64,000 bases of DNA from Massalongia carnosa (lineage: Eukaryota): the NCBI GenBank assembly GCA_965645245.1, contig OZ287079.1, forward strand, positions 434,001 through 498,000, written 5' to 3'. This document shows, in pieces, positions 1-64,000 of the stretch (the first letter of the stretch is position 1; each line of letters starts with the position of its first letter). The position numbers were made by a program, and so were the translations under genes. The notes below the pieces were generated by a model. It did not search any database. It saw nothing but the letters and a program-made list of their open reading frames with translations, and had not been told where the DNA came from.

Positions 1-418
1 TATAGTAGATTGAAAAGGGAGTGATCTGAGATCGATGCAAAATGGAACAGGTTGATTCTGCACGTATAATAGTCAATGCCGGGCGTTGACCGTAGACAAT
101 AGCAATGCAAGTGCGTAACCTTATAGGGCAAGTACGAGCCCTACGTATTCTGATTCTAGGGTTCCTGCATTAGGGTTCCCGTGTAGGGTTCCCGCCTCTG
201 ATGATCTAATCTAATCTAATATAAACTGTACCTCCGTACTCTCAACGCTTTTACAGATGGGTAACTCGATTGGGAAGGTGTCCCTTATGGCACCCTACCT
301 CTCCCGCTGCGCGCCCATTGCTGCGCCTCCTTGGCTCATCCGATCACTTCCTCGAAAGCCTTTAAAGCAAAGCACGCCAAAAGCACGCCAAACATTTTGT
401 CGTCATTCATTGATCGCG

Positions 419-1484
419 ATGGCAGATCCCTTCAGCATACTCTATTATCAGCAGGCACAGGGTTTGCCGTCACCGCCGGAAAATTCATCGCGCAGCTCGC
501 ATCAGTCAAGGATAATACGGGCATCATTATACAGCAGCTGAAGGTAATCACGCTGGACTGGTCGAAGCCGTGAACCTACGCCATCAAAACAGACCTTACC
601 TGAGCGAGGCAGAGAAGCAGCGCGTGGATCGGGTGATAGAAGACACCAAGCATGCGGTGCCAAGAATCGCGAAGAATGTGGAACCCGCTCGTCGGGATGT
701 GGCCAAAAGAGGGACAGTCAACGTGGTCGATCGATTTGACTGGGTACTCCGGAGAAGCGCTGCGGTCGAACTGTATCAACACAGTCTTGATGCGTGCCAG
801 CGATCGCTGCAAGGTCAAATCGTGATGCTCCGGATGGCGGCTCTGGCCATCCCAACGCACATGCCTCCTCCGTATGGGGAGCTTTCGTGGAGTGATCGGG
901 ATGCACATCCAGCCACGGAGAATCTTCTGGAGGAGGAAGGCACTCAGAAGACCCCGGTCGACGGAGAGGCTGACTCTAGTTCGGATGGAGATGGTATGTC
1001 GTGTCATGACAGAGGCGCGACTTCAAACGCTGACGCTTTTTTAGTACAAGTCGAGCATTCTCGCATGTCTCTTACTCGATCCGGAGATCCCTCCGATATT
1101 GTGGAACACAGGAACAAATTTTCTACAACAGGAACTCCTACACCGACCGTTTTGCATTCAGAGCGTATTTTGTATGAAGAGATGCAGCGGCTTCACAAAT
1201 CTCGGCGCCGAAGAGCGGGAGGGCGACTACATCCCAAGCGGGAATTGTATGAACAAATGCAATTATTTAGCAAATGCAATTATTTAGCAAGTGGAAGAAT
1301 TGATTGGTTAAAGGGTCATGGAACATTTCCACTTTCTAAAATACAAGTACGTGTATTCAAGGAGCGCCCCGAACCTGGTCTCCGCCCTTACTGCTTTCCG
1401 TCGCATAATCATCCTCCGCGTATTCTGGCTTACACAGTACCTCTGGATTTCGCAATTGCCGGCCGGAATTGTCCCCAGTTCTGA
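419..1484 (+). pseudogene. Frameshifted gene with a fungal N-terminal helical (SesA/HeLo-like) domain
   Basis: ATG at 419 gives MADPFSIL; coding continues in other frames (LLSAGTGFAVTAGKFIAQLASVKD; ORF 570-1484 VDRFDWVLRR...LDACQRSL). Resembles MDPLSI-type fungal N-terminal domains. About two frameshifts. Confidence 0.4.
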
Positions 1485-2679
1485 GCAAAACGGGGAAGGT
1501 CATGATTCGCCGCTTTCGTTTGACTCGTCGACCGGTTTGTTCACCGGCGCCATGTTTGGTGGCGGAGCGTTCCAGCGTCATGAACCATTCAAATTTGTAT
1601 GTTGCTGGCTGTAACAACAGCAGAACCCCAGTTTGTGCACCTTTCTTCATGATAGCCTCCAATTGAAGTTTCCGTGAAAAGCCGTCAGACCCTGGGCTCG
1701 CTAACACCGTTAACCGGTCATGCAAACTATTAACTGCATACTCAATCTGGGCTTCTCGCTCTCTTGTAACTTGCGCGCTTTCTCCCCTTTGACTTAGTCG
1801 TAGTAAACTCGCCGCATTTCGACGCAGCAAAGCGGATGCTGCAAATCGGACTGACACGAGTTAGTTCGGTTACTTCATCGGAATCCGCCGATTCAAGACT
1901 CACATTTCTCCGTACGATGGGAAGAAGCCATTCCCAACAGCGACACGACATCTGGTGGTAAAAACGTCACCTCCGGGTCCCCATCAAATACAATTCTCTC
2001 GAGCATGAAGCGGGCAATAGACAAGTGAATTGCAGCCAAGCGAAAGGATTCTTCAGAGAGGAGCGAAATGGGAGCGCGCCAGTCGCTACGGTCGAGCTTG
2101 ACGATCCCGACAATAACATCATCCGGCGGAGGATTTGCGATACCGCCATAGTGATTATAGACATGAGAAGCGATGGAATGTTTCAGCCCTTCGACGCTGT
2201 TATGGATCCATGAGTCTTCGACGGGTTGAAGAAAGTAATTCTCTAGATCTAGTGCACTGCTATGAAGGTACTTTGGTAGAGTCTCTGGGGCTCTGTCCAT
2301 GGGTGCTGGAGACGAACCCCATGGTACCCTGAATCCTAAGATCTGATACGACTTGGACTCTTCTGGAACGGTGTCGAAGACGGGGATGGAAGGAGTTCGG
2401 TTGAGCTGCGAACTCCTTATACTACCAGTACTATTCCTGGCCGAAACCGAGATCCTTTTTTTCCTTGCGAATCGACCTTTCGCGGTTGCGGGTACGGGGA
2501 GGATGTTGTTCTGCCTGGGGTCTTGGTCTTACTACAGAATCAGTCGCATGATAGGAACTTGTCGTCATCCGGGGTTGCTGTCTGTCAAGCTCACTATCGC
2601 TGACATCGCGATATAAAGTGAGGGAATCCGGCGGATTCGGATCATTCGAAGACATTTCAGGATATCTTTGCCGCGACAT
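1357..2679 (-). CDS. Hypothetical protein divergently paired with the Hsp70-like gene (probably intron-containing or frameshifted)
   Basis: Consecutive minus-strand ORFs 2431-2679, 1893-2300 and 1357-1857 with protein-like composition; short putative intron near 1860-1900. Confidence 0.5.
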
Positions 2680-3013
2680 TCAATATCACCGAGCGAGTAC
2701 GTTCAAGTCGTGATCCTTAACACGCCTGCACTTACGCCATGATGAGGCTGTGGATGTTATGGTACACGTGTCGTGTTACAAGGCTACTGAAGGGCTGACC
2801 CGACGGGCATCAGCTGAGCGTCATAGAGCTGCTGCTTTATCGATCAATCAACAGCCGCAGCGCCACAAATCATCTCAGCCTGGCCTTGGTAATGCCCCAC
2901 CATAGACTCGAACTGCTATTAAAGAAGGACGTCGGCGTTCTACCGAAAAACCGTGGTTTTCTAATGCGTCGCGGATTCTTCGCCGAAATAGATCACGTCT
3001 TTCAAAAATCAAG

Positions 3014-5339
3014 ATGACGGCAGATCTAATCATCGGTATCGACCTTGGCATGACCTTTACCGGTAAGTTGGATCTCGCGCATTCTTACCGCAAAACAATT
3101 TACACATTTCAAAGGGGTTGGGTATTTCGTCCACAGAAAACAGACCCGGAACGGGCCAAATTACTTCAGTGTTGGCCTGGAAAGGAAGACAAGACCGAGA
3201 ACAAAATTCCCACATCTCTCATCTATCATGGCAAGAACTTGGAGTCTTGGGGTTTTCTTTGCGATCGGCTAGACCGACCGGAGCATCCCAACCCGGAACG
3301 TCAGCAGTATTTCAAGCTCTGGCTTGACAAATCACACCTGCAAGACGTTTTCGCGGGAACGGCTGGTCCTTCGCATGATGATGTCAAGCGATGGTTTACG
3401 GATTTTCTTGGCAGACTGTATCAGCATATCGAACGTACTTTCTCTCAAGGACCGTACGTAAAGGAGTGGCAGTCCAAGGTGGATTTTGTGTTTAGCGTCC
3501 CAACCACTTAGAAAACCCAAAACGTTTTTAAAACATACAAACGATGTATTCAGAAAGCTGGCTTCAAGTCAGGAGGAAAGAAACATAATCTTTTCATCGG
3601 CCTCACCGAGGCCGAAGCTGCTGCTATCCACACGCTCAAGCCAAAAGCTAGGACGATCAAGGTCTGTCGAATCACATCGCTTGCCCTCGACCCAACTGAC
3701 CTCGGTTAGAACAAAGATATGATTCTGGTATGTGATGCTGGAGGAGGCAATACAGTAAGAACACCTTTGATCTTCGGTGTATTTCAACCGTTCTCAGTAA
3801 CTTTAGGATGCGGCTCTGCTCGAAGCAGTGAGGAACTCTCATGATAGCCCGCAGTTGAAGCAGTTCGGGCCCGATTTCGGTACGAAATCTCCGTTTTAGT
3901 GAACCTCTCCTCTCTGATTCGAGTGCTAGGCAAGTCTGTTTGGCTCTGTAAAAATTGATAAGGCTTTCGTCCAACTTGTCAGGGAACGGCTCCCAAAAGC
4001 CGAAGCACTAATGCCTTTTCTTTCTGAGGATGATCCCGACTGGGGCCATCGAACCGCTTAGGAGATGGCCCAAGGCGATTTCCAGTATTACAAATGTGCA
4101 TTTGGCACCATTGAAGGGACCCGTGAGAAGTTCAGGATCAAGATTCCGGATTATCCTACCGCTCGCAACCTGCCTGAAGCTTTGATCGAGAAGAAACACA
4201 TGTTGTTCACCCGGTAATGTCTAAGCTAAAAGTTGCAAAGAGAACAGCAGCTTACCTTTTCTACAGTCAAGACATGTGTGCCATGTTTGACGCTCAGTTA
4301 GAGGGAATATACTCCATCTTGGACGATCAACTGGGCCATCTCAATTCCAAGAGGCCCACTAAAGACGTGGTAAGTAATGCTGGATCTCAACCTTGTCAGA
4401 TATTTCTGATTCCAGACATCCTAGCAATATCTAGCTCTCTCCGGTGGGCTTGGCAGCTCGGTGTACATAAAGAACAAAATTGTTGAGCGCTAATTGAGTG
4501 GGACGGCCAGGTACTCTAATGCCAAGCATATGGAGGTCATCACGGCTGAAGATCCGTACGTGGAATGCACATTTTGGTATTCTATCAGGCCAAATTTGAC
4601 ATTCATCTTAGACAAACTGCAGTTGTCCAAGGCCTCGTGTTAAATCAGTCACAGCAGCATGAGATTGGGCATGCAACGCTGCAAAGTCGGACTAGCCCGG
4701 CAAGTTACGGCGTACTCTGCAAACAAGAATACAATAAAGAAAAACACATCGGTGCGAAACTGGAGACCGACGAGCACGACGGAAAATTATACGCAAACAA
4801 CCTCATTCATTGGTTTGTGAAAAAGGTGAATGTTATGGAAAGCACATAGTATGCCGGATCGACTGACTGGACCCAGGGAGATTCCGTGTCCGAAGACACC
4901 CCTATCACCTATCCAAACTGAAAAAGGGCCATTGGGAAAGCACGGTGGTGATTTCCTGGAAAGACCCGGAGCATCTCCCAAATGCTTTGGATGACGGTAA
5001 CAAGCCTTCTTCATCTCGTCCAAATAAAGTAATCTGGCGAGCTGATCCGCGCACCCCACAGAAGCCATGATGCTATGCAAAATCGTCTCCGAAACCTCGC
5101 ATCTGAAACTCAAGAGCTTTGAAAAAGTCGCCCCGTGGTACAACCTGTGGGGCGAAGCCTACTACATCGCCAAGTACGAAGTCAAGGTCAACATCGAAGT
5201 GGCCGATATCCTGTTCGAGGTGTGGTGCGACGGCCGGAAACTGTCCAAGGACCAGCGGATCGACGTCCAGTGGAAAAAGGGGCCGGAAATGTCCAGACCG
5301 GTCGACTCCAGCACCGCCAAAGATATCTTTTGGAAATGA
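3014..5339 (+). pseudogene. Hsp70-like actin-fold ATPase (HSPA12-like fungal family), multi-intron, with nonsense codons
   Basis: IIGIDLGMTFTG phosphate-1 motif, ENKIPT, VFSVPTT* (TAG at 3509-3511 where W is expected), LTEAEAAA, VCDAGGG, LSGGLGSS, TAVVQGLV, SPASYGV. Confidence 0.8.
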
Positions 5340-5681
5340 ATTTTAACCACGATTAAGTCTGATTAAAGAAAGTTGGACTCATGTAACATATATCAAAATT
5401 GTTTTCACGATTTTGATATACAACGTTCTGATAGCAAATTCTGCTACCTCTAACTGTAACTGCTTCGCTTCTTTCAAGAGGCCACATTGCGCGTATACTA
5501 GACTGAATTCGACAAGCTGCAATGCTGGGTCGCGATTAAGTCGCGGTTGCAAAATCGGCCATATTCTTCTCCTAGACTTTGGGTTTTCTAGAAACTCGGC
5601 GCGAATTACACGCTCATTGTCCTGTACATGATCAACATGCGCAAGTAGATCCCGTCGAAAAATCTAATCTTTCTCTCTCTC

Positions 5682-6420
5682 TCAAAGAAGGAAAAAGAAT
5701 TGCTTGAGGGTTATAGTCGCTGTTGCTTGATACCCTACTGCTTGATCTGCAGTCGTCATTTCTGGTCTCTCTCTCACCCAAAGATGAACCGCTGGATGTA
5801 TGGAGTAACTGTCATCTTTTGCATCCGGATTTGCAAATACCAGGGACATTTGAAATAGCTCTTTCAGCGCTTCCCGGAGCGGCAATTCATCAAATGACCC
5901 TGATTCGAGCGCGTCGCTGATATCCTGGGTAGTACCGGGCGGTTCCCCAGCTTCAACAAGAAGAAGAAGACTTCGCAGCGAATTTTTTTGAAGGTCTGTG
6001 CCCAAGTGACAGTCGGTTTCATTTGACTACCGGCTTTCTTTTCCTCTTGCTCTCGTCGTGTTTGTTCTAGCATTTCTAATCCTGGGCTTGATGCTGCCTG
6101 TAGAAGATGTCCACTCGGATGCGTTGACTATGGAGGAAGGAGAAGATCTTTAGTAGATCGAGTGTATCCTCCAAAGCTTGCGTCCCCTTTGCCACTAGTC
6201 CGTCACGTACGAGCTCGAAGCTTGAATAGATAGCGGCATTCGCATTTGAAATCGAAAGTTCAGTATTGTTTGAATTCTTTGCGCTCTGATGCGAGTTCAG
6301 TTCTTTGCAAAGAAGCTCAGGTAGTTCTCTAGCGTACAAAGTCGAGCAAAAATCGTCTCATCTGCGTGCATAAGAGTCAGAAGCAGATAGCCCAGAGTTC
6401 TGCATATCTTCTTTGCCGAT
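5682..6420 (-). pseudogene. Remnant of an NB-ARC/TPR-type fungal NLR (helical/winged-helix region)
   Basis: AIYSSFEL...LDLLKIFSFLHSQRIRVDIF and LREALKELFQMSLV...YSIHPAVHLWVRER resemble the post-NB-ARC region. Fragmented; no P-loop or TPRs seen. Confidence 0.5.
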
Positions 6421-6939
6421 TCGAGAGTGAAGAGAGAACTTCGAAGTGCTGCTTATACAGCTCTGCTTTTTTTTGCGGCATTCAGTCGCGTACTCTTTGG
6501 GCGTATCCTCGAACTATAGGCGTTGTAGGATAAGAGGTTTCACTACACTCTAATGCACAAACCGTCCTCGTTGGAGGTAGATCATTGGCTAGGTGCATTT
6601 CGGCGCTTCTGGTGCTTCAACGCCCCCTGCTCGTCAATGGTATGCTCGCGGTCTATTAAATTCCCCGATTTCACGCACATCCTCTCCTTCACACAGAGAC
6701 TCGAAGAGCCGCAAGGCCAAAGATAGAAGATATGGTTATCAACACTCTTCGGGGGCAAGGTGACGACACGAACGGACCCCCTCGTATCACGTTGTTTCGG
6801 CTCTTCATCCTTCTCGGGTTTTTCTCTTTTTTGATACATTAGTATGCCCGCAAGTGCGCGAAGTTTAGGGTAGGATCATGCTCAAACCCAAAAAAGTGTC
6901 ATTTTTCACGAGAGTAATGACTGATCTTCTAGAACGAAA

Positions 6940-8556
6940 ATGAATTCGGAAAACGAAGTGGCTGCAAGCGGTCGGCATTTGCGCTTTCGTATTAATGGCC
7001 GTTAGCACTCGATGTTGTCATCCGAGGCTTTCGAGCCGGACGCCAAAAGAAGCTGCTTTCTTTCTTCATGAAGTATTTCAAACAATTAGGAACGACCGTC
7101 GAGCTGACTCTCCTCGGCGGCACTGGGTTGGCGACGATGGATCCCGAGAAAATAGAGGCGGTCCTTTCCACTCATTTTGATAGTATGTACCTAGGCTCGA
7201 TTATATATATCATTCATGTAGTTCATGAGCATCGCATGGAATGTCTGATTTTCAAGCGATTTCAGACTTTCATCTTGGACCTCGAAACCTGTTCATGAAG
7301 GCCATGATAGGTGACGGTATCTTCACGTAAGATGGTCCTGCGTGGAAACATACTCGCGAACTGCTGCGCGCCAGTTTGTACGCATGCAATATCAGAGCCT
7401 TGAAGGCTTCCGAGAGCACGTGGAAAACCTAGTCGACCGCCTCAATCGTTCGACTGGTGTTGTGGACCTTCAGCCATTCTTCTTCCGCTTGACTCTCAAT
7501 ACGACCATCGCGATGATCTGGGGCCAATCGGTCGAGAGCTTCAAGCATGAGATTGGCGATTTGTTCTCGAAATCCTTCAACAAGGCCTCGTTGGTCACCG
7601 CAACACGTTTTTTGCTGCCTGAAAGACCGCGAAAACATATACGGATCAATTCGTCAAAGATGCCTTGTGGCAAGACGGTGACAGAGTCAAAAAACATCCA
7701 ATAAATATACGTTCATCATTGATTTTTACGGCGAGCATCAGGACATAAGTCTGGTTCGGGACCAAGTCATCAATGTGCTACTTGCAGGTCAAGATACCAC
7801 AGCTGCGAGTATGTCCTACGCTTGGTGAGTCGGCATACACTGCGATCAGTGATCGTAGCTAACGCTGACGCTTGCAGCCGTCTTCCTGTAAGACATTCGA
7901 ATGTACTCAAAGAAACTTCGCTGCGAGATTGAATCTGTACTCGAACAGGACAGGGACGTTATTCGCGCATACATTCAGCGCATGTCCTATCTTCATAACG
8001 TACTCCAATGAAAGTAAGTGATTCGGCGTCGGCAAAGTTCGGTTAAGGCATCCGCACTCCTAGGCTAAGGAAGAAACGTAGCACTTCGACTATATCCGCC
8101 AGTGCCCATAAATACGCGTTTCTGCAACCACTCTTCCCGTAGGCGGCGGCTCAGACGGCCGCTCACCACTTTTGATTCGAGCAGGGATGCCTGTTGCGTA
8201 TTCCGTGTATGTACCACATGTAGCGGCGGAAGGATTTATACTTATGGCCCAGACGCTGGGACCTTCCGACCCGAACGATGGGAAGGATCGGAGCTGGCTG
8301 ACTTCAAATGGGGTTATTTACCCTTCAACGGAGGCCCGCGGCTTTTCCTATGCAAAAAGTTACATTGTCGCGTCCTGTGTGTAGGCGGGCAAAAAATGTT
8401 AACCTCATGGCGCCCGAGAGGACTTCGTACGAGATCACGAGGATCATTCAAGACTTTCCGGAGATTAAACTTTGCTCCGGGAGAAATCTGAGAAATGCCA
8501 GGTGCGGAAGCGGCAAACACCTCACCTCTCGAATGCGGATGACTGCAAAGTTCTAA
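6940..8556 (+). pseudogene. Cytochrome P450 (CYP52-like) pseudogene
   Basis: DPEKIEAVL, GIFT*DG (TAA ~7328), DLQPFFFRLTL, I-helix LLAGQDTT, LRLYPPVP, FRPERW, heme motif YLPFNGGPRLFL with the Cys replaced by Phe. Several frameshifts. Confidence 0.8.
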
Positions 8557-9121
8557 GTACTGAGTTGATGATCTAGCCTTGTCTGGCAGAAAATAGCCTT
8601 TGGTACGACGGATCGTACACAAAATTATCATCTATTTGGATAGGGACTGAATAAATCTTAATCTAAATTATGGAGAATACACCCAAAGAATTTTTTTATA
8701 CGATGTCACAATAGTGATATTTTGTAAATAAGAAATTAAATCAAACATCATTTTCATTTTCATACGTCTTTATATGAAGCTATAAATTCTGCTTTCTCAA
8801 GTCTTAATCGTTTCAGATGAATGACATTAATTACAGCGCAATTAGCGTCCTTTTCTCTCTTATCACATACGAAAATATACACCGGAAATGAAATCTTGTG
8901 CGAGGAAAATCATTGTTTGCTCGTCGTTTTTTTTCACGTTCGTATACGGTTAAAGTTTTACATCACGATTATTCGTAGAAGAATGATAAATGAAAAACTG
9001 ATGACAGGAAATGAATGAGATTCGTAAATATCGACTAATAATGTGAAACCTATAACACTATACAAAGTTGGGAAAAAGACATGCAACGAGAGCGACATTA
9101 CCCTGTTTTTTTCACCTTGCC

Positions 9122-11710
9122 TTACTTCTCAACCTGGCACCCTAGGCTAGCGTTCCATTTCATCGCTGTGAAGCCGCCGTTGGGAGGCAGCTTGACTTCC
9201 ATGTCGTGGATTTGGTCTTCGCCGTAGAATGCGGACACGTCGTGAAACCGCAAAGGAGAAGTGGTGAGGAGTTTGAAGATGCGGCCACCGTGGATGTGGT
9301 TGGCAAGGTATGTGAGGGTCGACATGGCTTCCGCCAGCTCCTCGACACGATCTTCATCCTCGTAATACGAAACGCCGTCGATGATGCAGAAGATCACCGT
9401 TCCTTCCGATAACGAACACACCAGCTCGGCAAACAGTTGGCATACAATCTGGATCGAAAGGCGACCCATTCCGCCTTTTCCCATAGGGTTCGCGTTGTCC
9501 AGAAGAGGTGTCAGGGTAGCGCTAAGCTGGAGGCCAAAGTCGAGTGGAAGGCTTCGCTGGTCCATTGCATAGAGTTGGATGAGGAGTTGAGCAACCAGAT
9601 TGCTCATCATACCGGTCGGGTGGGCATCGCAGTCTGCGGCTCCCCCGAGGCTGCAATCTCTATGTTCCCCGTAGAACCAGAAAACCGTAAACATGTTGCC
9701 ATCGCCTGGGGCGAGCTTAAGCCCCGTCGTCGGCACAAGCACATCGACAAGCTTGGCGCAGACAAAGGATAGCGGGGATCGCCCTTGCTCCCCAAAAGCT
9801 GCAGAGAACATGTTGCCGTTGACATGCAGGACAGATGATGTGGTGCACGTCACCCAGGTCTGCAAGCGAAGGCATTCCATCAAAGCGACCGACCAATCTT
9901 GCGAGGAGCGACTCAGTGTTCCGGCCAAGCGAAGGAGGCTCGAGACGTCCTCACCCGCGACATCTCTCTCATGGTCAATGTCTAAAACGCCGTGGAGGAT
10001 CCCAATTTGCGTGTGCGCCGGTTCTATGACAGTCAGAGTGGCATAAAATCATTGGAGCCGGATGCCGTTTTACTTCGGTGTTGAGCCGTGTTCTTCTGGC
10101 CAGGCCTCGAAGCGTGGTTTGCCGAACGTTTGTTGACATGGGCTCGTGGATGGTTGGGGTTTGCTTAAGAAGTTAGCATCTTCAACAGTGGGTTGACTAT
10201 TTATTGAACGGGAAACACACGGATCCGAGGTTGATGCGACGATGGATCGCTCAGGAAGAGCTGATGATATCCATCGAGGCATTTCCTTAAGGATTTGAGC
10301 AGGCGTTCTTGCTTCTCATCATTCTTTGCAATTAACATTTCCAATTGCCTCTGTCCCTTGATCGCTCGTTCAACTTGTGCACGCTCAGCATCCAACATAA
10401 TGCGCTTGTGTTCCTCTAATGTTTGGATCACTGCACCAACATCAGAACAAGTCCAACCGGATGGTTCAGTCCACAGGGGAATAGGAACGACCTTTGATGA
10501 ACCCACGATCATTCGTTTTTGTGGATTCCTCGATCATGCTGTACATCAACGCCTGTTTTTCATAAGAGCATTCCTCAGCCGTTTCCCGAAACCGTGTCCA
10601 ACACGATTTGACGTTCTCCATCATGTCCGTCATTTCCTTTGCATAGAGAGCTTGCTTCAGATGCGCCATAGAAAGTCTTCCTGCATCGAACTGTCACATA
10701 AACTGAATGTCTCATGCGAGGCTTGAATGATACCGACCCAACAAACCCTTGTGACACCATTCGTATATCTCCTTCAACGGTTTCAAGATTGCCACATACA
10801 TGGCAGCGCTGCACGCATGCAACAGTGGGGACTCCATGAACGAGTCCAATATCGTGGCCGTCCCGGAAAGCATGGTGGGTATGCCCGCAATAAAGTCGTG
10901 GATTTGTTCGCGGATCTCGCTCAATCTTTGGGCGGCCTACCGCTAGTATTAGTAATAGGCCACACGAGAGCGAATGCAAAACACAAACTCCAAGGATCAA
11001 CTTGATTCCTCCGCATAACGTGGAGAGATAGTGCGATTCTGTAGGTAGCAAAAGAAGCCATGACTAGAACGCTGTCGCGTTCTTGCCAAAGCTCTCGTAG
11101 TTCCTCCGCGCAATATGTGACATGTTCCTCTCGACACTTGTGCTTGTGGTGTTCTGATCGCTTCCTTTCCCCTCTTGCGCCTTATCGCTCAGCATGCTCC
11201 GTTTCAGAAACCTTTTCGTACGAGCAAATCCCAAGACATGTGCGCGTTCGGTGATCGTATCATTCTCCAGCACCTTCGCCTTTTCAGGCAACTCCTCCGT
11301 CTGACCTTTGTCAACACGGAGTGTCTGTTGAAGCAGCTTGAGAACATCCTCCCACGTGTGCTCATCATCAAGGTCCAGCTCGACCGCACTCTTGCTGTTC
11401 TTGGCATGCTTCTTTATCACCGCCAAGAAGCATCCTTTATGATGTTCGGCGTCTCGGTAGATGTGCTTCCTGGACCGGCATTAGCTGAAAATCGTTGGTG
11501 AATCATCACCTGGTGCCCGTACAAGCTTGCATCATCCAGCTTCTTGTCCGCGTTATCAGCATCGTCGCCTGTGCGTGCAGTTCTCTGGTCCACCGGCAGC
11601 ACCATGCGTGAGGATGTTGTATCATGTAGATTGAGGTTCATACTGCTTTCGAGCCTTTTGCCCGGCGGCGGCCGCTTGATCCCAACATCTGCCCAGCCCT
11701 TTCGATCCAT
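9122..11710 (-). pseudogene. Degenerate NACHT-like (STAND) protein with an N-terminal helical domain, frameshifted
   Basis: N-terminal TWEDVL and LPTESHYLSTLCGGIKLILG; C-terminal LQTWV...LHVNGN, FWFYGEH, NLVAQLL, Walker-B-like FCIIDGVSYYE, KLLTTSP. No GxGKS/T Walker A. Confidence 0.6.
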
Positions 11711-12817
11711 TCCTCATCAACGTACTCCGTAGTTCACGGGCTGCAAATGGCGCGGTTGGCCCATGAGCGACGGGTGGTAAATGTAGGATCGGACTGGGCA
11801 AGGACTTTGGGACGAGGAGCTAGTTATTAGCATCAACGACGAGCACCACACCACCGCCCGCGGGAACGTTGGCGTGCATCGCTGTGATCCACCTTACGTA
11901 TCATTAGCGTATTCCGAGGGTCATTCGTTCTGTTACCAAGCGAGAAGGCCGCATTTCAGCTTCTAGGCATGAGGCCTGTCGGAAGACAGGGGAAAAAAAG
12001 TAGTCGTGCCTTGTATCAACTCCTCTGGGCATTAATGAATCAATACTGTGAAGCTGCTTTGCACAGCCTCATCAAGCCCCTTGACCGGAAAGCTACGACA
12101 GTACGTATGAACGCTCTGGATTGGTTATTCAGTCAATGCAAGGTCATCAAACGGCAGTTAACTACTCATGCCGCCTCAGTTCCTGTGCCAATTTCACGAT
12201 AACGGTAACTACTCGAGGAGGCGTTCGAATCGAAGTCATCAGTCCGTCACTTGTCGCAATCACGAATACAGTCGCCAGCCTGCGAGATCGCCTAGCCTGA
12301 CAACGAAGCTTCGATTGCCTCATTGGACGGACATCAGGCCTCTTGATCCTCAACCCTCACCCGCAAAAAGCAATGATACGATCGCGAAACTAGACTCATG
12401 AGTCTACCTTTAATTATATTAGCCGTATTTTTTATATTTTTTGGTTACGGAGTATAACTATCAAATGTGTTTGCCAGACTTCTCCCGTCGGGCCTGCCCC
12501 TCGTTGTGGCGGTGGCGTCGGCGCTCTTCCCGCTGCCGCAGGGGGCGGGAGATGTTTAGCTTCATGGGCCTTAGTTATCCCGAATGAGTCATGAGAAGCC
12601 TACTCCTTTTGTGTGCGACGGTTGTCGGATGGGGGTGAATTGGTATGAAGCACGTATGGTTCGCTCAGCAGTCAGTCTCGTGGTACTGTAAAGTTAGAGT
12701 CAACTTGCTCATGTCGACCGCCAACAATAGAGGAAGATGCTGCGAAAAGTATGGCGCCTGAAGAAGCCGAGTGGTGTGTTCTCCAAGCTTCATGAGTGCG
12801 TTGTACTGCTGTGACTA

Positions 12818-15797
12818 ATGATACGATTCAACGACGATTTCAGTTCATCCCCCGTTCTTGCTTGCATGCAGGGAGACCGGCTTGGTATCACCGTGATTGA
12901 TTTCAAGTATTGGAAGGAACGCTTCAACCGAAAGGATCGGACGGTCATCGAGATCTCTTTGGCTACCCACTTGGATGAAGTCACTCATTTGGTGAAGAGG
13001 CAGGCTCCAGCAAGAAGTTTCGGATCTCAAGGCTTGGGAGTTACCTCAGACGGGCAAAGAACGCATGACAACGCCGTCAATTTAGTGGACAAACCTGTAA
13101 TAGAAACCCCACTGAATTCGGAGACTCCAGCTAGCTCTGGCGACTTGGTCAGATTCTGTACCCGATCTCCTTGGATAGGATTGCTATTGTACCAGTTGGC
13201 TGGCTGGCCGTCGGGTTGGTCCGTGATGATACGACCTTTCAAACCCCTGATCACATATGAGAAGCAAATAAGAAACTATGCCGACCTCGTTAGTAAAATC
13301 AACGTTTCAATTATTTCCAACACGGAGCTAGTAAGAACATTAAACAATGTGTTCAAGAAAGCCCTCGAGATCAAGGATTCTAGGTTCGGTGGCTTCGATC
13401 TCAGTAATACGGATACATTCCAGTACCTAGTCAACTCGAGAACTCTTGAAGGTCACTTTGCTAAGATAAAGGACAAAGTTTCAGGAAACCAAGATCCTCA
13501 TAGTACGGACGAGGCCATAGTTGGAAACGAAGACATTGCGAAAGGTGCAGTCAAGCCCAACCCCTCGACAGGGAGATGCACATGTCTCGCGGATGCGGCG
13601 GTTCATCTTAAGCTGCTCGTCAAATTTATGGACGACTATCTCGGCGATCTAAGCGCTCTGCGTAGAAACATCGTTAGCGGAGAGCTCAACAAGATCGCGT
13701 TCAAGGATCTATGGCTTTTCTATCAGACGGGAGATTTCGTGCTGTCCTCCAGACCGGATCGCCAAGCGTATCGGGTGCTTCAAGTGAACGGAGGTCGGCC
13801 TTTGATGATTCGAGAATTTGCAGATTTAGATCTAGAATACCTTGATAGTAGAAAGCAATCTGGTCTCTCGTCGTTGACCATCGACCTCGTAAAGCTTGAG
13901 TATGACGGGCAAAACCTGGGTCCGGTTCAGGAGAAAGTGATAGTCCACCCCTTCAACGGCGAAATAGCAATTGGTACGCTTGAAGTCTGTCCGTTGAATC
14001 TCATTGGAGAAAAAGAGCAGCTTGAAAAGCACTTGAAAGAAAGGGGCGAACTTTTCGTTCGATTGGCGAGGATCGCACACATGAGATATTCAGGCTTGAG
14101 CGCCGGCGAACCACAAGAAGAGGTAAAATGAAGCCTCCGAGCCATACCTATGACCTAGAACTAGAGGTTGTTGCATTCTAGGTCGACAGTGAGATAATAA
14201 CGGACTTCGAGCTTGCCTTCAGACAGCCAGAGAATGCGTCCTGGAGACCAGCGCTGGGCCTGACTGGTGCCACTCCTGCAGATCCACGAGAGCTTTACGA
14301 AAACCAACGTACCGATGATTGGAATGAGTTAAACTATAACCATGTCTTCTACGATACTGATTTCGACAAAACGCGCATGGAGGCATTTGTGGATTATGCC
14401 GCATATGATGACCTCAAGAACGATACCCTTGAGCACCTGAACCTCAATGATGAACAGCTTATGCTTTTGCCTGTCCGCGTTTCTGCTTTCGCGCTCCGAA
14501 CTCGTAAATGGGATAAGCCGTTGCACAACGTCTCATGCTGAGTTTCTAATCGTTAAACAGTTTCGCTAAAGATCAACCAAGTGCAAGAGATCGAGGTAGT
14601 GGGCAAGGATAGCCACAAAACTGGATTTGACGATTTGGTAATCCCGGAAACATATAAAAAATCGTGAAAGCTTTGGTGTTGTATCATTCGGTCTCCACTC
14701 GTGACGGTGCAAACCCCGAAGTGGATCTTGTCAGAGGTAAAGGGAAAGGTCTGATCATCTTGCTCCATGGTGTTCCAGGCGTTGGCAAGACCGCCACTGC
14801 GGAGAGCGTCGCTGCACATACGAAGAAGCCGTTGTTCCCCATCACCTGCGGTGACATTGGCCAGACAGCAGAGGTGGTGGAGAAGAAGCTGGAGAGCCTT
14901 TTTCTCTTGGCGCGTAAATGGGACTGTGTGCTACTGCTCGACGAAGCCGACGTCTTTCTGGCCAAGAGGGAACGAGGAGATATCAAACGCAACGCACTGG
15001 TGTCGGTCTTCCTCCGGGTCCTCGAATATTACTCCGGCATTCTTTTCCTGACCACCAACCGTGTGGGCGAATTCGACGAGGCGTTCAAATCCCGCATTCA
15101 CGTCAGTCTCTATTACCCGAACCTGGACCAAGAAACCACACGCAAGGTGTGGGAGATGAACCTCGCTCGCATTCCCCGGTACAAACCCAACATGGGATTT
15201 TCCAAAGCGAGGATCATGGAGTTCGCGGACGAGTACTGGGAACAAAACGGCCGATGGAATGGCCGTCAAATTCGCAACGCGTTTCAAACGGCCATTGCGC
15301 TGTCGGAGTACGATCATCACGAAGAGTGCCGTTGATCGCACGAGGAGGGATCGGAGCCACCGTCGAAACCCAAGCTTCAGAAGAAACACTTTCAGGATGT
15401 CGCCACGACCAGCGGTCTGTTCGAAAAGTACCTGAGAACTGTCATGAGCGGAGACTCGTACGCCACACGGGCCAAGGCTAGCGAAATTCGCGCCGATGAT
15501 TTTCATGATTCAGGCACGGGTGGTTATGGTCCACATACCGCTCGAGCTACCAGAGCCCATGGCAACCGCCCTGCGCTTTCCATGGCCAGCCTCGCTGCCA
15601 GAGCTTCCCCTATAGGCTCACGTGTTCTGGGGACTCCAGGAATCAGGAGAGGGAAAGGGAGAGGGAGAAAGGCGGCGGAATTGGACATGGTGGAGGAGTC
15701 GGATGATGCGGAGGACTCGGACGAAGCTGAAAAATTGGACGAGAACGAACGAAACCGGGCAAATAATGCGTATTATGATGAAGATGAAGATGATTAA
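12818..15797 (+). pseudogene. Fungal AAA+ ATPase with a long N-terminal region; one in-frame TGA
   Basis: DLVRGKGKGLIILLHGVPGVGKT (Walker A), LLLDEAD (Walker B), FLRVLEYYSGILFLTTNR, FKSRIH, WNGRQIRN. Introns ~14123-14181 and ~14514-14560. TGA at 15333-15335 with in-frame continuation to 15797. True start uncertain. Confidence 0.85.
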
Positions 15798-16554
15798 GAT
15801 GACGATTTAGGTAGAAGGAGAAGAAGGAGAAGAGGAGCCCTCACAATACGAAGCAGAAGGCACAGCAAGCTCTGTCAAATGCTGTGATCATTGAAAAGCC
15901 CATCGAGGAAGAAGCTTGCGCTGACCCATCGAGGATGCTTCTAGTTTCATTTCTCCAACCATCTCCCGATCATCTCGACATTAAACCGATCTCGATACAC
16001 GAACAAAGATAGCATGAAGAGAGTAGGAGGACGTGCTGAGTTTTCCAGATGCCGAAGCATAGATTTCGGGTTTGAACTGAAGACATTCGATGATTCCCGA
16101 GAATATGAATATAAAATAATATGTGAGGACCTGTTTTTTGGGGTTGAGCCCGCACGTGCAAGAGATGAACAATAGACTGACGATAGGTAAAGCTTAGGCT
16201 TCAAGCTTGAAGAAGACTCTCTCGGCCTTTCAGGCTTTCCAGGTATTACAAGTTCAAATAGATCAGACGGATAAATCTTTTCATATCGTTGCAGTCGAAT
16301 TATTCCCTAGAATTTACATAAATAGACAACATAAATTAGTAAAAATTAGAAATTAGTAAACAATCTTTTTCTAATGATCATGAAATTTACAAATAATTAT
16401 ATTGAATTTAAACTTGAGCTCAATCGTCCAATGATGTTAACGAAATGTATTTCGTGATGAGTGTGGTCAAACGTCGTCCGCATCTGTACAAATAGTCATA
16501 ATAATCACGTGGTTTGCAATGCAAACAGTAGCAAGTGATTCGCTTTTCAATCTA

Positions 16555-17885
16555 CACACGCACGCCCCTGAAAAAAAAACTGGCAACGTGTAGGCGACTT
16601 TACCCCATTAAAATCCCCCCATTTTCATCAACCATCCACATCAACATGCCTTGTAAGCAACGTGCAACTCACTACGATACTCCCATTCGAGCTAAACTTC
16701 AAGGAATTCATGAATATCTTCTTGATGAAGGAATCGTACATGATCCACGAAATCTTTTCAAGAAGTATGGCGTTTCGGAACGAGCTGGCTACAGAATTAT
16801 TCGCAAAGGAGCTTCGACACGTACTCGTCATCATACAGAGCTTATAGAAACGCGAGGAAGACGATCAAAAATCACAGGCGAGCAAGTACGAGAGGCTGAT
16901 CGGCTGCTTCAGGAAGATGAGCTACAACTCGAAGGAAAACGCTTGACATGGGAACAAGTTGCGATGGAAGTTGGAGCAGATGTTGTGGGTCGTACAATGC
17001 ATAACGTGCTACGTGCTGCATTGAATTACGAGAAATGTCTAGCCTGCGTCAAAGGATGGCTGGCCGACCCTCCTATGCAAAAACGGGTGGAATACGCTGA
17101 TATAATGCTGGCCAAATATCCTAAACCAGAAGATTGGTATCGAGTACGATTTAGAGACGAAGTTCATTTCTCCTACGGGCCCGAGGGCAAATTACGCATC
17201 ATACGTCAGCCAGGCACACGCTATAGATAGGATTGTATACAACATCGTGATGCGCCAGCGGAGAAAGATCGAAAGAGACTGCATTGTTGGGCGGCTGTAG
17301 GCTACAACTTCAAATCGGATATTATATTCTACGAAGTGCCGGGCAACAGCAATGGCAAGATGACGCATCAAGTATACATTAACTCAATACTTGAGCCCGT
17401 TGTCAAGCCGTGGCTAGAGCGAGGGGATGATTTTGTGCTCGAAGAAGATGGTGATTCCGGGCATGGCACAGGCAGGACGAGAAACGCAGTCAAGAAATGG
17501 AAGGAGGATCATCGTTTAGAGCATTATCTCAACTGCTCTTCTTCACCTGATTTGGCTCCTATTGAAAACTGCTGGCAGCCCACAAAGCAGCATATTAAAA
17601 AGTATCCCTTTTGGGACGAAGCGAGCTTAAAAGCATTGATTTGTGAGGGCTGGGCGACAGTCAGTCAGGAGTTTATTAATGAGAGAGTACGATCAATGCC
17701 TCAACGGCTAAAGGACGTCATCTCAGCTGAGGGGGCCATGACTGGTCATTTAATTTGATGTAAATAGCTTTCAATTGACTGGTTATCGCAATGTAAAGGT
17801 GAAATGTTGATAAAAAGGGGTAAAATTTAGTGGCGTAAGCTCGCTTACACGTTGCCAGTTTTTTTTTTAAGGGCGTGACACGCTC
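16555..17885 (+). mobile_element. Tc1/mariner-superfamily DNA transposon
   Basis: Imperfect ~45-bp TIRs (CACGCCCCTGAAAAAAAAACTGGCAACGTGTA at 16561; inverse ends at 17877), TA at 16553 and 17886, transposase inside. Confidence 0.85.
16646..17758 (+). pseudogene. Tc1-like DDE transposase, one in-frame TAG (17228-17230)
   Basis: RFRDEVHF, LHCWAAVG, LEEDGDSGH, SPDLAPIENCW, SMPQRLKDVI. The two ORFs are in the same frame across the TAG. Confidence 0.85.
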
Positions 17886-17891
17886 TACTCT

Positions 17892-18122
17892 TGTTGAATG
17901 TTCAACTTCTACCAGCACAACTAGAGATTAGATTAGATCAGATCCAGCCTCACCGCATTGGTTACTCAGGCTCGGATAAACTATTATCACTTCGCTTAGT
18001 AGAGGGTGACCAGTTAAAGGAGAAGATTGCTCTGTAGCAATTCTTCATCTTACACATCAGGGTCATACATATTGTCATTTGTTACATAGCCATATAGCCA
18101 TAGTCATATACCTATTTCAACA
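17892..18122 (+). mobile_element. Solo LTR (copia-related family)
   Basis: TGTTGAA...TTCAACA termini, 5-bp TSD ACTCT (17887-17891 / 18123-18127); similar in reverse complement to the LTRs at 27744 and 33417. Confidence 0.9.
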
Positions 18123-18616
18123 ACTCTAGTCTGAGGGCAGCCGGGAGGGAATTTCTACTATGTCCAGGTCCAAATCACCCTCCGGAGCGAACAGCTCCTC
18201 CCATTCTGCAACCGGGCTTATCTTACACCGGGAACCGAAATATTATAACGCTGCTTAATATATAAGACAATAAAGCCTACTTTGCATCTAACTATGTAAG
18301 AGAAGAGATAAAATTCCTCGTAACAACGCAACGTAAACGAATGACATTCAACTTCTTTGTCCGCCTGTCTACCAAGACCAATTAAAGCAGTTCCATAACG
18401 AGAAAGACTCTCGATTTCCATTGGACGCCTCATAGAACTCCGTCCTGCTTCCAAGCCACCAACATTCGACGCCTCAGCCCCCCCCACCTCTCTCTCCATT
18501 CTGCCTTAACTACAGCCTTGTCGAGTGTTTGAAGGATATAAGTATCATGGGTATATACAAGCCCCAATCCTCGTGTTCTTTTCCTCTTGCTTTAAAACTT
18601 GAGAGAGCGCGTGCCC

Positions 18617-18652
18617 GAGAGAGAGAGGATATATATATATATATATATATAT
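18617..18652. repeat. (GA)n/(TA)n microsatellite
   Basis: gagagagagagg followed by a long run of AT dinucleotides. Confidence 0.9.
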
Positions 18653-19157
18653 GAAGTAACTACCCGTTCCATTCGAGTTTGATGTGAGTGAGAAATTCCT
18701 CGAACGCAATCGCTTTACTTCTATGTGGGCTTTGAGCAAATACTTGTGATGGTGATGATGGCTTCTGATTTGCCTGCTGCGCACATGGTTGAGCGCGAGC
18801 CGACTTTCTCATCGCCAGGGGGTGGGTGGGAACAAGGTTCGTCGGGACTTCCTTGACTCTCTGCATTAGATCGCATTGTGAATAACTGTTCTTGGCTGTC
18901 TAGGGTTTACAGTTCAATGGCGAGAAAACACAAACTTCAACAGCGACAGAGACAGTTCTTCGCGGCTCCAGAAACATCGAACGAGGGATTTTTATCCTAA
19001 TAATAGTGGTGCTTCAGCGGTGAACACCCCGCCTGAACCGTTACATGCATCAAGCCCTTCCTTGACTCGACTTGATACGCAAAAACCCATTAACCCATTT
19101 CGGAGATCAGAGCAAAACTTGGCGAACAGATCATATTTGGCTTACAACCCATCATCG

Positions 19158-21572
19158 ATGGCAAAAAGCTATGCTTCGAATGAACAACCGGTCGCTCACT
19201 TACCGGTCCACGATCTCAAGCCCACTCCGTTTGCCGACGCAACGATTTGTGCAGCTATCGATATATCAACGAGTACCAGGGGCCTGATCTTATCCCACGA
19301 GGCGCTTGCTATCTCTACTATCAGCCATCAGCTCTCGAAGGATGCCAAGCACAGGGGTCGCGTGCTGCCTTGGTCCAACGTCGCCCATCCGGTAATCCGG
19401 CTGACAGATTCATCACGTCTCAAACCGAGCTATGGAACTGATCCGTCGGTTCTTTGCTCGAATTACGCTTTTTCAAAAGCCCTGCAGGAGTGTTCGCTTT
19501 GGTTCTTGCTAACGGACGGACAAATTCTGGACGAAGATATCGAACGCTTCGCGCAAGGGGTAGCGGAGAACGGACTCCATGGAACTGCTTGTGTGGTAAT
19601 TTTATTCGGCAGATTGCCGCGTCGACCTGTAGATCTAGATACGTCCGTCGGCGTTTCCGTGTTTGCGGTAGCCCCAAACTGCCTCTTCCTATTTCACGAC
19701 GTCACGGATGGCCAAGTATATGTTCTCCAGTGCAAGGGCTGCTTCACTTCCATGCTTCTCGAATCATGGGAAAATCCATCTTTGGATTCCGCAACGAATT
19801 GGCGCGATTTGTCAAAAATCAACTATGAAGATTTAGCGCATCTGCGCGTTCCTAAGCCGATCAAGCTTGACAAGGACGACGTGGCTCTAGCTGGTGGCGA
19901 GATTATCAACATGCGAGATCTGTATCAAGACCGTCTAGACCAGCGCAGTATCTCCGAGATTTTTAATAACGACGACAATATGAGAACCGTGCTGCTGACA
20001 GCAGCTACCCGAGGACATACCACAGAAGTTGAAGCTTGGCTGGCGAAGCAAACATCACCTAGTCGTGATCATTTTAACATCCCCCGTCTGGATATCGGCG
20101 GGCAGGCCCTCTTTTACACCCGAAAGCTCCTCGATTTGATGAAAACCGAGCATCCCGAGACGACAAAAGTTTCGCTGCAAGCGCGCCTTCGGGAAGCGCA
20201 TGCGAGAAATTGGAAGGCCTTTAGAGTATCCGTCGATGAATATAATCAGGATAGCGCTCAGCATAATATTATCGTTGGAGATTCTTTGGATCGATTGACT
20301 TCCACTAGGAGTGGCTCACTTGCTTCACCTACGATACTGAGTCCGGTTTCCGGACTAGTTTCCCATTCGCAAAGCCAAATACAACGCCGACCAGTTCTTA
20401 AGACTGTAGAACCAGAGTACCTATACACAACTCATTATCGGAGACAACCAGGCAGACGTCCAGACCGGGAACTCCGTCGTATGTGTGCACTTTGCGGGGC
20501 TTTCGAGTCACCCGTGGCTCTCTTATTGAAAAAGCCAGAATCCGGCTTACGGACGGTGGGTCTACCACCACCAGAAAGCCGAGCAAAACTTGCTTTCCCA
20601 TTGGCCATGGGCAATTTTCCCGAGACAGATATCGTCTCTTCGTTCGTTTGCTGCGACCCTTGCTCGTATTTTGTCACGAAGGTTGGGGAAGCACCCTTGA
20701 ATGAGAAAATCGTGGGTGCCATCATCCTCACTAATATGGATGGCAACCGACACCTATGGAAATCCGCGCTTGGATTAGCGCTAGAACATCGATTTGCCGA
20801 CGAGGACCTAGAAATGCTGTTCTTAGCAATATTGTATACGACCTTGCAAGACGTTAAATCCGGCGATGCGAAACCCATGGCGGCCACGATATCAAGCGCA
20901 TTGTTCTGGACCATTGATCAAATTCAACAGACAGCCCTCATCCCTACGACATTGAGCCAGTCCTTAGCTACACCCAATGCAGAGCTTACTTATGCGCAAC
21001 TTGCCACGGTGCTCAAAGGTTCATTTCTTGATGTTTCAGAACCGAACGCATCGATCTTAAAATACCCTGTCGAAGGCTTTGCGATCCTTGTCCAAATCAT
21101 CGAAAATATGCTAAACCTAAAAACAAGGGACGTTCATAACGCTGTCTTCCAAAGGTTCTTATTTCATTTGATAGAGCAGCATCACGCATTGCTATTGAAC
21201 GGCGAGAGCCCAGTCTCCGTCCTTGAAGCGCTCTTGGCTACAATAGCTGCTGCAGAAGCCTCACCCGATGGTGAAATACCGATTAAAGCTAGTAAAAGCT
21301 CTCCACACAGTTATCCATCATCAGTTCCCGTCTCATCCTTGCGTGGCGGACCACTTTTAAATGAGGAAGCCTTGTCGACATTTCAGAGCATGGGGTCTTC
21401 TTTCTCGCGAATAGAGGAATCGGGTGCAGAGGAAATAGCTACATTCCTTGTCCAAGCTGTCCAGATGCCACATATGGGTGAAGATGCTGTTTCTTGCTTT
21501 GGCCTCCTTCGGACAAGTCTTGACTTACAGTCGATGTCACAGAGAATGTTGCAGAAGGCATCTCAAGCCTGA
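19158..21572 (+). CDS. Intronless vWA-domain protein with a putative C4 zinc site
   Basis: Open 850-codon frame (first ATG 19158). MIDAS-like AIDISTST...GTDP...LLTDGQI; CALC and CCDPCS cysteine pairs. Confidence 0.7.
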   Translation: MAKSYASNEQPVAHLPVHDLKPTPFADATICAAIDISTSTRGLILSHEALAISTISHQLSKDAKHRGRVLPWSNVAHPVIRLTDSSRLKPSYGTDPSVLCSNYAFSKALQECSLWFLLTDGQILDEDIERFAQGVAENGLHGTACVVILFGRLPRRPVDLDTSVGVSVFAVAPNCLFLFHDVTDGQVYVLQCKGCFTSMLLESWENPSLDSATNWRDLSKINYEDLAHLRVPKPIKLDKDDVALAGGEIINMRDLYQDRLDQRSISEIFNNDDNMRTVLLTAATRGHTTEVEAWLAKQTSPSRDHFNIPRLDIGGQALFYTRKLLDLMKTEHPETTKVSLQARLREAHARNWKAFRVSVDEYNQDSAQHNIIVGDSLDRLTSTRSGSLASPTILSPVSGLVSHSQSQIQRRPVLKTVEPEYLYTTHYRRQPGRRPDRELRRMCALCGAFESPVALLLKKPESGLRTVGLPPPESRAKLAFPLAMGNFPETDIVSSFVCCDPCSYFVTKVGEAPLNEKIVGAIILTNMDGNRHLWKSALGLALEHRFADEDLEMLFLAILYTTLQDVKSGDAKPMAATISSALFWTIDQIQQTALIPTTLSQSLATPNAELTYAQLATVLKGSFLDVSEPNASILKYPVEGFAILVQIIENMLNLKTRDVHNAVFQRFLFHLIEQHHALLLNGESPVSVLEALLATIAAAEASPDGEIPIKASKSSPHSYPSSVPVSSLRGGPLLNEEALSTFQSMGSSFSRIEESGAEEIATFLVQAVQMPHMGEDAVSCFGLLRTSLDLQSMSQRMLQKASQA

Positions 21573-21737
21573 TACAAGAAAACCGAGTTGGGGTGGCTCA
21601 GCCGAGACGTTCGGGTATGATAGCTTTCAGCTTATTTATAAGTTTGCAGTGGGGTGTTCTCTAGGTCTTAGGTATGTATAGTTAGCGGTTTTACGAGATG
21701 ATAGCACGAAGAGAAATATAATGACGAAATCGTCTAA

Positions 21738-24041
21738 TCATGTTTGATTTTCGGAGACGGAATAATGAAGTTGTTGTGTGTTGACATTGACACCATTCAT
21801 CTCTATATCATCGCTATCGCCTTTATGATTCTTTCTCTTTCTGGGCTTCGGGTTGCGTCGATTCCTCCAGTACCAGTAAAATAAAACTGCAAGTCCCGTC
21901 GAGGGTAAGGTTAAGACAATCCAGAGCCAAAACCTGTCCGCATGACTCATCCACCCATTTTGACTGAAAAACGGCATGGCCAGAATTGCCTATATTTTAT
22001 TCTATGTCAGTTCCATACTCTAAGGGTCAGGGAGCTGGCAAGGTGTTAAAGTACAAGCGTTCGGCACCATAGCGGAACTTACGGCGAAAGAGGTGCCCGG
22101 GAGAAAGAACATTGTCAGAAGAGCAATCTGCATGAATTGGGCGAGTCAGCGGCTATTCGAATCAGAAGATGGGCCTCGGCAAGAGAATTCCCATAGCTGA
22201 ATGCTCACAGTCTTCATCGCCACGCCGTCTTCTTTCATATCTTCAGTCAGCTGCTGTTGTGCGTTTGCCATGAGACGAGATGAAGTTGCTTCTCTCTGGG
22301 TTGCCTCCATTATTCCTTTCATAGATTTCCCATTGTCGATCATCACCTTGTCTGTCGTAATCTGAATCCTATTGAAGAGCTGAATGATCCGATTAGCATC
22401 CGGCACTTCGAGGAGGTTTAGTGTGACCCCACCAAGGCAAGGATATTTTGAATTTTTCGCTCCAATTCTATTCTCAACGTGTCAGCAGCTTTCACCTGCC
22501 CTCTAGCTTCTACCAAACTCAGCTCAATCTTTGCAATTGAGCCCTCGCCGTTCTTTGCGACGCCTAGAATCTGTTCTTGCCGTTGAGCAATGTCTACGAG
22601 AGTGTCTTCTATCGATAAGAGTTCGGACCCATAGCGGTGGAGATGAGCTGACATTGCATGAAGAGCGCGGTTCATATCGGTATACACATTTGATGAAGTT
22701 TCTTCCCTCGTATCTAATTCGAGTTGCAGGCGTTTTTCCTGCACAATATTCAGTTACATTATACCACAAAGTAGGCGAAGAAAGTGACCACCTACGTGTG
22801 CAATCAGCTGCTCGTCAAAGCTGTGCAGAGCATTGATCCACCATTCCAGGGCAGATGTAATATAGATTATGAATGCGAAAAAAGGGGTCTCCAGAATGTC
22901 GCGGTCTTCCCGCTCCATAGTCTGTAGAGACTCATCTATGCGTGCTTGTGGTTGCTCAACGATTTGTTTCCATCGCCCATCGAGCAGACTAATCGCAAGA
23001 ACGAAACTTGACTTCATCTTCGGGTTGTAGCGAGCGTATAAAGCAATCTGAGAACCGCGGATATCAACCCTCGGCTCTTGGAGATGCAGATAGTGGAAGG
23101 GGTTCATCTGATTACTACCAGCGGCACTCGCCGCATGACTTTGCTTTTGGTCTGTACATCGGACTTGAACCCGTATAGGTAGAAAATACCATAGATGGTG
23201 GGTAACACCTGCTTCTCGATGCGACAGCTGTCGATACCCTCGACCTGTTGGTAAATAATATCGACTAAGGGCAAAGACGAACGCAGGCGCAATCTCGAGT
23301 CTGTAGATCAGGTAATGGAAAGCGCTCTTGGACAGACGCAGCTTATTGGGGTCTGACGGCAAAGGTTTATTTTTATCTCGTACAAGAAAACGATTGATGA
23401 AGCTTGCGCAAACATTAAAATCCAGGCTTTTAGAGAAGAGACATAGAAGATAGGAAACACATAGACTGACAGCGTCTGATGCAGCATAGAGTGATTATCG
23501 CAAGCCTGGAAAGAAAATGTTGTCGAGTCAGCTTATCATTCTCATACCTTTATCCGGCTGGTGCCACCGAAGTTGGCCAACACCCATTGCGGGGATGACT
23601 ACAAAAACGAAAGTGGTGATGGGACACTTCGGTAGCTTCCAATGACAGGACCCTTTAGGAACATGACCAGTTATCGGTTTTTAATGGCTTAGCGAAGAGC
23701 AGAAACTGGAGATTAGGAGAAATCCTTTTTGACCGTATGAATTCCACTTTACCTCGAAATGCGAGACCAATTGATCTTGGTTCAAAACAAGCTTTTGAAC
23801 TTGCCCTGTATCATCAGCAGCGGCTGCAGGCATACAAACAAATATCGATTACCTGGTCTGTCCCTTTCTGCCAACGAAGCATAGACGGAGGTATCTTGTG
23901 ATAGTGTGCTTGACTCGAATTCTTCAATCGCCTTTCGAATCTTTGATCCGTGTTCCCTCAATCTCTTTAGCAATACATGATTGAATCCTCTCGAGCACAC
24001 TCACAGGTAAGGCATGTAATTGCTTGCATTCGAAGGCCATT
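21738..24041 (-). CDS. CorA-like membrane protein (multi-intron)
   Basis: C-terminal MKT|IALLTMFFLPGTSFA|AILAMPFF...FWLWIVLTLPSTGLAVLFYWYW two-helix module preceded by coiled-coil exons. 5' end approximate. Confidence 0.75.
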
Positions 24042-24169
24042 GAGGCCAGAGCTCGTTCACGCGTTCCATGGGGGAAGAAGTCGGCCTGTATGACTATGTG
24101 GTCAAGGCTGAATGCTTTTTGAGATGTTGGCCGTGAGTGAGGCTGTGCAACAATAACTATCATCATTTA

Positions 24170-24276
24170 ACCATCATCCACATCACCGTTTGACCACCAT
24201 TCAGACCACCGTTTGACCACCACCCAGACCATCATTTGGCCATCATTCAGATCATCTTTTGACCATCATCCAGACC
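24170..24276. repeat. Imperfect ~23-bp tandem repeat (~4-5 copies)
   Basis: Repeated accaccattcagaccaccgtttg-like units upstream of the CorA-like gene. Confidence 0.6.
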
Positions 24277-26048
24277 TCTAAATCAAAGAAGCTTGAAGGC
24301 ATTTAATGTTGAAAGGTGCAGGTCTTCATTGAAAAGTTCAAATTTTCGTTATGGCAGTTTGATACTTACAGTCCGCCGTATGTGGCTTGACAGTGTCGGT
24401 GGAAGGATCCTGCAACCTTCTTTGCGATGTCAAGAATAAACACAGGATTGCACTTTGCAAACTATACGTCTGAGTGCTCTGTTTTACGCGTTCATTCACT
24501 CAGATCCATCGGTCGACGTGAGGATAGAGATGGTGCGTCAGTACTCGAGCTCGTTCCGGCCGACTTGGGCAGCTAACTCGACTTCCACACTCCCAAGCCA
24601 GAACTCCCATCCGCTCAAAAGCGAAGCCTCCAATATTAAAATCTCAGAAAGGGAAGAAATCTTGACGCCAAGGATATCCCTGGCTCCTAGTGCAAAAGAC
24701 GATCTTCTCCCTTCAGGCTCTGGAGCATCGTCATTGAGGTCAAAGCCAAGCATACTTCGTAGCTACTCCAAGTTCTATCCATCTTCATGGACGCTTCCTC
24801 GCAAACCCTCTCCGCCACCAACCAAGGTTATCGATTTTGGGAATCAAGGTGGGTTACACATTTATCCAACGTTTGGGCAATGCGAAAAGGTCTGATTTAG
24901 CTTGTAGCAGGATCCTCCGGAGGATATACAAATATACAGCAGCCTTTACCGCCTCGGGATTTAAGAAGACACAATTTCTCGGCTGCATCAGGAGAGGGCG
25001 ATGTAGCACCTCGACCACCAGAAGGCTTCTACGCTGCAACATACTCTACGCCCATGAACGCCATGGCCTTTGAACGACATCATGAAGCCCCGTACCCCAA
25101 CGTCCCGAACCTTCCAGTGTCGGGAACGGTGCCATGGGAGCCATGGCATACAGACTTGGCTGTGATGAACGCACCTCACATTGGTTACGGTGAACCTCCA
25201 GAGTCAAACGTCACACCATGCTCCACTGCCTCAACGTCGAGTGCTACCAACGACGTTCCAGCAAGGGCACCACACGTTTCTTCGGGTTACTCAGCAACTT
25301 CCATTAATTGATGCTGAAGCAGCGTTTCTACTCGAAGTGTCTCCATCCACTCGCTCTCATTCCTACCGGATCTGCTCTCAACATAACGAAAAAGGGTGCG
25401 CAAACCCCCTCTACCCCAAAGTCGTCTCGCGGCAGTCACTTATCGACTGAGAGGGCCAACGGCTAAGGTTGTGCATCTTGGGTTTTTATTTCCATCACTG
25501 GCTAGGGTTCGCTCTTTTTATTTGATTATAAGGAATTCCAGGATGTGCTTTGATCTTGAGCCGATAGATATCAGCTAAATAGTATCTTCCTTGCGAGCAT
25601 TTGCTATAGGCTTGAAACTCGAAAACACATGGGAAAATCAAGAAGCTCATAGGATAGAGCAGATTTTAAGCCCGACGAAGATGTGATATATCATGAGCAT
25701 AGACAATAGAAGCATTATTAAAGTCTATGTGAGATCAATCACGACGTGATGGGGTTTAAAGACGAGTGTGTGCTATTTGCGCAAGTCAGCCAGCCATGTG
25801 TTGAATTCAGGTTCATGGTTGTTTTCTTGTAGGATACTTTGAGTTTCTACGTCGTGCAGATTAACTATGCATCGTCTAAAGAGGCGCATATTATACAGGT
25901 CTATAAAAAACCAAGAGGGAGTGAAATTGATAGGAAATAGAGTATGTCGTGAAAAATGGCCAGCAGCAACGAGATGACTTCACGAGGACGAAAAGCAGAG
26001 CGGTTTCGACATGATGATATTACGATCGCCAAGCAAAGGTAAAGCCGC

Positions 26049-27484
26049 CACCGGTAGGTGTATTAAGTCATTGCGGTCGGGTAAACTAGGTTCCACCCCC
26101 TAAATTCTACATTTTTGATGCATTCATCAATGCATCTACCAAAGCGATCATTTAATCATCTTACCCTCATTTTATATAAGTAATCTGCATCGCTTAGGCA
26201 TCTCAGCTATTCGTCTACGAATTTCATCCATAGATATCTCGTCCCATGCCTCCAAAATAGCTCGTCTGAAATCATCTTTTTCATCCCATTTCTTCTTTCG
26301 AAGACGTTGCTTCAGCACATTCCAAACTGCCTCAATTGGATTCAAATCAGGGGATTGTGCTGGATGTATAAGCACCGTAATCCAGTTACTATCCTTGAAA
26401 CGTCTGGCCATGTTGTCTTCAGATCGTGTGCCATGACTAGAATCATTGTCTTCTTGTAGAAGAGGATTGAGATCCTTCATACGAGCCTCATTGTACGACT
26501 GCAAATAAACAGGAAGCACTCGTTCTGTATAGTATTTCTGTGTCATGACATTCCCCTTCGGTTCACCTCGATATCATGAGGAAGAGAAGCCTCCCATTCC
26601 TTTATACGTTGATCAAACTGATCATCTGTCTCATATCTAGATTTTGCGGGGGCGTCTTGGCTTTAAGACTCGAACTTCAGCGGATCGTTCTCAACATTGT
26701 AGAACTGCAACGGCCCTTTATGAAACCAGGAAACTGATGCCGCAATGGTGAAATTTGACTCCTTTCAACTCCTTCATTTCCTGAATGTTGTCGGGGGACA
26801 GACGTGTCCCTTCTTCTCGTAGAATCCACTGTCTTGGCTCCGCAGATGGATCTATATGTGCCTCATCAGTCCAATGTACGTACTGCCAAAAATCTTCTAC
26901 AGTTTTATCTTTATGTTCCCTTCCATACGCGAGGCGTGCCTCCTGATTTTCGGGGCTAATGGCTTTGACCTTTGCCATTTTAAATCTTCTGGCACGTTTG
27001 CGGTTTCGTAAATTTCTGATCAATGCTCGTGGCTTAATGTCGAGCACAAAATGATCAATCTGACATTCATACGGTTGGTTGCGAACCGAATTGTCCTTGC
27101 TGAGCAAGTTATTCAGCTGATCATCAGACAGCTTGTTGGATCGTCCGACGCGTTGTTTTCCTGTTCGACGAGACGCAATAGGGGTGCCTAACAAACGTCG
27201 TTGACGAAGCCAATATTCGCTGGTACGATGAGCTATATTCTCCTCTTTACATACTTCTTTTATGGTCTTTTTCTCTCGGGTGTGTCAGTGGCATGAAAAA
27301 GGCGTGTTTTGGTAATAGTATTCGCCTCAGTACGAGGACTTTTTGGTCTAGGAGATGGGATTCTAGGAGGCATGTTTATTTGAAATGTTGATTAAAAAGG
27401 GGCTTGGTACTCGAAATTTTGAGGTGTTGCGGATCGGACCTAACTAGTTTACCAGACCGCAATGACATAATACACCCCCTGGTG
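26049..27484 (-). mobile_element. Tc1/mariner-superfamily DNA transposon (second family)
   Basis: ~41-bp TIRs CACCGGTAGGTGTATTAAGTCATTGCGGTCGGGTAAACTAG and inverse ending at 27484, followed by TA. The left flank lacks TA. Confidence 0.85.
26137..27373 (-). pseudogene. Tc1-like transposase, frameshifted
   Basis: FWQYVHWTDEAH, MTQKYY, LQEDNDSSHG, SPDLNPIEAVW, EMPKRC across several frames. Confidence 0.85.
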
Positions 27485-27743
27485 TACGGAGTACAATCGG
27501 GTACCAAAAGTTATCGTCCGATTCACTTAATTTCCCCTCATCAAAAAATTACCCCTCCATACAGGTTGCAAAATAGTCGGCAGACAAAAATTTGAATCAG
27601 TTTGTAACTGAGATAAATATGGAATATATTTTTTGTATGTACTCAAGCTTTTCAGCATGATACATTCATGTATCTTCTATTTAATCTACAAAGTGTTAGA
27701 TTTTTTGAGAGTTTTGTCGTTGTGAAATAACTTTAGGAGAGGG

Positions 27744-28017
27744 TGTTGAAATAGGTGTATGACTATGGCTATATGGCTATGTAATAATAAAGGTATATAT
27801 GACCGTGATGTTAAGGATGAAGAGTTGCTAGGCAGCAATCTTTTCCTATTACTGGTCACCCCCTTCTAAGCGAGGTGATCTTATCTTATCTTGGGACTAA
27901 GCCTAATGCGGCATCTACGGTTTCCGTAGATGATCTGTCCATCTAGGACAGCCGTAGGTGCTATGTTCATCGTACTGATAGGTGTTCATTGTGCTGGTAG
28001 GAATTGGATATTCAACA
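27744..28017 (-). repeat. 3' LTR of the copia element
   Basis: Direct repeat of 33417-33690 with about 3 substitutions by eye. Confidence 0.95.
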
Positions 28018-28026
28018 CCCCCCCTC
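28018..28026 (-). promoter_or_regulatory. Polypurine tract
   Basis: Plus-strand C-run followed by TC directly inside the 3' LTR, i.e. a purine (GA+G-run) tract on the element strand. Confidence 0.8.
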
Positions 28027-28085
28027 AAGTCCTACCAGTACTTGTTTCCATCGTGGATTCAACCGTGGTTGAGCTTCTTTAACTC

Positions 28086-31000
28086 TCATGTCTGTTTGTC
28101 CATGTTGAGCTGTCTGATAAAGGAGAAGAACTTGACGTGCATGAGGGTTTTTGTCAGTCCATCTGCAATCATGTCTTCGGTCGGAACATAGGTGAGGTCG
28201 ATTCTTCCTTCTAGCACCTCGTTTCGTATGAAGTAGTGCTGAATGTCGATATGCTTGGTCCTGGAGTGTAATACGGGGTTATTGGCCAGTGCTATGGCGC
28301 TTTGATTGTCGCCTTTCAATGCAATTGTGCCTTCTCCTCTTAACACGTTTATTGTCGGGGATCCGTCATCAGAAGTCATCAATCCGAGTTCGGTCATCAG
28401 TAAACGTAGCCATGTTGCCTCCTTTGCTGCTAAGGTGAGTGCCATATACTCTGCTTCGGTTGATGACAATGTGACGGTTATTTGTCTTTTGGAACACCAG
28501 CTTATTGGTCCATTGTTCAGCATGAACACATAACCCCAGTTGGATTTTCGCTGCTATTTGTCGAAGGTGATGTCTCTATTCTTGGTACCGCTAAGGTATC
28601 TGAGAATGTGTTTGGCCGCTTCCATATGTGTTTTGCCTGGATTCTTTGCATTTCGACTGATTACGGACGTTGCGAAAGCTATGTCTGGCCTGGTTTCTAT
28701 CATTGCGAACGTGATGGATCCGACCATGCTTTGATATTGCTTTATGTCCTTGTCGGAGTCCTGAAATTCATTGATGAAGAGACAGCCTTCTCGCATGGGA
28801 GTGCTTTATGGTTTTGTTGACTCGATCTCGTTCGACTTTAAGGCCTAGATAGTAGCTGATTGGTCCCATGTCTACCATCTTGAAAGCTAGCTTGAGCTGT
28901 TTCTTGACTTCTGTGATCATCGGGGAACCCTTTGGGCTTATGATGTTCAAATCGTCAACGAAAGAGGTAACAATGTGTCCTTTTATCCCTTGAGGTGTGA
29001 CGAAAATGTTATGATCTGCGTGGAGTTTCTCCAATCCTAATTTGCTCAATAGAAAAGCTGACAGTCGTTCATACCAGGGACGCGGAGACTGTTCAAACCG
29101 TACAGGGCTTTGTTCAACCTACACACCATGCCAGCTGTGTCATATCCTTTCGGCATGTGGACATAGATGAGTTGATAATGAGACCGTTCAGAAAAGCTGT
29201 CACTATATCCAGTCGCTCGATGTGCAGATAATGATGAGCAGCTAACGCGAGTAGCAAGCGAAAAGCTATTGTTTGGCCATAGATGCAAAGGTTTGATCGA
29301 AATCTACTCAGTATTGTTGGAGATATCCTTGAAAACCCATCTGGCTTTAAAGCGAACGATCTTTTCATTTACGTCCCGTTTCAGCTTGAATACTCATTTG
29401 CCACTTAAGACTATATGTTCGGGTTCCATGGACTCGGTAGGTAATGTATCCCAGGTTTTATTCTCCAGCAGACTTTTGATCTCATCCATTACCCAGACTG
29501 ACTCCATTCGTTTGCGTATTTGGAGTTCATTGCTCGATGATATGTTGAGTCGTACGTGGGTAGATCGGTCCTATCCTTGAATGTGACGTCTTCATGAATT
29601 CGTAAGTTCTTGACCCTGATGACCTTGTAGTCTTTTCCATAAAGACGCGATAGATGGTGCTTCTGTCATATCCACACAGGATTCCTTTCTGAGCCCTCGG
29701 AGAAAATTTAAACAGCCTTGCTGTTTATTCCTTTTCGCTCTTCTTCGTGAATTAATGCATAGACTGTAGATCCGAGAATTCTCAGGTGATCCAGCTTAGG
29801 TGACTTCTTCTCGAAGATCTCATACGGGGTTTTACCTGCTAAGGCGTTGGTTGGTCTGACGTTCTTGGTGTAACCATGGCTAGAACCACTTCTGCCCACA
29901 AGTAGTCTGGAATGTCTCCGGCAATGACACTGCATCTTGTCATGTCTATGATGGTTCTGCCCATTCGTTCCGCGACTCCGTTTTCATCTTGAGAGTATGG
30001 AGCAGCTGTTTCAAACGTTATGCCTTGTTCCAAGGACCAAACGTCTGACTTGTGACTGCGAAGCTCCGCGCCGAAGTCAGTGCGCAAACTGCTTATGAGT
30101 TTAGCCTCTCCGGATTTGTTTTGAGCCATGCTGTAGTATGTCAACAAGTGATCAAACCATTCACTCTTCTTGTGTCCGGTATAGACATGAGTGTATCTGC
30201 TAGCATCACAGGTGAAAGTGAAGAGGTAAAGTTCTTCAAGAAGTCCTGATGGCTTGATTAGTCCCACAAGGTCAGAGTTTATCTTTTGAAAGAGCTCTGT
30301 GGCCTTCTCTTGCCGTGTTCGGTTGTATATCTTTTTGGCTTTTCCCATTTCGCATGCATGGCAAAACCAACCGTGGTTGATATCGTCATCGTACGTTATG
30401 TCTAGCGTTTTCAGATATTTTCGACACGTTGCTATGTTGAGATGACCAAGCCTTCCATGCCATGTAGTGAGTTTTGATTTAACAGATAATGACGTCCAGT
30501 CCTTGGATAGGTATCCTCGTCCACTTTGCTCAAATGCATCCTCAAATCTGGAGTGTCAATGGTCGTTGAAATGTTGGTTGATGTATGAGATAAGTCCGCC
30601 TTCGTTTCTAACGAGGTAGTCTTTTGTTCCTTTGCTCTTCCGGATTCGAGCGAACTTCTATGTCTTTTTAACTGTGGAAACTTCTGCAAACAGGTATCTA
30701 GCCAATGACGAGTGTTCTTTCTCTTGACACATTAAGAGAAGGTGCAGTTCCCTGATGGGGCTCGACCTCTTGAGTCAGGTGTGCTGATATGAAGTGCCTT
30801 GGTGATTTTCATGTTGACATAATAAGCAATAATGGTCTTCATTGCTTCCGACAGGTTTGTGGTTTCGTATGTTCAATCTCGTCGAAGTTGGGCTATCAAT
30901 GGGGAATAGACGTCTGGTGTTACCCAGCATCATTCCCTTAAGCATAAACTCCACGGTATGCACATCCACTTTGGCCTTGTCGTCCAGCATTCCTTTAATC

Positions 31001-31467
31001 TTGTTTAAAGCGCTCTCGTAATATGCACAGTATAGACTGGTCGTCTCGAAGTCGGTCATCTTCTTGGAACTAACCTTCAGAATGATGTCGCTGATGCTCA
31101 TTGGTGCTATATCTTGGAATCTATCCTTCAGGATTTTCCACATTTCTGCCACATTCTTGTTGTCGATGAGGCTGTAATGGCACTCCGCAACTAATCCGTG
31201 AATGATTCCTATAGCCTTGGTCATCTCGGCCTTCTGTCTATCCTTCTAGTCACGCAGTTCTTTTACCAAGATGCTGACTGAAAGACCTTTGGCGTCGAAG
31301 CCTGCTTGTATTAAACCTTCCTTGATGGTTTCAGCGGTGATTTCTGATTGATTCTCCAGAATGGCTCCTTCGCAGTTGTTCTTGAGCAGAATGCCCTTCG
31401 TATAGCTTGCCCATGCCGAATATCTTTCGGCTTTCTCCAAAAGATGTGACGTATCTATGATAGACAT
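28086..31467 (-). pseudogene. Copia gag-pol, frameshifted and partly deleted
   Basis: gag (AEMWKILKDRF), WHGRLGH, integrase (LRTDFGAE, ENGVAERMGRTI), RT (RLNKALYGL, TSFVDDL, YQSMVGSI), RNaseH ([23 protein letters not shown]). No protease motif found. Confidence 0.9.
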
Positions 31468-31961
31468 AATGGGAGAATGGGGAGCAATTGAACAAGGCGA
31501 GAAACTTAGTAGTGACTGAAAGAATGTGGATCTGTGACCTTTCTTATAGACAAGGAAAAAACAGTCCCTCCTTAGCCAGTGTCCACTCTGATGTCTCAAC
31601 AGAGAAACCTGTTTGCTTAACATGCTTGTTTGCCATGATGAGAATTTCAACTCCGGCTTTTTCAAGGGTCCAATTGCCCAAAAGCAAATTGAGCGCAGGG
31701 TTATTCCAATTTGATTTAACCGGCCTTAGGCCGGTTAAATAATAAGAGGCAACTGCCGCACAATCTCATCTAGTGCCTTAAGGAGGCATAATTGCCAAAA
31801 AGAAATGTCTTTGTGCCTTCGATCAATGAGTTTACTAAGCTCTTTGATGTCCGAGGGATTTTGTATTTTTTGCGTGTCCAGAACTCAACCACGGGTGAAC
31901 TGACGCTTTGATGATTTTTGAACCAATGGGGCGCTCAGGGCCAGCAATATACTTTTTTTGT

Positions 31962-33163
31962 CTTCGACCATCGAGCTTAGCGAGCTCTTTTGGTGTCCGA
32001 GGACTTGGGTGCCTTCGACCATCGAGCGTAGCAAGCTCTTCTGGTGTCCGAGGACTTGGGTGCCTTCGACCATCGAGCGTAGCAAGCTCTTCTGGTGTCC
32101 GAGGACTTGGGTGCCTTCGACCATCGAGCGTAGCAAGCTCTTCTGGTGTCCGAGGACTTGGGTGCCTTCGACCAGCGAGCGTAGCAAGCTCTTCTGGTGT
32201 CCGAGGACTTGAGTGCCTTCGACCATCGAGCGTAGCAAGCTCTTCTGGTGTCCGAGGACTTGGGTGCCTTCGACCATCGAGCTTAGCAAGCTCTTCTGGT
32301 GTCCGAGGACTTAAGTGCCTTCGACCAGCGAGCTTAGCAAGCTCTTCTGGTGTCCGAGGACTTGGGTGCCTTCGACCATCGAGCTTAGCAAGCTCTTTGG
32401 TGTCCGAGGACTTGGGTGCCTTCGACCATCGAGCTTAGCAAGCTCTTTGGTGTCCGAGGACTTGGGTGCCTTCGACCATCGGGCTTAGCAAGCTCTTTGG
32501 TGTCCGAGGGCCTGAGTGCCTTCGACCATCGGGCTTAGCAAGCTCTTTGGTGTCCGAGGACTTGAGTGCCTTCGACCATCGAGCTTAGCAAGCTCTTTGG
32601 TGTCCGAGGACTTGAGTGCCTTCGACCATCGAGCTTAGCAAGCTCTTTGGTGTCCGAGGACTTGAGTGCCTTCGACCATCGAGCTTAGCAAGCTCTTTGG
32701 TGTCCGAGGACTTGATTGCCTTCGACCATCGAGCTTAGCAAGCTCTTTGGTGTCCGAGGACTTGAGTGCCTTCGACCATCGAGCTTAGCAAGCTCTTTGG
32801 TGTCCGAGGACTTGATTGCCTTCGACCATCGAGCTTAGCAAGCTCTTTGGTGTCCGAGGACTTGATTGCCTTCGACCATCGAGCTTAGCAAGCTCTTTGG
32901 TGTCCGAGGACTTGATTGCCTTCGACCATCGAGCTTAGCAAGCTCTTTGGTGTCCGAGGACTTGAGTGCCTTCGACCATCGAGCTTAGCAAGCTCTTTGG
33001 TGTCCGAGGACTTGATTGCCTTCGACCATCGAGCTTAGCAAGCTCTTTGGTGTCCGAGGACTTGATTGCCTTCGACCATCGAGCTTAGCAAGCTCTTTGG
33101 TGTCCGAGGACTTGAGTGCCTTCGACCATCGAGCTTAGCAAGCTCTTTGGTGTCCGAGGGCTT
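31962..33163. repeat. Tandem array of 24 units (8 x 51 bp + 16 x 50 bp, last one partial) in the copia 5' leader
   Basis: Unit CTTCGACCATCGAGCTTAGCAAGCTCTT(C)TGGTGTCCGAGGACTTGRKTGC; starts at 31962+51n up to 32370, then every 50 bp to 33120. No unique spacers. Confidence 0.95.
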
Positions 33164-33404
33164 CGGTGTAGTACGATCAATGTGTTCATGCTCTTTCTAA
33201 CACGCAGTTTTTGTGCTTCTGACAAGAAATCGCTGTGTACAGAAGAGAGAACTGATTGGTGTGATTTAAGGGATCGTTTCTAAAGACACAGAAAGATTTT
33301 AGTCATGTGTCTACGATTCATTGAATAGGAACGATGCTTAGCTGATTGCACTGCGAAGCTGCGGATTAAAAGTTTCGATTCGTTTAAATCGATAGCACCC
33401 TTCC

Positions 33405-33416
33405 GGGCTCATAACC
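33405..33416 (-). promoter_or_regulatory. Primer-binding site of the half-tRNAiMet type
   Basis: Element-strand GGTTATGAGCCC directly after the 5' LTR, the internal initiator-Met tRNA type of PBS used by Ty5 and copia. Confidence 0.8.
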
Positions 33417-33690
33417 TGTTGAAATAGGTATATGACTATGGCTATATGGCTATGTAATAATAAAGGTATGTATGACCGTGATGTTAAGGATGAAGAGTTG
33501 CTAGGCAGCAATCTTTTCCTATTACTGGTCACCCCCTTCTAAGCGAGGTGATCTTATCTTATCTTGGGACTAAGCCTAATGCGGCATCTACGGTTTCCGT
33601 AGATGATCTGTCAATCTAGGACAGCCGTAGGTGCTATGTTCATCGTACTGATAGGTGTTCATTGTGCTGGTAGGAATTGGATATTCAACA
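33417..33690 (-). repeat. 5' LTR of the copia element
   Basis: TGTTGAA...TTCAACA, near-identical to 27744-28017. Confidence 0.95.
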
Positions 33691-33764
33691 GAGGGCGTAT
33701 CTAAAGAGATATACTCGAGTTGTGAGAGTTTTGGTGTGCCAACTATCGACTCAAGAAAGCAACC

Positions 33765-35051
33765 ATGAGCACCGACAAAGCTACTTTCGTTTACGGAGGA
33801 GAAATCCCCAAATCCCCAAATCAGTACATTCGCGCCTACTTCTGCTCACGTTCTGCAATATTCAGTGAGCTAGTGAAAGTTCAAACGGAGGCAAGTCTCT
33901 CGAGTCCAACAACCCCTAATAAAGAAAAAGGAAACCCCTCAACCAACCCTAGCTTGCCCCCGATCTAAGAAAAAAGCATACTAACCATCGGAATATCTTA
34001 CTGCCAGGGCTGGAATATGACATCAGGGGACGAGTACTTCCAAAAGCAGCGAAAAATAGCAGATGGCGCTGACGTAAAAGCATCACGAGGGTTTTTCAAT
34101 CTTATGCAACGAATTGGAAATGAGATGCAAGAGACTATGGGTGTGATGAGCCTCGCCAACTCTGGACAGATTCTTGATCTGTGCATGGCGCCTGGTGGAT
34201 ACAGCGCCTCGGCACTAAAGTTCAACCCTCGGGCGTCTGTATCAGGAGCCACTTTACCGGAAAAGCTTGGAGGGCACAGACTGTTCGTGCGGGATGGATT
34301 TAGAGGTGCAAACGTACGAGTGTGGCAAGGAGATCTCACGTCACTTATAGGTGACATGGGCGTCGATAATGGCGATATCTCAGAGGAGCATCCCGATTTC
34401 GGAAAGTTCCAGAAAGACGAGGTTTGGGCTGGGGAACAATTCGACCTTGTGTTCTGTGACGGCCAGGTCCTTCGGAACCATTCCCGGGACATGGCGGAGC
34501 ATCGGCAGCGATGCGAGGCGACGCGGTTGACCTGCAGTCAGCTTTTGATTGCAACACGACACGTTCGAGTCGGAGGCTCGATGGTGATACTGCTGCACAA
34601 GATTGACTCGTGGAATACGGTGTTGACGCTGCGCGCTTTTGATCGATTTGCGAATATTGCAATCTTCAAGCCGTTGGCTGCGCACAAAGCCAGGGGCTCG
34701 TTCTACCTTGTTGCTAAAAACATCCAACCGCATCATAAAGATGCTCTTGTCGCGGTCCAAGACTGGACCAAAGCTTGGAAGGATGCCACTTTCCGCGCTT
34801 TGATAGATGAAGGACGAGAAGATGTATTCCCAGGTAACCGAAACAATAGCACGGCCTTGGGACAGCAGGTACAGAAAGTCATGGATGAGTTTGGTGAAAG
34901 ACTGATTGCACTGGGGGAAAACGCTTGGAAAATTCAAGAGGAGGCGATTAGAACATCTCATTGGTTCAAGGAGATGAAGGCTGACAAAAATTTGAGAGCA
35001 TCCACCGCGAATGGTCTTCCAGGCCTGCCAAGCAACTCGAGAGCTCCATAG
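33765..35051 (+). CDS. FtsJ/RrmJ-like SAM-dependent methyltransferase
   Basis: ILDLCMAPGGYS, FDLVFCDG, GGSMVILLHK, HKARGSFYLVA. Exon 1 (33765-33890) joins in frame to 34008 through a GC-AG intron with a TACTAAC branch site. Confidence 0.8.
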
Positions 35052-36101
35052 GAGCATTTGACCGCATTGGGGATATCAAAAGTGGGGCCGAAGATGTTGT
35101 TTACGTACCTTAGGTAGGGTTGGGTCTTTTTTGGTAGGGAATGTTCTGTTTGCTAGCGTCAGTGATCAGACGTGTGTGGCGCTCGTACTTCACCATGGCT
35201 AAGCTTTTACCCTTATTGGTCGGTTTGGCTGATGGTGAGACTGTATTCGGTGGTCGTCGTCCTTATCTAGATGGATGGGTTCTTGAGAATCGAAAGCACA
35301 AGAAGCTGATCAATGAAGACGGGGCTATGTCGGAGGATGAAGACAGCATAAACTTTCAGACTCGCTTTGAACGTACCGAGGCAGAGGAATCCATAGAGAA
35401 TCTACCCTTTGCTGACGAAGATCAAACACCTCGTATGCAGTTTACGAATTTCGTTCTCCCATCAGCGAGTGCTACAAGATATGTTAGTCAGGAAGTGGAA
35501 CGACAGAATTTGAATGACGATCAATCGTCGTTTGACGGGTTTGATCCTGATGATTCGAATCCTGATATTGATGCTGACAATAGTCGTTCGTCGTCGACTT
35601 CCTCTCTCAACCCTCAGGTCAACGAGGTCTCTCGTTCCGCATCGAACTCGGAAACTCTTCAAACTTTCGAAGGATCGTCCTCATCTCAGCAGGAAGGCAT
35701 CGATATCACTGTTCTTAAAGCTCGCGAGCGTCTGCAAACATCCCGAAAACAAATGGCAACCGGATATAATAAGCGCACCAAGGCTCAGATCTTTCAACCT
35801 GGTCAGATTGTCACCGTGAAGATACCAAAGATCGACAGATCAACAGCTACTGGATCTCGTCGTTGCTATGCGGAGATCCTTCGAGCTAAGAACAACCGAT
35901 ACGAGATGCGAACAGAATACGGGGTTTTGGATAGATGGTATGCGGCAAGGGATATTTGTGTTGTTCCTGAAGCTCTAGCCAGAAATAAATCTATTCCCGT
36001 TGTAGAAGGAAGAACTGGGTGGTGTGCGTGGTCCACTATAGCTGGGGGTGCAGAAGAACAGAACAAACAAAAGATAGAACAAACAATGATGAATAGAATA
36101 A

Positions 36102-38768
36102 GAGTACGGATACGTGGACACCCCTTTGGTTACCTGGACACCCCCCAGTGATACACGGACACCCCCTTCCTAGAATAGGTAAGAATCAAGGGTTCAGCCC
36201 CCTCACTTACCCACTTCGGGGTAAGCTCCCGGGCGCATATCGGGGAAATTTTTTCCTTCACCTTTTGAAAGTGGTCGGGAATTTCTGAAACGAAGTCGAT
36301 TGGCACTGTCTTTGCAAATCAGACTCTGATTCTAGAAACTAAGCCTCATTTGGTCTAATTAATGATGATAACCTCCTCATCTCCGCTTGCTGTCGCTGTC
36401 CCCCCCCCCTTGTCACCGTCCCCGCCTCCGAGTCATTTGTAGTCAGCCTATCTGCCAATCCCCTTGTTATAACCCCTCCTCTAGCCCTACCTCCCCGTCC
36501 CCGTCCCCGTCCCCGTCCCCGTCCCCGTCCCCGTCCCCGTCTGCCTCGTCCACGACCAGGTGCCGGGTCCGCTCGATGAACGGCTGATTGATCTGCATCC
36601 GGGTCCACCCGCTCGAAAAGGGAAGGATCACGATTAGTAGATGCCTCGAATGCTTGCTGTCTTCTATTCAAATTCTCCGCACCTGGAGGTCTGCCCCTTG
36701 GTCTAGCAACTTCGGGTGCCTGAACCCGAAGATAAGGATTATCAATAGCCACACGGGCTGTCCTACCAAACCTCCAATGAGGATGAATATCTTCCAATAG
36801 CAACTTTCCCCCCCCATCCCCATACAATCGTTCCTGAATCTTATGACTGCACGGAAGACCCATGGTTAAACTGAACGTTCCAGTACAGGCCGGAATAGCT
36901 GTTGGTTGACCAACCAAACGTTCGTATTGAGGCATTATCTTTCTCAAAGCATAGGAAGTGACGTATGGACTGATTTCCTGAAAGATAGGTTTGCGAATAT
37001 CCATAGGTAGTCGCACCTTCGCTTCATCAAGACGAATCAGATGATTGTGAAGTTCATTGATCAATAGAAGATTGATTCCGTCCACCACCGTCTTAAGATC
37101 TCCAGATGATGACCCTAGCTGTCGCTTAAGTACTGCATGCCCACCTTCACCTCGAGAGGTAGTGGTGGTTTCGAAATGAGTAATCATACTGGTATAGCAC
37201 TTGACAAAACGATGTCGGAAGGGTATGTAGATGTCGTTTAGATATTCCACACATTGATCCTGACCCTGATACTGAATCCTGAATCGCTCCCATGACTCCA
37301 AAAACTCTGGTTCTGACGAGGCATAAACGACCGTTTTCCAGTCAGCGAAGAAGGAGTCCCACACCTCTTTGGTATCGAAGCTCTTCTTGCAATTGGTCAG
37401 GACGTTATTATTGATGTGCCATAAGCAAAGCAGATGATTGGTTGCGGGGAAAACATCATCAATTCCAGCTATCAGACTCTTTTCCATGTCCGTGACTATG
37501 ACGATCGGGTTAGGAAGCATCATCCCATCATACATACCTCGCAATTGCTGCAACATCCAGGTATAATCAGACGTGGCTTCCTTGGCCATGAAGCAAAATG
37601 CCACATAGAAGTTGGTATGTAGGGCGGTTTGACCACTGATGATCAATAAGGGCATCTTATATCTGTTGGTTTGTAAGTGGCGTCCATCACCAACACCTCG
37701 TAATTCGTCTTCAATAGTCGTTGAGAACAGCCCTTAATAAAGAATAAATGAGTTATTCTATCTAGATCATCCTTTTGCATCTGATACGTCCAATCTCCTT
37801 GATCCAGCTCTCGGATTAATGCCTGAACCGGAGTCAATGGGCCGAGTGTCTCGCGACGAAGCTGTGCTTTGACGTTGTAGATATCCCGAGGTTTGAATAA
37901 GGGATTGATGATGTAGGGATTTTCTGGATCGTCAAAATTGATTCCCGTCGTCGGATCAGCAACACGAAGACTAGATAAAATCTTGAAAGGGGCTGTTTGC
38001 ACGATCAGAGCTCGGGAAATCTCACTTTTAACCTCTTTCGTCATCGCCAATTTCCTCAACGCTGGATGAGCACCAGCGAGGGTAGAAGCATGATTATGAG
38101 TCGATTTGACCACCTCCAAAAACCAGATACCACTGTCGTTTTCTCGTGTGGCCACACAAGAGAAATGGCATTCAATTCGTCGGCTACCCGTATGTTGCCG
38201 ATCCTGACCTCTTGGTCCGTCGGTTTTTCTTCCTCGATCACATATCAGCCATGCCTTTCTTGTTACCTTAAGTTTCGACTTCTTGGTTCGACCCAAAACG
38301 ACTGCGTATCCTTGACGACCAGCATGCTCATTGACTCGTAGAACCAGGTCTTCCAGACTTTCAAAACTTTGTCCATCCTCGGGGGGTGCAAGTCCGCCAG
38401 GGGGTAAAGGGCCAGGTGGTCGGGGTGGAGTAGCTGGTTCATCTTCGAGGGGTGCAAGTCCGTCAGGAGGTGGGGCAGGAGGTGGGGGGTCAGGAGGTGG
38501 GGGGTCAGGAGGCGGTGCAGACATGATAAAGTGACAAAATGTTGGTGATAATGATGTTTACGAAGTGCCAAAATGTTGGTGTTTACGGTTGAAAAAAAAA
38601 TTCCCGAGGTGCACCCTCGGGAGCTTACCCCGAAGTGGGTAAGTGAGGGGGCTGAACCCTTGATTCTTACCTATTCTAGGAAGGGGATGTCCGTGTATCA
38701 CTGGGGGGTGTCCAGGTAACCTCAGGGGGTGTCCAGGTAGCCAAAGGGGTGTCCACGTATCCGTACTT
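36102..38768 (-). mobile_element. Mutator-like element (MULE) 1
   Basis: ~140-bp TIRs beginning GAGTACGGATACGTGGACACCCC; 8-bp TSD TAGAATAA (36094-36101 / 38769-38776). Confidence 0.92.
36339..38524 (-). pseudogene. MULE transposase with one frameshift near 37670
   Basis: FAR1-like N-terminus (LICDRG...CHF...HNH), MDATYK|TNRYKMPL, VTDMEK, LCLWHIN, TTSRGEGGH, GLPCSH, AT-hook RPRGRP, RG repeats. Confidence 0.9.
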
Positions 38769-40677
38769 TAGAATAATCCACTATGTGCCTCGAGCCTCGT
38801 GCCTCGCGATTCCAGGTGCTTTATGTGAGCTGTATGTGTAGCTATGCTACTGTGTATTGATGATGATGATCTATAGAAAAGATGACCCCTCTATGTATGA
38901 AATAACTCCGTCACCTGACGCCTTAACCGAGGCCCTCGCCGAGGCCATACCGGACAACCTTGTTCCGACCCTTGCTTGCAGTCTAGAGATTTTTGAGCGA
39001 TCACCGCTCCACCCCCCTACACCGTCAGCGACAGGAAGGTGTCATTGAGAGAGGTGGCTAGACAAGAATCCAATACAGGTAACTCTTCTTCGTCAATAAC
39101 ATTCAAAGCCGAGGAATGATAAGTCTAACAAACTTCAGGTCGTTCACGAATTTCCTGTCGCTGTAAAAAGCTACCATGCACCGGAAGATGTCGCTGTCGC
39201 AAGGCCGGAAAGAAATGCAGCATTTACTGTCACGGCAAAGACAAGCTATGCGAAAACGAGGCAGAAGGTTCAGCTTTTAATGAGTATGCGATCATTGATG
39301 TTTCTGTTCCTGCTATCGATGTAGAAACATATGATTAGACGAATGTAGATGAATGGATTTAGATAGATAGTTCTCACTGAGAGATGCAATTTCGGTATCA
39401 CTATTTAAAGCTTTGTAGACGTCGAATCATTGGATTATAGACACTCGTATCGTATGTGACGTCTCGAAAATACGGCTAGCTATATCGATTTCTGATGGCG
39501 TAATGGGCTCGGCCCTCGTCGGCGCAAGGGGCTCGGTCCTCGACGGCGTATTGAGCTGGGTGCTTGACGACGTAAGAGGTTTGCGAACTTTCTGAGTTAT
39601 AACCGCTAATAGGTGGCATTTCGTCCATAGCATGGCCACTGTGGCCTAGTTGGCAGCAACTAACCGGTTGACTCTGTAGATTTTTTTTTCTATACAGGAA
39701 CGAGATGCGAAGTAGGAGGCGTCGATGAGACGAGAGATGCAAGCACGACAGGAAGGTGCAGTCGCGGCAGGTAGGTGCAGGCACGGCAGGAAGGTGTAGA
39801 TAGATGCAGCTAGATCTAGGCAGAAGCAATGCAATGCATCTTTTTAGAAGCGGCAGTTAGTCGAGTCATGAATTCATCAATAAACTGGGTCATTCATGAA
39901 TAGACGTCCATTCATGAATGGCTGGTCAGTTTACAAAAGAACCGGTTTATTCATAAAGAAACGTAGTTGATTCAAGAAAAAAAAAATTCATGCCTCGACC
40001 AGAACACCATACTAAAGGTTTTGTCGAATGGAGTGAAGGTCTTAGCACCTCATAGGCTTTCGCTCGTACGATCGAGTGTATCAATCTTAATCATTTTCGG
40101 CCAGTGTATTCTTCAGGTCCCCGCAATCCGTCATGCGATAGAGCGGCTTTGCAAAGCGCGAGAACGGGAGCTCAAGAAGCAGGTCTAGGCCGAATACGAC
40201 GCTGCGGCTCCTATACAATACAAGATATCTGTGCGCAGTTGGCCGGAACGGAGGAGTTGGTCAATCCAAACCCTCTCCTCCCATAGCCTCTCTAGTACGT
40301 GTTTACATTCCATCTATTGTACAAGCTCAGTTCATCTCCCAGCATTTGATTTGCCCACACATCATTCGCCGGCACCACCTCTTGGGACCTTGGACTCGCG
40401 CTGGGATTCTTGCTCACCTATGCGTTGGAATTAACATCTTCTGCCTTAAGCTTTCGGCTGAAGACGATCACCAAATCCGGCAATCGCGCAGGGAAGCTCT
40501 CAGTAGTCGACATGATATCTAGAGAAATGTAAAGATACTATAAGGCTCATTGATGAGTGTCCACATATCGTTGCAAGTAGATCATCGTAGGATCTTCCCC
40601 AATCCGTAGGCACAATAGCAACCAATCTGTAACAAAGTAATTTGCAGCAATGAACCGTAAAGCTTCCAAAGTTACAA

Positions 40678-42121
40678 TCATACCAATTTCTTCAACGCCT
40701 CTATGTCGCCCTTTCGCCATTCGACCACTTTTCCTTGCCATCTTTCCCCCCTGCCACCACCTTTGATTCCAGGAATTACTTCCTTAACCTTGGTGACGAG
40801 TCCTTCGATAGAGTTCTTGTCCCCCAAAATGATGACTTGACCTCCCTTAGTCCCCTCTCCTGAAGCCAAAATAATCACGGCACCTTGTTTGATAGCTCCT
40901 TTGACTTGGGTAACAACCATATTGATGAAGTCCAAGTCTTGTACAGCACGGTGAACAAATGCATTCGACCCATTGCTTAAAACAGCCTTGACACGATCAG
41001 CCTCATAGTTCGCAATGTCCGTCAGCAATTTCGTTTCTTCCTTCTTCGACTTCGTAACAGACTCTTTTAAGCTGCTCACACCAGCAAGCACTTCTGCAGG
41101 AGTATTCTCCAATGACAAAAGCCTTGCAACAGAGCGGACAGAACGAATGGCACTTGTAGCTAGGCCAATAGCTCGGTCTCCCACTATAAAAGATAGACGA
41201 CATCTAGTGGAGTGGACGGATTGAGTAGAACCTAACAAGAGGAGGGAGATATGCGACGTTTGGCGAAGATGAGTACCACAGCACCTGTTTTGCTTAAGTC
41301 AGTTTACTGAGAAATAAAATGAATAGAGAGCGGACATACGTATTGGCGTCAAGATTTCCGATGCTGACAACACGGATCACGCCCTTTTCCTTGTCATAAT
41401 CATCAGGCAATTTATCAAGCTTAGCATTGTCAGAACCCGTGACTGTAATCCCAATGTTTTGTTGTATAACGTCGTTGCATTTCTCCTGAATGCTTTGCAT
41501 TTCGTCTTCCGATGGTTTTCGGGGCACGTCCACATAGCTCATACCATTTCCTACACCCATACCCCATCCAAGCGTCTCTAACTTATAATATTTTTCCATG
41601 ATAGCAGAGAGTAAATGTTGGCCGGTATGTTGTTGCATATGATCCCAACGACGCTGAAAGTCGACATCCTGACGTACAAGAGTGCCAGGTGGCAAGGCTT
41701 TGGGAGAGTGGAAAACACAATGGAGCCCCTGACGTTCGACGAACGTGATTGGTATAGGCTTAGGTGAAGGATTGGCCAGAGGGGTGATAGTACCATGATC
41801 AGACGGTTGGCCGCCGCCTAGAAGGTTGTTAGCCACTAAAAATGAAGTTTTAGAGACGGACAGCTGTAGAGACTTGCCCTCGGGGAAAAACACCGAGTCA
41901 ACGAACTCGATTAACCACAAGGGAGAAGCAGAGGAAGGTTCTATTTCAGTCGAAGCTTTGGCTGCTTTGGTTGTGGATTTGGTAACAAGTTGATCGGCCC
42001 TTTGCGATGACAGTTTGATGCATGATACCACTTCCGTCTCGAGGGTCCGGAGATATGAGTACCTTTGGCAACTTAATGCTCCAACAACACGACTGCGAAT
42101 AGCTGGATGCAATGGAGCCAT
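40678..42121 (-). CDS. Alanyl-tRNA editing protein (AlaX/AARSD1-like) with C-terminal DHHA1-like domain
   Basis: DSVFFPEG|GGQPSDHG, HMQQHTGQH, CCGTH zinc ligands, KGGG C-terminus. Two short introns; appears intact. Confidence 0.88.
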
Positions 42122-42826
42122 AGTTCCAGGATGACCGACGATGAGTTAGTGTAGGAGCCAATTCGACGGAAAGTTGGAGACGAACACGGGCACTTCGCAA
42201 GACTTACCCACTTAATAGAAGAACAAAGACGAAGTGGACAATACGAAAATACTACTGGTACTGGGAGTTCGTGAGGTGTAGGATTGTTGGATTAAGCTAC
42301 AAAAAATTCCACTTAAGCACTTGAGTAAGGCTAGTAGGGGAGGTCAGGTGACCGGACCCCAAAGGTTCGTAGCCAGCACCGCGTACAGGTAGGTTGGTGC
42401 TGGCCACGAAAAACGTCTTCTTTGTAGTAAGAAATATTTATTTTTTCACAAAATTCAACTGCTCGTTGAATTTTAGGCTTATTAGGAGTCGAATGATGCT
42501 CCTGAGAATCATGAGATTCTAAAAGTGGGGGTGGATCGGGGCATTGTTAACATGAATCCAATACTGAATGGAAAACCCCTACACGTTAACAGGTTATTGA
42601 TGGGAGAACAAACCCTTCGCCTTCTTACCTGATTCGGCTAGTGTGACGCGGGGTGTTTATATAAAGATTTTAGGGTGTTTATTTATAGATTTGGGGTGTC
42701 AACGTAATGGCTCCCTTTATTATGCAATGCATAATAAATCTCATCTAAAAAATTCTGAAATCAAATAGGCCACTAGTGTACCCACACCAACTATTCGTAG
42801 AATATTGAAGTCTTCGGATCCGAGAC

Positions 42827-43135
42827 ATGTCTCCCACCCCCGATCAGGTCGGCCAGCAAAATCAATGCCAGAGATGTACGACTAGACCGAGCGGTAACTA
42901 GTTCGGCGGATGGAAGGAAAGCATCCTACATGCAAATAGCTAAGGATTTAGGGATCGAGGCCTCCGAGACGAACTATTCGTCGTGTGTTTCGAAAAGCTG
43001 GCTTTCGTGGTTGTGTTGCATGTCCCAAACCCCTCGTCTCGTGGATCAATCGTCGCAAACGTCTAAAATGGGCTCGAGAGCATCTGCACCAGGAATTAGA
43101 ATATTGGTTGCGAGTTATATTCAGTAATGAAAGCA
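42827..43135 (+). pseudogene. Truncated Tc1-like transposase fragment (HTH region)
   Basis: IAKDLGIEASET.IRRVFRKAGF...KPLVSWINRRKRLKWAREH...WLRVIFSNES; ends against the NLR pseudogene. Confidence 0.65.
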
Positions 43136-43149
43136 GAGCCATCCATTAC

Positions 43150-45843
43150 TAGTACAGAGAAATTGCAACAAGTCCTCGCTGTTCATTTCTGTTTCTAGCT
43201 AGGATGCGCACACTTTGATGGATCCGAAGTCTGTAACAAGGTGCTGGCCGTCTGCTGAAAATTTTAAGATTTTAGTGACTTCCGGCATAATGATTTCCTA
43301 CCAGGTGCAGGACTTTAAATAACGAGCCACAGTTACTCCAAGCCACCTTGAGGCTCTGAGGGATCGATGGACACCCCACAGTTTGATGTTCTGGTCACGA
43401 GATCCTGACGCAATACTCTTGCCGTCGGGTGAGAAAGCCACAGCTGTGACCCAAGCCGAGTACCCTACCAGCGTCATTTGGAGCTCGCCCGTGCTGGCCT
43501 CCCACAGCTTAATGGTATCGTCCAAAGATTCTGACGCAATACGCTTGCCGTCGGGTGAGAAAGCCACAGCTGTGACCAAGGCCGAGTGCCCTGTGAACAT
43601 CTGGAGTAGGGACGCCCATTCAGTCTCCGCCGCCCGGGAGAGCCTTCTCAGCCATTCTGGGGTCTTGTCCAGATTATTTCTCTTCACCATGCTAGCTTGC
43701 GGGCTGAAAATGATTGCAGAGCTATAGATCTGCGCGAGCCAGATCGCCAGCGTCTGATAATGCCGGAGTACGAAATGCATAGCATCCTGTACAAGCTTCG
43801 GTAAGAAGGAGTTTGTATCTGGCTATATGAGGCCGTCAGTTAGACAATGCTTGGAAACACCCAGCGTGTGATGTACTCACGCTTATAATTCCTGCCAACA
43901 TCTTCAATAACTCAATGGCGCGCGGAAGTTTATCCAGCAGACTTAGACATTCTAGCCATTCCAGTAGTTTGGTCTGGAGGAAGACGCCGATGTCTCCTTG
44001 CTCGGCAAGGGCTCTCTGAGTAAGCGTGGCATGCGAGATGGCCTCGAGATGCTGCACCTAGAAAGTGGCAGGGTATCCCATGCTAGCCATCAATGCCTTC
44101 TTGTCACTGCTTTGGACGTCATGTGCTGAGCCGCTAGTAGTATCGGGTCGCGGTAGGTCCATCAGATTGGCCCGGAGTCGTGTAGACAGATAAGTCACGC
44201 ATTGGAGTGACACCTCACCATGCCCGTAGTCGTCGCGACGGTTCAATAGCAACTTTTCACTTTGGCAGGCTAAATAGTCTCGAGCTGATTGATGGACAAA
44301 CTTAATATCCGTTCCTCGCATCTTGATAAAGGAGGTATATCGATTGATTAACGTATCAATAGCCACCTTTTGGTCTGGGAATTATGTCACACTTTCTACT
44401 TCTAACACATTCAACGGTCGATAGGCTAGTATCATCACCTTGAGCAGTCGTATACATCTCTTCACCACTAAGTTATCGCCGTGACAAAGCTGATCGAAGA
44501 TCCGGCTGTAGAGAGCATCAAAACCTGGCGGCAACTCTCGAATCGTATTCAACGCCTCCTCCCGATGCACATCTTCCAGCCTTTTGTATACCAAGCTGAC
44601 CCACAGATACGTGTTTTCGGCGTGGGAGGTGAGTTTATTTTCCAGTTTATGCCGCAGCTCTTGCCCATAGCATTGACGACGATCCAGCTCCGCCGCTTTG
44701 CAAACGTTATAGGTCTTCACGGCGTCCGCAATGTGTCTCGAATTGAGTTCTAGGCTGACCAGGCCTTGGTCAAATCCAGCCAGCAACTCCCGCTGAGCAA
44801 TGTTCAAAGGTCAACTTGTCAACAGCCATTTGATCTTGGAGGGTTGATGCAAGCCGTTTCGAACAATAAGCTTCAGGAGATCGGCCATCCCCTCCTCCTT
44901 ACACTCATTAAGAGCATCCACGGTAACATATATTTTCCGGCAGTAGCAGCAATCCAGCATCTCCAAGAATAGCTGCCAGAGCGCTCGCCAAGCGGTCATA
45001 TCTTCACCAAACCGTCTGTTATCTGTATCCCACCGCCGCCGCAAGCAGTCCAAGAGCTCCTTTTGCTGACACATCAGCCAGTGAATCAGACCTTTCAGTA
45101 TCGCATCGATCGTGTTGAGCTTATAATCTGCATTCTGGCAGAAGAAGTAAGCCACCAAGATAATACCGTCCTGAAAGCGCGGAATCTGCTAGATCAGGCC
45201 GATCGACATCATCGTCTTGCCCTTGCCGGCACCGCCCCTGATCCAGAGCAGACCCAGATCGTCTCCATCTTGCCAACTCTTATACCGCAGGTCTTGAAAG
45301 ATCCACATGATCGATTCATAGAGCAATTTGTCCTTATTCTCTTTCAGCCGATTTTTGATGATCAGTGTGTCAGGGCATCGTAAGGTGCGGAGGCAATCTC
45401 GATTGATGTCATCGATAGTATACACTGTTCAACCTTGTAAGCCTTCTGGCCGTTCACATATCCACAATGTAGAGTTAAGCACACTCGTCGTCACATTCAC
45501 GTTGCTGACCTGAGTAGAGTCAGGCTCGGCGATGTTACCTTGAATACTGACACGGGTGGTCTCCTTCATGATCATCTTTTGGAGCTTAATCTCTTTGGCA
45601 GGGTTTGGGTCCTCCGTACATTCGAATCAGATAGATAGATCCTTTACCTTGATCTCGCCCGAAATGTTGTTTCTGCGCATTATACTGAATGCCAGGTCCA
45701 GAGTTGCTATAGTTCTCCTGAATGCCTCCTCTAGTATTCGCATTGACTGGGCCTGCACTAGGGGGAAATGGATGCTTCCTTTTCAACGTTTCGCCGTCTG
45801 GCCTGATTGACTTAAGCGTGACCTCAGCGATGCTTCTTTTCAT
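43150..45843 (-). pseudogene. NACHT-WD40 NLR (HET-E-like) pseudogene
   Basis: CLRTLRCPD, LLWIRGGAGKGKT, YFFCQ, VDALNEC, KWLLTS*P, TYLWV, FVHQSARDYL, WLECLSLL, two WD repeats (VTAVAFSPDGK). In-frame stops at 45189, 44811, 44382, 44058 and 43298. Confidence 0.9.
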
Positions 45844-46225
45844 CAGTGCTTCTATTTTTAGTTTACACTGAAATAACTAAAGCTATGGCGATTGTGTTAT
45901 GAATCGCTAAATGGTCCAATTACCCAAGACGTAAAAATGAGATTGATACCGTTCAGAATTTTATTTGGGAGAGGGAATTTGGAGAAACATCATCCCTTAT
46001 CATATTATGTCGGGTGTCGTTTTAGACTTAGGATGATGGCTATCAAACGGGCTAGCAGGTCATCTCCGCCAATTTTTGGTAAAGCGTTGATTGGCCCAGT
46101 TGGTAGCCACATCAGAAAAGAGGGGGTATAGTAATGTCAATCAAACTTTGTCACAATAATCTAGAAAAGTCATTCCTCTGCCTATACTGCTATCTGTTGT
46201 GAGTCCTTGTAATAACCGCGGTTAA

Positions 46226-47233
46226 ATGCTTATATTTGTTCGTCTCTTCGAAATTCCTTGCTCTTTTCGGCATTGCTTTTGTCAGACTAAGGGATATGAG
46301 TCATACGATAGCGAGCGTCTCGTCTATGGGCGGACACAGAGACCAAGCGAAACAGCCTCACTATTTGACACGCTTCTCTCTAGCTTTGACAGTTATCACA
46401 AAAATTTCGAAGATGCGATCGGGGCAGAGTTGCGCCTCGTTCAGACCGTTTTCTCTCGATTTCCAGACCTGCCATTTGAGATTCAGGATAGGATCTTCAA
46501 TTTTGCCTTTCAACCATATGTGGTCAATTTGTACAGTGAGGATCTACATAAAGTCGAAGCTGGACGTGATGCTGTTGATCTGCGGGCAGCACAGGGAATT
46601 CGAGGGCGCAATGATTTAGCCTTAAGCCTGACAAACACCCAGATTAAAGTACGGGTCATCTTCGTCAACTACCGCCCAGTTCGCACTATTCCACTTTTTC
46701 ATGTATGTCGAGCATCCAGAGAATCTGCCAAAATACGATACGGGCTGCCGACTCCCAATACATTGTTATTTGACCCTACCACTGACAGCGTTTGTCTGTG
46801 CGGGCAATGGCCATTCCATGTCACGCCAAGATTCTGGCACGTCTTTAAGGTTGATCAACAGCCTATACACGATTTTTCGCGGACTAAGTCTTTGCAACTG
46901 AGTGTTTCTGGATTCTCTACTGGCGCTGGTTTTTGCTTGCCGCCCGATTTCCTCTTCAGCAACAGTCAAGCCTTTGGTTCCATGGAACCGGCGCAAGATA
47001 TCGGAACAGACCTTACTCGCATCATAGCAACATATGCCAGCTCTGACTCAGTTACTGACCTTGTCAACGCGCTAAGCTGGATAGAAAGTTATATGCCTCA
47101 AGTTGAGATGCTTGATTTCACCATATCCCTCGACGTCAGCTATAAATCCTTCACCAATGAAAAGCAATCGATTTGGGCTGATCTTGTTAATATTCGGTCC
47201 TGCATAGTTACCGCTGAGGAAATGAGAAATTAA
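46226..47233 (+). CDS. 2EXR-family domain protein
   Basis: FSRFPDLPFEIQDRIFNFA...PLFHVCRASRE...LLFDPTTDSV pattern. Start and end uncertain. Confidence 0.65.
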   Translation: MLIFVRLFEIPCSFRHCFCQTKGYESYDSERLVYGRTQRPSETASLFDTLLSSFDSYHKNFEDAIGAELRLVQTVFSRFPDLPFEIQDRIFNFAFQPYVVNLYSEDLHKVEAGRDAVDLRAAQGIRGRNDLALSLTNTQIKVRVIFVNYRPVRTIPLFHVCRASRESAKIRYGLPTPNTLLFDPTTDSVCLCGQWPFHVTPRFWHVFKVDQQPIHDFSRTKSLQLSVSGFSTGAGFCLPPDFLFSNSQAFGSMEPAQDIGTDLTRIIATYASSDSVTDLVNALSWIESYMPQVEMLDFTISLDVSYKSFTNEKQSIWADLVNIRSCIVTAEEMRN

Positions 47234-47789
47234 AAAAAATGAGCAAGCCTATATTCCTCTGTTGAGAGGCTTGTCCGTTCTGTTAATCTTAGATGACCCT
47301 TCAACCATGTATGCGAAGAGGGGGAAGAAGAAAGCAAATAATTCCGGCGTGGGTGAAACTTCGACTCTAGGATCATTCTAAGAATCCCTCAAGTAAAAAC
47401 GCATCTATTAGAAACCGTAGTACACTAGTGGCGGCAAGCACGAAGAACAGAACTTTTCTAAGCCCTTATACAACTGTAGGAGCTTCCGCAAGGTGACAAG
47501 CCGATGACCAAGGCCGGGACGAACTTTGCCGTCATTGCTGTCAGTGCAAGATGTTGGACAAGCTGACCCATGGCAAGGGCAAAATACTCGGGGCCTTATC
47601 AGAGGTAAGTTGGTTCAGTTACTCTCAAGAGTAGGTACACCTCTAAAGCTATCTAGCCTGCTGGTGGACTCTCTATAATGAAGGAGTGAATAATGTCGTC
47701 TACAATAATTTAGACATCTTTCTTCGCCGTAGATAAGATTATCACAGACTACATTGAGAAAAATTATAGGGCTAAAAATTCTTTGTATT

Positions 47790-48009
47790 TGTTGGCTATA
47801 TGGCTATGATAAAAATGGTAATAACTTGGTCACCCTCTGCTAAGCGAGGTGATAAGATTATCTGAGCCGATCTTATCTAATCTCTAGGCTAAGCCTAATA
47901 CGGCATCTACGGTTTCTGTAGGTGCTCTGTCCGTCTTGGGCAGTCGTAGTTGCCATGTTCATTGAACTGGTAGGTGTTCACTGTACTGGTAGGAGTTGAA
48001 TATTCAACA
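47790..48009 (-). mobile_element. Degenerate solo LTR (copia-related family)
   Basis: Matches the LTR core GGTCACCCTCTGCTAAGCGAGGTGAT...GAATATTCAACA; internally deleted; no TSD. Confidence 0.8.
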
Positions 48010-48254
48010 AGGCCTCAAAGGAGTAGGCGGGATTGATTTAATCCAGCCTTGCATTAGTAGGTAGCTTGCAGCGAATGTACGACCGATAAACGTAAATACA
48101 AGCCCAATTCGATCATTCGTCGAATGTATAGTGTCAAGACCAAGTCCTGGTCAGGTGATAAACGTTGTCCATGCAACCCTCGTATCTCGGACGCGGGATG
48201 TCCGAAAACGAAGTCGCTGCAAAGGCACGTCAAATTCACACGCCAATTTTGCTC

Positions 48255-51200
48255 CGAGGTGCTTAGGGACAGTCCCCCCCGACCGTCCCCCCCCCCCCCC
48301 CTTTGTGTAAATCTTTACTAGTAAACAGCCATTTTACTAATCATCCAGGGTGCGTACAAGCTAGCAGTTACACTACGTATTAATAATGTTGCTGTTACTG
48401 ACTAAGTGTATTCGATGACTTCAACTCCAAAAATTCGTCAGCCAATTGCGATACATCCTCTTTTCTAGGCTTCATAGTTTTAGCCACCTTTCTCATCGCC
48501 GTTTCCTTTCTCGCTTGAGCCCTAGCCTGTTTGACTGATTTCTCGACTCTTTGCTGAGATTCCAACTCCAACTGAGCCTTTGATTTCTTCGCCACACCCC
48601 GAGACCTTCGCGTTGTTGCAGAAGAAGTAGGGAGAATTTGACTGGCGCGCACGTTTTCGCTAAGACTATAAAGAGATGGAGCCGGCGCTGCCTGAGGTAG
48701 GGCTTTTTGACTATGCTTGGCAAGCACATCGTCAATATCTTCGAGCGAATCCGACGAGGCTTCTGATGTAAGAATAATATCATTTTCGTCATCCGAAGGA
48801 AGCATAGGATCCATAGAACGACCGAGAATGGGCTGAGTGCTTATATACTGCATCTCGTCATCGTCGTCGGAGACGATAGACGCGTTTTCGATTCTCTCCA
48901 TAACTAAGTTTTCTCCTAAACCTATTGTACAATGTACCCAATATTAGCCGACCCGAGCGCAATAACTTTGCAACATCGTGAATTTTACCTTCTGTTTCAC
49001 CTTCAACCTCATCGTCGCCCCCAGCACGCAATCTATTATATCTAAGCCTCCTCCCTTGTTCAATAGAGTCCCTTCGCCTAGTACGTCGCTGTTCAGTTTC
49101 TCTAGCCTCAGCTGCCTCGCGACCAGTGTAGGCACGTCGACGACTCCCTTCTTTCTTATACATGAGGTTTCCTTTGGGCCGAATTTCGTCGGGGAATGTG
49201 GTGGGGATGAGAGGTCTTACCAGCTCCTTCTTTTGCCATTTCTTATTAAACTTTTCAACGATGTGAGCATGCTCGCGAGCGTACTCCTCCCTTCGATGAG
49301 AGTCTTCTATTGATTGATGCAGGTCAATAGATTGATATGCCATAGAATGTAGCAAATCAAGGCCCCCGCGGCGAAATCTATCCTCACTCAACACGCCTTC
49401 TTCGAGCTCGACCTCATCCTTATCCGCCTCAATCTCTCCCGTCCCTTCGACCTCATCGACGATCTTTTCGACCTCGGGCTCCGAGCCGCGAGCGAGATCG
49501 AAGGTCATTTGCCAAGAGACCGCATAAGGTGGGCCATCAAAAAACCAGCGGGGGTGGATGAGGGAAACAGGAATAGGGACCGAGTCGATGATGCATTTAT
49601 ACAACCAGCATTTGCATGGGAGACTGTACCTTAAAGGCAACTCACAATCATAAACACAGCTTCCACCATCAGGGACAATAGAAAGGATTCGTTCAGCTAA
49701 TGATTTGGCGGCATCGAGTTCTCTTGAAACGAGGCCAATGGCATGATGCGTAATTTTCCCAATGAGTAACGTAAAAGCATTTCTATCGATCAATCTAGGA
49801 TTGGGTATTCGCTGTTGATTGCACAAAATCTCCTGATCTAATTGTTTTTCCCGCACCTCATCACATATTTTCTGCACCGATTGTCTTATAGGAGTATTTC
49901 TATTGGTCACATTTTTAACCAATGAATGTAGACCTTCTGAACGCTGTGTGCTGTGTGCGCCTAAATTAGGGAGTTTAGTAGTATATGCATGCACGAATTG
50001 AGTTTCTTGACGTTGATAGAAATTCATGAGATAATCCTGCGAAAGAGGTAGCGTTAGCAGTAGCCCTAACTCGCTTGAAATTTAATTTGATATATCACTA
50101 CTAACATTTTTTGCGGGATGAAGTTCATTCAGCAACTTTCTTCGTCTCTCATCCAACTCATCAATAGTGAGGGATTTTATATAATCCCAAATCAGAGTCT
50201 CCAGCTTTTTGCGCACTTCTTGGGGATATTTTCCTGCCTTGATCAGTCGTTTTTTTATTGCCTCGGCCGCATGCCACGTGCACAGCTGCAAAACGCATCT
50301 CTCCTCGCCCGCTTTTATCGTTGATTGGTTTAGATTTTCGGCGACCTCTCTTGCAATGGTCAATGCAGCATCGAGATCAATTGCCGGAGCTTTAGCTTTT
50401 CTTTGCATGGCTACAGTCAACCCAGCTGCAAAATCCCCGAGAATCACCCCAGGCCCGGGGCAATCATCATGAAAAATCAACTCTTTCATACATTCGAAAA
50501 TAAAAGTGAAACATTCGGCCGATTCGGAAGTTATATAGCAATAAGCGACGGGAAACGAAAGGTCGGTGTTAGTGATTCCAACCAAAACGGATAAAGGCAA
50601 GTTCAATTTATTAGTATTGAACGTTGCGTCCGTTTCTAATAAAAACCCACCCACGAAACGTCGAGCCAGCCTAATTTGCTCTGCATTGCAAAAAAAAAAT
50701 TGTTCTATCACCCGTCTCTCACGCACATTATTCTTAACAATATATTTTTCCTTACACCGTACATGAAAGCCCCTGTCTTTCAACGAGCCCAAGGCAAAAA
50801 GAAGCTCTTCTTCAGGCGTGTGAGCTCCCTCCGAATGAGCGAGATTATAATAATCGCTCCTCGACAGACGGAGTCCTTGGATTCCTAATATTCTCGCTGC
50901 TTGGCCATATTGGGTTGACGATGCACGGAGACTCTTCCCTTGATCTAGGGCATCTGTTCGATCAGGGTCCCTACTATGATGTTCTCTGATTGCAAAGGGA
51001 TCAGTGGCCATCTCATGATTGTGCTCGGAGTTAGTGACTATTAGTCTCCATGCATTGTCTTTGTTTTTTTTGAGACGGAGGCGATAAGGGCACTCATTGA
51101 ACGAAACTTTGGTATTGGCTCGCACCCGGTCTTCCTCCTCTACTTTTCTGGTGTTTCTAACTCTTTTGTGGTGGCGTGTGCAGTCTAATACGATTAAATG

Positions 51201-51735
51201 GTTTTTCTTGTCGTGAGTTTCTGTAACCAACGCGAAGCCTTGGGTGAAGGCATAGTCTTGAAGACGAGTCTTTGCCTCCTCCCAAGACGAAAATAACTCA
51301 TTCTCTTGCGGAGGGAGGAGGTGAGGTGGGGGTAGAAGGGCAATGGCATGTTGCTTCCGTGCATCCAAAGAAGTGGGATCGAACTCCATCGCGATGAGGA
51401 GTAGTAAAATATATAATATGAGGTATAGCATAAGTGGAAGGGGAGATTTAGGGCAAAGGGTTAGGATAAGGGCAAGGGCAAATGGTAAGTGAGGGTGAGG
51501 GTGAGGGTGAGGGTGGGGGTGAGGGTATGCTTTATCAGACCGAGTAGGGTAATTATTAGTAGCAATAACACGTCATACGATTTAAACCGAAAAGAGTTTA
51601 ATGTGCTGTTGGCAGTTACATTACTAGCTTGTACGCACCCTGGATAAGCAGTGAAATGGCTGTTTACTAGCAAAGATTTACACAGGGGGGGGGGGGGGGG
51701 GGACGGTCGGGGGGGGACTGTCCCTAAGCACCTCG
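48255..51735 (-). mobile_element. Mutator-like element (MULE) 2
   Basis: ~110-bp TIRs CGAGGTGCTTAGGGACAGTCCCCCC... with poly-C/poly-G runs; perfect 9-bp TSD ATTTTGCTC (48246-48254 / 51736-51744). Confidence 0.95.
48395..51389 (-). pseudogene. MULE transposase (frameshift near 50110)
   Basis: FAR1-like CTRH...CPY...HNH, ETDATFNTN, LGDFAAG, LCTWHA, STQRSEGLH, YSLPCKC, IHPRW. Confidence 0.88.
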
Positions 51736-51996
51736 ATTTTGCTCGTTTGGCCTCAGGATTTTTATTTATGTAGCCGATGACCTTTTGAATTCGAGTTCCA
51801 ATTTCCTCGTATTTAGAAGGCATGATGAGGAGAATGAAAATTTAGGAAGATGATTGATCAAAAAAAATTTGATTTTCGGTTACATGGGTGAACGGCACTC
51901 GTTCCTTCGGAACAAGTGCCCGCCAAGGCGGCACGGATATCTTCCCGGCTTTCGAATGTCGAAACTTACATACTGAGAGTGATTGTATTTTTGAGT

Positions 51997-53176
51997 ATGG
52001 ACACGGTACATCAAAATGGTTCGGTCCCTCATATCGGAGCCGTCATCGACATCGGTGGTAGCAATGTCGAAATTCTCAAGCACATGCTCGAGGAGAGTCT
52101 CCTGGGGAAGAACAACCAACAACAACCCTTGCTGCCTTCAGCAATCATGAGCGACGACGTTGGCTTGCAAATATGGAGTGAAATTACTCACGCTCCCGAG
52201 TATTATCAGACAAGAGTCGAAATTGACCTCTTGAAGCAACACGGAGCGGAAATTGCTCAGAACATACCATCTGGCTGTACTGTGATTGATCTTGGCAGTG
52301 GGTGAGTTATATATCCCCTTCAATTTGGGAAACGGTATCGAGAAAAGAACGACCTCAATCTAATTTTCTTCCTCAGAGATCTTCGTAAAGTAAACCCACT
52401 TTTAGACGCAATTGAAGCAGCGCAAAAGAAAGTAGAGTATTTCGCGCTGGACCTTTCCAAAGAGTCGCTGGAATGCGGCATGAAATTGCTGACGCCGACG
52501 TACAATTTCGTGCGCTGCTCAGGGCTGTGGGGCCGCTTTGAGGATGGCATGACATGGTCAAAAGGGGTCAAGGGCCCAAAGTGGTTCTTATCACTTGGAT
52601 CAATCTTTGGAAATGCTCCTTTCGATGACGCGGTCGCAGGTTTGTCAAAATGGGCTAGGGTCATGCGACTAGAAGATCGGATGCTACTTGCTATGGATGC
52701 GCATACAGACCCAAAAGCCATTTGGAACTCATATCACGATTCACAAGGCCTTTACGAACGCTTTATTCGGAATGGATTGGCCCGGTCGAATGAAATTCTT
52801 GGTCATTCTTGGTATCGAGATGTGGATTGGGAGGTTAATGGACGTCTTCAGGAAGTGCCGCTGATGCATCGAACCGTTGTGACCGCTGTAGGTGACGTTG
52901 CCTGTGACCCATTGGGAATGCGTTTCGCAGCCGGGGATGAGATTCATTGTGATGGAGCCTATAAATACGGCCCAGCGATAATGCACCAAATATTTGCCAG
53001 TGCTGGTCTGAGAGAAATAGCACAGTGGAAAGCGCCCTTTTCGCCAATTTGTAAGGCATCAATCCCCACAATTTTGAAAAAAGATGTATATCTGGTGTTT
53101 ACATTTCATAGACGAATATCTGCTCGCCCTAGACTCGAATGCAGCCTCAAAATCGACGAATGGTTCGACAACTTGA
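51997..53176 (+). CDS. EgtD/EasF-like SAM-dependent amino-acid N-methyltransferase (stand-alone)
   Basis: PEYYQTRVEIDLL, VIDLGSG|DLRKV, YFALDLS, LSLGSIFGN, YHDSQG, YKYG. Introns ~52303-52377 and ~53051-53110. Confidence 0.8.
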
Positions 53177-56100
53177 TATTCAGGCCAAAATCATTGGGTG
53201 CGGCTGACTGCGGCTTTTTTCTTGAAAAAAAAAACCATGTCGTAATTGGGGGGATAACTCGTCACCAATGACGGATAAAATGAATTCAAAGTATATTGAA
53301 TTCGTTCAAAATATGAAGTAAGCTTACGCGACCCCTAATCGGTAAAAATTTACGGAATTGGAGAAAGGTCTGCCGTCCTTAAGCCCCCTTGCCCCTTTCC
53401 CCCTTTCTACCTCCCCCCGTTTCTGTATGACTATGGAAAGTCTAATGAATGTGGGTGCTTTTTACGGCTTGCAATAGGCAGTTGTGGATTATAGATAGTA
53501 TCGATGATGGATATTTAGATTGCTATCTAAGAATCTATGGAAGTGTATGGGGGATACTTATAGTGAGGGAGGACAGTATGTCAATAGTCTTGTCTCTATT
53601 GTTGTAGGCCATTTCATACAGGTAAAGTGATGGGAATAGACAACACCCGGACCACTTTCCCACATAGTATTCCCGCATGGTGTTGAGTGCATAGTGTTTG
53701 AATACTATGAATAATCAATGGGCAGACAGTTTCCAAGGGTTTTTGGGAGGGGGAGAGGGAAGAAGGGGGGTTTTCAGCTATTCAATATTCACTCGTGCCG
53801 GGATACTACCACATTGCCTCTGCAATCATTAGCTTCCTTTAATGAAACATTTCTTGAGGTTTCGCCATTCGTAACTTATATTGTCTGGTCGTGAGTGCCC
53901 GCCGATATAATTGCGAAGAGGAGCTGCAAGTCCAAGCAATACAATAATGTCAAAGATATGGCCTTTTTTGAGACTGAGTGCAATGTCCCAAAAATCTAGA
54001 AAGCGCATAGAACCTTATGATATGAGACTATGCTAATAGATGTAAGAGAATTTGAAAGGCACATCAAAATGTGCGCTACCCGAAAGACCACATGTAGCAT
54101 CGAGTATGATTCCTGCCGGGTCATGCAAACACCTCTGACCGAGCTCGAGACTACGAGAAAAACTGGATCATGGACTCTTACAGCCTTTTGAAACGATGAA
54201 CCGCCCTATGTGTTTGACTGGGGACAAAGGCTCCGCAGAGTGCTACACCCACTGAGCCCCCTTTGAGAACTTCCCACCGGCTAGTTCTGAAGGACAATTT
54301 CCCACCGATCACGGGAGAACGACAGACACGGCGGGATTGGGACCGAGACTGCTTGCATCATGACCTTATGACACTATATGATTTGGGTCGGGGCCAGTGT
54401 AAAAAGTTTAGTCTCGGATCTTCATTGCAGGTTTCTTTGCATACCATAAAAAGATGCTGGTGACAGAGAGGGCTTGGAGGAAGCGGGAAAAAGGCTGGTG
54501 CGAGCGAAGATTTGCTGGCGCTAAGTTTTTCCAACTGCTCTCACGTGTTTAGTCTTCCTTGCAGCGAAAGAGATTCATTTTACATTGGATGAAGATTTAG
54601 CCCATAGCCTACTACGAGATTGGCTTCAACTTCAAGACGTCCTTTCGCTGGGCCATACTGCGGGAGTTTTATCGACCACTGAGGTCATTTAATTAATATA
54701 TAATGATAGATGTAAATGATGAAATCGATGAAGATAACAATAAGAGAGATAGATCGGTAGGCAGGTCAGCAGGCAGGTCAGCAGTGTGAGGGCCCTTCTG
54801 ATTGGTTCTCTTTGATTGATTCTAATAGGTTCGCTATTTAAAATCTCCAGACGAAGTCTATATCTGCTGAATCTATATTGCCTCAGTACCTCAGACGTGC
54901 GTGGCTCTATGAGCCGGCTAAGCCCCTCCGGGTTAGCCTATTTTCGCTAAGCCCCTTCGGGTTAGCGGCCCTTTAGCTGACTACGCATGCTACGGGCGGC
55001 ACGTCTGAGCGCAAAACTCTGTATTTTTGTCAGATCCGGCTTATTTTGGTGCGCGCTCATACAAATTTTTGGCTTAACCTCAAAAATCATCAAGAATCAA
55101 GTTTGTTACGGTTCAACTAGGATGTAATTGGCTATCAACTAGGAAGCTATGAAACTGAAAATATCAAAGATGCAGAAAAGAAACAAGCAAAGGAAGTCCC
55201 CTCTAGGAGTCTATATACATAATTGCTTGCCTCAACACAGCTGTTTGTCTACTTCCTTCGGAAGTGTTCAGTTTGACCAAACAGTGTCTTCTACCTTTGA
55301 TTCTTTCGTCCATCTGTTTGCTTCGGAAGTGTTCTTCCGAAGTGTCCCTTTCATGCCTTTGTTGCCTCTACGGTTTGTCCCTATCCGCTTTGTGATAATG
55401 ATCGTTTAGCGCCACGGAGCTTTCGTCCCTTATGACCGCTTAATCTTGGATTAAGTGACGAGAGTGGTTAGCTTGTCGGCAGAAGCCGTATTCTCGTTAG
55501 TTCAATGAACCAGCCAGTGGTCGAATCGTGACAAAGTTGACGGCGGAATCAACAACGCGCAACGACATTTCATAAATTATGTAGTAATAGAAATGATGCT
55601 TTGATATACATTCTATCGATTAATCAATATTTTAATTAACATATCGATGCAGAATTGAGTCGCAATATCGATCTCGCGACGAGGACTCTGTCATGGAGTG
55701 ACTGGACACCTGCCACACTAACCGGCTAGCCGGTCCGAAAGGAACTAAGCTTGATCCGGACCAGTTAGGGCAATGTAGATGTTCCGGCTGTCAATAGTGT
55801 CATGGCGATAGTGTCACTCCAGGGGCTTGGGGGAAATTGGATCAACAGCTGGATTGGGACTAGTTCAGTTCGCCAGAGTCTTATACTCGCCCACGTTGGA
55901 TTTTCTGATTCTTTTCTCCTTGTCGAACGTCTTGTCACCTAACTAGACAATCAAGTAATACGTTTGCACCACCTGAATTCCTACCTGACCTCGCACCGTG
56001 ACAGACTCGACTTTGACTCGAAATTTCGACACCACCACAGCAGACTCAACGGGTCACTAGCTCCAGTTTTTCATTGTCGGCGCTTCTGATCATTAATCTG

Positions 56101-56223
56101 ATCCTCCGAGCGTTGTTTTCAAAAGCCTAAAATCGTTGAATGTGATGAACTTGCTTGATGTGCGTTTTGCGGGCTAAGAATCCAACTCGCGAATCGTCGA
56201 ATATCGCTCGCGAACACATCGAA

Positions 56224-58402
56224 ATGGACGATCCTATAGCGTCGATAACTCGCGAGCAGGTGACGACCGTGATTTTAAGTAAATTCGGCTTTTCACCAAA
56301 GAATAAGCAAGTTGACGCTATCATGACTTTGGCACAAGATCAAAAGGATCTGATATTTATCGCCAAGACTGGATTTGGAAAGAGTATTATCTTTCAAGCT
56401 ATGCCATTAATGTTCTCTTGTCTTAAGATCGCTTTAATTATCATGCCTCTCAAGACCTTAGAAGCTCAACAGTGCAAGAAATTGAGCGTTATCGAGGGAT
56501 GCAAGCCTTTCGTGTTGGACGGTGATAGTAATAATTCTTCTAATTTAAAGTTAATTCGTGAAAACAATTATACGCATGGTGTGTATTCAAATTATGATTG
56601 AGATAAATATAAAAACTTACTCGTTAATATGAATAGTTTTTACTAGCCCAGAGATAGGGACGTCAAAGCTGTTTAATCAGGAGGTTCTGAGGCATCCAAG
56701 TTTCTTCTTGAATTTATGTCTTTTAGCTCTTGATGAGATGCATCTTGTATCCGAATGGCGAGATTTCCGGCTCGAATACTTCAATCTCGGTGTGCTTCGT
56801 ACACGATTACCAGATGGTATTCCTTTTCTGGGTGCATCTGCAACGCTGGATCCAAGAACCCTAGAGAGCGTTAAAGATCGCTGTGGCTTTGATAACGAAA
56901 GTACTGTTATTCAAACAGCGCTTGATCGTCCAGAGATATACATACAGACAAGCAGTCTACAGCGGCCTATGAACAGCATGATCGATCTTCAACATCTTTT
57001 ACCAACACGGGCTGAGAGTCCTTTTGATATTCCGAAAACGATTATCTTCATGGATTCAATTTCATCTATCAAAAAGGCGTGTGCGCTAATGAAAGTATGG
57101 ATGAATCAATTGTCCTATCCAATTGAGGCCGCTAGTTGGGTCGCGCCTTTCTTTTCCGACATGGCCACCCAAGACAAAGAAAGAATTGCGGCTCGCTTCG
57201 AAATGCCCTCGAATCAATGTAAATTTCCTCGAATCCTGATCGCAACGGATGCATACGGGCTTGGTATTGATAATCCGGACGTTATGAGAGTTACGCAATG
57301 GCTGCTACCCTCGTCAATGGCGAAGCTATATCAACGTTTAGGTCGTGCTTTGCGTTGCGGTCGAGGACAGGCGCATTTTACTCTTTTGCATCCTTCTTGG
57401 TGCATGGGTCCAAGAAGCGGATCAAAAATGGACGAACAGGACGGATCTGATGACGCGAGAATCGAGATTGAATCCAAGGCTAGTAAACGCTGCATCAATC
57501 AAAAGGATGCTGATCGGCGACGAGATATGCCACCGGGTCTTTGGGAGATAATCAATGTGCCTTCAGATGGTTGCGTTCGAGGTATTGGCTTGAATTTCTT
57601 CAATGATAAAGTGTATCCAACGTCGGCCTATGTTAAGCCGCAACCTTGCTGTTCAATTTGCGATCCAAGTTTTCAGACATCAACAGCCGCCAATGAGATG
57701 TTAAATAGAACGGCCGAGCGTGACTCGTCTAGGCGGCCTTGGTTCACTCTTAAACTTCGAGAATGGAGGGAGGCCAAGGCGCAGGAAAAGTTCCCAAATT
57801 CACATATGCGATATTTCCCATCATTGATAATGCCCGATGAGGTACTGAATTCTTTGACCACTTGGGCGGATCAGATTGTGGACGAGCCCACCATGCGGCG
57901 ATGGATTGGTAACAAATGGGCTGGTATTAGGCCCTACGGCGCCGAGCTTTTAGAAATTTTAAAGCGGGGTCAAGCGATGAGATTAGACGAGGGAGACATG
58001 TTCGAGGAATGGAAACGACACAACGACATAAAGCGAAAACGATTACCCAGCCTAACATGCAACTCCGCCAGTATTGAATTTGAGGAACGGAGGAAAAACT
58101 GGATGATCAAACAAGGATATATGTCGAGAAAGGGTTTTAAAAAGCGAAATGCGGTCAAGAAGAAAGTCTCGAAGGAAAGCGAGAGCACGGAGCCATCGGG
58201 CGAGAATCCTGCGCCTAATCACAATATCTCCGATGCGGCGCTCGTTGTTGACAATGTCGATGCTCTTAAATCATCGATGAAGGCATCAAAGACCAAAAAA
58301 GCGCCTCGAGATCCTATGGAAGCGTTGTCGCTGAATGTACCCATGGCCCTTCCTCCGACACGATCTAGACAAGAAAGAAAGTGCCCCGTCCGCTACCTCT
58401 GA
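56224..58402 (+). CDS. RecQ-like superfamily-2 helicase (transposon-encoded)
   Basis: AKTGFGKS, FTSPE, LDEMH, SATL, ILIATDAYGLGID, YQRLGRALR, Cys cluster CVR...CCSIC, HRDC-like LREWRE. One intron ~56579-56636. Confidence 0.9.
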
Positions 58403-58461
58403 CTCTGTAAAGCCGCGCGGCGCGGATTTACATGACTAGGCTATCTCGTGGTATCGATGAT

Positions 58462-61137
58462 TTAATCAAAAAACATACCGCCGGATATCTCGAGACGGGC
58501 CATTGAAATGACAGGGCTGTCGGGGACCTGCTTTGTTTCATTGACAAAATCGGGCTCGGCTTCATACTTACCCTCAAGGTCGTCTGTTGAAATTTCTTTT
58601 GAAATTTCTTCGGAAAGATACTGCTGATTGTATTTTAATACATTTTCTCCAAGTTTCTTCAATCCCTCAACATAAAGATTAGCTGTTGGATTAGTTGAAA
58701 ATCGATCATAGCTTCTTTTACAGAGTGATTTATGCGCTAGTGCCGTAGCCATGCCCCACACATCCTCCGCGGCCGATTTTGCTGGATGCCTTGAAGAGTT
58801 GACTCTTCCAAAGTAAAACTCAACGATTTCTTTGAGCTTCATAAGATATGGACCGTTGAGTGCCCAGTTCTCGAGCAAGATGTCACTATACTTTGAAAAA
58901 TAAGATCGCTCGTGTTGGAACGTCTTGAGGTTATTGTTTAGTATCCCTAAAAGCCGATCAGTCTCAAAACTCGACTCTTCGTCACCGCGTATATTGACAA
59001 GACTATTCATTAAAATACTTTCCTGTAGCCTTATCGCTGCGGAAGAATCAATCGCATGAAGGGTGTATAGAAGAGCTTGCGCATAGTTCGGGGTGCCAGC
59101 TACGCTTGCCTGAAAGATCACTGTTGCGTGGCGCAATGCGTGACGAAGTAGTCCAATATCCGCATATTTGATTGCGTATCGAAGTGTTAGATACGATTCA
59201 ACGTGATCACAGAAGTTCTGATGATTCTGAAATTGTTGATCAAGCGTTGGAGGAAGCATATCTATTGACGTTGAGGGTAATTCCGCGTGAAGTTTGCGAG
59301 ATATCCTGCCCAACATATTCATCCAAGTGCCATCCTGCTCGCAAGTCTGCGCTGTGAGCCACGAAATAGTTGCTTCGATTCGCTGCGGAGCATATCCATC
59401 CTTTCGTAAAAACCTAATCCACGTCCCAACGATTCTAGCTTGATAGCTCTGAATAATCAGATCCTCTAAGGCCTGGAAATCGTTCGGCTGCACGACACGA
59501 GCGCGACCCCACCGATCGGCGGCATATTGAAGAGTCGAAGGATCAACCGGCTGGGCCTCTCCCTAATGTATTTTATGAATAAGCTGCAGCATGTTAAAGC
59601 GAAGATGCCATAACCCTAATCCCGGTAAAATCCAGTCAAACCGATCGAAAGATTGCTCCGATATCCCACGACGTAATTCCTTGACAGATTGCATTCTCGA
59701 CCATGTCTTGAGGTCACCATAGATAAGCCGAATGACGCTTGCAAACGTCGAGTCATCCTCCTTGAACTTGAACTGTCGCACAAATATATCCTCCAATATT
59801 TGAATATTATTAGATGTTGTACTCTCATCCTTCATGGCTAGTTTGATAGGAATATAATTGGTCTTGTATTTTTTCATCTTATTCAGCACGGGCATTGCAG
59901 TCGACCAGGGAAGTTGAACGTCGCCGATCTCTGGGCCATAAAGCGCTCGAATCGCTGACTCTAGATGATGAAGACGAATCTAGGTACGCGGTGCATTAGC
60001 GGTTGAGCGCGGTATATACATCTCGTCCTGTATTGAACTCACCTGCATCTCGAGATCACCAGTCTCCAGCTTTCGCGCGATTCTTTCAGCTGATAAAAGA
60101 TGCGTGGCGGGGCGCCACATATCCTGCCTCAAAGCGCCGGCATCGAATCCTTGCCCCTGGAAAATTAGAGCGGTAGTGATTGATCTGACGTCTCTATTAT
60201 CCCCCGTGCGCTCTCCTCGTTTACCTTCTGCGAAGTCAAAGTTATCGTATGTCAAGATCATGTTTGAGCCTTGTCCTAGCATCTGAATCTTTCGTTCGGC
60301 CTCCTTAATCAAGGATAACATGCGCCGCTGCAGGGTAGTATATGACATCGTCAGGTCAAAATGACAGAGTGTATCTAGAACTTGCCGCCTCGCCCCACCT
60401 TGATAAATATAAAGGCCTAAGACGGACTGAATATTAGTCGCCTTATTTGGTCGCAATTTGTGACAAAGCATTGCCAATATAATGGTGTGCCGGCCGCTGG
60501 GAGAATCCAACGTCACATCGAGAGGTTCCTGCGGGCGAGCCTCGCGACAAACACTATCAATTAGCTCAAGCCATCGTGGCGCCAACTGCTTGGCGGCAGA
60601 TGCAGCAAGTTTAATAGCCTCCAAGGTCCCAAACTCGACTGTCGCAGATGGCGGCTGGAAAGGGCCAAAGGCTGCGTGATCTGCCAAAGCTTTGATTTCT
60701 TCACGAAGCGCATCCGCGGCCCAAACCCATCCTCTCTCGCGAAGGATAGTGGATATTCTACCAGGCCCAATGAGGCTTGAAAAGTCTTCTTGCCGCACAA
60801 TATCGACATAGACAAAATCGAAGAGCTGGCCTTGCGCCTTTCGCATACTATGACGGGCTCGATTCTTACAAAGTATTGATAAAAAATCTTTTACCGACCA
60901 ATTTAGAGAGCTCAGAAATTTAAGCACCTCAACCAGCTTGTCGTAATCTGATATGGGCCGGCGGTGGCGTTTCGCGCCTCCATTTTTTTCAGGTAAGGCA
61001 GGAGGGGAGGAGGAAGAGGGTGAGCTATCATTACTGCCTGACGGCGATGGGTGGGGCCGCTTGAGCGCACCGGCGGGAGTCAAGGGACTTGTCCGTAGGT
61101 CGGTAAGTGGCGAGGAGGGGCCCCCGACAAGAGCCAT
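58462..61137 (-). pseudogene. Academ/DUF6589-type transposase with one in-frame TAG
   Basis: HFDLTMSY, TYDNFD, IYGDLKT, GLWHLRFN, LRYAIKYADIG, NSLVN..G..FETDRLL. Intron ~59980-60041; TAG at 59563-59565. Confidence 0.75.
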
Positions 61138-61721
61138 GGCTTTCGTCAGATAGCTTCAATCTAGATAAATCATACAATACCATTGATTGGCCGTCATTAT
61201 TCATATCATCATGATCTTTGTAACTCAATGTAATCGCGCTACATGAAAATAATCAGTTCATCAACCTCAAAATTGAGCGAAAGCGAGCAATTTATCACTT
61301 AATCGACTCTCACGCTTTTTATAGCCTGACAGTGGTTATAACACATGATTATCGAGTCATCCATCTTGAGAGGTGCGTTTTTGGTATAAAATACAGTCTC
61401 TGGTAAACTAATACGACCCTAACCACTGTATTAAATCCATAAAAGGAAAGGTTGCACTGCTAAAATTTTTATTACGCGGATCTGGCCGTAATTTTGAGTT
61501 TTGCGCTCAGACGTGCTATCGCACTGATGTTAGTCAGCAGCGACGCTAACCAGAAGGGGCTTAGCGAAAATAGGCTAATCCAGAGGGGCTTAGCCGGCTC
61601 ATAGAGCCACGCACGTCTGAGGTACTGAGGCAAGTGCCCAGTTACTCCATGACAGTGCTTACATAAAAAACCTGAAACCCTGAAAACCTGGCCAAAAAAA
61701 CTCAACCGTGAAAACCCCTAA

Positions 61722-61909
61722 TATGTATGACCCTGATGTGTAAGATGAAGAATTACTATAGAGCAATCTTCTCCTTTAACTGGTCACCCTCTATTAAGTG
61801 AAGTGATAATAGTTTATCCGAGCCTGAGTAACCAATGCGGTGAGGCTGGCACGCTGGATCTGATCTAATCTAATCTCTAGTTGTGCTGGTAGAAGTTGAA
61901 TATTCAACA
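61722..61909 (-). mobile_element. Truncated LTR, same subfamily as 17892-18122
   Basis: Close reverse-complement match to the 17892 solo LTR; ends TATTCAACA. Confidence 0.8.
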
Positions 61910-61950
61910 CTATAGTTATATGGCTATGATAAAAATGGTATGTATAACCG

Positions 61951-62500
61951 TGTAAGAGTCAGACCTGGCGACCATCAGACACCAGGCCTAGGGATATGTG
62001 ACAATGTGAAGAGACTAGTGATTGCTATACTAATATACTAAAAGAAGTATGTAGGTAAAGCGGAAGACTAATTGTTGAAGATTGCATCTCCCTCGAGCAG
62101 CCTCCTTATATACCCGGACCGAAGCCCTTGACCCTCTGGGCCCTTGATACTGTAACTATCTTGACCGCCTATTACTCCTACCGGATAAGCCGGCTAAACA
62201 CTCTGCTGAATGCATCGTGGACACTGTGCTGACTGTATCGTGGACACTGTGCTGACTGTATCGTGGACACTGTGCTGACTGTATCGCAGACACTGTGCTG
62301 ACTGTATCGTGGACACTGTGCTGACTGTATCGTACCATCCGCTCACTAATCGTACGAGCATCCTCGTATATCTCGATCGCTCGTACTATACTCTCGGCAG
62401 TAGATACTGCAGACCAGCTGCTTCCCATATGACTAAGCCTAGCCCTAGAACTAAGCCCCGCTTAGTTAGCTTTAGCCCTTATTCCTTCTATGCCCTGACA
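61951..62500. mobile_element. Solo LTR (550 bp, different family) with an internal 23-bp tandem repeat
   Basis: TGT...ACA termini; TSD AACCG (61946-61950 / 62501-62505); five CGTGGACACTGTGCTGACTGTAT-type units at ~62216-62332. Confidence 0.88.
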
Positions 62501-62545
62501 AACCGTGATGTTAAGGATAAAAAGTGCTGTTCAGCAGTCTTTGTC

Positions 62546-62993
62546 TGTCACGGAATCGCTTCGCACCCTCCCACTTGTCCTGATCGGGTTAGTATTTAAC
62601 AGGGCCCATTGCTAGGAAACCTCACCTATGGTGCTCAGGCATTCTTCTGCCGCCCTCAGCGCACTATCAATCTCCTACCATCCGTATCCAATCTCAACGT
62701 CTCCACTATCCAGGCTTATGACTGAGAGTGCCTGGCACAGAGAGATTGCTTCAGCACAGATAAAGGCGGGATAGGTCAAAGCAATCATGTTAAGGAAATT
62801 AGTATAGGGACCGAGATAGGGCAAGTCGAGAAAGGGGAGTTGAAAGCCATGGCTATAAAGTAGATGTGGTTTTCCAGGTGTTTAGAGCTCTCCATCGGAC
62901 GTCTTGTGTATTATTCTCAACTTCTAGTTTTAGCATATCTAGATATCCGTTCTGCAAGATAGAGTCTTGTATCTCTCCAGCCCTCCCCTGACA
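62546..62993. mobile_element. Solo LTR (448 bp, third family)
   Basis: TGTCA...TGACA termini; TSD TTGTC (62541-62545 / 62994-62998). Confidence 0.88.
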
Positions 62994-63286
62994 TTGTCCC
63001 ATAACTGGTCACCCTCTGCTAAGCGAGGTGATAAGATTATCTGAGCAGATATTATCTAATCTCTAGGCTAAGCCTAATACGGCATCTACAGTTTCTGTAG
63101 GTAGTTGCTATGTTCATTGAACTGGTAGGTGTTCACTGTACTGGTAGGAGTTGAATATTCAACATATACTGAGTGCCGTATTTCTTAGTTTCACGGCAGT
63201 CGACGATTTCGAGGACTTCATATTCTTCATGAGGACTGGATTCGGCGTCTTCTTGAATTAGTATCGGGGGACCCGGTTTAATAAGT

Positions 63287-63560
63287 TGTTGAATATCCAA
63301 TTCCTACCAGCACAGTGAACACCTATTAGTTCAATGAACATAGCACCTACGGCTGTCGTAGATGGACAGGCCATCTACGGAAACCGTAGATGCCGCATTA
63401 GGCTTAGTCCCGAGATAAGATAAGATCACCTCGCTTAGTAGAGGGTGACTAGTAATAGGAAAAGATTGCTGCATAGCAACTCTTCATCCTAAACATCACG
63501 GTCATACATACCTTTATTATTACATAGCCATATAGCCATAGTCATATACCTATTTCAACA
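63287..63560 (+). mobile_element. Solo LTR of the copia element family
   Basis: 274 bp, reverse complement of the 27744/33417 LTRs with several substitutions; TSD TAAGT (63282-63286 / 63561-63565). Confidence 0.92.
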
Positions 63561-64000
63561 TAAGTTGACCGGGAAGGGGTTCGTAGGAGCCAGATGAAGT
63601 TTCCATGGATGAAATATCGGTAAATTACTGAGATGACCCCCAAATGACCCCCCCATGTTATTTCGGGGTGAATTACCGTAATACACGTAATTTTGCTTCT
63701 GGCGCTGTCACGATGACCCCCAAGAACTGTAATTAATTGAAGGGGGTTATTTGGGGGTTATTTGGGGGTTAGAATTCGAAATCGGTCTAGAAGTAATATT
63801 GCGATCGCACGATTAAATGACTAGTACAAGGAAAAGTGACTAGATACCTATATAAAAATATACGGAGAACATCATAATACAATGTCATGATCTAATTTTC
63901 CTTCCTAGACTGTCATGTTTCAAAATGTCATTCCTTCATAAAAAAAACTGCCTCCGAAGAAGTGGTAGATGGAACGTAGCTAGCCGGCAGATGCCCTGTC

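Follow-up and report, generated by a model that had tools for sequence, protein, structure and literature searches.

Academ is a little-studied superfamily of DNA transposons. Its AcademX members have an XPG nuclease fused to the transposase and make a 3-4-bp target-site duplication (TSD), and Kojima reportedly recognized AcademH as a further lineage of the superfamily in 2020 (Mob DNA 11:15). Outside this superfamily, Helitrons carry an HUH Rep fused to a Pif1-type SF1 helicase and are without terminal inverted repeats (TIRs). According to the available parts of the published accounts, AcademH elements have 9-10-bp TSDs (PMC10045372) and have already been published from Ascomycota (PMC10799480), Academ elements in bivalves have a mean length of 5565 bp (PMC10294476), and fungal AcademH and Academ are described as low-copy by citing papers. 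The accessible part of another account describes KolobokH as carrying a RecQ helicase and as known only from fungi, with RecQ on the complementary strand in one Kolobok family (PMC9587614). No report of lichen-fungus relatives was found in the literature searched. We analysed a 64-kb stretch of DNA, hereafter the window. Its positions 54878-61633 are very probably an AcademH-type element, a helicase-encoding Academ DNA transposon of roughly 6.0 kb, in a copy that is decayed and non-autonomous. Transposons of this kind are already described, and the window copy adds a member whose host is most probably an ascomycete that forms lichens.

Anatomy of the element and its lesions

The element is present once in the window. 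Since an independent copy recovered in sequencing run X6 departs from the window sequence exactly at 54878 and 61633, these positions are the real ends of the element. Its features are listed below.

54878-61633: probable AcademH-type element, 6756 bp, with TIRs at both ends
54878-55038, plus strand: left TIR, tip TTGCCTCAGTACCTCAGACG
54917-54966, unstranded: two 21-nt imperfect palindromes GCTAAGCCCCTYYGGNTTAGC (54917-54937 and 54946-54966), 29 nt spacing, with mirror copies at 61545-61565 and 61574-61594
55099-55538, unstranded: nested insertion 1, body 55104-55533, 430 bp, TGTTACG...CGTGACA, 5-bp duplication AAGTT
55684-56008, unstranded: nested insertion 2, body 55689-56003, 315 bp, TGTCATGG...CCGTGACA, 5-bp duplication GACTC
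56224-56578, plus strand: helicase exon 1, ATG through motif I (AKTGFGKS)
56579-56636, plus strand: helicase intron, 58 nt, GT..AG, at aa 118/119
56637-58402, plus strand: helicase exon 2, with DEMH, SAT, motifs V and VI, Cys cluster and basic C-terminal region
58462-59979, minus strand: transposase exon 2, 505 codons and stop, the DUF6589 part
58945-58947, minus strand: Gly codon GGG at position 731; Glu in 26 of 27 aligned family members, the window copy being the sole exception
59563-59565, minus strand: premature TAG at W525 (TGG to TAG); Trp (HWG) in siblings and in every aligned relative
59980-60042, minus strand: transposase intron, 63 nt, GTGAGT...CTAAT...TAG, where full-length relatives are gapped
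60043-61137, minus strand: transposase exon 1, 365 aa, with YDNFD and the D298 codon at 60244-60246
61477-61633, minus strand: right TIR, tip and foldback architecture as in the left TIR
61634-61654, unstranded: right-flank repeat, 21 nt, in inverted orientation identical to the beginning of nested insertion 2 at 19 of 21 positions

The TIRs, Pfam and profile matches bear out the preliminary description of a TIR-bounded element with a RecQ-like helicase on the plus strand and a DUF6589 protein on the minus strand. Both genes have two exons and are convergent, and the helicase stop (58400-58402) and the transposase stop (58462-58464) lie, as had been given, 59 bp apart. The TIRs had been put at about 140 bp; the repeats themselves stand, with a measured core of 95 nt at 95% complementarity (54878-54972 against 61539-61633) that, with gaps, reaches 55038/61477, about 161-164 nt at 84%. 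The 30-nt TIR tip occurs exactly twice in the window and the 21-nt palindrome gives four matches, against 0 expected in each case (100 shuffles for the tip). The tip is invariant across four families (conserved tip TTGCCTCAG..CTCAGAC), and L007 holds a related palindrome. At the left end, CCTCAGACGTG (11 nt) and its inverted copy around 54999-55010 pair to give a foldback; foldbacks leaving a 10-19-nt tip free were found in six of the eight ends folded (z -3.1 to -7.5), with stem sequences that differ between families. The 21-nt palindromes may serve as protein-binding sites or form hairpins.

The helicase ORF is intact, with 706 aa in total and 99% identity to the sibling protein P0080, and its intron position is common to L001, L005, L008/L009 and L010. 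Pfam recognized DEAD and Helicase_C together with a weak Cas3-like_C match. In the profile search WRN was the best match (2e-34), followed by RecQ, RECQ5, BLM, RECQ1 and RECQ4, whereas DEAD-box RNA helicases were matched only at 1e-8. Pfam detected neither RQC nor HRDC nor a RecQ Zn-binding domain in the helicase. A cellular RecQ helicase was considered and rejected, given this lack of RQC and HRDC and the 43 near-identical member sequences on many contigs.

The minus-strand gene encodes 870 aa when read through a nonsense codon, and Pfam PF20231 (DUF6589) matched its two ORF pieces at 9e-24 and 5e-28. Of two in-frame TAGs, one (59980-59982) is intronic, forming the 3' splice site of the 63-nt intron, and the other (59563-59565) is a real nonsense mutation. 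ORF fragments of transposase relatives break at query residues 366-415. Exon 2 of the window copy contains GDLKT (D475), GLWH (H511) and DRLL[G] (D727, position 731). Conservation among aligned family members is high at D298 (26/27), N299 (27/27), G474 and D475 (28/29), H511 (27/28), D727 (26/27) and E731 (26/27). At base 58946, all contigs covering the site, from four runs, give GAG (Glu), and both lesions are private to the window copy, W525 and E731 being intact in its siblings. Since W525 is replaced by a stop and Gly stands at the invariant Glu731, the window transposase is dead, and therefore this copy could move only with transposase from intact siblings, which exist. The window copy, first described as near-intact, is decayed and non-autonomous; in addition to W525 to TAG and E731 to G it carries two nested insertions in its 5' part. 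These insertions, both upstream of the helicase, look like solo LTRs and are missing from most other copies, X1, X4 and X5 having the joints 55098->55534 for insertion 1 and 55683->56004 for insertion 2.

The DUF6589 family, the Academ profile and related copies

The DUF6589 family was compared with the published RNase_H_Academ HMM (Yuan & Wessler 2011, extended by Muszewska 2017; PMC5751038, supplementary file 1). The comparison covers 117 of the 465 profile positions, and the 33 scanned positions were selected after those 117 had been read. Among them, the profile consensus has fDNwD (2-6), gDQp[l/t] (190-194), gfFH (220-223) and DealE (450-454) (PMC5751038). The DUF6589 family has the motifs YDNFD, GDQKT, G[L][F/W]H and DxxxE, collinear with these blocks, and the spacing is similar, at 188 in the profile against 177 in the family between D1 and D2, and 263 against 256 between D2 and E. 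A G...W...D pattern precedes DxxxE in both, although its spacing differs. A constrained scan was performed with 33 of the 465 positions, collinearity and spacing limits, and 100 shuffles per protein. For the window protein the score was 36.8 bits, whereas its shuffles averaged 20.8 (sd 3.8) and none of the 100 reached that score. Thirteen of 16 proteins (the window protein and 15 full-length relatives) beat all 100 of their own shuffles and the remaining three were reached by 1, 5 and 10, whereas two control proteins from the window stayed at shuffle level (44 and 49 of 100). With the spacing limits lifted the match was weaker: only two of the four blocks fell where expected in the window protein, and the summed score was attained by 11 of 500 shuffles. 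On this motif evidence, the DUF6589 family appears to be a homologue of the Academ RNase H-like DDE domain.

A PDB profile search with the transposase gave no match. The structural neighbours of an Atlas model of the relative P0109 (pTM 0.67) were DUF6589, PF30719 and clusters without a named family. The DUF6589 family comprises 1086 representatives at E<=0.001, and its Atlas clusters come from fungi and animals (Basidiomycota, Mucoromycota, Arthropoda, Cnidaria, Mollusca), a range that agrees with the account of Academ and AcademH in the available parts of the citing papers.

Sibling copies with 97-99% protein identity are spread over many Mb-sized contigs. The helicase cluster has 43 members at >=90% identity, one member sequence being on 10 contigs, and the transposase cluster has 72 members, one of them on 7; the contigs carrying members of either cluster are 1.27-3.77 Mb long. 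In addition, four sequencing runs contributed 4282, 162, 340 and 11 contig pieces that align with the stretch. With near-identical siblings on many contigs and thousands of mapped pieces, the family is therefore multicopy, young and recently active. Near-identical copies also have different flanks (X6 compared with the window, and L003 with L004). Six related metagenome loci include >=2.5 kb of DNA downstream of the helicase. In four of them (L005, L008, L009 and L011) the helicase is followed by a DUF6589 gene in convergent orientation, and the remaining two are deletion derivatives bounded by TIRs. The agreement of 12 helicase and 12 transposase relatives in the size of their longest contig indirectly supports the pairing. 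The TIRs and the gene pair thus both recur in other copies and related loci. Because the family matches the Academ profile in four collinear motif blocks and the helicase-transposase pair recurs in related loci of a multicopy family, the AcademH-like reading of the preliminary description is upheld.

Movement of the element and alternative explanations

As an AcademH-type transposon, the element would be mobilized by the 870-aa DDE-type DUF6589 transposase, with D298, D475 and E731 as the putative catalytic residues. The protein would bind the roughly 160-bp ends, with their conserved tip, two 21-nt palindromes and internal foldback, and would then excise the element and insert it elsewhere. 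The 706-aa RecQ-like SF2 helicase, transcribed convergently, would be a conserved accessory that may unwind or remodel the structured ends, or donor and target DNA, during the reaction.

Neither of the two complete copies examined, those in the window and in L004, showed the 9-10-bp TSD that had been expected for AcademH. The ends of the window copy, with flanks ...CTATA on the left and GTGCC... on the right, have no TSD of any length, and the last 11 nt of the left flank have no copy to the right of the element. The match of 61634-61654 to the start of nested insertion 2 marks the right flank as repeat-derived, a possible reason why no TSD is seen there. L004 (1054-3618), the only other complete copy seen, also has no TSD; this metagenome contig comes from short reads and may be a chimera. 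In X6, the last 9 nt of the left flank recur with one mismatch 16 nt beyond the right end (p about 0.002 by our own estimate), which hints at a 9-bp TSD.

It is improbable, but worth weighing, that the same element moves by a helicase-assisted replicative or circle/tandem-junction route that would leave no TSD, comparable to that of copy-out-paste-in bacterial insertion sequences. Such a route would fit the absence of TSDs in two of two complete copies, and also the junctions at which a right end, 8 nt and a left end follow one another. One contig of run X1 joins 61633 through 8 nt to 54878 (depth 424 against 839 in single-copy flank), and the metagenome contig L008, of an unrelated family, has a bona fide right end, 8 nt and a left end. 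The foldback with a free tip in six of eight ends would furthermore be a plausible RecQ-type substrate. However, there are only these two junctions, on one contig each, and in repeat-rich DNA elements often insert side by side; the lack of TSDs can be put down to mundane causes, the right flank of the window copy being repeat-made and L004 possibly chimeric. The X6 9-mer and the 9-10-bp TSDs stated for AcademH in the available part of PMC10045372 also argue against such a route, and inverted motifs within ends are ordinary transposase-binding sites as well. The broader idea that AcademH may be, instead of a plain cut-and-paste transposon, a eukaryotic analogue of copy-out-paste-in insertion sequences, in which the helicase would open foldback ends and the element would be an end-to-end junction with an 8-nt spacer in transit or on insertion, leaving no regular TSD, is by analogy conceivable, and we hold it to be slightly less probable still. 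It is hinted at by the two independent 8-nt-spacer junctions in two families, by two of two complete copies without TSD, and by family-specific compensating stems beside a conserved free tip.

Very unlikely is an origin from another helicase-carrying group of DNA transposons such as KolobokH. The available part of PMC9587614 does describe fungal KolobokH with a RecQ helicase, on the complementary strand in one Kolobok family, but the C/DxxH of Kolobok, hAT, P, MuDR and Dada is absent here (C or D three residues before H511 in 0 of 27), as is TTAA from the ends. Moreover, helicase and transposase are separate genes in convergent orientation, with no fusion of the helicase downstream of the transposase, and the four motif blocks fit the Academ profile. 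A host RecQ paralogue and an unrelated hypothetical gene between chance inverted repeats, or an immobile domesticated pair, would suit the public annotation of the relatives as RecQ helicase and hypothetical protein, but is scarcely credible given the TIR tip found exactly twice against 0 expected, near-identical copies in different flanks (X6; L003 and L004), dozens of member sequences over many Mb-sized contigs, and the RQC, HRDC and RecQ Zn-binding domains not found by Pfam.

With the element read as an AcademH-type transposon, neither the helicase nor the transposase of the window is a host gene. The preliminary description foresaw mislabelling, and public sources indeed call the relatives 'superfamily II DNA helicase RecQ' and 'hypothetical protein'. 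The Pfam family DUF6589, 'of unknown function' and with over a thousand 50%-identity clusters, gains a concrete label, as it appears to be the Academ transposase; therefore many fungal and animal annotations as 'RecQ helicase' and 'hypothetical protein' would be transposon genes. A young, high-copy AcademH family with intact siblings and a natural helicase-only deletion derivative is good material for testing helicase function.

Comparison with known transposons

Helitrons resemble the window element as eukaryotic transposons that encode their own helicase, whereas the window element has a DDE-type protein, a RecQ-like SF2 helicase and long TIRs. KolobokH is likewise a fungal DNA transposon with a RecQ-like helicase; in contrast to it, the window element has neither C/DxxH nor TTAA, and its helicase is a separate convergent gene. 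By motif comparison, AcademX would share its transposase superfamily with the window element. AcademX has XPG, whereas the window element has a helicase gene instead, and Pfam found no XPG domain, and DUF6589 only, in the window transposase and its full-length relatives P0109, P0167 and P0158. The placement in AcademH and not AcademX is provisional and is drawn from two features, a helicase gene being present and an XPG domain absent. With AcademH, known from fungi and animals, the element shares TIRs, an Academ-type DDE transposase and a separate SF2/RecQ-like helicase, although the two complete copies examined here show no 9-10-bp TSD. The size of the window family, about 6 kb, is within the range of Academ elements, and whereas fungal AcademH and Academ are low-copy as described, this family is high-copy and very young.

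Element ends, gene content and lesions

The preliminary description had placed the borders of a TIR transposon at 54878 and 61633. Both were upheld by a separate copy in X6, one of four sequencing runs (X1, X4, X5 and X6) whose contigs were aligned to window positions 54000-62500: its likeness to the window stopped exactly at these two positions, indicating that they are the true ends of the element. The element, 6756 bp long and present in one copy in the window, has a GC content of 45.8% (window, 46.9%) and is bounded by TIR arms of 95 nt each (54878-54972 and 61539-61633) that are 95% complementary; with gaps, the match extends to 55038 and 61477 (about 164 aligned nt, 84%). The 30-nt TIR tip was found at exactly two places in the 64 kb of the window, with zero expected (100 shuffles), and a 21-nt imperfect palindrome is present in two copies per element end (four matches, zero expected).

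Features of the element (window coordinates)
55099-55538: nested insertion 1, 430 bp, TG..CA ends (TGT...ACA), 5-bp duplication AAGTT
55684-56008: nested insertion 2, 315 bp, TG..CA ends (TGT...ACA), 5-bp duplication GACTC
56224-56578 and 56637-58402, + strand: exons of the helicase gene, with a 58-nt GT..AG intron; product 706 aa
61137 (ATG) to 58462-58464 (stop), - strand: DUF6589 gene (Pfam DUF6589); spliced product 870 aa
59563-59565, - strand: second TAG of the DUF6589 gene, in place of a Trp kept by siblings and relatives (motif HWG)
58945-58947, - strand: codon GGG (Gly), Glu in 26 of 27 aligned family members

The plus-strand gene encodes a RecQ-like helicase, as had been proposed. Pfam detected DEAD and Helicase_C domains and neither RQC nor HRDC, and the usual SF2/RecQ motifs (AKTGFGKS, DEMH, SAT, ATDAYGLGIDNPDV and YQRLGRALRCG) are all present in the translation. 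The family profile matched WRN best (2e-34), followed by RecQ, RECQ5, BLM, RECQ1 and RECQ4, with DEAD-box RNA helicases ranking later, at 1e-8. Helicase relatives at L001, L005, L008/L009 and L010, which are loci on metagenome contigs found with the helicase alignment, break at the same residue, 118/119. The proposed minus-strand DUF6589 protein was likewise borne out by its Pfam match, and the distance between the two stop codons was measured as the claimed 59 bp.

A 63-nt intron (60042-59980, GTGAGT...CTAAT...TAG) ends in the first in-frame TAG of the DUF6589 gene (59980-59982), which serves as its 3' splice site. Full-length DUF6589 relatives, including the annotated Teloschistes gene model P0003, are all gapped exactly over the 21 codons of this intron, and ORF-based relative fragments stop at query residues 366-374 or begin at 388-415. 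The second TAG and the GGG codon lie in positions where the sibling proteins P0244 (97% identical to the window copy over 478 aa) and P0285 have both Trp and Glu intact, and at base 58946 all covering contigs, from four runs, carry the base that gives GAG. Of the earlier view that the copy is near-intact, the part concerning the helicase held, its ORF being intact and 99% identical to that of the sibling P0080; the part concerning the transposase did not, given the Trp-to-TAG and Glu-to-Gly changes. Differences between the window copy and the X1 contigs are mostly transitions (A>G 22, T>C 29, G>A 24, C>T 15), and substitutions relative to the aligned contigs are without strong one-way bias; no sign of heavy RIP was seen.

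Segments 55099-55533 and 55684-56003 are missing from most other copies, as seen from joints in X1, X4 and X5, and their removal gives a consensus element of about 6001 bp. Both nested segments, which lie in the 5' region of the transposon, probably represent solo LTRs from a high-copy family. Summed depth in X1, X4 and X5 peaks in the bin 55704-55987, and no further copy of either insertion was found elsewhere in the window. The 315-bp insert begins with 32 nt (55688-55720) that resemble the inverted sequence of 61623-61655 (28 of 33), which consists of 21 nt beyond the right end and the outermost 11 nt of the TIR, and another stretch resembles the TIR part CCGGCTAAGCC; the short repeat may have captured an element junction, or the likeness may be due to chance.

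The surrounding window is rich in repeats. A MITE-like family of 150-275 bp has six copies (17892-18122, 27744-28017, 33417-33690, 47797-48010, 61720-61952 and 62994-63560), of which the last is itself a foldback (62994-63463), and a tandem array at 62175-62356 holds about 7-8 copies of the 23-bp unit ACACTGTGCTGACTGTATCGTGG. Further transposon remains at 36342-38557, 48398-51572, 16532-17755 and 29842-30555 comprise two Mutator-like elements (MULE and FAR1/AFT domains), a Tc1/mariner-like DDE_3 ORF and a copia-type integrase fragment. An open 896-aa ORF at 18882-21572 (+), directly downstream of a MITE-like repeat, has no Pfam match and is unrelated to the DUF6589 family according to the block scan described below. 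On the left side of the element, the closest gene of host type, at 51892-53271 (+), encodes a histidine-specific SAM methyltransferase (Methyltransf_33, EgtD-like) in two adjacent same-frame ORFs split by a stop, which could reflect an intron or a pseudogene.

Comparison of the DUF6589 family with the Academ profile

Our literature search found no link between DUF6589 and transposons, the sole mention being as an unknown domain of rust fungi, and the supplements of PMC10799480 mention neither DUF6589, PF20231 nor Academ. The family was therefore compared with the published Academ RNase H-like profile, an HMM in supplementary file 1 of PMC5751038, of which 117 of 465 positions were used. On the DUF6589 side we used alignment A1 (35 sequences) and dropped the 150-sequence A2, which contained misaligned fragments 8-15% identical to the query.

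Blocks shared by the Academ profile and the DUF6589 family
Block 1: profile f-D-N-w-D at 2-6; family YDNFD at 297-301
Block 2: profile g-D-Q-p-l/t at 190-194; family GDQKT (window GDLKT) at 474-478
Block 3: profile g-f-F-H at 220-223; family G-L-F/W-H at 508-511
Block 4: profile D-e-a-l-E at 450-454; family DRLLE at 727-731

The spacing of the blocks is similar, with 188 and 263 positions in the profile against 177 and 256 residues in the family. In a constrained scan, emission scores of 33 profile positions were used, only collinear blocks were accepted, and the distances between them could depart from those in the profile by up to +/-45, 15 and 45 residues. The score of the window protein was 36.8 bits, a value reached by none of 100 shuffles (mean 20.8, sd 3.8). 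Among the 16 proteins scanned, the window protein and 15 full-length relatives, 13 scored above all 100 of their own shuffles and the remaining three were equalled by 1, 5 and 10 of 100. Block positions coincided with the aligned motif columns in most relatives. Two controls, the window helicase and the unrelated 896-aa ORF, stayed at shuffle level (44 and 49 of 100). Other observations speak against the match. Without the spacing constraint the scan was weakly discriminating: only blocks 1 and 3 found the sites in the window protein, and the summed score was equalled by 11 of 500 shuffles. A G...W...D pattern precedes DxxxE in both the profile and the family at different spacing, and the block directly upstream of DxxxE was left out of the scan for this reason.

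A PDB sequence search with the transposase profile returned nothing beyond a chance match at E 0.5. The C/DxxH signature, which PMC9587614 gives for Kolobok, hAT, P, MuDR and Dada, is absent from the DUF6589 family: C or D stands three residues before H511 in none of 27 sequences. DUF6589 clusters in the Atlas come from Basidiomycota, Mucoromycota, Arthropoda, Cnidaria and Mollusca, a spread that agrees with the reported Academ/AcademH range. In one mollusc cluster, 14% of the members carry a PHD finger. One animal AcademH lineage reportedly has a PHD finger, and the mollusc cluster agrees with this. We read the window copy, with good though not complete confidence, as a decayed, non-autonomous AcademH-type element.

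Related loci, copy number and host range

The helicase-alignment scan of metagenome contigs yielded 15 loci. Of the six with at least 2.5 kb downstream, four (L005, L008, L009 and L011) have the helicase followed by a convergently oriented DUF6589 gene, and two (L002 and L004) are deletion derivatives. At L004, positions 1054-3618 form a 2565-bp element that holds only a truncated helicase and has the tip TTGCCTCAGTGCCTCAGACC and its inverse at its ends; L003 is the same derivative with another flank, which shows that it is mobile. Indirect support for the gene pair comes from 12 helicase and 12 transposase relatives that share identical 'longest contig' values. The tip TTGCCTCAG..CTCAGAC is invariant across the window element, L001, L003, L004 and L007, and the ends of L008 and L009 carry TTGTCTCGG as tip; the right end of the L009 family could not be located. 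The helicase-only derivative of about 2.6 kb (L004, L003 and L002) occupies at least two different sites in soil metagenome contigs. At L004:41 and L002:8326 the right end of another element, TTGTCTCAGTCAGCTCAGACC, was observed.

The family is multicopy and young. The 90%-identity helicase cluster has 43 member sequences, one of which, P0080, occurs on 10 contigs; for transposase exon 2 the cluster numbers 72, with P0285 on 7 contigs. Among those listed, contigs with cluster members measure 1.27-3.77 Mb and may belong to more than one assembly. X1 contributed 4282 contig pieces to the alignment, of which 2341 are at least 99% identical, against 162 from X4, 340 from the lichen metagenome X5 and 11 from X6. 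One X1 contig matches the window with zero differences across the unique left flank and 27 nt into the element.

For both proteins, the closest named relatives are from lichen-forming fungi (Teloschistes, Icmadophila, Peltigera and Pseudocyphellaria). Copies 0.5-1.5% different from the window sequence were seen in runs that bear different organism labels (A, B and C) and in the lichen metagenome, and the unique left flank only in X1 and, thinly, X4. One fungus present in more than one sample, a set of close relatives, or horizontal spread could account for the near-identical copies across runs. The X6 and window insertions were rejected as orthologous, as the X6 right flank is absent from the window; the likeness of the left flanks is also weak (78 of 2000 shuffles as good).

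Target sites, terminal folds and relation to known elements

The window flanks are ...TGAATCTATA| and |GTGCCCAGTT... The 9-10-bp TSD expected from the preliminary description was found at neither the window copy nor the L004 element. Neither has a TSD of any length, and the window copy has no displaced one, the last 11 nt of its left flank occurring nowhere to the right of the element. An ordinary explanation is available in the repeat-derived right flank: its first 21 nt resemble the terminus of the solo-LTR-like family (19 of 21), and a MITE-like repeat follows from 61720. For L004, the metagenome contig may be chimeric. X6 gives a hint of a TSD, in that the 9-nt sequence bordering the element on the left reappears, with one mismatch, 16 nt past the right end (p about 0.002 by our own estimate over 21 offsets).

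In a single X1 contig, 61633 is joined to 54878 with 8 nt between. Likewise, at L008:1982-2063 a left end comes 8 nt after a right end that belongs to the L008/L009 family; about 85 nt of this right end can be recognised, with the same sub-terminal motifs. These junctions in two families could have arisen from insertion in tandem or side by side, or could be a junction form of the element. Both window ends, taken as single strands, give the same multi-branch fold, closed by an 11-bp stem beside a free 12-nt tip (z -4.9 and -5.1; 0 of 200 shuffles as low for either). L001, the L004 left end, the L007 right end and L009 give a like fold with different stem sequences (z -3.1 to -7.5), and the L004 right end (z -0.9) and L007 left end (z -0.1) do not. 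The foldback features could equally be inverted protein-binding sites.

On this reading, the element is a further transposon of the AcademH kind, a kind already described. According to citing papers, AcademH elements are low-copy in Basidiomycota, Ascomycota and Mucoromycota (PMC10799480), TSDs are 9-10 bp for AcademH and 3-4 bp for AcademX (PMC10045372), and most fungal taxa have Academ elements in low copy number (PMC5751038, Table 1); our literature search found no relevant publication on Academ in lichens. From AcademH as reported there, the present elements may differ in the 9-10-bp TSD, seen at neither the window copy nor L004, and they differ in belonging to a high-copy and young family rather than a low-copy one. 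What is added to the known picture is the link between DUF6589 and Academ, a host range in lichen fungi, a young high-copy family and leads on the element ends.
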